A DNA stretch of 64,000 bases. It comes from Eledone cirrhosa. Taxonomy: Eukaryota. Within the stretch, counting starts at the first letter, position 1, and each line of letters begins with the position of its first letter. The notes under the pieces were generated by a model that worked only from the letters and a program-made list of their open reading frames with translations, ran no database searches and had not been told where the DNA came from. Of this stretch, positions 1-64,000 are shown piece by piece. Location: assembly GCA_964016885.1 (NCBI GenBank), contig OZ024744.1, positions 103,354,001-103,418,000 of the forward strand, given 5' to 3'. A program made the position numbers and the translations under genes.

Positions 1-3000
1 AAGAATGTAGTAGGTGTGTAAATCACTAACACTAGGTAGGTTATCATGTTTATGACACAGAAGAATATAGTAGGTGTGTATATCACCAACACTAGGTAGG
101 TTATCATGTTTATGACACAGAAGAATGTAGTAGGTGTGTATATCACCAACACTAGGTAGGTTATCATGTTTATGACATAGAAGAATGTAGTAGGTGTGTA
201 TATCACCAACACTAGGTAGGTTATCATGTTTATGACATAGAAGAATGTAGTAGGTGTGTATACCACCAACACTAGGTAGGTTATCATGTTTATGACATAG
301 AAGAATATAGTAGGTGTGTATATCACCAACACTAGGTAGGTTATCATGTTTATGACACAGAAGAATGTAGTAGGTGTGTATATCACCAACACTAGGTAGG
401 TTATCATGTTTATGACATAGAAGAATGTAGTAGGTGTGTATATCACCAACACTAGGTAGGTTATCATGTTTATGACATAGAAGAATGTAGTAGGTGTGTA
501 TATCACCAACACTAGGTAGGTTATCATGTTTATGACACAGAAGAATGTAGTAGGTGTGTATATCACCAACACTAGGTAGGTTATCATGTTTATGACATAG
601 AAGAATGTAGTAGTTGTGTACATCACCAACACTAGGTAGGCTATCATGTTTATGACACAGAAGATTGTAGTAGGTGTGTATATCACCAACACTAGGTAGG
701 TTATCATGTTTATGACACAGAAGATTGTAGCAGGTGTGTATATCACCAACACTAGGTAGGTTATCATGTTTATGACACAGAAGAATGTAGTAGGTGTGTA
801 TATCACCAACACTAGGTAGGTTATCATGTTTATGACACAGAAGAATGTAGTAGGTGTGTAAATCACTAACACTAGGTAGGTTATCATGTTTATGACATAG
901 AAGAATGTAGTAGGTGTGTATATCACCAACACTAGGTAGGTTATCATGTTTATGACACAGAAGAATGTAGTAGGTGTGTAAATCACTAACACTAGGTAGG
1001 TTATCATGTTTATGACACAGAAGAATGTAGTAGGTGTGTATATCACCAACACTAGGTAGGTTATCATGTTTATGACACAGAAGAATGTAGTAGGTGTGTA
1101 TATCACCAACACTAGGTAGGTTATCATGTTTATGACATAGAAGAATATAGTAGGTGTGTAAATCACCAACACTGGGTAGGTTATCATGTTTATGACATAG
1201 AAGAATGTAGTAGGTGTGTATATCAACAACACTAGGTAGGTTATCATGTTTATGACATAGAAGAATGTAGTAGGTGTGTATATCACCAACCCTAGGTAGG
1301 TTATCATGTTTATGACATAGAAGAATGTAGTAGGTGTGTAAATCACTAACACTAGGTAGGTTATCATGTTTATGACACAGAAGAATATAGTAGGTGTGTA
1401 TATCACCAACACTAGGTAGGTTATCATGTTTATGACACAGAAGAATGTAGTAGGTGGGTATATCACCAACACTAGGTAGGTTATCATGTTTATGACATAG
1501 AAGAATGTAGTAGGTGTGTATATCACCAACACTAGGTAGGTTATCATGTTTATGACATAGAAGAATGTAGTAGGTGTGTATACCACCAACACTAGGCAGG
1601 TTATCATGTTTATGACACAGAAGAATGTAGTAGGTGTGTATATCACCAACACTAGGTAGGTTATCATGTTTATGACATAGAAGAATATAGTAGGTGTGTA
1701 AATCACCAACACTGGGTAGGTTATCATGTTTATGACATAGAAGAATGTAGTAGGTGTGTATATCAACAACACTAGGTAGGTTATCATGTTTATGACATAG
1801 AAGAATGTAGTAGGTGTGTATATCACCAACCCTAGGTAGGTTATCATGTTTATGACATAGAAGAATGTAGTAGGTGTGTAAATCACTAACACTAGGTAGG
1901 TTATCATGTTTATGACACAGAAGAATATAGTAGGTGTGTATATCACCAACACTAGGTAGGTTATCATGTTTATGACACAGAAGAATGTAGTAGGTGTGTA
2001 TATCACCAACACTAGGTAGGTTATCATGTTTATGACATAGAAGAATGTAGTAGGTGTGTATATCACCAACACTAGGTAGGTTATCATGTTTATGACATAG
2101 AAGAATGTAGTAGGTGTGTATACCACCAACACTAGGTAGGTTATCATGTTTATGACATAGAAGAATATAGTAGGTGTGTATATCACCAACACTAGGTAGG
2201 TTATCATGTTTATGACACAGAAGAATGTAGTAGGTGTGTATATCACCAACACTAGGTAGGTTATCATGTTTATGACACAGAAGAATGTAGTAGGTGTGTA
2301 TATCACCAACACTAGGTAGGTTATCATGTTTATGACATAGAAGAATATAGTAGGTGTGTATATCACCAACACTAGGTAGGTTATCATGTTTATGACATAG
2401 AAGAATGTAGTAGGTGTGTATATCACCAACACTAGGTAGGTTATCATGTTTATGACACAGAAGAATGTAGTAGGTGTGTATATCACCAACACTAGGTAGG
2501 TTATCATGTTTATGACATAGAAGAATGTAGTAGTTGTGTACATCACCAACACTAGGTAGGCTATCATGTTTATGACACAGAAGATTGTAGTAGGTGTGTA
2601 TATCACCAACACTAGGTAGGTTATCATGTTTATGACACAGAAGATTGTAGTAGGTGTGTATATCACCAACACTAGGTAGGTTATCATGTTTATGACACAG
2701 AAGAATGTAGTAGGTGTGTATATCACCAACACTAGGTAGGTTATCATGTTTATGACACAGAAGAATGTAGTAGGTGTGTAAATCACTAACACTAGGTAGG
2801 TTATCATGTTTATGACATAGAAGAATGTAGTAGGTGTGTATATCACCAACACTAGGTAGGTTATCATGTTTATGACACAGAAGAATGTAGTAGGTGTGTA
2901 TATCACCAACACTAGGTAGGTTATCATGTTTATGACACAGAAGAATGTAGTAGGTGTGTATATCACCAACACTAGGTAGGTTATCATGTTTATGACACAG

Positions 3001-6000
3001 AAGAATGTAGTAGGTGTGTAAATCACTAACACTAGGTAGGTTATCATGTTTATGACATAGAAGAATGTAGTAGGTGTGTATATCACCAACACTAGGTAGG
3101 TTATCATGTTTATGACACAGAAGAATGTAGTAGGTGTGTAAATCCCTAACACTAGGTAGGTTATCATGTTTATGACACAGAAGAATGTAGTAGGTGTGTG
3201 TATCACTAACACTAGGTAGGTTATCATGTTTATGACATAGAAGAATGTAGTAGGTGTGTAAATCACTAACACTAGGTAGGCTATCATGTTTATGACACAG
3301 AAGAATATAGTAGGTATGTATATCACCAACACTAGGTAGGTTATTATGTTTATGACACAGAAGAATGTAGTAGGTGTGTATATCACCAACACTAGGTAGG
3401 TTATCATGTTTATGACATAGAAGAATGTAGTAGGTGTGTATATCACCAACACTAGGTAGGTTATCATGTTTATGACATAGAAGAATGTATTAGGTGTGTA
3501 TACCACCAACACTAGGTAGGTTATCATGTTTATGACATAGAAGAATATAGTAGGTGTGTATATCACCAACACTAGGTAGGTTATCATGTTTATGACACAG
3601 AAGAATGTAGTAGGTGTGTATATCACCAACACTAGGTAGGTTATCATGTTTATGACACAGAAGAATGTAATAGGTGTGTATATCACCAACACTAGGTAGG
3701 TTATCATGTTTATGACATAGAAGAATATAGTAGGTGTGTAAATCACCAACACTGGGTAGGTTATCATGTTTATGACATAGAAGAATGTAGTAGGTGTGTA
3801 TATCAACAACACTAGGTAGGTTATCATGTTTATGACATAGTAGAATGTAGTAGGTGTGTATATCACCAACCCTAGGTAGGTTATCATGTTTATGACATAG
3901 AAGAATGTAGTGGGTGTGTATATCACCAACACTAGGTAGGTTATCATGTTTATGACATAGAAGAATGTAGTAGGTGTGTAAATCACCAACACTAGGTAGG
4001 TTATCATGTTTATGACATAGAAGAATGTAGTAGGTGTGTATATCACCAACACTAGGTAGGTTATCATGTTTATGACACAGAAGAATGTAGTAGGTGTGTA
4101 TATCACCAACACTAGGTAGGTTATCATATTTATGACATAGAAGAATGTAGTAGGTGTGTATATCACCAACACTAGGTAGGTTATCATGTTTATGACACAG
4201 AAGAATGTAGTAGGTGTGTATATCATCAACACTAGGTAGGTTATCATGTTTATGACACAGAAGAATGTAGTAGGTGTGTATATCACCAACACTAGGTAGG
4301 TTATCATGTTTATGACACAGAAGAATGTAGTAGGTGTGTAAATCACTAACACTAGGTAGGTTATCATGTTTATGACATAGAAGAATGTAGTAGGTGTGTG
4401 TATCACCAACACTAGGTAGGTTATCATGTTTATGACATAGAAGAATGTAGTAGGTGTGTATATCACCAACACTAGGTAGGTTATCATGTTTATGACACAG
4501 AAGTATGTAGTAGGTGTGTAAATCACTAACACTAGGTAGGTTATCATGTTTATGACACAGAAGAATGTAGTAGGTGTGTGTATCACCAACACTAGGTAGG
4601 TTATCATGTTTATGACACAGAAGAATATAGTAGGTGTGTATATCACCAACACTAGGTAGGTTATCATGTTTATGACACAGAAGAATGTAGTAGGTGTGTA
4701 TATCACCAACACTAGGTAGGTTATCATGTTTATGACATAGAAGAATGTAGTAGGTGTGTATATCACCAACACTAGGTAGGTTATCATGTTTATGACATAG
4801 AAGAATGTAGTAGGTGTGTATACCACCAACACTAGGTAGGTTATCATGTTTATGACATAGAAGAATATAGTAGGTGTGTATATCACCAACACTAGGTAGG
4901 TTATCATGTTTATGACACAGAAGAATGTAGTAGGTGTGTATATCACCAACACTAGGTAGGTTATCATGTTTATGACATAGAAGAATGTAGTAGGTGTGTA
5001 TATCACCAACACTAGGTAGGTTATCATGTTTATGACATAGAAGAATGTAGTAGGTGTGTATATCACCAACACTAGGTAGGTTATCATGTTTATGACACAG
5101 AAGAATGTAGTAGGTGTGTATATCACCAACACTAGGTAGGTTATCATGTTTATGACATAGAAGAATGTAGTAGTTGTGTACATCACCAACACTAGGTAGG
5201 CTATCATGTTTATGACACAGAAGATTGTAGTAGGTGTGTATATCACCAACACTAGGTAGGTTATCATGTTTATGACACAGAAGATTGTAGCAGGTGTGTA
5301 TATCACCAACACTAGGTAGGTTATCATGTTTATGACACAGAAGAATGTAGTAGGTGTGTATATCACCAACACTAGGTAGGTTATCATGTTTATGACACAG
5401 AAGAATGTAGTAGGTGTGTAAATCACTAACACTAGGTAGGTTATCATGTTTATGACATAGAAGAATGTAGTAGGTGTGTATATCACCAACACTAGGTAGG
5501 TTATCATGTTTATGACACAGAAGAATGTAGTAGGTGTGTAAATCACTAACACTAGGTAGGTTATCATGTTTATGACACAGAAGAATGTAGTAGGTGTGTA
5601 TATCACCAACACTAGGTAGGTTATCATGTTTATGACACAGAAGAATGTAGTAGGTGTGTATATCACCAACACTAGGTAGGTTATCATGTTTATGACATAG
5701 AAGAATATAGTAGGTGTGTAAATCACCAACACTGGGTAGGTTATCATGTTTATGACATAGAAGAATGTAGTAGGTGTGTATATCAACAACACTAGGTAGG
5801 TTATCATGTTTATGACATAGAAGAATGTAGTAGGTGTGTATATCACCAACCCTAGGTAGGTTATCATGTTTATGACATAGAAGAATGTAGTAGGTGTGTA
5901 AATCACTAACACTAGGTAGGTTATCATGTTTATGACACAGAAGAATATAGTAGGTGTGTATATCACCAACACTAGGTAGGTTATCATGTTTATGACACAG

Positions 6001-9000
6001 AAGAATGTAGTAGGTGGGTATATCACCAACACTAGGTAGGTTATCATGTTTATGACATAGAAGAATGTAGTAGGTGTGTATATCACCAACACTAGGTAGG
6101 TTATCATGTTTATGACATAGAAGAATGTAGTAGGTGTGTATACCACCAACACTAGGCAGGTTATCATGTTTATGACACAGAAGAATGTAGTAGGTGTGTA
6201 TATCACCAACACTAGGTAGGTTATCATGTTTATGACATAGAAGAATATAGTAGGTGTGTAAATCACCAACACTGGGTAGGTTATCATGTTTATGACATAG
6301 AAGAATGTAGTAGGTGTGTATATCAACAACACTAGGTAGGTTATCATGTTTATGACATAGAAGAATGTAGTAGGTGTGTATATCACCAACCCTAGGTAGG
6401 TTATCATGTTTATGACATAGAAGAATGTAGTAGGTGTGTAAATCACTAACACTAGGTAGGTTATCATGTTTATGACACAGAAGAATATAGTAGGTGTGTA
6501 TATCACCAACACTAGGTAGGTTATCATGTTTATGACACAGAAGAATGTAGTAGGTGTGTATATCACCAACACTAGGTAGGTTATCATGTTTATGACATAG
6601 AAGAATGTAGTAGGTGTGTATATCACCAACACTAGGTAGGTTATCATGTTTATGACATAGAAGAATGTAGTAGGTGTGTATACCACCAACACTAGGTAGG
6701 TTATCATGTTTATGACATAGAAGAATATAGTAGGTGTGTATATCACCAACACTAGGTAGGTTATCATGTTTATGACACAGAAGAATGTAGTAGGTGTGTA
6801 TATCACCAACACTAGGTAGGTTATCATGTTTATGACACAGAAGAATGTAGTAGGTGTGTATATCACCAACACTAGGTAGGTTATCATGTTTATGACATAG
6901 AAGAATATAGTAGGTGTGTATATCACCAACACTAGGTAGGTTATCATGTTTATGACATAGAAGAATGTAGTAGGTGTGTATATCACCAACACTAGGTAGG
7001 TTATCATGTTTATGACACAGAAGAATGTAGTAGGTGTGTATATCACCAACACTAGGTAGGTTATCATGTTTATGACATAGAAGAATGTAGTAGTTGTGTA
7101 CATCACCAACACTAGGTAGGCTATCATGTTTATGACACAGAAGATTGTAGTAGGTGTGTATATCACCAACACTAGGTAGGTTATCATGTTTATGACACAG
7201 AAGATTGTAGTAGGTGTGTATATCACCAACACTAGGTAGGTTATCATGTTTATGACACAGAAGAATGTAGTAGGTGTGTATATCACCAACACTAGGTAGG
7301 TTATCATGTTTATGACACAGAAGAATGTAGTAGGTGTGTAAATCACTAACACTAGGTAGGTTATCATGTTTATGACATAGAAGAATGTAGTAGGTGTGTA
7401 TATCACCAACACTAGGTAGGTTATCATGTTTATGACACAGAAGAATGTAGTAGGTGTGTATATCACCAACACTAGGTAGGTTATCATGTTTATGACACAG
7501 AAGAATGTAGTAGGTGTGTATATCACCAACACTAGGTAGGTTATCATGTTTATGACACAGAAGAATGTAGTAGGTGTGTAAATCACTAACACTAGGTAGG
7601 TTATCATGTTTATGACATAGAAGAATGTAGTAGGTGTGTATATCACCAACACTAGGTAGGTTATCATGTTTATGACACAGAAGAATGTAGTAGGTGTGTA
7701 AATCCCTAACACTAGGTAGGTTATCATGTTTATGACACAGAAGAATGTAGTAGGTGTGTGTATCACTAACACTAGGTAGGTTATCATGTTTATGACATAG
7801 AAGAATGTAGTAGGTGTGTAAATCACTAACACTAGGTAGGCTATCATGTTTATGACACAGAAGAATATAGTAGGTATGTATATCACCAACACTAGGTAGG
7901 TTATTATGTTTATGACACAGAAGAATGTAGTAGGTGTGTATATCACCAACACTAGGTAGGTTATCATGTTTATGACATAGAAGAATGTAGTAGGTGTGTA
8001 TATCACCAACACTAGGTAGGTTATCATGTTTATGACATAGAAGAATGTATTAGGTGTGTATACCACCAACACTAGGTAGGTTATCATGTTTATGACATAG
8101 AAGAATATAGTAGGTGTGTATATCACCAACACTAGGTAGGTTATCATGTTTATGACACAGAAGAATGTAATAGGTGTGTATATCACCAACACTAGGTAGG
8201 TTATCATGTTTATGACACAGAAGAATGTAATAGGTGTGTATATCACCAACACTAGGTAGGTTATCATGTTTATGACATAGAAGAATATAGTAGGTGTGTA
8301 TATCACCAACACTAGGTAGGTTATCATGTTTATGACATAGAAGAATGTAGTAGGTGTGTATATCACCAACACTAGGTAGGTTATCATGTTTATGACACAG
8401 AAGAATGTAGTAGGTGTGTATATCACCAACACTAGGTAGGTTATCATGTTTATGACATAGAAGAATGTAGTAGTTGTGTACATCACCAACACTAGGTAGG
8501 CTATCATGTTTATGACACAGAAGATTGTAGTAGGTGTGTATATCACCAACACTAGGTAGGTTATCATGTTTATGACACAGAAGATTGTAGTAGGTGTGTA
8601 TATCACCAACACTAGGTAGGTTATCATGTTTATGACACAGAAGAATGTAGTAGGTGTGTATATCACCAACACTAGGTAGGTTATCATGTTTATGACACAG
8701 AAGAATGTAGTAGGTGTGTAAATCACTAACACTAGGTAGGTTATCATGTTTATGACATAGAAGAATGTAGTAGGTGTGTATATCACCAACACTAGGTAGG
8801 TTATCATGTTTATGACACAGAAGAATGTAGTAGGTGTGTAAATCACTAACACTAGGTAGGTTATCATGTTTATGACACAGAAGAATGTAGTAGGTGTGTG
8901 TATCACCAACACTAGGTAGGTTATCATGTTTATGACATAGAAGAATGTAGTAGGTGTGTAAATCACTAACACTAGGTAGGTTATCATGTTTATGACACAG

Positions 9001-12000
9001 AAGAATATAGTAGGTGTGTATATCACCAACACTAGGTAGGTTATCATGTTTATGACACAGAAGAATGTAGTAGGTGTGTATATCACCAACACTAGGTAGG
9101 TTATCATGTTTATGACATAGAAGAATGTAGTAGGTGTGTATATCACCAACACTAGGTAGGTTATCATGTTTATGACACAGAAGAATGTAGTAGGTGTGTA
9201 TATCACCAACACTAGGTAGGTTATCATGTTTATGACACAGAAGAATGTAGTAGGTGTGTATATCACCAACACTAGGTAGGTTATCATGCTTATGACATAG
9301 AAGAATATAGTAGGTGTGTAAATCACCAACACTGGGTAGGTTATCATGTTTATGACATAGAAGAATGTAGTAGGTGTGTATATCAACAACACTAGGTAGG
9401 TTATCATGTTTATGACATAGAAGAATGTAGTAGGTGTGTATATCACCAACCCTAGGTAGGTTATCATGTTTATGACATAGAAGAATGTAGTAGGTGTGTA
9501 TATCACCAACACTAGGTAGGTTATCATGTTTATGACATAGAAGAATGTAGTAGGTGTGTAAATCACCAACACTAGGTAGGTTATCATGTTTATGACATAG
9601 AAGAATGTAGTAGGTGTGTATATCACCAACACTAGGTAGGTTATCATGTTTATGACACAGAAGAATGTAGTAGGTGTGTATATCACCAACACTAGGTAGG
9701 TTATCATATTTATGACATAGAAGAATGTAGTAGGTGTGTATATCACCAACACTAGGTAGGTTATCATGTTTATGACACAGAAGAATGTAGTAGGTGTGTA
9801 TATCATCAACACTAGGTAGGTTATCATGTTTATGACACAGAAGAATGTAGTAGGTGTGTATATCACCAACACTAGGTAGGTTATCATGTTTATGACACAG
9901 AAGAATGTAGTAGGTGTGTAAATCACTAACACTAGGTAGGTTATCATGTTTATGACATAGAAGAATGTAGTAGGTGTGTGTATCACCAACACTAGGTAGG
10001 TTATCATGTTTATGACATAGAAGAATGTAGTAGGTGTGTATATCACCAACACTAGGTAGGTTATCATGTTTATGACACAGAAGAATGTAGTAGGTGTGTA
10101 AATCACTAACACTAGGTAGGTTATCATGTTTATGACACAGAAGAATGTAGTAGGTGTGTGTATCACCAACACTAGGTAGGTTATCATGTTTATGACATAG
10201 AAGAATGTAGTAGGTGTGTAAATCACTAACACTAGGTAGGTTATCATGTTTATGACAGAGAAGAATATAGTAGGTGTGTATATCACCAACACTAGGTAGG
10301 TTATCATGTTTATGACACAGAAGAATGTAGTAGGTGTGTATATCACCAACACTAGGTAGGTTATCATGTTTATGACATAGAAGAATGTAGTAGGTGTGTA
10401 TATCACCAACACTAGGTAGGTTATCATGTTTATGACATAGAAGAATGTAGTAGGTGTGTATACCACCAACACTAGGTAGGTTATCATGTTTATGACATAG
10501 AAGAATATAGTAGGTGTGTATATCACCAACACTAGGTAGGTTATCATGTTTATGACACAGAAGAATGTAGTAGGTGTGTATATCACCAACACTAGGTAGG
10601 TTATCATGTTTATGACATAGAAGAATGTAGTAGGTGTGTATATCACCAACACTAGGTAGGTTATCATGTTTATGACATAGAAGAATGTAGTAGGTGTGTA
10701 TACCACCAACACTAGGTAGGTTATCATGTTTATGACATAGAAGAATATAGTAGGTGTGTATATCACCAACACTAGGTAGGTTATCATGTTTATGACATAG
10801 AAGAATGTAGTAGGTGTGTATATCACCAACACTAGGTAGGTTATCATGTTTATGACATAGAAGAATGTAGTAGGGGTGTATATCACCAACACTAGGTAGG
10901 TTATCATGTTTATGACATAGAAGAATATAGTAGGTGTGTATATCACCAACACTAGGTAGGTTATCATGTTTATGACATAGAAGAATGTAGTAGGTGTGTA
11001 TATCACCAACACTAGGTAGGTTATCATGTTTATGACACAGAAGAATGTAGTAGGTGTGTATATCACCAACACTAGGTAGGTTATCATGTTTATGACATAG
11101 AAGAATGTAGTAGTTGTGTACATCACCAACACTAGGTAGGCTATCATGTTTATGACACAGAAGATTGTAGTAGGTGTGTATATCACCAACACTAGGTAGG
11201 TTATCATGTTTATGACACAGAAGATTGTAGTAGGTGTGTATATCACCAACAATAGGTAGGTTATCATGTTTATGACACAGAAGAATGTAGTAGGTGTGTA
11301 TATCACCAACACTAGGTAGGTTATCATGTTTATGACACAGAAGAATGTAGTAGGTGTGTAAATCACTAACACTAGGTAGGTTATCATGTTTATGACATAG
11401 AAGAATGTAGTAGGTGTGTATATCACCAACACTAGGTAGGTTATCATGTTTATGACACAGAAGAATGTAGTAGGTGTGTAAATCACTAACACTAGGTAGG
11501 TTATCATGTTTATGACACAGAAGAATGTAGTAGGTGTGTGTATCACCAACACTAGGTAGGTTATCATGTTTATGACATAGAAGAATGTAGTAGGTGTGTA
11601 AATCACTAACACTAGGTAGGTTATCATGTTTATGACACAGAAGAATATAGTAGGTGTGTATATCACCAACACTAGGTAGGTTATCATGTTTATGACACAG
11701 AAGAATGTAGTAGGTGTGTATATCACCAACACTAGGTAGGTTATCATGTTTATGACATAGAAGAATGTAGTAGGTGTGTATATCACCAACACTAGGTAGG
11801 TTATCATGTTTATGACACAGAAGAATGTAGTAGGTGTGTATATCACCAACACTAGGTAGGTTATCATGTTTATGACACAGAAGAATGTAGTAGGTGTGTA
11901 TATCACCAACACTAGGTAGGTTATCATGTTTATGACATAGAAGAATATAGTAGGTGTGTAAATCACCAACACTGGGTAGGTTATCATGTTTATGACATAG

Positions 12001-15000
12001 AAGAATGTAGTAGGTGTGTATATCAACAACACTAGGTAGGTTATCATGTTTATGACATAGTAGAATGTAGTAGGTGTGTATATCACCAACCCTAGGTAGG
12101 TTATCATGTTTATGACATAGAAGAATGTAGTAGGTGTGTATATCACCAACACTAGGTAGGTTATCATGTTTATGACATAGAAGAATGTAGTAGGTGTGTA
12201 AATCACCAACACTAGGTAGGTTATCATGTTTATGACATAGAAGAATGTAGTAGGTGTGTATATCACCAACACTAGGTAGGTTATCATGTTTATGACACAG
12301 AAGAATGTAGTAGGTGTGTATATCACCAACACTAGGTAGGTTATCATATTTATGACATAGAAGAATGTAGTAGGTGTGTATATCACCAACACTAGGTAGG
12401 TTATCATGTTTATGACACAGAAGAATGTAGTAGGTGTGTATATCATCAACACTAGGTAGGTTATCATGTTTATGACACAGAAGAATGTAGTAGGTGTGTA
12501 TATCACCAACACTAGGTAGGTTATCATGTTTATGACACAGAAGAATGTAGTAGGTGTGTAAATCACTAACACTAGGTAGGTTATCATGTTTATGACATAG
12601 AAGAATGTAGTAGGTGTGTGTATCACCAACACTAGGTAGGTTATCATGTTTATGACATAGAAGAATGTAGTAGGTGTGTATATCACCAACACTAGGTAGG
12701 TTATCATGTTTATGACACAGAAGAATGTAGTAGGTGTGTAAATCACTAACACTAGGTAGGTTATCATGTTTATGACACAGAAGAATGTAGTAGGTGTGTG
12801 TATCACCAACACTAGGTAGGTTATCATGTTTATGACATAGAAGAATGTAGTAGGTGTGTAAATCACTAACACTAGGTAGGTTATCATGTTTATGACACAG
12901 AAGAATATAGTAGGTGTGTATATCACCAACACTAGGTAGGTTATCATGTTTATGACACAGAAGAATGTAGTAGGTGTGTATATCACCAACACTAGGTAGG
13001 TTATCATGTTTATGACATAGTAGAATGTAGTAGGTGTGTATATCACCAACCCTAGGTAGGTTATCATGTTTATGACATAGAAGAATGTAGTAGGTGTGTA
13101 TATCACCAACACTAGGTAGGTTATCATGTTTATGACATAGAAGAATGTAGTAGGTGTGTAAATCACCAACACTAGGTAGGTTATCATGTTTATGACATAG
13201 AAGAATGTAGTAGGTGTGTATATCACCAACACTAGGTAGGTTATCATGTTTATGACACAGAAGAATGTAGTAGGTGTGTATATCACCAACACTAGGTAGG
13301 TTATCATATTTATGACATAGAAGAATGTAGTAGGTGTGTATATCACCAACACTAGGTAGGTTATCATGTTTATGACACAGAAGAATGTAGTAGGTGTGTA
13401 TATCATCAACACTAGGTAGGTTATCATGTTTATGACACAGAAGAATGTAGTAGGTGTGTATATCACCAACACTAGGTAGGTTATCATGTTTATGACACAG
13501 AAGAATGTAGTAGGTGTGTAAATCACTAACACTAGGTAGGTTATCATGTTTATGACATAGAAGAATGTAGTAGGTGTGTGTATCACCAACACTAGGTAGG
13601 TTATCATGTTTATGACATAGAAGAATGTAGTAGGTGTGTATATCACCAACACTAGGTAGGTTATCATGTTTATGACACAGAAGAATGTAGTAGGTGTGTA
13701 AATCACTAACACTAGGTAGGTTATCATGTTTATGACACAGAAGAATGTAGTAGGTGTGTGTATCACCAACACTAGGTAGGTTATCATGTTTATGACATAG
13801 AAGAATGTAGTAGGTGTGTAAATCACTAACACTAGGTAGGTTATCATGTTTATGACACAGAAGAATATAGTAGGTGTGTATATCACCAACACTAGGTAGG
13901 TTATCATGTTTATGACACAGAAGAATGTAGTAGGTGTGTATATCACCAACACTAGGTAGGTTATCATGTTTATGACATAGAAGAATGTAGTAGGTGTGTA
14001 TATCACCAACACTAGGTAGGTTATCATGTTTATGACATAGAAGAATGTAGTAGGTGTGTATACCACCAACACTAGGTAGGTTATCATGTTTATGACATAG
14101 AAGAATATAGTAGGTGTGTATATCACCAACACTAGGTAGGTTATCATGTTTATGACACAGAAGAATGTAGTAGGTGTGTATATCACCAACACTAGGTAGG
14201 TTATCATGTTTATGACATAGAAGAATGTAGTAGGTGTGTATATCACCAACACTAGGTAGGTTATCATGTTTATGACATAGAAGAATGTAGTAGGTGTGTA
14301 TATCACCAACACTAGGTAGGTTATCATGTTTATGACACAGAAGAATGTAGTAGGTGTGTATATCACCAACACTAGGTAGGTTATCATGTTTATGACATAG
14401 AAGAATGTAGTAGTTGTGTACATCACCAACACTAGGTAGGCTATCATGTTTATGACACAGAAGATTGTAGTAGGTGTGTATATCACCAACACTAGGTAGG
14501 TTATCATGTTTATGACACAGAAGATTGTAGCAGGTGTGTATATCACCAACACTAGGTAGGTTATCATGTTTATGACACAGAAGAATGTAGTAGGTGTGTA
14601 TATCACCAACACTAGGTAGGTTATCATGTTTATGATACAGAAGAATGTAGTAGGTGTGTAAATCACTAACACTAGGTAGGTTATCATGTTTATGACATAG
14701 AAGAATGTAGTAGGTGTGTATATCACCAACACTAGGTAGGTTATCATGTTTATGACACAGAAGAATGTAGTAGGTGTGTAAATCACTAACACTAGGTAGG
14801 TTATCATGTTTATGACACAGAAGAATGTAGTAGGTGTGTATATCACCAACACTAGGTAGGTTATCATGTTTATGACACAGAAGAATGTAGTAGGTGTGTA
14901 TATCACCAACACTAGGTAGGTTATCATGTTTATGACATAGAAGAATATAGTAGGTGTGTAAATCACCAACACTGGGTAGGTTATCATGTTTATGACATAG

Positions 15001-18000
15001 AAGAATGTAGTAGGTGTGTATATCAACAACACTAGGTAGGTTATCATGTTTATGACATAGAAGAATGTAGTAGGTGTGTATATCACCAACCCTAGGTAGG
15101 TTATCATGTTTATGACATAGAAGAATGTAGTAGGTGTGTAAATCACTAACACTAGGTAGGTTATCATGTTTATGACACAGAAGAATATAGTAGGTGTGTA
15201 TATCACCAACACTAGGTAGGTTATCATGTTTATGACACAGAAGAATGTAGTAGGTGGGTATATCACCAACACTAGGTAGGTTATCATGTTTATGACATAG
15301 AAGAATGTAGTAGGTGTGTATATCACCAACACTAGGTAGGTTATCATGTTTATGACATAGAAGAATGTAGTAGGTGTGTATACCACCAACACTAGGCAGG
15401 TTATCATGTTTATGACACAGAAGAATGTAGTAGGTGTGTATATCACCAACACTAGGTAGGTTATCATGTTTATGACATAGAAGAATATAGTAGGTGTGTA
15501 AATCACCAACACTGGGTAGGTTATCATGTTTATGACATAGAAGAATGTAGTAGGTGTGTATATCAACAACACTAGGTAGGTTATCATGTTTATGACATAG
15601 AAGAATGTAGTAGGTGTGTATATCACCAACCCTAGGTAGGTTATCATGTTTATGACATAGAAGAATGTAGTAGGTGTGTAAATCACTAACACTAGGTAGG
15701 TTATCATGTTTATGACACAGAAGAATATAGTAGGTGTGTATATCACCAACACTAGGTAGGTTATCATGTTTATGACACAGAAGAATGTAGTAGGTGTGTA
15801 TATCACCAACACTAGGTAGGTTATCATGTTTATGACATAGAAGAATGTAGTAGGTGTGTATATCACCAACACTAGGTAGGTTATCATGTTTATGACATAG
15901 AAGAATGTAGTAGGTGTGTATACCACCAACACTAGGTAGGTTATCATGTTTATGACATAGAAGAATATAGTAGGTGTGTATATCACCAACACTAGGTAGG
16001 TTATCATGTTTATGACACAGAAGAATGTAGTAGGTGTGTATATCACCAACACTAGGTAGGTTATCATGTTTATGACATAGAAGAATATAGTAGGTGTGTA
16101 TATCACCAACACTAGGTAGGTTATCATGTTTATGACATAGAAGAATGTAGTAGGTGTGTATATCACCAACACTAGGTAGGTTATCATGTTTATGACACAG
16201 AAGAATGTAGTAGGTGTGTATATCACCAACACTAGGTAGGTTATCATGTTTATGACATAGAAGAATGTAGTAGTTGTGTACATCACCAACACTAGGTAGG
16301 CTATCATGTTTATGACACAGAAGATTGTAGTAGTTGTGTACATCACCAACACTAGGTAGGCTATCATGTTTATGACACAGAAGATTGTAGTAGGTGTGTA
16401 TATCACCAACACTAGGTAGGTTATCATGTTTATGACACAGAAGATTGTAGTAGGTGTGTATATCACCAACACTAGGTAGGTTATCATGTTTATGACACAG
16501 AAGAATGTAGTAGGTGTGTATATCACCAACACTAGGTAGGTTATCATGTTTATGACACAGAAGAATGTAGTAGGTGTGTAAATCACTAACACTAGGTAGG
16601 TTATCATGTTTATGACATAGAAGAATGTAGTAGGTGTGTATATCACCAACACTAGGTAGGTTATCATGTTTATGACACAGAAGAATGTAGTAGGTGTGTA
16701 AATCACTAACACTAGGTAGGTTATCATGTTTATGACACAGAAGAATGTAGTAGGTGTGTGTATCACCAACACTAGGTAGGTTATCATGTTTATGACATAG
16801 AAGAATGTAGTAGGTGTGTAAATCACTAACACTAGGTAGGTTATCATGTTTATGACACAGAAGAATATAGTAGGTGTGTATATCACCAACACTAGGTAGG
16901 TTATCATGTTTATGACACAGAAGAATGTAGTAGGTGTGTATATCACCAACACTAGGTAGGTTATCATGTTTATGACATAGAAGAATGTAGTAGGTGTGTA
17001 TATCACCAACACTAGGTAGGTTATCATGTTTATGACACAGAAGAATGTAGTAGGTGTGTATATCACCAACACTAGGTAGGTTATCATGTTTATGACACAG
17101 AAGAATGTAGTAGGTGTGTATATCACCAACACTAGGTAGGTTATCATGTTTATGACATAGAAGAATATAGTAGGTGTGTAAATCACCAACACTGGGTAGG
17201 TTATCATGTTTATGACATAGAAGAATGTAGTAGGTGTGTATATCAACAACACTAGGTAGGTTATCATGTTTATGACATAGAAGAATGTAGTAGGTGTGTA
17301 TATCACCAACCCTAGGTAGGTTATCATGTTTATGACATAGAAGAATGTAGTAGGTGTGTATATCACCAACACTAGGTAGGTTATCATGTTTATGACATAG
17401 AAGAATGTAGTAGGTGTGTAAATCACCAACACTAGGTAGGTTATCATGTTTATGACATAGAAGAATGTAGTAGGTGTGTATATCACCAACACTAGGTAGG
17501 TTATCATGTTTATGACACAGAAGAATGTAGTAGGTGTGTATATCACCAACACTAGGTAGGTTATCATATTTATGACATAGAAGAATGTAGTAGGTGTGTA
17601 TATCACCAACACTAGGTAGGTTATCATGTTTATGACACAGAAGAATGTAGTAGGTGTGTATATCATCAACACTAGGTAGGTTATCATGTTTATGACACAG
17701 AAGAATATAGTAGGTGTGTATATCACCAACACTAGGTAGGTTATCATGTTTATGACACAGAAGAATGTAGTAGGTGTGTATATCACCAACACTAGGTAGG
17801 TTATCATGTTTATGACATAGAAGAATGTAGTAGGTGTGTATATCACCAACACTAGGTAGGTTATCATGTTTATGACACAGAAGAATGTAGTAGGTGTGTA
17901 AATCACTAACACTAGGTAGGTTATCATGTTTATGACACAGAAGAATGTAGTAGGTGTGTGTATCACCAACACTAGGTAGGTTATCATGTTTATGACATAG

Positions 18001-21000
18001 AAGAATGTAGTAGGTGTGTAAATCACTAACACTAGGTAGGTTATCATGTTTATGACACAGAAGAATATAGTAGGTGTGTATATCACCAACACTAGGTAGG
18101 TTATCATGTTTATGACACAGAAGAATGTAGTAGGTGTGTATATCACCAACACTAGGTAGGTTATCATGTTTATGACATAGAAGAATGTAGTAGGTGTGTA
18201 TATCACCAACACTAGGTAGGTTATCATGTTTATGACATAGAAGAATGTAGTAGGTGTGTATACCACCAACACTAGGTAGGTTATCATGTTTATGACATAC
18301 AAGAATATAGTAGGTGTGTATATCACCAACACTAGGTAGGTTATCATGTTTATGACACAGAAGAATGTAGTAGGTGTGTATATCACCAACACTAGGTAGG
18401 TTATCATGTTTATGACACAGAAGAATGTAGTAGGTGTGTATATCACCAACACTAGGTAGGTTATCATGTTTATGACACAGAAGAATGTAGTAGGTGTGTA
18501 TATCACCAACACTAGGTAGGTTATCATATTTATGACATAGAAGAATGTAGTAGGTGTGTATATCACCAACACTAGGTAGGTTATCATGTTTATGACACAG
18601 AAGAATGTAGTAGGTGTGTATATCATCAACACTAGGTAGGTTATCATGTTTATGACACAGAAGAATATAGTAGGTGTGTATATCACCAACACTAGGTAGG
18701 TTATCATGTTTATGACACAGAAGAATGTAGTAGGTGTGTATATCACCAACACTAGGTAGGTTATCATGTTTATGACACAGAAGAATGTAGTAGGTGTGTA
18801 TATCACCAACACTAGGTAGGTTATCATGTTTATGACATAGAAGAATATAGTAGGTGTGTAAATCACCAACACTGGGTAGGTTATCATGTTTATGACATAG
18901 AAGAATGTAGTAGGTGTGTATATCACCAACCCTAGGTAGGTTATCATGTTTATGACATAGAAGAATGTAGTAGGTGTGTATATCACCAACACTAGGTAGG
19001 TTATCATGTTTATGACATAGAAGAATGTAGTAGGTGTGTAAATCACCAACACTAGGTAGGTTATCATGTTTATGACATAGAAGAATGTAGTAGGTGTGTA
19101 TATCACCAACACTAGGTAGGTTATCATGTTTATGACACAGAAGAATGTAGTAGGTGTGTATATCACCAACACTAGGTAGGTTATCATATTTATGACATAG
19201 AAGAATGTAGTAGGTGTGTATATCACCAACACTAGGTAGGTTATCATGTTTATGACACAGAAGAATGTAGTAGGTGTGTATATCACCAACACTAGGTAGC
19301 TTATCATGTTTATGACATAGAAGAATGTAGTAGGTGTGTATATCACCAACACTAGGTAGGTTATCATGTTTATGACACAGAAGAATGTAGTAGGTGTGTA
19401 TATCACCAACACTAGGTAGGTTATCATGTTTATGACACAGAAGAATGTAGTAGGTGTGTATATCACCAACACTTGGTAGATTATCATGTTTATGACACAG
19501 AAGAATGTAGTAGGTGTGTATATCACTAACACTAGGTAGGTTATCATGTTTATGACATAGAAGAATGTAGTAGGTGTGTATATCACCAACACTAGGTAGC
19601 TTATCATGTTTATGACACAGAAGAATGTAGTAAGTGTGTATATCACTAACACTAAGTAGATTATCATGTTTATGACATAGAAGAATGTAGTAGGTGTGTA
19701 TATCACCAACACTGGGTAGGTTATCATGTTTATGACATAGAAGAATATAGTAGGTGTGTAAATCACCAACACTAGGTAGGTTGTCATGTTTATGACACAG
19801 AAGAATGTAGTAGGTGTGTATATCACCAACGCTAGGTAGGTTATCATGTTGATGACATAGAAGAATGTAGTAGGGGTGTATATCACCAACACTAGGTAGG
19901 TTATCATGTTTATGACATAGAAGAATGTAGTAGGTGTGTAAATCACCAACACTAGGTAGGTTATCATGTTTATGACACAGAAGAATGTAGTAGGTGTGTG
20001 TATCACCAACACTAGGTAGGTTATCATGTTTATGATACAGAAGAATGTAGTAGGTGTGTATATCACTAACACTAGGTAGGTTATCATGTTTATGACATAC
20101 AAGAATGTAGTAGGTGTGTATATCACCAACACTAGGTAGGTTATCATGTTTATGACATAGAAGAATGTAGTAGGTGTGTATATCACCAACACTAGGTAGG
20201 TTATCATGTTTATGACATAGAAGAATGTAGTAGGTGTGTATATCACCAACACTAGGTAGGTTATCATGTTTATGACACAGAAGAATGAAGTAGGTGTGTA
20301 TATCACCAACACTAGGTAGGTTATCATGTTTATGACACAGAAGAATGTAGTAGGTGTGTATATCACCAACACTAGGTAGGTTATCATGTTTATGACATAG
20401 AAGAATATAGTAGGTGTGTAAATCACCAACACTGGGTAGGTTATCATGTTTATGACATAGAAGAATGTAGTAGGTGTGTATATCACCAACCCTAGGTAGG
20501 TTATCATGTTTATGACATAGAAGAATGTAGTAGGTGTGTATATCACCAACACTAGGTAGGTTATCATGTTTATGACATAGAAGAATGTAGTAGGTGTGTA
20601 AATCACCAACACTAGGTAGGTTATCATGTTTATGACATAGAAGAATGTAGTAGGTGTGTATATCACCAACACTAGGTAGGTTATCATGTTTATGACACAG
20701 AAGAATGTAGTAGGTGTGTATATCACCAACACTAGGTAGGTTATCATGTTTATGACACAGAAGAATGTAGTAGGTGTGTATATCACCAACACTAGGTAGG
20801 TTATCATGTTTATGACATAGAAGAATGTAGTAGGTGTGTATATCACCAACACTAGGTAGGTTATCATGTTTATGACATAGAAGAATGTAGTAGGTGTGTA
20901 AATCACCAACACTAGGTAGGTTATCATGTTTATGACATAGAAGAATGTAGTAGGTGTGTATATCACCAACACTAGGTAGGCTATCATATTTATGACATAG

Positions 21001-24000
21001 AAGAATGTAGTAGGTGTGTATATCACCAACACTAGGTAGGTTATCATGTTTATGACACAGAAGAATGTAGTAGGTGTGTATATCACCAACACTAGGTAGC
21101 TTATCATGTTTATGACATAGAAGAATGTAGTAGGTGTGTATATCACCAACACTAGGTAGGTTATCATGTTTATGACACAGAAGAATGTAGTAGGTGTGTA
21201 TATCACCAACACTAGGTAGATTATCATGTTTATGACACAGAAGAATGTAGTAGGTGTGTATATCACTAACACTAGGTAGGTTATCATGTTTATGACATAG
21301 AAGAATGTAGTAGGTGTGTATATCACCAACACTAGGTAGCTTATCATGTTTATGACACAGAAGAATGTAGTAGGTGTGTATATCACTAACACTAAGTAGA
21401 TTATCATGTTTATGACATAGAAGAATGTAGTAGGTGTGTATATCACCAACACTGGGTAGGTTATCATGTTTATGACATAGAAGAATATAGTAGGTGTGTA
21501 AATCACCAACACTAGGTAGGTTATCATGTTTATGACACAGAAGAATGTAGTAGGTGTGTATATCACCAACGCTAGGTAGTTTATCATGTTGATGACATAG
21601 AAGAATGTAGTAGGGGTGTATATCACCAACACTAGATAGGTTATCATGTTTATGACATAGAAGAATGTAGTAGGTGTGTAAATCACCAACACTAGGTAGG
21701 TTATCATGTTTATGACACAGAAGAATGTAGTAGGTGTGTGTATCACCAACACTAGGTAGGTTATCATGTTTATGATACAGAAGAATGTAGTAGGTGTGTA
21801 TATCACTAACACTAGGTAGGTTATCATGTTTATGACATACAAGAATGTAGTAGGTGTGTATATCACCAACACTAGGTAGGTTATCATGTTTATGACATAG
21901 AAGAATATAGTAGGTGTGTATATCACCAACACTAGGTAGGTTATCATGTTTATGACATAGAAGAATCTAGTAGGTGTGTAAATCACTAACACTAGGTAGG
22001 TTATCATGTTTATGACATAGAAGAATGTAGTAGGTGTGTATATCACCAACACTAGGTAGGTTATCATGTTTATGACATAGAAGAATGTAGTAGGTGTGTA
22101 TACCACCAACACTAGGTAGGTTATCATGTTTATGACATAGAAGAATATAGTAGGTGTGTATATCACCAACACTAGGTAGGTTATCATGTTTATGACACAG
22201 AAGAATGTAGTAGGTGTGTATATCACCAACACTAGGTAGGTTATCATGTTTATGACACAGAAGAATGTAGTAGGTGTGTATATCACCAACACTAGGTAGG
22301 TTATCATGTTTATGACATAGAAGAATGTAGTAGCTGTGTATATCACCAACACTAGGTAGGTTATCATGTTTATGACACAGAAGGATGTAGTAGGTGTGTA
22401 TATCACCAACACTAGGTAGGTTATCATGTTTATGACACAGAAGAATGTAGTAGGTGTGTATATCACCAACAATAGGTAGGTTATCATGTTTATGACATAG
22501 AAGAATATAGTAGGTGTGTAAATCACCAACACTGTGTAGGTTATCATGTTTATGACATAGAAGAATGTAGTAGGTGTGTATATCACCAACACTAGGTAGG
22601 TTATCATGTTTATGACATAGAAGAATGTAGTAGGTGTGTATATCACCAACCCTAGGTAGGTTATCATGTTTATGACATAGAAGAATGTAGTAGGTGTATA
22701 TATCACCAACACTAGGTAGGTTATCATGTTTATGACATAGAAGAATGTAGTAGGTGTGTATATCACCAACACTAGGTAGGTTATCATGTTTATGACATAG
22801 AAGAATGTAGTAGGTGTGTATATCACCAGCACTAGGTAGGTTATCATGTTTATGACATAGAAGAATGTAGTAGGTGTGTATATCACCAACACTAGGTAGG
22901 TTATCATGTTTATGACATAGAAGAATGTAGTAGGTGTGTATACCACCAACACTAGGTAGGTTATCATGTTTATGACATAGAAGAATATAGTAGGTGTGTA
23001 TATCACCAACACTAGGTAGGTTATCATGTTTATGACACAGAAGAATGTAGTAGGTGTGTATATCACCAACACTAGGTAGGTTATCATGTTTATGACACAG
23101 AAGAATGTAGTAGGTGTGTATATCACCAACACTAGGTAGGTTAACATGTTTATGACATAGAAGAATATAGTAGGTGTGTATATCACCAACACTAGGTAGG
23201 TTATCATGTTTATGACATAGAAGAATGTAGTAGGTGTGTATATCACCAACACTAGGTGGGTTATCATGTTTATGACACAGAAGAATGTAGTAGGTGTGTA
23301 TATCACCAACACTAGGTAGGTTATCATGTTTATGACATAGAAGAATATAGTAGGTGTGTATATCACCAACACTAGGTAGGTTATCATGTTTATGACATTG
23401 AAGAATGTAGTAGGTGTGTATATCACCAAGACTAGGTAGGTTATCATGTTTATGACACAGAAGAATGTAGTAGGTGTGTATATCACCAACACTAGGTAGG
23501 TTATCATGTTTATGACATAGAAGAATATAGTAGGTGTGTATATCACCAACACTAGGTAGGTTCTCATGTTTATGACATAGAAGAATGTAGTAGGTGTGTA
23601 TATCACTAACACTAAGTAGATTATCATGTTTATGACATAGAAGAATGTAGTAGGTGTGTATATCACTAACACTAGGTAGGTTATCATGTTTATGACATAC
23701 AAGAATGTAGTAGGTGTGTATATCACCAACACTAGGTAGGTTATCATGTTTATGACACAGAAGAATGTAGTAGGTGTGTATATCACCAACACTAGGTAGG
23801 TTATCATGTTTATGACATAGAAGAATATAGTAGGTGTGTAAATCACCAACACTGTGTAGGTTATCATGTTTATGACATAGAAGAATGTAGTAGGTGTGTA
23901 TATCACCAACACTAGGTAGGTTATCATGTTTATGACATAGAAGAATGTAGTAGGTGTGTATATCACCAACCCTAGGTAGGTTATCATGTTTATGACATAG

Positions 24001-27000
24001 AAGAATGTAGTAGGTGTGTATATCACCATCACTAGGTAGGTTATCCTGTTTATGACATAGAAGAATGTAGTAGGTGTGTAAATCACCAACACTAGGTAGG
24101 TTATCATATTTATGACATAGAAGAATGTAGTAGGTGTGTATATCACCAACACTAGGTAGGTTATCATGTTTATGACATAGAAGAATGTAGTAGGTGTGTA
24201 TATCACCAACACTAGGTAGGTTATCATGTTTATGACATAGAAGAATGTAGTAGGTGTGTATATCACCAGCACTAGGTAGGTTATCATGTTTATGACATAG
24301 AAGAATGTAGTAGATGTGTATATCACCAACACTAGGTAGGTTATCATGTTTATGACATAGAATAATGTAGTAGGTGTGTATACCACCAACACTAGGTAGG
24401 TTATCATGTTTATGACATAGAAGAATATAGTAGGTGTGTATATCACCAACACTAGGTAGGTTATCATGTTTATGACACAGAAGAATGTAGTAGGTGTGTA
24501 TATCACCAACACTAGGTAGGTTATCATGTTTATGACACAGAAGAATGTAGTAGGTGTGTATATCACCAACACTAGGTAGGTTATCATGTTTATGACATAG
24601 AAGAATATAGTAGGTGTGTATATCACCAACACTAGGTAGGTTATCATGTTTATGACATAGAAGAATGTAGTAGGTGTGTATATCACCAACACTAGGTAGG
24701 TTATCATGTTTATGACACAGAAGAATGTAGTAGGTGTGTATATCACCAACACTAGGTAGGTTATCATGTTTATGACATAGAAGAATATAGTAGGTGTGTA
24801 TATCACCAACACTAGGTAGGTTATCATGTTTATGACATAGAAGAATGTAGTAGGTGTGTATATCACCAACACTAGGTAGGTTATCAATTTTATGACACAG
24901 AAGAATGTAGTAGGTGTGTATATCACCAACACTAGGTAGGTTATCATGTTTATGACATAGAAGAATATAGTAGGTGTGTATATCACCAACACTAGGTAGG
25001 TTCTCATGTTTATGACATAGAAGAATGTAGTAGGTGTGTATATCACCAACACTAGGTAGGTTATCATGTTTATGACACAGAAGAATGTAGTAGGTGTGTA
25101 TATCACCAACACTAGGTAGGTTATCATGTTCATGACATAGAAGAATGTAATAGGTGTGTAAATCACCAACACTAGGTAGGTTATCATGTTTATGACACAG
25201 AAGAATGTAGTAGGTGTGTGTATCACCAACACTAGGTAGGTTATCATGTTTATGATACAGAAGAATGTAGTAGGTGTGTATATCACTAGCACTAGGTAGG
25301 TTATCATGTTTATGACATACAAGAATGTAGTAGGTGTGTATATCACCAACACTAGGTAGGTTATCATGTTTATGACATAGAAGAATATAGTAGGTGTGTA
25401 TATCACCAACACTAGGTAGGTTATCATGTTTATGACATTGAAGAATGTAGTAGGTGTGTAAATCACTAACACTAGGTAGGTTATCATGTTTATGACATAG
25501 AAGAATGTAGTAGGTGTGTATATCACCAACACTAGGTAGGTTATCATGTTTATGACATAGAAGAATGTAGTAGGTGTGTATACCACCAACACTAGGTAGG
25601 TTATCATGTTTATGACATAGAAGAATATAGTAGGTGTGTATATCACCAACACTAGGTAGGTTATCATGTTTATGACACAGAAGAATGTAGTAGGTGTGTA
25701 TATCACCAACACTAGGTAGGTTATCATGTTTATGACACAGAAGAATGTAGTAGGTGTGTATATCACCAACACTAGGTAGGTTATCATGTTTATGACATAG
25801 AAGAATATAGTAGGTGTGTATATCACCAACACTAGGTAGGTTATCATGTTTATGACACAGAAGAATGTAGTAGGTGTGTATATCACCAACACTAGGTAGG
25901 TTATCATGTTTATGACACAGAAGAATGTAGTAGGTGTGTATATCACAAACACTAGGTAGGTTATCATGTTTATGACATAGAAGAATGTAGTAGGTGTGTA
26001 TATCACCAACACTAGGTAGGTTATCATGTTTATGACACAGAAGAATGTAGTAGGTGTGTATATCACCAACACTAGGTAGGTTATCATGTTTATGACACAG
26101 AAGAATGTAGTAGGTGTGTATATCACCAACACTAGGTAGGTTATCATGTTTATGACATAGAAGAATATAGTAGGTGTGTATATCACCAACACTAGGTAGG
26201 TTATCATGTTTATGACACAGAAGAATGTAGTAGGTGTGTATATCACCAACACTAGGTAGGTTATCATGTTCATGACATAGAAGAATGTAATAGGTGTGTA
26301 AATCACCAACACTAGGTAGGTTATCATGTTTATGACACAGAAGAATGTAGTAGGTGTGTGTATCACCAACACTAGGTAGGTTATCATGTTTATGATACAG
26401 AAGAATGTAGTAGGTGTGTATATCACTAGCACTAGGTAGGTTATCATGTTTATGACATACAAGAATGTAGTAGGTGTGTATATCACCAACACTAGGTAGG
26501 TTATCATGTTTATGACATAGAAGAATATAGTAGGTGTGTATATCACCAACACTAGGTAGGTTATCATGTTTATGACATAGAAGAATGTAGTAGGTGTGTA
26601 AATCACTAACACTAGGTAGGTTATCATGTTTATGACATAGAAGAATGTAGTAGGTGTGTATATCACCAACACTAGGTAGGTTATCATGTTTATGACATAG
26701 AAGAATGTAGTAGGTGTGTATACCACCAACACTAGGTAGGTTATCATGTTTATGACATAGAAGAATATAGTAGGTGTGTATATCACCAACACTAGGTAGG
26801 TTATCATGTTTATGACACAGAAGAATGTAGTAGGTGTGTATATCACCAACACTAGGTAGGTTATCATGTTTATGACACAGAAGAACGTAGTAGGTGTGTA
26901 TATCACCAACACTAGGTAGGTTATCATGTTTATGACATAGAAGAATATAGTAGGTGTGTATATCACCAACACTAGGTAGGTTATCATGTTTATGACACAG

Positions 27001-30000
27001 AAGAATGTAGTAGGTGTGTATATCACCAACACTAGGTAGGTTATCATGTTTATGACACAGAAGAATGTAGTAGGTGTGTGTATCACCAACACTAGGTAGG
27101 TTATCATGTTTATGACACAGAAGAATGTAGTAGGTGTGTATATCACAAACACTAGGTAGGTTATCATGTTTAGGACATAGAAGAATGTAGTAGGTGTGTA
27201 TATCACCAACACTAGGTAGGTTATCATGTTTATGACACAGAAGAATGTAGTAGGTGTGTTTATCACCAACACTAGGTAGGTTATCATGTTTATGACACAG
27301 AAGAATGTAGTAGGTGTGTATATCACCAACACTAGGTAGGTTATCATGTTTATGACATAGAAGAATATAGTAGGTGTGTAAATCACCAACACTGTGTAGG
27401 TTATCATGTTTATGACATAGAAGAATGTAGTAGGTGTGTATATCACCAACACTAGGTAGGTTATCATGTTTATGACATAGAAGAATGTAGTAGGTGTGTA
27501 TATCACCAACCCTAGGTAGGTTATCATGTTTATGACATAGAAGAATGTAGTAGGTGTGTATATCACCAACACTAGGTAGGTTATCATGTTTATGACATAG
27601 AAGAATGTAGTAGGTGTGTAAATCACCAACACTAGGTAGGTTATCATATTTATGACATAGAAGAATGTAGTAGGTGTGTATATCACCAACACTAGGTAGG
27701 TTATCATGTTTATGACATAGAAGAATGTAGTCGGTGTGTATATCACCAACACTAGGTAGGTTATCATGTTTATGACATAGAAGAATGTAGTAGGTGTGTA
27801 TATCACCAGCACTAGGTAGGTTATCATGTTTATGACATAGAAGAATGTAGTAGGTGTGTATATCACCAACACTAGGTAGGTTATCATGTTTATGACATAG
27901 AAGCATGTAGTAGGTGTGTATACCACCAACACTAGGTAGGTTATCATGTTTATGACATAGAAGAATATAGTAGGTGTGTATATCACCAACACTAGGTAGG
28001 TTATCATGTTTATGACACAGACGAATGTAGTAGGTGTGTATATCACCAACACTAGGTAGGTTATCATATTTATGACACAGAAGAATGTAGTAGGTGTGTA
28101 TATCACCAACACTAGGTAGGTTATAATGTTTATGACATAGAAGAATATAGTAGGTGTGTATATCACCAACACTAGGTAGGTTATCATGTTTATGACACAG
28201 AAGAATGTAGTAGGTGTGTATATCACCAACACTAGGTAGGTTATCATGTTTATGACACAGAAGAACGTAGTAGGTGTGTATATCACCAACACTAGGTAGG
28301 TTATCATGTTTATGACATAGAAGAATATAGTAGGTGTGTATATCACCAACACTAGGTAGGTTATCATGGTTATGACACAGAAGAATGTAGTAGGTGTGTA
28401 TATCACCAACACTAGGTAGGTTATCATGTTTATGACACAGAAGAATGTAGTAGGTGTGTATATCACAAACACTAGGTAGGTTATCATGTTTATGACATAG
28501 AAGAATGTAGTAGGTGTGTATATCACCAACACTAGGTAGGTTATCATGTTTATGACACAGAAGAATGTAGTAGGTGTGTATATCACCAACACTAGGTAGG
28601 TTATCATGTTTATGACATAGAAGAATGTAGTAGGTGTGTATATCACCAACCCTAGGTAGGTTATCATGTTTATGACATAGAAGAATGTAGTAGGTGTGTA
28701 TATCACCAACACTAGGTAGGTTATCATGTTTATGACATAGAAGAATGTAGTAGGTGTGTAAATCACCAACACTAGGTAGGTTATCATATTTATGACATAG
28801 AAGAATGTAGTAGGTGTGTATATCACCAACACTAGGTAGGTTATCATGTTTATGACATAGAAGAATGTAGTCGGTGTGTATATCACCAACACTAGGTAGG
28901 TTATCATGTTTATGACATAGAAGAATGTAGTAGGTGTGTATATCACCAGCACTAGGTAGGTTATCATGTTTATGACATAGAAGAATGTAGTAGGTGTGTA
29001 TATCACCAACACTAGGTAGGTTATCATGTTTATGACATAGAAGCATGTAGTAGGTGTGTATACCACCAACACTAGGTAGGTTATCATGTTTATGACATAG
29101 AAGAATATAGTAGGTGTGTATATCACCAACACTAGGTAGGTTATCATGTTTATGACACAGAAGAATGTAGTAGGTGTGTATATCACCAACACTAGGTAGG
29201 TTATCATGTTTATGACACAGAAGAATGTAGTAGGTGTGTATATCACCAACACTAGGTAGGTTATAATGTTTATGACATAGAAGAATATAGTAGGTGTGTA
29301 TATCACCAACACTAGGTAGGTTATCATGTTTATGACATAGAAGAATGTAGTAGGTGTGTATATCACCAACACTAGGTAGGTTATCATGTTTACGACACAG
29401 AAGAATGTAGTAGGTGTGTATATCACCAACACTAGGTAGGTTATCATGTTCATGACATAGAAGAATATAATAGGTGTGTAAATCACCAACACTAGGTAGG
29501 TTATCATGTTTATGACACAGAAGAATGTAGTAGGTGTGTACATCACCAACGCTAGGTAGGTTATCATGTTGATGACATAGCAGAATGTAGTAGGTGTGTA
29601 TATCACCAACACTAGGTAGGTTATCATGTTTATGACATAGAAGAATGTAGTAGGTGTGTATATCACCAACAATAGGTAGGTTATCATGTTTATGACATAG
29701 AAGAATGTAGTAGGGGTGTATATCACCAACACTAGGTAGGTTATCATGTTTATGACATAGAAGAATGTAGTAGGTGTGTATATCACCAACACTAGGTATG
29801 TTATCATGTTTATGACACAGAAGAATATAGTAGGTGTGTATATCACCAACACTAGGTAGGTTATCATCTTTATGACACAGTAGAATGTAGTAGGTGTGTA
29901 TATCACCAACACTAGGTAGTTTATCATGTTTATGACACAGAAGAATGTAGTAGGTGTGTATATCACCAACACTAGGTAGGTTATCATGTTTATGACATAG

Positions 30001-33000
30001 AAGAATATAGTAGGTGTGTATATCACCAACACTAGATAGGTTATCATGTTTATGACACAGAAGAATGTAGTAGGTGTGTAAATCACCAACACTAGGTAGG
30101 TTATCATGTTTATGACACAGAAGAATGTAGTAGGTGTGTATATCACCAACACTAGGTAGGGTATCATGTTTATGACATAGAAGAATGTAGTAGGTGTGTA
30201 CATCACCAACACTAGGTAGGCTATCATGTTTATGACACAGAAGATTGTAGTAGGTGTGTATATCACCAACACTAGGTAGGTTATCATGTTTATGACACAG
30301 AAGATTGTAGTAGGTGTGTATATCACCAACACTAGGTAGGTTATCATCTTTATGACACAGAAGAATGTAGTAGGTGTGTATATCACCAACACTAGGTAGG
30401 TTATCATGTTTATGACACAGAAGAATGTAGTAGGTGTGTAAATCACTAACACTAGGTAGGTTATCATGTTTATGACTTAGAAGAATGTAGTAGGTGTGTA
30501 TATCACCAACACTAGGTAGGTTATCATGTTTATGACACAGAAGAATGTAGTAGGTGTGTAAATCACTAACACTAGGTAGGTTATCATGTTTATGACACAG
30601 AAGAATGTAGTAGGTGTGTGTATCACCAACACTAGGTAGGTTATCATGTTTATGACATATAAGAATGTAGTAGGTGTGTAAATCACTAACACTAGGTAGG
30701 TTATCATGTTTATGACACAGAAGAATATAGTAGGTGTGTATATCACCAACACTAGGTAGGTTATCATGTTTATGACACAGAAGAATGTAGTAGGTGTGTA
30801 TATCACCAACACTAGGTAGGTTATCATGTTTATGACACAGAAGAATGTAGTAGGTGTGTATATCACCAACACTAGGTAGGTTATCATGTTTATGACACAG
30901 AAGAATGTAGTAGGTGTGTATATCACTAACACTAGGTAGGTTATCATGTTTATGACACAGAAGAATGTAGTAGGTGTGTATATCACCAACACTAGGTAGG
31001 TTATCATGTTTATGACACAGAAGAATGTAGTAGGTGTGTAAATCACTAACACTAGGTAGGTTATCATGTTTATGACACAGAAGAATATAGTAGGTGTGTA
31101 TATCACCAACACTAGGTAGGTTATCATGTTTATGACACAGAAGAATGTAGTAGGTGTGTATATCACCAACACTAGGTAGGTTATCATGTTTATGACACAG
31201 AAGAATGTAGTAGGTGTGTATATCACCAACACGAGGTAGGTTATCATGTTTATGACACAGAAGAATGTAGTAGGTGTGTATATCACTAACACTAGGTAGG
31301 TTATCATGTTTATGACACAGAAGAATGTAGTAGGTGCGTATATCACCAACACTAGGTAGGTTATCATGTTTATGACACAGAAGAATGTAGTAGGTGTGTA
31401 TATCACCAACACTAGGTAGGTTATCATGTTTATGACATAGAAGAATGTAGTAGGTGTGTATATCACCAACACTAGGTAGGTTATCATGTTTATGACACAG
31501 AAGAATATAGTAGGTGTGTATATCACCAACACTAGGTAGGTTATCATGTTTATGACACAGAAGAATGTAGTAGGTGTGTATATCACCAACACTAGGTAGG
31601 TTATCATGTTTATGACACAGAAGAATGTAGTAGGTGTGTATATCACCAACACTAGGTAGGTTATCATGTTTATGACACAGAAGAATGTAGTAGGTGTGTA
31701 TATCACCAACACTAGGTAGGTTATCATGTTTATGACATAGAAGAATATAGTAGGTGTGTAAATTACCAACACTGTGTAGGTTATCATGTTTATGACATAG
31801 AAGAATGTAGTAGGTGTGTGTATCACCAACACTAGGTAGGTTATCATGTTTATGATACAGAAGAATGTAGTAGGTGTGTATATCACCAACACTAGGTAGG
31901 TTATCATGTTTATGACACAGAAGAATGTAGTAGGTGTGTATATCACCAACACTAGGTAGGTTATCATGTTTATGACATAGAAGAATATAGTAGGTGTGTA
32001 AATCACCAACACTGGGTAGGTTATCATGTTTATGACATAGAAGAATGTAGTAGGTGTGTATATCACCAACACTAGGTATGTTATCATGTTTATGACACAG
32101 AAGAATATAGTAGGTGTGTATATCACCAACACTAGGTAGTTTATCATGTTTATGACACAGTAGAATGTAGTAGGTGTGTATATCACCAACACTAGGTAGT
32201 TTATCATGTTTATGACACAGAAGAATGTAGTAGGTGTGTATATCACCAACACTAGGTAGGTTATCATGTTTATGACATAGAAGAATATAGTAGGTGTGTA
32301 TATCACCAACACTAGATAGGTTATCATGTTTATGACACAGAAGAATGTAGTAGGTGTGTAAATCACCAACACTAGGTAGGTTATCATGTTTATGACACAG
32401 AAGAATGTAGTAGGTGTGTATATCACCAACACTAGGTAGGGTATCATGTTTATGACATAGAAGAATGTAGTAGGTGTGTACATCACCAACACTAGGTAGG
32501 CTATCATGTTTATGACACAGAAGATTGTAGTAGGTGTGTATATCACCAACACTAGGTAGGTTATCATGTTTATGACACAGAAGATTGTAGTAGGTGTGTA
32601 TATCACCAACACTAGGTAGGTTATCATGTTTATGACACAGAAGAATGTAGTAGGTGTGTATATCACCAACACTAGGTAGGTTATCATGTTTATGACACAG
32701 AAGAATGTAGTAGGTGTGTAAATCACTAACACTAGGTAGGTTATCATGTTTATGACTTAGAAGAATGTAGTAGGTGTGTATATCACCAACACTAGGTAGG
32801 TTATCATGTTTATGACACAGAAGAATGTAGTAGGTGTGTATATCACCAACACTAGGTAGGTTATCATGTTTATGACACAGAAGAATGTAGTAGGTGTGTA
32901 TATCACCAACACTAGGTAGGTTATCATGTTTATGACACAGAAGAATGTAGTAGGTGTGTATATCACTAACACTAGGTAGGTTATCATGTTTATGACACAG

Positions 33001-36000
33001 AAGAATGTAGTAGGTGTGTATATCACCAACACTAGGTAGGTTATCATGTTTATGACACAGAAGAATGTAGTAGGTGTGTATATCACCAACACTAGGTAGG
33101 TTATCATGTTTATGACATAGAAGAATGTAGTAGGTGTGTATATCACCAACACTAGGTAGGTTATCATGTTTATGACACAGAAGAATATAGTAGGTGTGTA
33201 TGTCACCAACACTAGGTAGGTTATCATGTTTATGACACAGAAGAATGTAGTAGGTGTGTATATCACCAACACTAGGTAGGTTATCATGTTTATGACACAG
33301 AAGAATGTAGTAGGTGTGTATATCACCAACACTAGGTAGGTTATCATGTTTATGACACAGAAGAATGTAGTAGGTGTGTATATCACCAACACTAGGTAGG
33401 TTATCATGTTTATGACATAGAAGAATATAGTAGGTGTGTAAATTACCAACACTGTGTAGGTTATCATGTTTATGACATAGAAGAATGTAGTAGGTGTGTA
33501 TATCACCAACACTAGGTAGGTTATCATGTTTATGACACAGAAGAATGTAGTAGGTGTGTATATCACCAACACTAGGTAGGTTATCATGTTCATGACATAG
33601 AAGAATGTAATAGGTGTGTAAATCACCAACACTAGGTAGGTTATCATGTTTATGACACAGAAGAATGTAGTAGGTGTGTGTATCACCAACACTAGGTAGG
33701 TTATCATGTTTATGATACAGAAGAATGTAGTAGGTGTGTATATCACTAACACTAGGTAGGTTATCATGTTTATGACATACAAGAATGTAGTAGGTGTGTA
33801 TATCACCAACACTAGGTAGGTTATCATGTTTATGACATAGAAGAATATAGTAGGTGTGTATATCACCAACACTAGGTAGGTTATCATGTTTATGACATAG
33901 AAGAATGTAGTAGGTGTGTAAATCACTAACACTAGGTAGGTTATCATGTTTATGACATAGAAGAATGTAGTAGGTGTGTATATCACCAACACTAGGTAGG
34001 TTATCATCTTTATGACATAGAAGAATGTAGTAGGTGTGTATATCACCAACACTAGGTAGGTTATCATGTTTATGACACAGAAGAATGTAGTAGGTGTGTA
34101 TATCACCAACACTAGGTAGGTTATCATGTTTATGACATAGAAGAATATAGTAGGTGTGTAAATCACCAACACTGGGTAGGTTATCATGTTTATGACATAG
34201 AAGAATGTAGTAGGTGTGTATATCACCAACACTAGGTATGTTATCATGTTTATGACACAGAAGAATATAGTAGGTGTGTATATCACCAACACTAGGTAGT
34301 TTATCATGTTTATGACACAGTAGAATGTAGTAGGTGTGTATATCACCAACACTAGGTAGTTTATCATGTTTATGACACAGAAGAATGTAGTAGGTGTGTA
34401 TATCACCAACACTAGGTAGGTTATCATGTTTATGACATAGAAGAATATAGTAGGTGTGTATATCACCAACACTAGATAGGTTATCATGTTTATGACACAG
34501 AAGAATGTAGTAGGTGTGTAAATCACCAACACTAGGTAGGTTATCATGTTTATGACACAGAAGAATGTAGTAGGTGTGTATATCACCAACACTAGGTAGG
34601 GTATCATGTTTATGACATAGAAGAATGTAGTAGGTGTGTACATCACCAACACTAGGTAGGCTATCATGTTTATGACACAGAAGATTGTAGTAGGTGTGTA
34701 TATCACCAACACTAGGTAGGTTATCATGTTTATGACACAGAAGATTGTAGTAGGTGTGTATATCACCAACACTAGGTAGGTTATCATGTTTATGACACAG
34801 AAGAATGTAGTAGGTGTGTATATCACCAACACTAGGTAGGTTATCATGTTTATGACACAGAAGAATGTAGTAGGTGTGTAAATCACTAACACTAGGTAGG
34901 TTATCATGTTTATGACTTAGAAGAATGTAGTAGGTGTGTATATCACCAACACTAGGTAGGTTATCATGTTTATGACACAGAAGAATGTAGTAGGTGTGTA
35001 AATCACTAACACTAGGTAGGTTATCATGTTTATGACACAGACGAATGTAGTAGGTGTGTGTATCACCAACACTAGGTAGGTTATCATGTTTATGACATAG
35101 AAGAATGTAGTAGGTGTGTAAATCACTAACACTAGGTAGGTTATCATGTTTATGACACAGAAGAATATAGTAGGTGTGTATATCACCAACACTAGGTAGG
35201 TTATCATGTTTATGACACAGAAGAATGTAGTAGGTGTGTATATCACCAACACTAGGTAGGTTATCATGTTTATGACACAGAAGAATGTAGTAGGTGTGTA
35301 TATCACCAACACTAGGTAGGTTATCATGTTTATGACACAGAAGAATGTAGTAGGTGTGTATATCACTAACACTAGGTAGGTTATCATGTTTATGACACAG
35401 AAGAATGTAGTAGGTGTGTATATCACCAACACTAGGTAGGTTATCATGTTTATGACACAGAAGAATGTAGTAGGTGTGTATATCACCAACACTAGGTAGG
35501 TTATCATGTTTATGACATAGAAGAATGTAGTAGGTGTGTATATCACCAACACTAGGTAGGTTATCATGTTTATGACACAGAAGAATATAGTAGGTGTGTA
35601 TGTCACCAACACTAGGTAGGTTATCATGTTTATGACACAGAAGAATGTAGTAGGTGTGTATATCACCAACACTAGGTAGGTTATCATGTTTATGACACAG
35701 AAGAATGTAGTAGGTGTGTATATCACCAACACTAGGTAGGTTATCATGTTTATGACACAGAAGAATGTAGTAGGTGTGTATATCACCAACACTAGGTAGG
35801 TTATCATGTTTATGACATAGAAGAATATAGTAGGTGTGTAAATTACCAACACTGTGTAGGTTATCATGTTTATGACATAGAAGAATGTAGTAGGTGTGTA
35901 TATCACCAACACTAGGTAGGTTATCATGTTTATGACATAGAAGAATGTAGTAGGTGTGTATATCACCAACACTAGGTAGGTTATCATGTTTATGACATAG

Positions 36001-39000
36001 AAGAATATAGTAGGTGTGTATATCACCAACACTAGGTAGGTTATCATGTTTATGACATAGAAGAATGTAGTAGGTGTGTAAATCACTAACACTAGGTAGG
36101 TTATCATGTTTATGACATAGAAGAATGTAGTAGGTGTGTATATCACCAACACTAGGTAGGTTATCATCTTTATGACATAGAAGAATGTAGTAGGTGTGTA
36201 TACCACCAACACTAGGTAGGTTATCATGTTTATGACATAGAAGAATATAGTAGGTGTGTATATCACCAACACTAGGTAGGTTATCATGTTTATGACACAG
36301 AAGAATGTAGTAGGTGTGTATATCACCAACACTAGGTAGGTTATCATGTTTATGATACAGAAGAATATAGTAGGTGTGTATATCACCAACACTAGGTAGG
36401 TTATCATGTTTATGACATAGAAGAATATAGTAGGTGTGTATATCACCAACACTAGGTAGGTTATCATGTTTATGACACAGAAGAATGTAGTAGGTGTGTA
36501 TATCACCAACACTAGGTAGGTTATCATGTTTATGACACAGAAGAATGTAGTAGGTGTGTATATCACCAACACTAGGTAGGTTATCATGTTTATGACATAG
36601 AAGAATGTAGTAGGTGTGTATATCACCAACACTAGGTAGGTTATCATGTTTATGACACAGAAGAATGTAGTAGGTGTGTATATCACCAACACTAGGTAGG
36701 TTATCATGTTTATGACACAGAAGAATGTAGTAGGTGTGTATATCACCAACACTAGGTAGGTTATCATGTTTATGACATAGAAGAATATAGTAGGTGTGTA
36801 AATCACCAACACTGTGTAGGTTATCATGTTTATGACATAGAAGAATGTAGTAGGTGTGTATATCACCAACACTAGGTAGGTTATCATGTTTATGACATAG
36901 AAGAATGTAGTAGGTGTGTATATCACCAACCCTAGGTAGGTTATCATGTTTATGACATAGAAGAATGTAGTAGGTGTGTAAATCACCAACACTAGGTAGG
37001 TTATCATATTTATGACATAGAAGAATGTAGTAGGTGTGTATATCACCAACACTAGGTAGGTTATCATGTTTATGACATAGAAGAATGTAGTAGGTGTGTA
37101 TATCACCAACACTAGGTAGGTTATCATGTTTATGACATAGAAGAATGTAGTAGGTGTGTATATCACCAGCACTAGGTAGGTTATCATGTTTATGACATAG
37201 AAGAATGTAGTAGGTGTGTATATCACCAGCACTAGGTAGGTTATCATGTTTATGACATAGAAGAATGTAGTAGGTGTGTATACCACCAACACTAGTTAGG
37301 TTATCATGTTTATGACATAGAAGAATATAGTAGGTGTGTATATCACCAACACTAGGTAGGTTATCATGTTTATGACACAGAAGAATGTAGTAGGTGTGTA
37401 TATCACCAACACTAGGTAGGTTATCATGTTTATGACACAGAAGAATGTAGTAGGTGTGTATATCACCAACACTAGGTAGGTTATCATGTTTATGACATAG
37501 AAGAATATAGTAGGTGTGTATATCACCAACACTAGGTAGGTTATCATGTTTATGACATAGAAGAATGTAGTAGGTGTGTATATCACCAACACTAGGTAGG
37601 TTATCATGTTTATGACACAGAAGAATGTAGTAGGTGTGTATATCACCAACACTAGGTAGGTTATCATGTTCATGACATAGAAGAATGTAATAGGTGTGTA
37701 AATCACCAACACTAGGTAGGTTATCATGTTTATGACATAGAAGAATGTAGTAGGTGTGTATATCACCAACACTAGGTAGGTTATCATGTTTATGACATAG
37801 AAGAATGTAGTAGGTGTGTATACCACCAACACTAGGTAGATTATCATGTTTATGACACAGAAGAATGTAGTAGGTGTGTATATCACTAACACTAGGTAGG
37901 TTATGATGTTTATGACACAGAACAATGTAGTAGGTGTGTATATCACCAACACTAGGTAGGTTATCATGTTTATGACATAGAAGAATGTAGTAGGTGTGTA
38001 TATCACCAACACTGGGTAGGTTATCATGTTTATGACACAGAAGAATGTAGTAGGTGTGTATATCACCAACACTAGGTAGGTTATCATGTTTATGACATAG
38101 AAGAATATAGTAGGTGTGTAAATCACCAACACTAGGTAGGTTATCATGTTTATGACACAGAAGAATGTAGTAGGTGTGTATATCACCAACGCTAGGTAGG
38201 TTATCATGTTGATAACATAGAAGAATGTAGTAGGTGTGTATATCACCAACACTAGGTAGGTTATCATGTTTATGACATAGAAGAATGTAGTAGGTGTGTA
38301 TATCACCAACAATAGGTAGGTTATCATGTTTATGACATAGAAGAATGTAGTAGGGGTGTATATCACCAACACTTGGTAGGTTATCATGTTTATGACATAG
38401 AAGAATGTAGTAGGTGTGTATATCACCAACACTAGGTAGGTTATCATGTTTATGACACAGAAGAATATAGTAGGTGTGTATATCACCAACACTAGGTAGG
38501 TTATCATGTTTATGACACAGTATAATGTAGTAGGTGTGTATATCACCAACACTAGGTAGGTTATCATGTTTATGACATAGAAGAATATAGTAGGTGTGTA
38601 TATCACCAACACTAGATAGGTTATCATGTTTATGACACAGAAGAATGTAGTAGGTGTGTATATCACCAACACTAGGTAGGGTATCATGTTTATGACATAG
38701 AAGAATGTAGTAGGTGTGTACATCACCAACACTAGGTAGGCTATCATGTTTATGACACAGAAGATTGTAGTAGGTGTGTATATCACCAACACTAGGTAGG
38801 TTATCATGTTTATGACACAGAAGATTGTAGTAGGTGTGTATATCACCAACACTAGTTAGTTTATCATGTTTATGACACAGAAGAATGTAGTAGGTGTGTA
38901 TATCACTAACACTAGGTAGGTTATCATGTTTATGACACAGAAGAATGTAGTAGGTGTGTATATCACCAACACTAGGTAGGTTATCATGTTTATGACACAG

Positions 39001-42000
39001 AAGAATGTAGTAGGTGTGTATATCACCAACACTAGGTAGGTTATCATGTTTATGACACAGAAGAATGTAGTAGGTGTGTAAATCACTAACACTAGGTAGG
39101 TTATCATGTTTATGACATAGAAGAATGTAGTAGGTGTGTATATCACGAACACTAGGTAGGTTATCATGTTTATGACACAGAAGAATGTAGTAGGTGTGTA
39201 AATCACTAACACTAGGTAGGTTATCATGTTTATGACACAGAAGAATGTAGTAGGTGTGTGTATCACCAACACTAGGTAGGTTATCATGTTTATGACACAG
39301 AAGAATGTAGTAGGTGTGTATATCACCAACACTAGGTAGGTTATCATGTTTATGACATAGAAGAATGTAGTAGGTGTGTATATCACTAACACTAGGTAGG
39401 TTATCATGTTTATGACACAGAAGAATGTAGTAGGTGTGTATATCACCAACACTAGGTAGGTTATCATGTTTATGACACAGAAGAATGTAGTAGGTGTGTA
39501 TATCACCAACACTAGGTAGGTTATCATGTTTATGACATAGAAGAATGTAGTAGGTGTGTATATCACCAACACTAGGTAGGTTATCATGTTTATGACACAG
39601 AAGAATATAGTAGGTGTGTATATCACCAACACTAGGTAGGTTATCATGTTTATGACACAGAAGAATGTAGTAGGTGTGTAAATCACCAACACTAGGTAGG
39701 TTATCATGTTTATGACATAGAAGAATGTAGTAGGTGTGTATATCACCAACACTAGGTAGGTTATCATGTTTATGACATAGAATAATGTAGTAGGTGTGTA
39801 TATTACCAACACTAGGGAGGTTATCATGTTTATGACACAGAAGAATATAGTAGGTGTGTATATCACCAACACTAGGTAGGTTATCATGTTTATGACATAG
39901 AAGAATGTAGTAGGTGTGTAAATCACCAACACTAGGTAGGTTATCATGTTTATGACATAGAAGAATGTAGTAGGTGTGTATATCACCAACACTAGGTAGG
40001 TTATCATGTTTATGACATAGAAGAATGTAGTAGGTGTGTATATCACCAACACTAGGTAGGTTATCATGTTTATGACATAGAAGAATGTAGTAGGTGTGTA
40101 TATCACCAACACTAGGTAGGTTATCATGTTTATGACACAGAAGAATGTAGTAGGTGTGTATATCACCAACACTAGGTAGGTTATCATGTTTATGACATAG
40201 AAGAATGTAATAGGTGTGTAAATCACCAACACTAGGTAGGTTATCATGTTTATGACATAGAAGAATGTAGTAGGTGTGTATACCACCAACACTAGGTAGG
40301 TTATCATGTTTATGACATAGAAGAATGTAGTAGGTGTGTATACCACCAACACTAGGTAGGTTATCATGTTTATGACATAGAAGAATGTAGTAGGTGTGTA
40401 TACCACCAACACTAGGTAGGTTATCATGTTTATGACACAGAAGAATATAGTAGGTGTGTATATCTCCAACACTAGGTAGGTTATCATGTTTATGACATAG
40501 AAGAATGTAGTAGGTGTGTATATCACCAACACTAGGTAGGTTATCATGTTTATGACATAGAAGAATGTAGTAGGTGTGTATATCACCAACACTAGGTAGG
40601 TTATCATGTTTATGACATAGAAGAATATAGTAGGTGTGTATATCACCAACACTAGGTAGGTTATCATGTTTATGACACAGAAGAATATAGTAGGTGTGTA
40701 TATCACTAACACTAGGTAGGTTATCATGTTTATGACATAGAAGAATGTAGTAGGTGTGTATATCACCAACACTAGGTAGGTTATCATGTTTATGACATAG
40801 AAGAATGTAGTAGGTGTGTATATCACCAACACTAGGTAGGTTATCATGTTTATGACACAGAAGAATGTAGTAGGTGTGTATATCACCAACACTAGGTAGG
40901 TTATCATGTTTATGACACAGAAGAATATAGTAGGTGTGTATATCACCAACACTAGGTAGGTTATCATGTTTATGACACAGAAGAATGTAGTAGGTGTGTA
41001 TATCACCAACACTAGGTAGGTTATCATGTTTATGACACAGAAGAATATAGTAGGTATGTATATCACCAACACTAGGTAGGTTATCATGTTTATGACACAG
41101 AAGAATGTAGTAGGTGTGTATATCACCAACACTAGGTAGGTTATCATGTTTATGACATAGAAGAATGTAGTAGGTGTGTATATCACCAACACTAGGTAGA
41201 TTATCATGTTTATGACATAGAAGAATGTAGTAGGTGTGTATATCACCAACACTAGGTAGGTTATCATGTTTATGACATAGAAGAATGTAGTAGGTGTGTA
41301 TATCACCAACACTAGGTAGGCTATCATGTTTATGACATAGAAGAATGTAGTAGGTGTGTATATCACCAACACTAGGTAGGTTATCATGTTTATGACATAG
41401 AAGAATGTAGTAGGTGTGTATATCACCAACACTAGGTAGGTTATCATGTTTATGAAATAGAAGAATGTAGTAGGTGTGTATATCACCAACACTAGATAGG
41501 TTATCATGTTTATGACACAGAAGAATGTAGTAGGTGTGTATATCACCAACACTAGGTAGGTTATCATGTTTATGACACAGTAGAATGTAGTAGGTGTGTA
41601 TATCACCAACACTAGGTAGGTTATCATGTTTATGACATAGAAGAATGTAGTAGGTGTGTATATCACCAACACTAGGTAGGTTATCATGTTTATGACATAG
41701 AAGAATGTAGTAGGTGTGTATATCACCTACACTAGGTAGGTTATCATGTTTATGACATAGAAGAATGTAGTAGGTGTGTATATCACCAACACTAGGTAGG
41801 TTATCATGTTTATGACACAGAAGAATGTAGTAGGTGTGTATATCACCAACACTAGGTAGGTTATCATGTTTATGACATAGAAGAATGTAGTAGGTATGTA
41901 TATCACCAACACTAGTTAGGTTATCATGTTTATGACACAGAAGAATGTAGTAGGTGTGTATATCACCAACACTAGGTAGGTTATCATGTTTATGACATAG

Positions 42001-45000
42001 AAGAATGTAATAGGTGTGTAAATCACCAACACTAGGTAGGTTATCATGTTTATGACATAGAAGAATGTAGTAGGTGTGTATACCACCAACACTAGGTAGG
42101 TTATCATGTTTATGACATAGAAGAATGTAGTAGGTGTGTATACCACCAACACTAGGTAGGTTATCATGTTTATAACATAGAAGAATGTAGTAGGTGTGTA
42201 TACCACCAACACTAGGTAGGTTATCATGTTTATGACACAGAAGAATATAGTAGGTGTGTATATCACCAACACTAGGTAGGTTATCATGTTTATGACATAG
42301 AAGAATGTAGTAGGTGTGTATATCACCAACACTAGGTAGGTTATCATGTTTATGACATAGAAGAATGTAGTAGGTGTGTATATCACCAACACTAGGTAGG
42401 TTATCATGTTTATGACATAGAAGAATATAGTAGGTGTGTATATCACCAACACTAGGTAGGTTATCATGTTTATGACACAGAAGAATATAGTAGGTGTGTA
42501 TATCACTAACACTAGATAGGTTATCATGTTTATGACATAGAAGAATGTAGTAGGTGTGTATATCACCAACACTAGGTAGGTTATCATGTTTATGACATAG
42601 AAGAATGTAGTAGGTGTGTATATCACCAACACTAGGTAGGTTATCATGTTTATGACACAGAAGAATATAGTAGGTGTGTATATCACCAACACTAGGTAGG
42701 TTATCATGTTTATGACATAGAAGAATGTAGTAGGTGTGTATATCACCAACACTAGGTAGGTTATCATGTTTATGACATAGAAGAATGTAGTAGGTGTGTA
42801 TATCACCAACACTAGGTAGGTTATCATGTTTATGACACAGAAGAATGTAGTAGGTGTGTATATCACCAACACTAGGTAGGTTATGATGTTTATGACATAG
42901 AAGAATGTAATAGGTGTGTAAATCACCAACACTAGGTAGGTTATCATGTTTATGACATAGAAGAATGTAGTAGGTGTGTATACCACCAACACTAGGTAGG
43001 TTATCATGTTTATGACATAGAAGAATGTAGTAGGTGTGTATACCACCAACACTAGGTAGGTTATCATGTTTATGACATAGAAGAATGTAGTAGGTGTGTA
43101 TACCACCAACACTAGGTAGGTTATCATGTTTATGACACAGAAGAATATAGTAGGTGTGTATATCTCCAACACTAGGTAGGTTATCATGTTTATGACATAG
43201 AAGAATGTAGTAGGTGTGTATATCACCAACACTAGGTAGGTTATCATGTTTATGACATAGAAGAATGTAGTAGGTGTGTATATCACCAACACTAGGTAGG
43301 TTATCATGTTTATGACATAGAAGAATATAGTAGGTGTGTATATCACCAACACTAGGTAGGTTATCATGTTTATGACACAGAAGAATATAGTAGGTGTGTA
43401 TATCACTAACACTAGGTAGGTTATCATGTTTATGACATAGAAGAATGTAGTAGGTGTGTATATCACCAACACTAGGTAGGTTATCATGTTTATGACATAG
43501 AAGAATGTAGTAGGTGTGTATATCACCAACACTAGGTAGGTTATCATGTTTATGACACAGAAGAATGTAGTAGGTGTGTATATCACCAACACTAGGTAGG
43601 TTATCATGTTTATGACACAGAAGAATATAGTAGGTGTGTATATCACCAACACTAGGTAGGTTATCATGTTTATGACACAGAAGAATGTAGTAGGTGTGTA
43701 TATCACCAACACTAGGTAGGTTATCATGTTTATGACACAGAAGAATATAGTAGGTATGTATATCACCAACACTAGGTAGGTTATCATGTTTATGACACAG
43801 AAGAATGTAGTAGGTGTGTATATCACCAACACTAGGTAGGTTATCATGTTTATGACATAGAAGAATGTAGTAGGTGTGTATATCACCAACACTAGGTAGA
43901 TTATCATGTTTATGACATAGAAGAATGTAGTAGGTGTGTATATCACCAACACTAGGTAGGTTATCATGTTTATGACATAGAAGAATGTAGTAGGTGTGTA
44001 TATCACCAACACTAGGTAGGCTATCATGTTTATGACATAGAAGAATGTAGTAGGTGTGTATATCACCAACACTAGGTAGGTTATCATGTTTATGACATAG
44101 AAGAATGTAGTAGGTGTGTATATCACCAACACTAGGTAGGTTATCATGTTTATGAAATAGAAGAATGTAGTAGGTGTGTATATCACCAACACTAGATAGG
44201 TTATCATGTTTATGACACAGAAGAATGTAGTAGGTGTGTATATCACCAACACTAGGTAGGTTATCATGTTTATGACACAGTAGAATGTAGTAGGTGTGTA
44301 TATCACCAACACTAGGTAGGTTATCATGTTTATGACATAGAAGAATGTAGTAGGTGTGTATATCACCAACACTAGGTAGGTTATCATGTTTATGACATAG
44401 AAGAATGTAGTAGGTGTGTATATCACCTACACTAGGTAGGTTATCATGTTTATGACATAGAAGAATGTAGTAGGTGTGTATATCACCAACACTAGGTAGG
44501 TTATCATGTTTATGACACAGAAGAATGTAGTAGGTGTGTATATCACCAACACTAGGTAGGTTATCATGTTTATGACATAGAAGAATGTAGTAGGTATGTA
44601 TATCACCAACACTAGTTAGGTTATCATGTTTATGACACAGAAGAATGTAGTAGGTGTGTATATCACCAACACTAGGTAGGTTATCATGTTTATGACATAG
44701 AAGAATGTAATAGGTGTGTAAATCACCAACACTAGGTAGGTTATCATGTTTATGACATAGAAGAATGTAGTAGGTGTGTATACCACCAACACTAGGTAGG
44801 TTATCATGTTTATGACATAGAAGAATGTAGTAGGTGTGTATACCACCAACACTAGGTAGGTTATCATGTTTATAACATAGAAGAATGTAGTAGGTGTGTA
44901 TACCACCAACACTAGGTAGGTTATCATGTTTATGACACAGAAGAATATAGTAGGTGTGTATATCACCAACACTAGGTAGGTTATCATGTTTATGACATAG

Positions 45001-46500
45001 AAGAATGTAGTAGGTGTGTATATCACCAACACTAGGTATGTTATCATGTTTATGACATAGAAGAATGTAGTAGGTGTGTATATCACCAACACTAGGTAGG
45101 TTATCATGTTTATGACATAGAAGAATATAGTAGGTGTGTATATCACCAACACTAGGTAGGTTATCATGTTTATGACACAGAAGAATATAGTAGGTGTGTA
45201 TATCACTAACACTAGATAGGTTATCATGTTTATGACATAGAAGAATGTAGTAGGTGTGTATATCACCAACACTAGGTAGGTTATCATGTTTATGACATAG
45301 AAGAATGTAGTAGGTGTGTATATCACCAACACTAGGTAGGTTATCATGTTTATGACACAGAAGAATATAGTAGGTGTGTATATCACCAACACTAGGTAGG
45401 TTATCATGTTTATGACACAGAAGAATGTAGTAGGTGTGTATATCACCAACACTAGGTAGGTTATCATGTTTATGACATAGAAGAATGTAGTAGGTGTGTA
45501 TATCACCAACACTAGGTAGATTATCATGTTTATGACATAGAAGAATGTAGTAGGTGTGTATATCACCAACACTAGGTAGGTTATCATGTTTATGACATAG
45601 AAGAATGTAGTAGGTGTGTATATCACCAACACTAGGTAGGCTATCATGTTTATGACATAGAAGAATGTAGTAGGTGTGTATATCACCAACACTAGGTAGG
45701 TTATCATGTTTATGACATAGAAGAATGTAGTAGGTGTGTATATCACCAACACTAGGTAGGTTATCATGTTTATGACATAGAAGAATGTAGTAGGTGTGTA
45801 TATCACCAACACTAGGTAGGTTATCATGTTTATGACACAGAAGAATGTAGTAGGTGTGTATATCACCAACACTAGGTAGGTTATCATGTTTATGACACAG
45901 TAGAATGTAGTAGGTGTGTATATCACCAACACTGGGTAGGTTATCATGTTTATGACACAGAAGAATGTAGTAGGTGTGTATATCACCAACACTAGGTAGG
46001 TTATCATGTTTATGACATAGAAGAATGTAGTAGGTGTGTATATCACCTACACTAGGTAGGTTATCATGTTTATGACATAGAAGAATGTAGTAGGTGTGTA
46101 TATCACCAACACTAGGTAGGTTATCATGTTTATGACACAGAAGAATGTAGTAGGTGTGTATATCACCAACACTAGGTAGGTTATCATGTTTATGACATAG
46201 AAGAATGTAGTAGGTATGTATATCACCAACACTAGTTAGGTTATCATGTTTATGACACAGAAGAATGTAGTAGGTGTGTATATCACCAACACTAGTTAGC
46301 TTATCATGTTTATGACATAGAAGAATTTAGTAGGTGTGTATATCACCAACACTGGGTAGATTATCATGTTTATGACACAGAAGAATATAGTAGGTGTGTA
46401 TATCACCAACACTAGGTAGGTTATCATGTTTATGACATAGAAGAATGTAGTAGGTGTGTAAATCACCAACACTAGGTAGGTTGTCATGTTTATGACACAG
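1..46500. repeat. 60-bp tandem satellite, left array (775 monomers, continues beyond left edge)
   Basis: Every 60-nt line repeats one consensus (~37% GC, no CpG) with substitutions only. Register is unchanged from 1 to 46500 and the array ends at monomer position 60 (...GACACAG). Confidence 0.99.
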
Positions 46501-46596
46501 GAGTAGTCACAATAGTTTATTTGGTAAGCTTTCTATGTCTACATGTAATTACTATCCTCAACCACATCACAGGGTGTAGTCATCAGATTTATCATT

Positions 46597-46650
46597 TACA
46601 TCACTAACATTAGATTGGTTATCATGTTAATGACACAACTAAAGAATCTA
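46597..46650 (+). repeat. Isolated degenerate satellite monomer
   Basis: 46597-46637 matches consensus positions 19-59 at 35/41 nt, followed by AAGAATCTA. It lies ~95 nt outside the array in unique sequence. Confidence 0.85.
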
Positions 46651-46849
46651 CAAAACTCTTTTGTGACATTGTTTCTACTGCAGTACGTCCTTCTTATAGC
46701 AAACCACCCTTCAGGGTGTATCTGCTGCATCTATTGTTGCATGCTAGTATGGAAAATTGGATGTTAAACAGTGATGAAGATGATGATGTATAAGTAAAGT
46801 GTGTTGGTGTGTTATATAAAAATTAGAAAGGTTCTTTCATACAACTTAC

Positions 46850-46891
46850 CCAATTGAATACCTGCACTCTTATGGGCCAATATAATGACAT
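46850..46891 (-). CDS. Candidate micro-exon 4 (42 nt, phase 1-1), (D)VIILAHKSAGIQL, unknown gene
   Basis: Minus-strand acceptor TCTTTTTATTCCAG and donor TGG|GTAAGT. Length divisible by 3, open in phase 1, paralogous to 51917-51958. Confidence 0.65.
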
Positions 46892-47194
46892 CTGGAATAA
46901 AAAGATCCCGAAGCAAAGAAAATAATATTAGATCTACAATGTATATATATATATTATGTTAGCAGGCATATATGGTGGTTTCTGGATATTGTAATAAAGT
47001 ATCTTAAGTAAATATAGGCTGACTTTAGGGAGAATTGCCTGCTATTTCTAGCGTGCATATTTTCCAGGCATGTCTACAATTGACATCATATAGATGTATG
47101 GTCCTTAAAAGGGAGATTTTGTGTTTGTAATTCACCAAGATAGAAATAGTAACCAACATCCCCTCAAATCCCAGACCACTCTCTTGTATATATG

Positions 47195-47560
47195 TATGTG
47201 TGTATGTATGTTTCTATTTCTCTTAATTCCAAGTACATTTTTGACTGGCCACCTTCCTGGTGGCAAGGTTGTAAAAGAAAGGAAATTGTCATCCCTTGAA
47301 TTGCAAGAATGATGTGGAAATGTTGAAGGTGCCATATATCGCAGCCATTTGTAGTCTATGAATTAGGGAGTTGCGCTCTTTGTCCACAAATCCAAGTTCA
47401 GTTATACTTTGATCCAAGCGAGTTTGTGTATAACCTGTAGTACTACTTAGGATGGGTATGAAGCTGAAGGTGTATCTTGGATACTGAATCTGAAAACTCC
47501 CCATCAATGGCCCGTAGATATGCTCCTTCTCCTATAAAATATCTTGCAACGTTGACATCT
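47195..47560 (-). mobile_element. R4/Dong-clade non-LTR retrotransposon 3' fragment (duplicate of the 53137 copy)
   Basis: Translates to ...QIQYPRYTFSFIPILSSTTGY...LQMAAIYGTFNI, resembling the C-terminus of the R4 restriction-like endonuclease. Near-copy of 53137-53483. Confidence 0.75.
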
Positions 47561-48074
47561 ACAGCCACCTAAGGGTGTGACACCACACAAAACAGAACAA
47601 CAATTCTTCCTACTGATCTTCACAAGTGAAGAATTCTCCATTCTACTCTGGTATGTCCCTTTCTATAGCAAACCACCTTTCAGGATGTACTTGTTGCATT
47701 TATTGTTGCAGTACCACTAAAGTGACAGTCAGATATTGACTCAACTAAAGGATCCTTTCAAGTGAATGAAGTGTGGTTGTGATGGTGGAGAGGTAAAGAG
47801 GATGATAAGTTTGATGTCATGAGAGTAGTGTGATTTGATAGGAAGGAGAAGATGTGACCTCCATTAGGTAAAGAGGATGATAAGTTTGCAGCCATCATGT
47901 ATGTGCCTAGATATTTTTGTTCTACATATATTTCAATGTAGAGCTGTGGGATATACCACAATACATATGAGGTATCTGTCCATCGCTCTACATATGTTCA
48001 GGGGTTTAGATATGAAGTTTCAACTGTATTACATATTTACCAAGATATATATTGGAAAATCCCAATTTCACCAT

Positions 48075-51000
48075 TCTGCTGAAATAGCGGAGATGCTGGA
48101 GAGAAGGCAGGTGGATGCGTTCTGCGTGTAAGAGGTGAGATGGAGAGGTGCCTCTGCGAGACTAGTCGTAGGCAAACGTCTTAGCTATAAGCTATTCTGG
48201 GTAGGTAAGGATGATGGGTTCGGGGGAGTAGACATTTTCCTGGCTGAGAAATGGATCAATAAGACAATAGAGGTAGTTCGAGTTAGTAATCGAATAATTA
48301 AGCTTAGATTAGTTGTAGGCAGGAGACTACTGACAATCATCTCGGCCTATGCTCCCCAAGCAGCCTAGGCAAAGATGAGAAAGACAGCTTTTATGAGCAA
48401 CTTTTGCAAACAACCGCAATGAGAGAGGACGGAGACATCGTTATGCTAGCAAGAGACTTCAATGGTCATGTTAGACAGCTCCAGGATGGTTACACTGGGG
48501 TACATGGTGGGCACGATTACAGTTCAAGAAATGAAGAAGGAGTGAGACTTCTTGAATTTTGTGATGCAGGTACATTGACTATTTGCAACACAAAATTCCA
48601 GAAACCTGCCAATCACCTAATAACCTACAAATCTGGTGAGCACATAAGCCAGATTGACTTCTTACTAGTTAGGCAGCGGGACAGGCTGATAGTGTCTAAT
48701 ATCAAGGCATACCCTGGGGAAGAATGTACCCCACAGCATAGGTTAGTTGTTAGTGATATCTCAGTAAGCAAGAGATGGAATGAGACATATAGGAAGGTGT
48801 GGAGAAGAAAGGTCTGGAAGCTAAAAGACCTTTCACTAAAATACAAATTTAGGAAAGCCCTTCAAGATGTATATGACGAAAAAGAAGACGATTTAGAGAC
48901 GTATGACATAGATAATAACTGGAATTTCATACGTGACAACTTGCTGCAGGCTACTGATGAAACTTGTGGCTCCAACCAGACAGAGAGTGACCTGGTGGTG
49001 GAACAGCACAGTAGATAAGGCTATTAGAGACAAAAGACTAGCATGGAAGGCTTGGAAAAAGGGTGGGAGTAGGGAAGAATATACAGCCACTAAGAGAGAA
49101 GCTAGACGTCAGGTGTACTTAGCATGCAGGGAGGCAGAGAGTAGGAGGTTTGCCAATGTTCTGCGATGGGAAGATCAGAGGCGTGCGGTGTTCCACATTG
49201 CAAGGCAGTGTGTCAATGCAAATAAGGATGTTGTTGGAGATAAATGTGTCCGGGATGATGCCGGTGTACTTAATGTCACGAATGATCAGAAAAAGGAGGC
49301 CTGGAAATGTCATTATGAGAGACTGATGAATGTGGAGAACGAATGGGAGAGAGAGAAATTACCCTTGGTAGATCCGACAGCAGGACCAGCTATTGAGATT
49401 GACGAATATAGGGTCCAAGAGGCGATTAGGGAAATGAAAAATGGTAAGGCTGCCGGACCATCGAGAATAGTTGCTGAGATGCTGAAGGCATCAGGGGACG
49501 TAGGCACTAAACTGGTTGCACGCATCATCAATCAGGCTATATTTGGTGGTGTCATACCCAAAGACTGGTGCAGCAGTATTCTCATAAATTGCTACAAAGG
49601 TAAAGGGGATGCTTTGGAGAGGAGCAATTATAGGGGTATAAAACTGATAGATCAGGTTATGAAAGTGGCAGAAAGGATTTTAGCACAACTAATTAGAGAA
49701 AGTGTCAAACTAGATGAGATGCAGTTTAGTTTTGTGCCTGGGAAGAGTACAACAGATGCCCTCTTCTTGGTGAGACAATTGCAAGAGAGGTTCTTAGAGA
49801 AGAATAAGCCACTATACTTAGCCTTTGTTGACCTAGAGAAGGCCTTTGATAGGGTAACGCGATCTGTCATCTGGTGGTCCCTAAGGAAGCTAGGTGTTGA
49901 GGAATGGCTTGTAAGGACAGTGCAAACTTTGTACAGAGGTACTCTCAGTAAAGTCAGGGTAGGAATGGAGTTTAGTGAGGAATTCCAGATACAAGTAGGA
50001 GTACATCAGGGTTCGGTCCTCAGCCCGCTCTTGTTCATTATAACAGAGGAGTTTAAGACTGGCTGTCCATGGGAACTTCTCTATGCTGACGATCTGGTTC
50101 TTATAGCAGAATCAGTAGAGGAGCTAGAGAATAAATTCTGGCTATGGAAACAGCAGTTGGAAGCAAGAGGACTGAGAGTGAATCTAGCTAAGACAAAAGT
50201 GTTGATGAGTAGAAAAGAGGACAAAACCCTGATTCCGTCAGGGAAATGGCCATGTTCGATATGCAGAAAAGGAACTGGCATAAATTCTATAAAATGCACA
50301 CAATGCAGATCCTGGGTACACAAGATATGTAGCGGGATAGCAGGCAAACTAACAGGTAGGGAGAAATATGTATGCAGTAGATGTACAGGGAAATTAGACA
50401 GTAAAAGTCGCATTGATAGACACATTTTTCAAATGCAGGAGGGTGCTATAGAAGTGGTGGATAGCTTCCGGTACCTAGGAGATCAGATTAGCATGGGAGG
50501 AGGGTGTTCCGAGGCCATAGTATCTAGAATAAGGACGGGTTGGAAGAAGTTTAGGGAGCTGCTTCCTCTGTTGACGAAGAAGGGTTTCTCCCTGCGTACG
50601 AAAGGCCGGTTGTATGATGCCTGTGTGAGGAGCGCGATGCTGCATGGTAGTGAGACATGGGCAGCAACTGCAGAGGATATGCGACTGCTGGAGAGAAATG
50701 AGGCAAGCATGCTCCGTTGGATGTGCAGTGTAAATGTACGTGAACGACCCAGCATAAATGTGTTGAGAGAGAAACTGTGTCTGAGAGGGATAGAATGTAG
50801 TGTACGGGAGAAGAGACTGAGGTGGTATGGACATGTGATGCGCATGGAGGATGACCGATGGGTGAAGAGGTGCCAGGAATTGCCAGTTGAAGGAAGACGT
50901 GGTAGAGGTAGACCACGAAAAACATGGGCGGAGGTGGTGAGAACAGACCTCAGATCATTGAAGCTCACGGTGGAGATGACGAGGGACCGTGACGAGTGGA

Positions 51001-51090
51001 GAGATGCTGTGCTGAATAAGACCCGTCCCACCCTTGCAAGCAGGTAAAGGCGTACGTAAAATGATGATGATGATGGTGATGATAATGATA
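48075..51090 (+). mobile_element. Near-full-length, inactivated RTE-clade LINE (APE endonuclease + RT with PHD-type finger)
   Basis: APE motifs (CV*EVRW, SAYAP, DFNGH, SQIDF, QHRLV) and RT motifs (NYRGIKL, FVDLEKAFD, GVHQGSVLSP, YADD at 50082-50093, FRYLG). Ends in RLRWYGHV...RGRPRKTW and a (GAT)n tail. Lesions: stop at 48129-48131, frameshifts near 48360 and 48970, 15-nt deletion near 50040. Confidence 0.95.
48933..51047 (+). pseudogene. RTE reverse-transcriptase ORF remnant (704-aa open segment)
   Basis: ORF track plus conserved RT motifs. It is frameshifted from the upstream endonuclease and lacks ALQAI relative to the second RTE copy. Confidence 0.9.
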
Positions 51091-51096
51091 TATATA

Positions 51097-51780
51097 TGTA
51101 TAAGTATTTTGTATCTCCACTGCAAAGTGGTCGTGGAGGTGCCACGGCAAAAAAGCACCCAGCACTCACTGTAAATGAGGTTGGTGTTAGGAAGGGCATC
51201 CAACTGTAGAAATCAAGCCAGAATCAGTTCCCGTCCCAGCCTTGCAAGCAGGGAAAAAGCAGACGTAAAATGAAATAAAAAAAAAAAAAAAAAAGGAAAT
51301 ACGGTTTTAGGAAGCCGTAGCTATGCAAACACTGGTGGGCTAACACCCTCTGGTGATGTCCAGCAGAAGCAAGGGGGACAACCGTCTATGCATTTCATAG
51401 CTACGGCTTCCTAAAACTGTATTTCCTTGGAGATACGAAATACTTATACATATTGTATAAAGCTATGCTTGAAGCGAAATCCTATTTCTTTTTATTATAA
51501 GTTGAGCCAACTTATGCAGCTTCATATGCAAATGAGATTAATCACCTCATTTACACAGACGAGAAATGTATATATTCTCAGCTGTCTTCTAGTCTAGCAG
51601 TCGCAAGCGGTGAGTGGGACCGTCCTGGCGAAGACCAGTTATGCCGGAAGTGCATAGACGATTGTCCCCCTTGGTTCTGCTGGACATCACCAGAGGGCGT
51701 TAGCCCCCCCCCCCCCCGGTGTTTGCATAGCTACGGCTTCCTAAAACCGTATTTCCTTGGAGATACGAAATACTTATACA
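51097..51780. mobile_element. Non-autonomous TIR element (MITE-like), termini TGT...ACA, possibly Ginger-type
   Basis: Left TIR (51097-51119 plus 51294-51392) is the reverse complement of 51651-51780. Flanked by TATA on both sides. An extra right-end copy lies at 51396-51450. Confidence 0.75.
51120..51293 (+). mobile_element. Short RTE-related retroelement (SINE or 5'-truncated LINE 3' UTR) with poly(A), inserted in the left TIR
   Basis: Contains GGTTGGTGTTAGGAAGGGCATCC, shared with the 3' UTR of the minus-strand RTE. Its tail CCCGTCCCAGCCTTGCAAGCAGG...ACGTAAAATGA matches the end of the 48075 LINE. It splits the TIR between TCTCCA and AGGAAATACGG. Confidence 0.75.
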
Positions 51781-51916
51781 TATATTATTTGTTGCATTTA
51801 TTGTTGCATGCTAGTATGGAAAAGTGGACGTTAAACAGTGATGAAGATGATGATGTATAAGTAAAGTGTGTTGGTGTGTTATATAAAAATTAGAAAGGTT
51901 CTTTCATACAACTTAC

Positions 51917-51958
51917 CTAATTGAATATCTGAACTATTAGGGTCCAATACAATGTCAT
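51917..51958 (-). CDS. Candidate micro-exon 3 (42 nt, phase 1-1), (D)DIVLDPNSSDIQL
   Basis: Acceptor CCTTTTTATTCCAG and donor TAG|GTAAGT. Phase 1 is open; phases 0 and 2 contain stops. Confidence 0.7.
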   Translation of the reverse strand: MTLYWTLIVQIFN

Positions 51959-52697
51959 CTGGAATAAAAAGGTCCCGAAAAAAAGAAAATAATATTAGAT
52001 CTACAATTTTCAACGTTGACATCTACAGCCACCTAAGGGTGTGACACCACACAAAATAGGACAACAACTCTTCCCACTGATCTTCACAAGTGAAGAATTC
52101 ACCATTCTACTCTGGTATGTCCCTTTCTATAGCAAACCACCTTTCAGGATGTACTTGTTGCATTTATTGTTGCAGTACCACTAAAGTTACAGTCAGATAT
52201 TGACTCAACTAAAGGATCCTTTCAAGTGAATGAAGTGTGGTTGTGATGGTGGAGAGGTAAAGAGGATGATAAGTTTGATGTCATGAGAGTAGTGTGATTT
52301 GATAGGAAGGAGAAGATGTGACCTCCATTACTACGGGGAGATTTACTGCAATGATAGCAACTATTACGATGTGATTGTGGAGGGGGTCATAAATAAGTTT
52401 GAGGTTTTACCATGAAGGTAAGGATCTCTATAAAAGATCTACAGAGGATGGAAGCATATATGTATATATCTACATACATATATATATATCAACATATATA
52501 TATATACATATATATATATATATTAATTCTGAATGAGCAAGACATATTCATCTGTCTCACAACAGGAAAACTTGTCTAACCCATGCTAGCATGGAAATGT
52601 TGACTTTAAACTGTGATGATGATGATGATAATGATATATTAGTAAAGTGTGTTGGTGTGTTATATAACAATTAGAAAAGTTCTTTAATACAACTTAC

Positions 52698-52733
52698 CAC
52701 GTACACTTTCTGGACTAGCAGAGATAGTCTCAG
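52698..52733 (-). CDS. Candidate micro-exon 2 (36 nt, phase 1-1), (A)ETISASPESVR
   Basis: Acceptor CCTTTTTATTCCAG and donor GTG|GTAAGT. Intron flanks are homologous to those of micro-exons 3 and 4. Open in phase 1. Confidence 0.7.
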
Positions 52734-53136
52734 CTGGAATAAAAAGGACCCAAAGAAGAAAATATCAGATCTACATGTATTTATATTTATGTTAGCAGGC
52801 ATATATGGTGGTTTCTGGGTATTGTTATCAAATAAATGTATGTATGTATATATGTAGGAGAAGGCAACTCAGTAAACTGCGATAACTCCGATATAAAACC
52901 TGCGGCTCAGTAGTTACTGATGATGTTGATCTTTTCTCCTTTTCGGGTTATAGCTACTGTGGTTCAGAGAGTGGGATTGGCTCAGTGCACAGTCTTACCT
53001 CACTTTAAAAAATATCTTCATGCACAGGCATTGCACAATAGAATTAATTAATAATTATTAATAATGGTATATCGTGCAATGGCCATACTTGATAACGAGG
53101 GGCAGCCATCATCATATATGTATGTATGAATGTATG

Positions 53137-53927
53137 CTTCTATTTCTCTTAATTCTGTGTACATTTTTGACTGGCCACCTTCCTGGTGGCAAGGTTGTAA
53201 GAGAAAAGAAATTGCCATCCCTTGAATTGCAAGAATGTTTTGCAAATTTTGAAGGTCCCAGCTATTGCAGCCATTTGTAGTATATGAATTAGGGAGCTGC
53301 ACTCTTTGTCCACAAATCCAAGTTCAGTTATACTTTGGTCCAAGCGGGTTATATATATCCTTTAGCTCCAATAATGATGGTTATGAAGCTGAAGGTGTAT
53401 CTTAGATACTGGATCTGCAAACTCCTCATCAATGGTCCGTAGATGTCCTCCTTCTCTTGTATTTTTCTTACAACGTTGACATCAAGTGGGCAGCTGATCT
53501 CTACAACAGAGCACATCTTCAATATGTGGTCCCAAACAACAATATCAGGCCAGTTGTGCTTTAATTTGGTGGCAGTTCTTATTTTCAGGTTACACTAGTA
53601 TTCCATAGTGCCATCTGTCTCAACATATTCCTCCTCATTTGTTTTAAATTTTGGTTCCCTAAGTGCATTCCAGATGGTTCTAGCTATGACATTGTGTCTT
53701 ATAGGGAGGTAGTAACGAGATGACATTCTTTCACAGTCGGCAATAATGAGGCTAACATCTTCATTCTTTGTTTTACATAGCCTACATTTATTGTTGACTG
53801 ATGGCCCTCCTCTTTTGTGTAGCAGATATTTGGTAGGGATTTCTTGTTCCTGTATTGCATAGAGATATCCTTCAAGGTGGGATGTCATAAACTTGTCGGG
53901 ACTCCAAGCCAGGCTTTTTGAATGATC
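53137..53927 (-). mobile_element. 5'-truncated, decayed R4/Dong-clade non-LTR retrotransposon (zinc knuckle + restriction-like endonuclease + 3' UTR)
   Basis: EGYLYAIQEQEIPTK...CRLCKTKNEDVSLIIADC...RHNVIA, then past a stop at 53595 KHNWPDIVVWD...VVEISCP...KEDIYGPL...IIIGAKG...LQMAAIAGTFKICKTFL. This is the usual R4 C-terminal layout. Confidence 0.85.
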
Positions 53928-54037
53928 TATGTATGTATGTGAGTATGTATATATGTATGTGTCTCCATTGAATGCATGTTTGTATGTATGTATATATGTA
54001 GTATGTATGAATGTCTCCATTGGTGTCTCCATTGAAT

Positions 54038-54270
54038 TGGTGTGTCTTGGGGTGTGGAAAGATTTGCTTGAGCGGGTCTGGTCTTGGGGGCCACAGTCGC
54101 AGCTATGTTCGTAGAGCACCAGTGAACTATGATCTCCTTGGTAGTGTGAAGTTTCACAGACAACCTGATGCAAGACCTGAGTCCAGGGAGATCCATAGTT
54201 GTTGTCAATGTGTGAAGGAGTGCAAGTGTCTAGCAGGCTTGAAAAGCCATATCCAAGTGTCAAACATCTG
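54038..54270 (+). mobile_element. Degenerate C2H2-like motifs, probably the 3' end of another LINE
   Basis: CVLGCGKICLSGSGLGGHSR and CCQCVKECKCLAGLKSHIQ resemble the C-terminal CxxC...GLxSH motifs of RTE-type ORFs. No other domain is visible. Confidence 0.45.
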
Positions 54271-54510
54271 AATCTGACAAGTGATTGCAATACTCTTGGC
54301 AGAGTTTGCAGCCATCATGTATGTATGTGCCTAGATATTTTTGTTCTACATATATTTCAATGTAGAGCTGTGGCACATACCACAATACATACGAGGTATC
54401 TGTCCATCGCTCTACATATGTTCAGGAGTTTAGATATGAAGTTTCAACTGTATTACATATTTACCAAGATCTATATTGGAAAATCCCAATTTCACCATAT
54501 ATGTATGTAT

Positions 54511-56080
54511 ATCATCATCATCATTATCATCAACGTTTAACGTCCGTGTTCCATGCTTGCATGGGTTTGGACGGGAGTTTTCCCACTTGAGGCAAGAGTG
54601 ATTATCTTGCTCGCATAGGACTATCTGGCGGGTTTTCTACAGTTTGATGCCCTTCCTAACACCAACCACATTTACAGTGTGGGGCTGGGAGGTTTTTACC
54701 GTGTTGCCTACACGGCCACATTACAGCGTGGACTGTCTGGCGGGTTTTCTACAGCTGGATGCCCTTCCTAACACCAACCACATTTACAGTGTGGGTCTGG
54801 GAGGTTTTTACCGTGTTGCCTACACGGCCACATTTCAACGTGAAATGTGTTTTTTTGTCGTGACACCTACACGATCTAATTTGTTTCGGCCTGGATGTTG
54901 TGGCACCAACATAACTTTACATTGAAAGGGGCGGTGTGGATGGGGTGGGGGTGGTGGGACGGGGGTGTATTTTGTTAGAGATGCCTACTGACTGTAGTAG
55001 GTTTTACTTTGTATTTAGGTAAGGCAGGTCTTCTCTATTACTGAGTACCGCCAAAGGTCTCGGTCCAGTGACATTGTCTTGGTGATGTGTAAGTGTGTGA
55101 GGTCGGAATTTATCAGCTCGTCCCAGGTCTTTCTGGGTCTGCCTTTTCCGTGGCTACCGTCTATCTTTATTGCCCTGCACTTTGTTATACAGCTATCATC
55201 TTTCATGCGCATCACGTGACCATACCAACGTAGCCTTCTCTCGAGTAAACAACATATGATCCCTCTTATTTCTAATTTTTTCCTTAGTTCGTTTATGCTT
55301 TGCCGTTCACGTATATTACTATTACACATCCAGCGGAGCATGCAAGCTTCGTTTCTCTCTAGTCTGCGTATATCCTCTGCACACATGCCCAGGTCTCACT
55401 GCCATGCAACATTGTTGTTCGTATGCAGGCATCATACAACCTGCCTTTCATTTTTAGGGAGAACCCTTTAGCGGCTAATAGTGGTATAAGCTCTCTGAAC
55501 TTTTTCTATCCAGTTCTGACTCTAGCTACTGTACTTTCAGAGCACCCTCCCCCACTGCTGATTTTGTCACCCAGGTAACGGAAGCTGTCCACTATTTCTA
55601 TAGAACCCTCTGCGCAGTTGAAAGAGCTAGTATTTTGTGGGCACTTGCTGCTACTTATTGCACCAGAGCACCAGCCACATGTAAAATCTATGTTCTTAGT
55701 TAGCTTACCTGTGATCCCACTACATCTTTTATGCACCCATACTTTGCATTTGGGACATAAAATGGAGTTTCTACCTACGCCTTTCCTACACACTGAGCAT
55801 GGCCATTTCCCGGAGGGGACCGGCGCCTTATTTTCTTTCCTACAAACTAGAACTTTAGTCTTAGCCAGGTTAATTTTAAGGCCTTTTGACTCTAGGCCGT
55901 GCTTCCATGTTTGGAATTTCTTCTCTAGCTCGGCCATTGATTCCGCTATGAGTGTCAGGTCGTCTGCGTATAGGAGTTCCCATGGGCAGCCGGTCTTGAA
56001 CTCCTCTGTTATAGCCTGAAGGGCAATAATAAATAGGAGGGGGCTAAGAACAGAGCCCTGATGGACGCCAACTTTTACGC
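54511..56080 (-). mobile_element. 5'-truncated RTE-clade LINE (different subfamily) with long 3' UTR and (GAT)n tail
   Basis: VGVHQGSVLSPLLFIIALQAITEEFKTGCPWELLYADDL, PHD-type CSVC/CPKC/HKRC/CGWC, FRYLG, RLRWYGHV, GRPRKTW. Premature stop at 55506, frameshift near 55400, ORF end at 55015. Confidence 0.93.
54618..54836. repeat. ~112-bp tandem duplication in the RTE 3' UTR
   Basis: GGACTRTCTGGCGGGTTTTCTACAG...CACGGCCACATTT starts at both 54618 and 54730. Confidence 0.9.
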
Positions 56081-56258
56081 TATATATATATAATGAGAAT
56101 ATGCGAAGTAGTTTCAGATGTTAAAGTCCTTGAAGTGCATCAATGTTTACCATAATATATATATATATATATATATATAAAACGAAGGAAATATGGTAAG
56201 GAACCAGATGGACCACAACGCACCAAAGTACTCAATACTTAGGGTAGTAGAGTGGGTA

Positions 56259-56316
56259 ATAGGAACAAGTATGACCCCGTCCAGAATTAGCCATCGAAAC
56301 GGGGGTCATACTTGTT

Positions 56317-56321
<5 letters not shown>
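56259..56321. repeat. Perfect 20-bp inverted repeat with 23-nt loop
   Basis: ATAGGAACAAGTATGACCCC (56259-56278) pairs with GGGGTCATACTTGTTCCTAT (56302-56321). Confidence 0.9.

Positions 56322-56384
<63 letters not shown>
56319..56384. repeat. (TA)n microsatellite
   Basis: Uninterrupted TA run. Shorter TA tracts occur at ~52455-52522, ~56156-56178 and ~56684-56701. Confidence 0.97.
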
Positions 56385-56389
<5 letters not shown>

Positions 56390-56473
56390 TTTACATATAC
56401 ATTTGTTGATAAACATACATTACACATATGCAAACACTACAGTACAATGTACTATGTTAATATAATTGTTTCT

Positions 56474-56572
56474 ACTTTTGACACAAGGCCAGCAATTACC
56501 CAGTACATTACTGGTACTTTATTTTATCGACCCCGTAAGGATGAAAGGCAAAGTTAACCTCGGCGGGATTTG
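56474..56572 (-). mobile_element. tRNA-derived SINE fragment of a type recalled from octopus genomes
   Basis: Minus strand reads TCAAATCCCGCCGAGGTTAACTTTGCCTTTCATCCTTACGGGGTCGATAAAATAAAGTACCAG, a partial B-box followed by a SINE core. Family assignment is from memory. Confidence 0.65.
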
Positions 56573-56618
56573 ATAATAATATATACACAGCATGTTTAAA
56601 CTATAAACTATGACTGAC

Positions 56619-56678
56619 CTTCATCTGGGGTAATACAATCACATGTAATACACTCGCGATCATCTATGATGCCGAAGT
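56619..56678 (-). CDS. Candidate small exon 1 (60 nt, phase 1-1), (x)FGIIDDRECITCDCITPDE
   Basis: Acceptor TATATTTCAG and donor AAG|GTCAGT. Only phase 1 is stop-free, and it splices in frame to micro-exon 2. Confidence 0.6.
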
Positions 56679-56726
56679 CTGAAATATATATATATATATA
56701 TGTGTGTGTTTATGTATGTATATGAA

Positions 56727-56909
56727 CATCATCATCATCATCATCATCATCATCATTAAAGTCACCACCATTTTTGTCAACCTCATCATCATCATCATCA
56801 TCAACATTATCCTCATTATCATCATCATCATTGCCATCCTCTTAAAAATTATCATAATCATCATTATCAACATCACTATCATCATCGACAACACCATTTA
56901 CATCACTAA

Positions 56910-56943
<34 letters not shown>

Positions 56944-57259
56944 GACACCATTGTCATCACTAGCATCATCATCATCATCAACACCATTATCGTCACCATC
57001 ATTCTCATCATTAGCATCGTCATCGTTACTATAATCCTAATCATTATTGTTATCGCTATTATCATCATCACCATCAGCACCATCATTATCATCATCATCA
57101 TCATTGCTCTCATTATCATCATCATGTCAAAATCCTCATTATCATGATTAGTGGCATCATCAATATAGTCATCATCATCACCATCATCATCATTTTCATC
57201 CTCCTCCTCATTATCACCATCATCATCCTCCTCCTCATTATCAACTCCATCACCACCAT
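56727..57259. repeat. Degenerate (ATC)n / (TCC)n simple-repeat tract
   Basis: Long imperfect ATC run; it accounts for the poly-I, poly-M and poly-D ORFs in the track. Confidence 0.95.
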
Positions 57260-57284
57260 TTAACATCTCTTTTACCTGCCAACA

Positions 57285-60200
57285 AGGTGTGTATATCACC
57301 AACACCAGGTAGGTTATCATGTTTATGACACAGAAGAATATAGTAGGTGTGTATATCACTAACACCAGGTAGGTTATCATGTTTATGACATAGAAGAATG
57401 TAGTAGGTGTGTATATCACTAACACTAGGTAGGTTATCATGTTTATGACATAGAAGAATGTAGTAGGTGTGTATATCACTAACACCAGGTAGGTTATCAT
57501 GTTTATGACATAGAAGAATGTAGTAGGTGTGTATATCACTAACACCAGGTAGGTTATCATGTTTATGACATAGAAGAATGTAGTAGGTGTGTATATCACT
57601 AACACCAGGTAGGTTATCATGTTTATGACATAGAAGAATGTAGTAGGTGTGTATATCACTAACACCAGGTAGGTTATCATGTTTATGACATAGAAGAATG
57701 TAGTAGGTGTGTATATCACCAACACTAGGTAGGTTATCATGTTTATGACATAGAAGAATGTAGTAGGTGTGTATATCACCAACACTAGGTAGGTTATCAT
57801 GTTTATGACATAGAAGAATGTAGTAGGTGTGTATATCACTAACACCAGGTAGGTTATCATGTTTATGACATAGAAGAATGTAGTAGGTGTGTATATCACT
57901 AACACCAGGTAGGTTATCATGTTTATGACATAGAAGAATGTAGTAGGTGTGTATATCACCAACACTAGGTAGGTTATCATGTTTATGACATAGAAGAATG
58001 TAGTAGGTGTGTATATCACCAACACTAGGTAGGTTATCATGTTTATGACATAGAAGAATGTAGTAGGTGTGTATATCACCAACACTAGGTAGGTTATCAT
58101 GTTTATGACATAGAAGAATGTAGTAGGTGTGTATATCACCAACACTAGGTAGGTTATCATGTTTATGACATAGAAGAATGTAGTAGGTGTGTAAACCACC
58201 AACACTAGGTAGGTTATCATGTTTATGACACAGAAGAATGTAGTAGGTGTGTATATCACTAACACCAGGTAGGTTATCATGTTTATGACACAGAAGAATG
58301 TAGTAGGTGTGTATATCACCAACACTAGTTAGGTTATCATGTTTATGACACAGAAGAATGTAGTAGGTGTGTATATCACTAACACCAGGTAGGTTATCAT
58401 GTTTATGACATAGAAGAATGTAGTAGGTGTGTATATCACCAACACTAGGTAGGTTATCATGTTTATGACATAGAAGAATGTAGTAGGTGTGTATATCACC
58501 AACACTAGGTAGGTTATCATGTTTATGACATAGAAGAATATAGTAGCTGTGTATATCACCAACACTACGTAGGTTATCATGTTTATGACACAGAAGAATG
58601 TAGTAGGTGTGTATATCACCAACACTAGGTAGGTTATCATGTTTATGACATAGAAGAATGTAGTAGGTGTGTATATCACCAACACTAGGTAGGTTATCAT
58701 GTTTATGACATAGAAGAATATAGTAGCTGTGTATATCACCAACACTAGGTAGGTTATCATGTTTATGACATAGAAGAATGTAGTAGGTGCGTATATCACC
58801 AACACTAGGTAGGTTATCATGTTTATGACATAGAAGAATGTAGTAGGTGTGTATATCACCAACACTAGGTAGTTTATCATGTTTATGACATAGAAGAATG
58901 TAGTAGGTGTGTATGTCACCAACACTAGGTAGGTTATCATGTTTATGACATAGAAGAATGTAGTAGGTGTGTATATCACTAACACCAGGCAGGTTATAAT
59001 GTTTATGACACAGAAGAATGTAGTAGGTGTGTATATCACCAACACTAGGTAGGTTATCATGTTTATGACACAGAAGAATGTAGTAGGTGTGTATATCACC
59101 AACACTAGGTAGGTTATCATGTTTATGACACAGAAGAATGTAGTAGGTGTGTATATCACCAACACTAGGTAGATTATCATGTTTATGACATAGAAGAATG
59201 TAGTAGGTGTGTATATCACCAACACTAGGTAGGTTATCATGTTTATGACACAGAAGAATGTAGTAGGTGTGTATATCACCAACACTAGGTAGGTTATCAT
59301 GTTTATGACACAGAAGAATGTAGTAGGTGTGTAAATCACCAACACTAGGTAGGTTATCATGTTTATGACACAGAAGAATGTAGTAGGTGTGTATATCACT
59401 AACACCAGGTAGTTTATCATGTTTATGACACTGAAGAATGTAGTAGGTGTGTATATCACCAACACTAGGTAGGTTATCATGTTTATGACACAGAAGAATG
59501 TAGTAGGTGTGTATATCACCAACACTAGGTAGATTATCATGTTTATGACATAGAAGAATGTAGTAGGTGTGTATATCACTAACACTAGGTAGGTTATCAT
59601 GTTTATGACACAGAAGAATGTAGTAGGTGTGTATATCACTAACACCAGGTAGGTTATCATGTTTATGACATAGAAGAATGTAGTAGGTGTGTATATCACT
59701 AACACTAGGTAGTTTATCATGTTTATGACACTGAAGAATGTAGTAGGTGTGTATATCACCAACACTAGGTAGGTTATCATGTTTATGACACAGAAGAATG
59801 TAGTAGGTGTGTATATCACCAACACTAGGTAGATTATCATGTTTATGACATAGAAGAATGTAGTAGGTGTGTATATCACCAACACTAGGTAGGTTATCAT
59901 GTTTATGACACTGAAGAATGTAGTAGGTGTGTATATCACCAACACTAGGTAGGTTATCATGTTTATGACACAGAAGAATGTAGTAGGTGTGTATATCACC
60001 AACACTAGGTAGATTATCATGTTTATGACATAGAAGAATGTAGTAGGTGTGTATATCACCAACACTAGGTAGGTTATCATGTTTATGACATAGAAGAATG
60101 TAGTAGGTGTGTATATCACCAACACTAGGTAGATTATCATGTTTATGACACAGAAGAATGTAGTAGGTGTGTATATCACCAACACTAGGTAGGTTATCAT

Positions 60201-63200
60201 GTTTATGACACAGAACAATATAGTAGGTGTGTATATCACCAACACTAGGTAGGTTATCATGTTTATGACATAGAAGAATGTAGTAGGTGTGTATATCACC
60301 AACACTAGGTAGGTTATCATGTTTATGACACAGAAGAATGTAGTAGGTGTGTATATCACCAACACTAGGTAGGTTATCATGTTTATGACATAGAAGAATG
60401 TAGTAGGTGTGTAAATCACCAACACTAGGTAGGTTATCATGTTTATGACACAGAAGAATGTAGTAGGTGTGTAAATCACCAACACTAGGTAGGTTATCAT
60501 GTTTATGACATAGAAGAATGTAGTAGGTGTGTATATCACCAACACTGGGTAGGTTATCATGTTTATGACATAGAAGAATGTAGTAGGTGTGTATATCACC
60601 AACACTAGGTAGGTTATCATGTTTATGACACAGAAGAATGTAGTAGGTGTGTATATCACCAACACTAGGTAGGTTATCATGTTTATGACACAGAAGAATG
60701 TAGTAGGTGTGTAAATCACTAACACTAGGTAGGTTATCATGTTTATGACATAGAAGAATGTAGTAGGTGTGTATATCACCAACACTAGGTAGGTTATCAT
60801 GTTTATGACATTGAAGAATGTAGTAGGTGTGTAAATCGCTAACACTAGGTAGGTTATCATGTTTATGACATAGAAGAATGTAGTAGGTGTGTATATCACC
60901 AACACTAGGTAGGTTATCATGTTTATGACACAGAAGAATGTAGTAGGTGTGTATGTCACCAACACTAGGTAGGTTATCATGTTTATGACATAGAAGAATG
61001 TAGTAGGTGTGTATATCACCAACACTAGGTAGGTTATCATGTTTATGACACAGAAGAATGTAGTAGGTGTGTATGTCACCAACACTAGGTAGGTTATCAT
61101 GTTTATGACATAGAAGAATGTAGTAGGTGTGTATATCACCAACACTAGGTAGGTTATCATGTTTATGACACAGAAGAATGTAGTAGGTGTGTATGTCACC
61201 AACACTAGGTAGGTTATCATGTTTATGACATAGAAGAATGTAGTAGGTGTGTATATCACCAACACTAGGTAGGTTATCATGTTTATGACACAGAAGAATG
61301 TAGTAGGTGTGTATATCACCAACACTAGGTAGGTTATCATGTTTATGACATTGAAGAATGTAGTAGGTGTGTAAATCGCTAACACTAGGTAGGTTATCAT
61401 GTTTATGACATAGAAGAATGTAGTAGGTGTGTATATCACCAACACTAGGTAGGTTATCATGTTTATGACACAGAAGAATGTAGTAGGTGTGTATGTCACC
61501 AACACTAGGTAGGTTATCATGTTTATGACACAGAAGAATGTAGTAGGTGTGTATGTCACCAACACTAGGTAGGTTATCATGTTTATGACATAGAAGAATG
61601 TAGTAGGTGTGTATATCACCAACACTAGGTAGGTTATCATGTTTATGACACAGAAGAATGTAGTAGGTGTGTATGTCACCAACACTAGGTAGGTTATCAT
61701 GTTTATGACATAGAAGAATGTAGTAGGTGTGTATATCACCAACACTAGGTAGGTTATCATGTTTATGACATAGAAGAATGTAGTAGGTGTGTATATCACC
61801 AACACTAGGTAGGTTATCATGTTTATGACATAGAAGAATGTAGTAGGTGTCTATATCACCAACACTAGGTAGGTTATCATGTTTATGACATAGAAGAATG
61901 TAGTAGGTGTGTATATCACCAACACTAGGTAGGGTATCATGTTTATGACATAGAAGAATGTCGTAGGTGTGTATATCACCAACACTAGGTAGGTTATCAT
62001 ATTTATGACACAGAAGAATGTAGTAGGTGTGTATATCACCAACACTAGGTAGGTTATCATGTTTATGACATAGAAGAATGTAGTAGGTGTGTATATCACC
62101 AACACTAGGTAGGTTATCATGTTTATGACATAGAAGAATGTAGTAGGTGTGTATATCACCAACACTAGGTAGGTTATCATGTTTATGACACAGAAGAATG
62201 TAGTAGGTGTGTATATCACCATCACTAGGTAGGTTATCATGTTTATGACATAGAAGAATGTAGTAGGTGTGTATATCACTAACACTAGGTAGATTATCAT
62301 GTTTATGACATAGAAGAATGTAGTAGGTGTGTATATCACCAACACTAGGTAGGTTATCATGTTTATGACATAGAAGAATGTAGTAGGTGTGTATATCACC
62401 AACACTAGGTAGGTTATCATGTTTATGACACAGAAGAATGTAGTAGGTGTGTATATCACCAACACTAGGTAGGTTATCATATTTATGACATAGAAGAATG
62501 TAGTAGGTGTGTATATCACCAACACTAGGTAGGTTATCATGTTTATGACATAGAAGAATATAGTAGCTGTGTATATCACCAACACTAGGTAGGTTATCAT
62601 GTTTATGACATAGAAGAATATAGTAGGTGTGTATATCACTAACACTAGGTAGGTTATCATGTTTATGACATAGAAGAATGTAGTAGGTGTGTATATCACC
62701 AACACTAGGTAGGTTATCATGTTTATGACACAGAAGAATGTAGTAGGTGTGTATATCACCAACACTAGGTAGATTATCATGTTTATGACATAGAAGAATG
62801 TAGTAGGTGTGTATATCACCAACACTAGGTAGGTTATCATGTTTATGACACTGAAGAATGTAGTAGGTGTGTATATCACCAACACTAGGTAGGTTATCAT
62901 GTTTATGACACAGAAGAATGTAGTAGGTGTGTATATCACCAACACTAGGTAGATTATCATGTTTATGACACAGAAGAATGTAGTAGGTGTGTAAATCACC
63001 AACACTAGGTAGGTTATCATGTTTATGACATAGAAGAATGTAGTAGGTGTGTATATCACCAACACTGGGTAGGTTATCATGTTTATGACATAGAAGAATG
63101 TAGTAGGTGTGTATATCACCAACACTAGGTAGGTTATCATGTTTATGACACAGAAGAATGTAGTAGGTGTGTATATCACCAACACTAGGTAGGTTATCAT

Positions 63201-64000
63201 GTTTATGACACAGAAGAATGTAGTAGGTGTGTAAATCACTAACACTAGGTAGGTTATCATGTTTATGACATAGAAGAATGTAGTAGGTGTGTATATCACC
63301 AACACTAGGTAGGTTATCATGTTTATCACATTGAAGAATGTAGTAGGTGTGTAAATCGCTAACACTAGGTAGGTTATCATGTTTATGACATAGAAGAATG
63401 TAGTAGGTGTGTATATCACCAACACTAGGTAGGTTATCATGTTTATGACACAGAAGAATGTAGTAGGTGTGTATGTCACCAACACTAGGTAGGTTATCAT
63501 GTTTATGACATAGAAGAATGTAGTAGGTGTGTATATCACCAACACTAGGTAGGTTATCATGTTTATGACACAGAAGAATGTAGTAGGTGTGTATGTCACC
63601 AACACTAGGTAGGTTATCATGTTTATGACATAGAAGAATGTAGTAGGTGTGTATATCACCAACACTAGGTAGGTTATCATGTTTATGACACAGAAGAATG
63701 TAGTAGGTGTGTATGTCACCAACACTAGGTAGGTTATCATGTTTATGACATAGAAGAATGTAGTAGGTGTGTATATCACCAACACTAGGTAGGTTATCAT
63801 GTTTATGACACAGAAGAATGTAGTAGGTGTGTATATCACCAACACTAGGTAGGTTATCATGTTTATGACATTGAAGAATGTAGTAGGTGTGTAAATCGCT
63901 AACACTAGGTAGGTTATCATGTTTATGACATAGAAGAATGTAGTAGGTGTGTATATCACCAACACTAGGTAGGTTATCATGTTTATGACACAGAAGAATG
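57285..64000. repeat. 60-bp tandem satellite, right array (~112 monomers, continues beyond right edge)
   Basis: Same consensus and orientation as the left array. Begins at monomer position 12, shows no indels and has private variants (ACCAGG, CTGAAG, AATCGCT). Confidence 0.99.

Follow-up and report, generated by a model that had tools for sequence, protein, structure and literature searches.

The window analysed here comprises 64 kb (G000:C28:103354001-103418000) of a 3.0-Gb genome, and about 53 kb of it consists of a 60-bp tandem repeat (positions 1-46503 and 57285-64000). Positions 1-46503 form the right-hand part of a 170-kb array of 2832 units, and positions 57285-64000 form the left-hand part of a 22.5-kb array of 374 units. 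Several micro-exons are predicted in the 11 kb between the two arrays, where LINE pieces are found as well. On the minus strand these are A1 (46850-46891) and A2 (51917-51958), each 42 nt long, the 36-nt exon A3 (52698-52733), all three in phase 1-1, and exon C (56619-56678), a 60-nt cassette with two cysteines that is one of the five C copies of the predicted gene. The intron flanks around A1 (46719-46940) are present in a second copy at 51786-52007. A duplicated intronic block at 47544-47866 differs from its counterpart at 52008-52330 at 7 of 323 positions, so that intron divergence could be estimated independently of the flanks. A LINE insertion on the plus strand (48075-51074), with endonuclease, RVT_1 and PHD, interrupts the intron that separates A2 from A1.

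The 60-bp repeat was also considered as one giant exon with coding function, a reading that was discarded because 6 of 6 possible stop alleles occur in one of its open frames and 4 of 7 in the other, and because silent alleles are represented as often as replacement alleles. The satellite is therefore non-coding. The paralogous modules showed just two to four matches to the 60-bp unit. Degenerate intronic repeats of about 115 bp beside the exons were also rejected as coding sequence, as they have stops in every frame and copies elsewhere in the genome.

Symmetric cassettes in a common reading frame

A splice-flank pattern applied genome-wide gave seven matches, five in this cluster and two on C4 and C5. 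Searching C28:103.104-103.818 Mb and 102.68-102.80 Mb with donor-side intron profiles yielded 61 cassettes, or 45 distinct ones once a 17-copy array was collapsed; a further 54-nt cassette was found later and is outside this count. Acceptors were chosen by a frame-blind score, and some seeds came from a candidate listing that showed open-frame ones only. Before the open-frame filter, the scan had counted 74 candidates with strong sites and a length not above 90 nt, array copies included, and 55 of these were divisible by three. The length was divisible by three in 39 of the 45 distinct cassettes (p=2e-13), and 40 of the 45 were open in phase 1, whereas phase 0 was open in 19 and phase 2 in 8. 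A few cassettes elsewhere are off-frame. The initial annotation had cited the match between the divergence peak and the predicted exon boundaries as independent support for its exon calls; these calls are also supported by the phase-1 symmetry of the cassettes, by their lengths being multiples of three and by the single open frame. A snoRNA-host gene with conserved introns and free exons was considered and dropped on the same frame statistics. The cassettes are bounded by AG and GT, and their donor flanks are alike across cassette families, so that all cassettes probably descend from one ancestral unit.

From this arrangement we infer a minus-strand gene that would extend from C28:103492148 to about 103136540, with a start exon followed by a series of symmetric cassettes and, at the end, a stop exon. 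It would span 356 kb, about 193 kb of which is intronic 60-bp satellite. The 170-kb array fills the predicted 171-kb intron right after A1, and the 22.5-kb array is located within the predicted intron before exon C. The chain comprises 37 phase-1 cassettes on the minus strand between C28:103487431 and 103158614, to which the window contributes four (C, A3, A2 and A1). The cassettes are 18-66 nt long, with five of the 37 not exceeding 36 nt, and join to 621 codons without a stop. Four endings were tested, all of which stop, giving a product of 662-685 aa if every exon is used. In the adjacent plus-strand gene, a TAA occupies the same position of the matching exon. The splice scan revealed no long constant exon among strong-site candidates up to 260 nt; weaker or longer exons could escape it.

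Its location and its donor were the basis for assigning the candidate start exon. Surrounded by CpG-rich low-copy sequence 4.6 kb upstream of the first cassette, this exon consists of 40 codons and one base and ends in the family donor. Met is its first residue, and three Cys fall within the first ten. An initial search for start exons of hydrophobic character had given none that stood up to inspection. The candidate has no paralogue in the genome. Its best 9-residue hydropathy is 1.9, and this hydrophobic stretch, which is not preceded by a basic n-region, would be compatible with a short signal peptide. Paralogous start exons begin acidic or basic. The predicted chain contains no transmembrane segment (maximum 19-residue hydropathy 1.28), and the non-array exons show no strong disorder bias (order-promoting 0.40, disorder-promoting 0.40). 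The product is predicted to be a long row of short segments with no known fold and is probably largely unstructured. A TGACGTCA motif is located 154 nt before the ATG of the gene; it also precedes 16 of the 17 start exons of the family and none of three neighbouring ones, and is too weak to use.

Paralogous loci and database searches

A paralogous gene is arranged head to head with the predicted gene on the plus strand (103553482 to about 103761400) and has its own start exon of 45 codons. A start exon near-identical to that of the plus-strand gene is located at 102.78 Mb, and a broken one, with two TGA, at 102.73 Mb. Intron 1 of the plus-strand gene matches six other C28 loci (80% over 67 nt, E=1.7e-6), all belonging to a set of 17 start-exon matches on C28, C18 and C159. 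The donor profile derived from the A1/A2 cluster lands on the exon ends of this 17-copy start-exon family. Two genes at 45.2 Mb hold 66 cassettes; the length is a multiple of three in 65 of them, and phase 1 is open in 65. The start-exon proteins of the two branches are just 22% identical. Architecture and flanks are common to both, and the A1/A2 cluster is probably a diverged branch of the start-exon family distributed over C28, C18 and C159.

Seven family pieces, the gene's own start exon included, gave no Pfam match above cut-off when used as single-exon queries, and no Pfam match to Olduvai (DUF1220) was obtained on the exons scanned. Protein searches, which covered longer proteins only, returned no homologue of the C-family alignment (a partly intron-derived query), of the start exon of the plus-strand gene or of the family start-exon alignment. 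A 27% identity between the 57-nt array exon, again a partly intron-derived query, and an unnamed repeat protein (P0001) was taken as chance. The ESM Atlas gave no usable match for two start exons. A literature search of partial coverage revealed nothing on such a gene in cephalopods; the gene tables of cephalopod genome papers could list the family. The parts of the octopus microexon literature covered contain nothing on the A1/A2 locus.

Divergence of the A1/A2 pair

The initial annotation had described duplicated micro-exons that diverged far more than their introns, and all of its figures proved correct on recount. A1 and A2, bordered on the minus strand by TTCCAG and GTAAGT, differ at 8 of 42 nt. 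Read in phase 1, these changes are V/D, I/V, A/D, H/P, K/N, A/S, G/D and one silent Leu change, that is, seven replacements and one synonymous difference. On the donor side none of 87 nt differ (46763-46849 versus 51830-51916), and on the acceptor side 3 of 49 do. The Fisher test suggested there, 8/42 versus 3/136, gave p=5.1e-4. These 136 nt are the best-conserved part of the flanks; the next 44 nt carry five differences and the adjoining duplicated block seven in 323. Over the wider duplicated intron of 503 nt the difference between exon and intron was still evident (8/42 versus 15/503, p=1.3e-4).

Polarisation with the copy at C28:103453870 as outgroup placed six of the eight changes on A1. 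The exon at 52698-52733 (A3) had been presented as the third paralog of the pair. It is indeed a 36-nt copy, and its actual sister is the copy at C28:103224077, outside the window. Taken by itself, the A1/A2 pair gave an omega of 2.9 that was not significantly above 1 (p=0.33); the pair alone therefore cannot show selection. Three sequencing runs, all of one sample, behaved like genomic DNA, and their matches were dominated by repeats.

Tests for selection on the cassette families

Codons and introns were modelled with a common mutation process, in which synonymous (rS) and replacement (rN) sites had separate rates, both scaled to the intron rate. For the A family, with all five copies placed on a tree and no choice of pairs, the test on 13 codons gave rS=0.87 (p=0.91 versus the intron rate), rN=11.3 and omega=13 (p=0.0011). 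Neutral simulation under four parameter sets produced a synonymous share of 0.22-0.26 versus the 0.126 observed (P=0.002-0.03). Seven alignable pairs from five families, picked after the alignments were seen, gave rS=1.1, rN=5.2 and omega=4.7 (p=0.001). When all 11 pairs including these seven were used, omega was 2.2 (p=0.013) and rS 3.2 (p=0.0025). Mismatches in the alignable pairs were distributed 24/24/13 over codon positions 1, 2 and 3 (third position 13/61, p=0.03).

Other comparisons gave lower values. Omega of the C family was 1.4 with five copies (p=0.41; rS 2.5) and 2.0 with four (p=0.2). Blind pairing by flanks, in which 11 of 18 pairs were kept at a flank divergence below 0.15, resulted in an omega of 1.57 (p=0.1) and an rS of 5.7. 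The four equal-length pairs among them gave 1.45 (p=0.33), and removal of four saturated pairs raised omega to 3.2 (p=0.004). In the 45-Mb branch, where pairs were chosen by flank likeness, pN was 0.082 versus a pS of 0.072 (p=0.70), with a flank value of 0.040. The 57-nt exon of the 17-copy array behaved in the opposite way. Among 15 of the 17 copies, 2 of 57 exon columns were variable versus 138 of 820 intron columns (p=0.005). This exon is thus more conserved than its introns, and selection accordingly acts on exon sequence both to conserve and to diversify it.

The comparison of dN, dS and intronic divergence across paralogous modules that the initial annotation had proposed accordingly had a mixed outcome: a significant replacement excess was obtained in the A family and among the chosen pairs, and in neither the C family, the full set of blind pairs nor the 45-Mb branch. 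Given this unevenness, the models demonstrate strong positive selection on the predicted exons of the A family and make it probable for some other cassette families; it is not a general property. Older pairs may be affected by misalignment, by in-frame replacement or by conversion of the flanks.

Discussion

We consider it likely that A1 and A2 are coding micro-exons of a large, probably octopod gene, as predicted, and that its cassettes were copied with their flanks and then split by positive selection. Each duplication would have taken in a cassette and its intron flanks, and the probable mechanism is unequal recombination between introns filled with repeats. Owing to the phase symmetry, any cassette could be gained, lost or skipped without a break in the frame. 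After copying, selection would push some copies apart in their amino acids. In the start exons, Cys residues stand in moderately hydrophobic or basic surroundings, and no signal peptide is clearly recognisable; these features would fit a cytoplasmic protein that is acylated and tethered to a membrane. The Cys-rich N-terminus of the predicted product may be of the S-acylation motif type. The product would likely be cytoplasmic, held at the membrane by this S-acylated N-terminus, and may expose a series of short, variable segments for binding to a partner that itself changes; divergence of this kind implies such a partner.

Giant introns filled with satellite and ampliconic, fast-evolving intracellular genes are known from the testes of other animals. 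Solely because of these parallels, we tentatively favour the germ line or sperm as the setting, while a role as immune bait or decoy ranks behind it as a weaker candidate. The analogy with venom, immune and gamete-recognition genes drawn in the initial annotation has so far found no support: the predicted start exon shows no clear signal peptide, and the searches gave no known family or homologue. A bolder proposal, which we regard as speculative and rather unlikely, is that octopods independently evolved a diversity generator similar to the micro-exon genes (MEGs) of schistosomes. Dozens of interchangeable selected exons derived from one cassette would then encode a membrane-tethered intracellular protein, be skipped in combinations that would provide every cell or animal with its own string of binding segments for an arms race, for example in sperm or immunity, and be transcribed through a 170-kb satellite intron.

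Selection on the exons and intron-restricted gene conversion had both been put forward for the divergence pattern. If conversion homogenised the flanks, old neutral or swapped exons that escaped it would merely look fast. Several observations fit this explanation, which we nevertheless judge improbable: synonymous sites of older pairs outrun introns too (rS 3.2 and 5.7, and 2.5 for the five C copies), the identical 87-nt donor flank of A1/A2 gives way to 44 nt with five differences, and both pN and pS of the flank-chosen 45-Mb pairs (0.082 and 0.072) exceed the flank value of 0.040. However, intron-only conversion predicts fast synonymous sites, and those of the A family evolve at the intron rate (0.87-fold, p=0.91), so that selection is favoured there. 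Conversion would also need repeated stops at both exon edges, and the divergence of intron blocks hundreds of bases away from exons does not exceed that of the flanks (7/323, 12/478 and 44/1467). Conversion or exon replacement may still contribute in older pairs. A less probable account assumes real exons under relaxed constraint (omega close to 1) that encode a floppy repeat protein expanding through additional copies, the flanks being slow on account of splice signals. The 45-Mb branch fits this account, omega of the C family is not significantly above 1, and the flanks used, 30-110 nt in length, do include splice signals. The A-family omega of 13, in contrast, is derived from exon sites and survives simulation, and intron DNA farther from the exons evolves no faster than the flanks.

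That the cassettes are non-coding repeat pieces, parts of a dead gene or assembly errors is very improbable, even though no homologue was found, one intron measures 171 kb, the setting is rich in transposable elements, one paralogous start exon is broken by two TGA and a few cassettes elsewhere are off-frame. It is opposed by the length and frame statistics, the 621 stop-free codons, the third-position deficit (13/61, p=0.03) and the exon conservation in the 17-copy array; random assembly errors would not favour replacement sites. We give least credence to an exon-confined mutational bias that mimics selection, be it GC-biased conversion, CpG decay or the copying back of A-to-I-edited cDNA. 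Five of the eight polarised A1/A2 changes are indeed AT-to-GC, and GC-biased conversion can inflate dN/dS according to the parts of PMC2631073 considered here. The same parts describe a bias that extends into the flanks, whereas the flanks are slow at this locus. Moreover, exons are likewise enriched in changes that GC bias cannot affect (20/303 versus 9/690, p=1.7e-5), CpG-type transitions account for only 5 and transversions for 40 of 61 exon changes, and A/G changes make up 8 of 36 in equal-length pairs. Positive selection on duplicated, predicted coding cassettes remains our preferred reading, most firmly for the A family.

Similarity-based annotation would miss such a gene, because no exon after the first exceeds 66 nt and one intron consists of 171 kb of satellite. 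The locus holds diversifying (A), intermediate (C) and homogenised (17-copy array) cassettes side by side and would allow a direct test of exon fate after duplication. The tissue in which the gene is expressed would indicate an unknown molecular conflict in cephalopods.

Comparison with known systems

Dscam and TEP/alpha-2-macroglobulin are arms-race genes in which arrays of duplicated variable exons provide mutually exclusive inserts in a large constant scaffold. The predicted gene resembles them in its arrays of duplicated variable exons; the splice scan of strong-site candidates up to 260 nt, which weaker or longer exons could escape, found no long constant exon in it. Snake-venom exons reportedly evolve faster than their introns, as is said of PLA2 genes in the work of Nakashima. 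Near-identical introns of paralogues combined with diverging coding sequence are a feature shared with the octopod locus, and the introns of snake SVMP paralogues are given as 88-99% identical in the parts of PMC4963849 considered. Venom genes, however, are whole-gene duplicates for secreted folded toxins, whereas the unit here is a single exon of 6-22 residues inside one gene, and no toxin scaffold was found by Pfam in the seven pieces used as single-exon queries. NBPF/Olduvai is a lineage-specific family that, like the octopod gene, grew by tandem copies of coding blocks, with dosage selection stressed in the portion of the report considered (bioRxiv 10.1101/2021.07.06.450945). In contrast, several cassette families described here change in sequence, and the exons scanned gave no Olduvai match.

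The closest parallels are found in the schistosome MEGs, whose characteristics include secreted or surface-anchored products and variant transcripts produced by exon skipping. According to the parts of PMC4350168 and PMC8293314 considered, the MEG coding region consists mostly of small symmetric exons, with recent duplications, a TE-rich setting and raised dN/dS. The octopod locus likewise combines symmetric exons divisible by three (37 consecutive ones in one frame; 39/45 distinct cassettes) with recent duplications, a TE-rich setting and a raised dN/dS, which reaches an omega of 13 in the A family (p=0.001) and is uneven elsewhere. The same sections state that MEG exons are mainly 36 bp or less (PMC8293314), that all MEGs have a signal peptide, that omega of the mature part reaches up to about 1.1, and that MEGs are restricted to flatworms (PMC4350168, PMC8293314). 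Unlike these, just 5 of the 37 predicted octopod exons are 36 nt or shorter, no signal peptide is evident in the candidate start exon, and omega of the A family is about 13. Furthermore, the exons are all copies of a common ancestral cassette and belong to a free-living mollusc. Since most exons exceed 36 bp and a clear signal peptide is lacking, we do not class the predicted gene as a MEG, although it would be MEG-like in its working. If spliced as predicted, it would be a case of strong diversifying selection acting on a micro-exon gene of a free-living mollusc, whereas genes of this design have been described as confined to parasitic flatworms.

Satellite arrays and mobile elements

The 60-bp satellite unit is expanded within two introns of the predicted minus-strand micro-exon gene (coordinates refer to contig OZ024744.1 unless given as window positions). 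One array of 2832 units extends over 103230234–103400635 (window part 1–46503) and another of 374 units over 103411293–103433790 (window part 57285–64000); paralogous introns displayed only 2–4 matches to the unit. Two minus-strand frames remain without stops over up to 10,158 codons. Despite these long open frames, the array as coding sequence was ruled out by the allele spectrum. Mobile elements occupy the region between the arrays (window positions): a plus-strand LINE with RVT_1 and PHD domains (48075–51074), a second fragment of similar type on the minus strand (55196–56077), fragments of another non-LTR element (47188–47559 and 53114–53930 (minus strand)) together with a small element whose ends are inverted (51293–51783).

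Probable members of the micro-exon family

A paralogous micro-exon gene lies head-to-head on the plus strand (103553482–103761405), with an acidic start exon of 45 codons and about 15 cassettes, i.e. micro-exons copied with their intron flanks. At 45.15–45.30 Mb, an inverted pair of genes carries 60/66-nt exons by the dozen with abundant Ser-Pro-Arg motifs, pN being approximately equal to pS. Their start exon, basic and Cys-bearing, has 17 matches spread over this contig and two others (C18 and C159). A perfect TGACGTCA motif at 103492302 is close to the predicted start of the main gene, and the motif is located about 450–640 nt upstream of the start exon in 16 of the 17 family matches; it occurs 6 times across 714 kb of the local region.

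Seventeen tandem modules of about 2.5 kb, each containing one 57-nt exon, were found at 103168521–103216126, and the exon is better conserved than its own introns. In one module the exon acceptor is lost and a cryptic in-frame acceptor is present.

Homologous candidate terminal exons are located at 102738860 (plus strand) and 103761860 (minus strand). The plus-strand gene ends tail-to-tail with the latter, which suggests an additional minus-strand family member starting above 103765223.

Splice signals of the predicted main gene

The donor of the 18-nt cassette at 103476068–103476085 is GC and that of its sister cassettes GT. The predicted stop exon (103136536–103136583) is followed by a good donor. 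A stop less than 50 nt ahead of an exon junction permits escape from nonsense-mediated decay. By this rule the phase-2 ending of the predicted main gene would escape decay, because its stop lies less than 50 nt before the stop-exon donor junction.

Follow-up and report, generated by a model that had tools for sequence, protein, structure and literature searches.

The four short minus-strand segments in the window (the whole 64,000-nt stretch of DNA analysed) form part of a longer chain, in which 37 exon-like modules extend over 329 kb. On balance they are interpreted here as working exons of a large lineage-specific gene, probably Z-linked. Its predicted product is an intracellular repeat protein of low complexity, which would evolve under diversifying selection, with the male germline as the most likely setting. 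That the modules were selected as coding exons can be held with high confidence; the product is quite probably not secreted, and the chain is probably still expressed.

The module chain and its reading frame

The original prediction described four minus-strand segments of 60, 36, 42 and 42 nt, each with a T-rich acceptor ending in CAG, a GTAAGT or GTCAGT donor and a final G, and all were recovered, coordinates included (Table 1). Phase 1 was likewise the sole phase open across all four segments, phase 0 being also open in two of them. It had been overlooked that a single module, copied with almost the same flanking intron sequence each time, accounts for three of the four, so that the segments are not independent evidence. 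A scan of neighbouring sequence for further modules, which had been proposed with the segments, extended the chain from four to 37. All of these read in one frame, and the segments behave, as predicted, like exons of an unannotated gene, symmetric and in phase 1.

Table 1. Coordinates of predicted exons and repeats in the window
Feature	Positions	Strand	Remarks
60-bp-unit array, window part	1..46497		Two minus-strand frames open over long stretches; coding constraint not seen
Predicted exon, 42 nt, phase 1-1	46850..46891	-	Supplies donor of 171-kb satellite intron
LINE fragment with reverse transcriptase	48308..51044	+	RVT_1, E 1.9e-24; inside the 51958-46891 intron
Predicted exon, 42 nt, phase 1-1	51917..51958	-	Recent module copy
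Predicted exon, 36 nt, phase 1-1	52698..52733	-
Second, related LINE reverse-transcriptase fragment	55000..56070	-	Inside intron between exons 56678 and 52733; inverted-arm pairing
Predicted exon, 60 nt, phase 1-1	56619..56678	-	Cys-containing type (CxxCxC), GTCAGT donor; 1 of 5 copies
Degenerate (CAT)n tract	56727..57243		Belongs to duplicated intron unit preceding each Cys-type exon
60-bp-unit array, window part	57285..64000		In 24-kb intron ahead of exon 56678

Twenty-one of the 37 modules are distinct. Module length ranges from 18 to 66 nt, with 11 different lengths, each a multiple of 3. All 21 distinct modules, which run from window-relative position 133431 to -195339, are multiples of 3 and open in phase 1 (21/24 when the next three family modules are added, the 3′ boundary of the chain having been fixed after the data were seen); 10 of the 21 are open in phase 0 and two in phase 2. 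The shuffle expectation is 7.9 open modules in 21 (log10 P -9.3), and background acceptor-donor pairs (pseudo-exons) were multiples of 3 and open in phase 1 in 17 of 81 cases (Fisher p 9e-12 against the chain), although module copies are not independent. Modules found beforehand had served to train the donor profile. The donor of exon 56678, which fell under the cut-off through a small flank duplication, was entered by hand, and rows judged to be non-modules were excluded from the chain table, three of them low-scoring and on the minus strand and two on the plus strand.

Read in order, 36 modules give 602 codons with no stop, a reading that leaves out the 17th copy of a 57-nt exon. This exon is carried once in each of 17 tandem 2.5-kb units; its acceptor is lost in one of them, where an in-frame acceptor lies 15 nt further on. 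Ser, Thr and Pro make up ∼24% of residues, five of the chain's exons contain Cys, and no TM-like stretch was found in the 602 codons (best 19-residue hydropathy 1.28). Coding sequence accounts for 0.55% of the 329-kb span and introns for >99%. The modules arose through copying of exon-plus-intron units, as seen on comparing the modules and their flanks.

Exons of schistosome micro-exon genes (MEGs) have a size threshold of 36 nt. The description of the locus as a micro-exon gene therefore held in part: the exons are small and symmetric, but only 5/21 distinct exons stay within 36 nt. In the 3-Gb genome the exact module pattern was matched six times, always at this locus (reversed-pattern control 0), which also holds all five genomic copies of the 60-nt exon. 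No Rfam match was obtained in window positions 46500-57300, and no Pfam match for the CxxCxC exon; an antistasin-like reading of this exon, suggested by its motif, was dropped as Pfam gives it no support.

Exon divergence and growth of the satellite

Sister exons diverge far faster than their flanks and mostly by amino-acid changes, though not in every pair. Exon 46891 and its sister at window-relative 99911 differ at 17/42 positions and their flanks at 8/180 (p 9e-9), with pN 0.51 and pS 0.06; longer flanks gave 14/424 differences downstream and 29/332 upstream. Exons 51958 and 46891 differ at 8/42 positions, again with 8/180 in the flank (p 0.003). Downstream of exon 52733 and a 42-nt exon at -129882 there are no mismatches over 193 aligned nt, the exons themselves being unequal in length and hardly alignable. 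Over five disjoint pairs, differences at codon positions 1, 2 and 3 number 23, 25 and 12 (binomial p 0.017). The excess is absent from the pair 56678 and -124384 (7/60, flanks ∼10% diverged), and in older exon pairs pS reaches the level of pN. These data suggest a strong signal of diversifying selection in the chain exons.

The arrays on both sides of the segments consist of one 60-bp satellite. The larger covers 170 kb (window-relative -123655 to 46497, ∼2,836 copies) and the second 22.5 kb, reaching window-relative 79790 (∼375 copies). The next intron of the chain, for which at least 46 kb of satellite had been predicted, does run through the array and is 171 kb long; both this and the 24-kb intron are mostly satellite. 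The sister of the 171-kb intron measures 914 nt, against 171,233 nt, and holds 1.3 copies of the unit, and both ends around the unit are common to the two. Comparison of this pair indicates that the 170-kb array grew in place out of a 1.3-copy intronic seed.

The satellite itself might be taken for a giant coding exon, as two minus-strand frames in the window are open for 8,119 and 10,158 codons and, in the 22-kb array, one frame runs for 7,433 codons without a stop. Among 3,197 units, however, 6/6 and 5/7 of the possible stop-making changes are present, at median counts of 3.5 and 3.0 compared with 2.0 for amino-acid-changing transversions, and the median shows no synonymous excess. The unit is moreover the intronic seed of the sister module and has a match on another contig. 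A coding satellite, which is barely credible, was rejected on the stop-making changes among units and the missing synonymous excess.

Related genes, chain ends and competing readings

A plus-strand mirror paralogue begins with an ATG first exon (199482-199616) of 45 codons that ends in phase 1, followed by 17 modules, of which the last contains a stop, and by a terminal exon. Automatic acceptor choice gave 12/17 symmetric and open modules, and 15/17 were obtained after nearby alternative acceptors had been picked by eye. Three locus-unique mirror blocks connect this paralogue with the minus-strand chain. The position of a lone first exon between the two mirror chains suggested a flip switch, in which one first exon would serve either chain by inversion. 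Since the mirror arms have only 150-450 nt blocks in common, at 81-97%, such a switch was rejected as a mechanism operating today.

A second family was represented by 17 first-exon matches (11 on contig C28, five on C18 and one on C159), with first exons of 73-75 codons. In two sampled members 15/18 and 6/7 candidate exons were symmetric and open, and one acceptor flank had 311 exact matches (control 0), C28 holding 99 of the 100 listed. BLASTP between the first exons of the paralogue and of this family gave no alignment; the minus-strand family and the second family appear to be linked by flank similarity and layout. None of these first exons had a signal-peptide-like hydrophobic core (best 11-residue hydropathy 1.5), as judged from hydropathy and by eye. 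With first exons alone as queries, whose shortness makes for weak negatives, no homologue of the paralogue first exon was detected among longer proteins (E up to 1), Atlas or Pfam, nor, with E allowed up to 0.001, in 1.84 billion representatives, and the second-family first exon gave no protein homologue and a lone sub-threshold Pfam row.

The paralogue's first exon has three genome matches, none of them upstream of the minus-strand chain, and no convincing first exon came from searching the upstream interval with DNA, tblastn and HMM methods (best E 0.27). On the promoter side, homology at 190.6-191.0 kb gives way gradually to unrelated sequence, and the one remaining candidate for the first exon of the chain is weak, with 19 codons from ATG to GT at 190632; a scan for signal-peptide first exons returned microsatellite-type noise alone. 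The 3′ end includes one 46-nt module and one module with a doubtful acceptor. The terminal-exon acceptor is altered in comparison with that of the paralogue, and a 48-bp satellite of >180 kb begins shortly after it. Scrambled and broken family pieces were also observed on C28 at 102.73-102.79 Mb, where one first-exon copy has two stops.

Sex chromosomes are enriched for multicopy, fast-evolving testis genes. C28, the contig that carries the window, is 136 Mb long, yet its number follows those of C25-C27 (29-22 Mb) and precedes those of the small scaffolds, and all three Amnionless matches above the Pfam cut-off lie on it. AMN is reported as Z-linked in Octopus vulgaris (10.1101/2024.12.09.627507), and cephalopod males are ZZ and females ZO (PMC10925132). 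From one marker (Amnionless) and contig order, and taking the genome as that of a coleoid cephalopod, C28 is probably the cephalopod Z. Literature searches, which covered few subscription papers, turned up no such mini-exon family in cephalopods.

Decayed copies of a local non-coding repeat, with splice-like ends by chance, would agree with flanks that repeat one another, since the splice-like sites would have been copied along. A neutral repeat, however, would not diverge 5-10 times faster precisely between AG and GT, nor hold 11 lengths all divisible by 3 with one stop-free phase, which makes such an origin extremely improbable. It is also improbable, though less so, that the product is a secreted or surface protein of schistosome MEG type (venom, mucus, gamete, immune recognition) varied by exon skipping. 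MEGs combine symmetric phase-1 exons with fast protein evolution (PMC4350168), the five Cys-containing exons could make disulfides, and the searches found no first exon of the chain itself; the first exons of both the mirror paralogue and the second family nevertheless lack a hydrophobic signal core, and the chain has neither a TM stretch nor a Pfam match for its Cys exon. The secreted protein or receptor stalk of the original prediction is accordingly unsupported.

The chain could instead be a recently silenced copy, made of former coding exons whose first and terminal exons were lost and whose satellites grew once transcription had stopped mattering. The failure to find a first exon, the altered terminal acceptor, followed by insertions and satellite, and the broken family pieces on C28 with their interrupted first exon all point in this direction. 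Yet 37/37 central modules are in frame and stop-free, acceptor loss is confined to one of 17 tandem 57-nt copies, and the first exons of so fast a family may be unrecognisable. The satellite-edge exon is, in addition, among the most amino-acid-diverged from its sister despite a flank divergence of 3-9%, which argues that selection acted recently. Silencing is considered rather unlikely, and working exons remain the preferred reading.

A proposed working gene and its likeness to known systems

The working gene would have grown via repeated copying of a short phase-1 exon together with its intron flanks. As every module is a multiple of 3 and phase 1-1, the frame would survive the gain, loss or skipping of any of them, so that the gene could freely add and remodel short peptide blocks. 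Selection would drive amino-acid change within these blocks; the flanks would stay alike through splice signals and recent duplication, perhaps aided by gene conversion. The satellite would be an intronic passenger, expanded ∼190-fold in one intron copy, which would need transcribing through, much as happens in the Y-loop genes of Drosophila. If the paralogues are a guide, the protein might, speculatively, start with a non-cleaved Cys-containing N-terminus, and a membrane tether is possible. The remainder we purely infer: intracellular localisation is likely, expression may be testis-biased, and combinatorial exon skipping is a more doubtful proposal.

More broadly, but unlikely as it stands, the cephalopod Z could carry an undescribed giant-gene superfamily with hundreds of interchangeable phase-1 cassettes, producing combinatorially spliced intracellular male-germline proteins in an arms race and transcribed through satellite-swollen introns in Y-loop fashion. 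If true, this superfamily would be a non-secreted, non-parasite counterpart of schistosome MEGs. The findings themselves point to an orphan gene superfamily on what is apparently one of the oldest animal sex chromosomes; with 0.55% coding sequence and 18-66-nt exons, it would escape standard annotation. The 914-nt and 171-kb introns form a rare before-and-after pair for intron gigantism, and since one intron exists at both sizes the effect of satellite growth on splicing is directly testable.

Among mammalian testis repeat-exon genes, ANKRD36/ANKRD30 and CCDC7 produce intracellular low-complexity proteins from tandemly copied small exons, and such genes, like sex-linked ampliconic families, are multicopy and fast-evolving. 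The chain, in which no ankyrin or other domain was seen, is likened to them by layout alone. The same applies to the polymorphic mucins of Schistosoma mansoni (SmPoMuc), a multigene family in which a short exon is copied with its flanking introns in ∼1-kb units, microsatellites lie between units, and introns are alike and exons differ, a pattern its authors read as intron-limited conversion with selection on exons (PMC2576457). SmPoMuc are described with a signal peptide, three 9-residue repeat types and introns of ∼550 bp (PMC2576457), whereas the chain has 21 or more distinct blocks, each 6-22 residues long, and introns of up to 171 kb, and the Eledone paralogues have no signal peptide by hydropathy.

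Schistosome MEGs likewise have their coding sequence mostly in very small symmetric exons, with fast protein evolution and orphan sequences; they differ in that all products are described as having a signal peptide, and they are stated to be flatworm-restricted (PMC4350168). In the chain, 5/21 exons are at or below 36 nt, the exons are visibly duplicated modules and the paralogues lack a signal peptide. Raised amino-acid divergence of the MEG type is seen among the chain's paralogue pairs, though not in every pair. The Drosophila Y-loop genes kl-3 and kl-5 encode conserved dyneins. They resemble the chain as sex-chromosome genes that are >99% intron with satellite-filled giant introns, and differ in that these are megabase simple-repeat introns on the Y whose transcription in spermatocytes has been shown (PMC6508621). 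The chain, known here from DNA alone, would instead encode an orphan repeat protein and carry a 60-bp unit on a probable Z.

A minus-strand chain of phase-1 modules

Direct checking of the window sequence reproduced the lengths, splice-like ends and open phase of all four minus-strand segments of the original prediction, and satellite was found on both sides of them as two arrays of a single 60-bp unit. The 10.8-kb spacer between the arrays contains LINE fragments and microsatellites; in one LINE reading frame (window 48912-51044) a PHD-finger match follows the reverse transcriptase domain. Self-comparison of the window demonstrated that three of the four segments lie in copies of a single module whose flanks are near-identical. 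All six exact genome-wide matches to the module pattern, and all five copies of the 60-nt exon, are at this locus.

In 814 kb of sequence read around the window, a donor-flank profile clearly set family donors apart from background, and the segments belong to a chain of 37 modules, 21 of them distinct, between 133431 and -195339. With acceptors picked by score alone, all 21 distinct modules were multiples of three and open in phase 1; shuffling predicted 7.9 open modules of 21, and 17 of 81 background acceptor-donor pairs passed the same test. The exons of the 17 tandem units are near-identical; each unit also has, on the other strand, an acceptor-donor pair that encloses 54 nt and is probably a chance occurrence. 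One GC donor was found (module 122085). Three modules 3' of the chain do not fit, one being 46 nt, one having a doubtful acceptor and the last having a stop near its end, and their inclusion gives a tally of 21/24. The reading frame seems to terminate here, as a phase-1 stop is also present in the corresponding exon of a mirror-image plus-strand gene beside the chain, the paralogue.

Features of the chain and its relatives (window-relative coordinates, where position on contig C28, OZ024744.1, is 103,354,000 plus the coordinate, unless a contig is named)
Feature	Location	Strand	Remark
Chain, 5' part	133431 to -133120	-	18 distinct modules
Chain, tandem units	-137874 to -185423	-	17 units of about 2.5 kb, one 57-nt exon per unit
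Chain, after tandem units	to -195339	-	two further modules
Paralogue, first exon	199482-199616	+	ATG, ends in phase 1
Paralogue, terminal exon	near 407.5 kb	+	
Second family, sites	C28 28.8-54.4 Mb, 0.2 Mb, 4.5 Mb, 126.7 Mb; C18 5.2-9.4 Mb		

Satellites within and beside the chain

The intron 99869-98955 is 914 nt long and holds 1.3 copies of the 60-bp unit. Its sister begins at 46849 and finishes at -124384; it matches the short intron at both termini but has about 2,836 copies in 171,233 nt, in agreement with the expectation that this intron would run through at least 46 kb of satellite. As sister introns with common ends differ so greatly in copy number, and exon 56678 is preceded by another array, of about 375 copies, the satellite must have expanded in place within introns.

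In the window arrays (1-46497 and 57285-64000) the unit has two stop-free minus-strand frames, open for up to 13,224 codons. A coding role for these frames was rejected as they carry no coding constraint, and they could mislead gene finders. A separate 48-bp satellite of >180 kb starts some 500 nt beyond the final module (-217945 to beyond -400000), and a related 46-bp array is located at C28 102.80 Mb. Two different 51-bp minisatellites occupy chain introns (81764-86164 and 107243-108264).

Related genes and the chromosome

The paralogue is apparently complete, with a first exon, about 17 mini-exons and a terminal exon, and is the best target for RNA tests. Twelve of its 17 modules were symmetric and open with an automatic acceptor, and 15 with a hand-chosen one. 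Mirror blocks unique to the locus show that the chain and the paralogue arose by an old inverted duplication. Several fold-back (palindromic) AT-rich elements lie upstream of the paralogue first exon (2880-3200, 3850-4270 and 4560-4700 of L014, the segment read around its 5' side), and further copies of them occur near 148 kb and 178 kb. Scrambled partial family copies in both orientations were found at C28 102.73-102.79 Mb. Among them are one first exon that is near-identical and an older first-exon copy that contains two stops and lacks a donor flank.

A second family was reached through a flank match. Its basic, cysteine-containing first exon of 73-75 codons occurs at 17 places in the genome and is followed by long arrays of phase-1 exons (54-66 nt, with 60- and 66-nt exons alternating), whose flanks are related to those of the chain. 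One acceptor flank is matched exactly at 311 places in the genome; 99 of the 100 matches listed are on C28, where they span 43.21 to at least 43.31 Mb. BLASTP gave no alignment between the first exons of the paralogue and the second family, so the suggested kinship of the two families is one of flanks and layout only.

In a sample of nine contigs, size decreases with number from 443 Mb for C1 to 22 Mb for C27; C28, at 136 Mb, comes next in number, ahead of the small scaffolds. Assemblies usually number a named sex chromosome in this position. Amnionless, which the available text of 10.1101/2024.12.09.627507 describes as Z-linked in O. vulgaris, maps to C28, and the cephalopod sex system is given as ZZ/ZO in that of PMC10925132. 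Contig order and this one marker make it likely, not proven, that C28 is the Z chromosome.

Exon divergence, function and known systems

Between sister modules, exon differences exceeded intron differences. Modules 99911 and 46891 differ at 17/42 exon bases and 8/180 flank bases (p 9e-9; pN 0.51, pS 0.06), and their downstream homology of 424 nt, with 14 mismatches, likely exceeds the reach of splice signals. Modules 52733 and -129882 have no mismatch in 193 aligned downstream bases, while their exons differ in length and barely align; 133431 and its plus-strand sister show the same pattern. Codon position 3 had the fewest differences (12/60, p 0.017). The pair 56678 and -124384 showed no exon excess, and in older pairs pS was close to pN. 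Positive selection on exons fits this pattern, as does gene conversion of introns with selection holding exons distinct, which, in the available part of PMC2576457, is the authors' conclusion for the polymorphic mucin genes of Schistosoma mansoni (SmPoMuc).

Sequence comparison documents frame-neutral duplication of exon plus intron, excess amino-acid change, satellite growth in place and multicopy relatives on one chromosome. On balance, we favour the chain being a live gene for a predicted intracellular low-complexity protein, whose peptide blocks would be remodelled under selection and whose exons may be optionally skipped. Expression would be in the male germline, as suggested by sex linkage, amplification, speed of evolution and likeness to Drosophila spermatocyte genes with satellite introns (PMC6508621, available text). 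That the chain is a copy silenced recently must be taken seriously as a rival reading, if a rather unlikely one, because the chain's own first exon was not found around the locus or in the genome with the paralogue first exon as query, and the terminal acceptor is altered; a weak 19-codon first-exon candidate lies at 190632. Hydropathy detected no signal-peptide core in the first exons of the paralogue or the second family and no membrane-spanning stretch in the chain's predicted protein, which speaks against the secreted protein or receptor stalk originally proposed. Searches of protein collections and Pfam with these first exons, as short queries, found no homologue outside the genome.

The literature searched, with incomplete coverage, held no description of a cephalopod family of such genes. 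In layout and evolution the chain resembles SmPoMuc and the schistosome micro-exon genes (MEG), as far as these are described in the available text of PMC2576457 and PMC4350168. However, most of the chain's distinct exons are larger than MEG exons, and by hydropathy its paralogues show no signal peptide, a feature of MEG products in PMC4350168; it is therefore not classed as a MEG. The novelty is that strong exon-specific divergence is joined here with a probable location on the Z, modules in the hundreds and one intron present in both a normal and a giant form.
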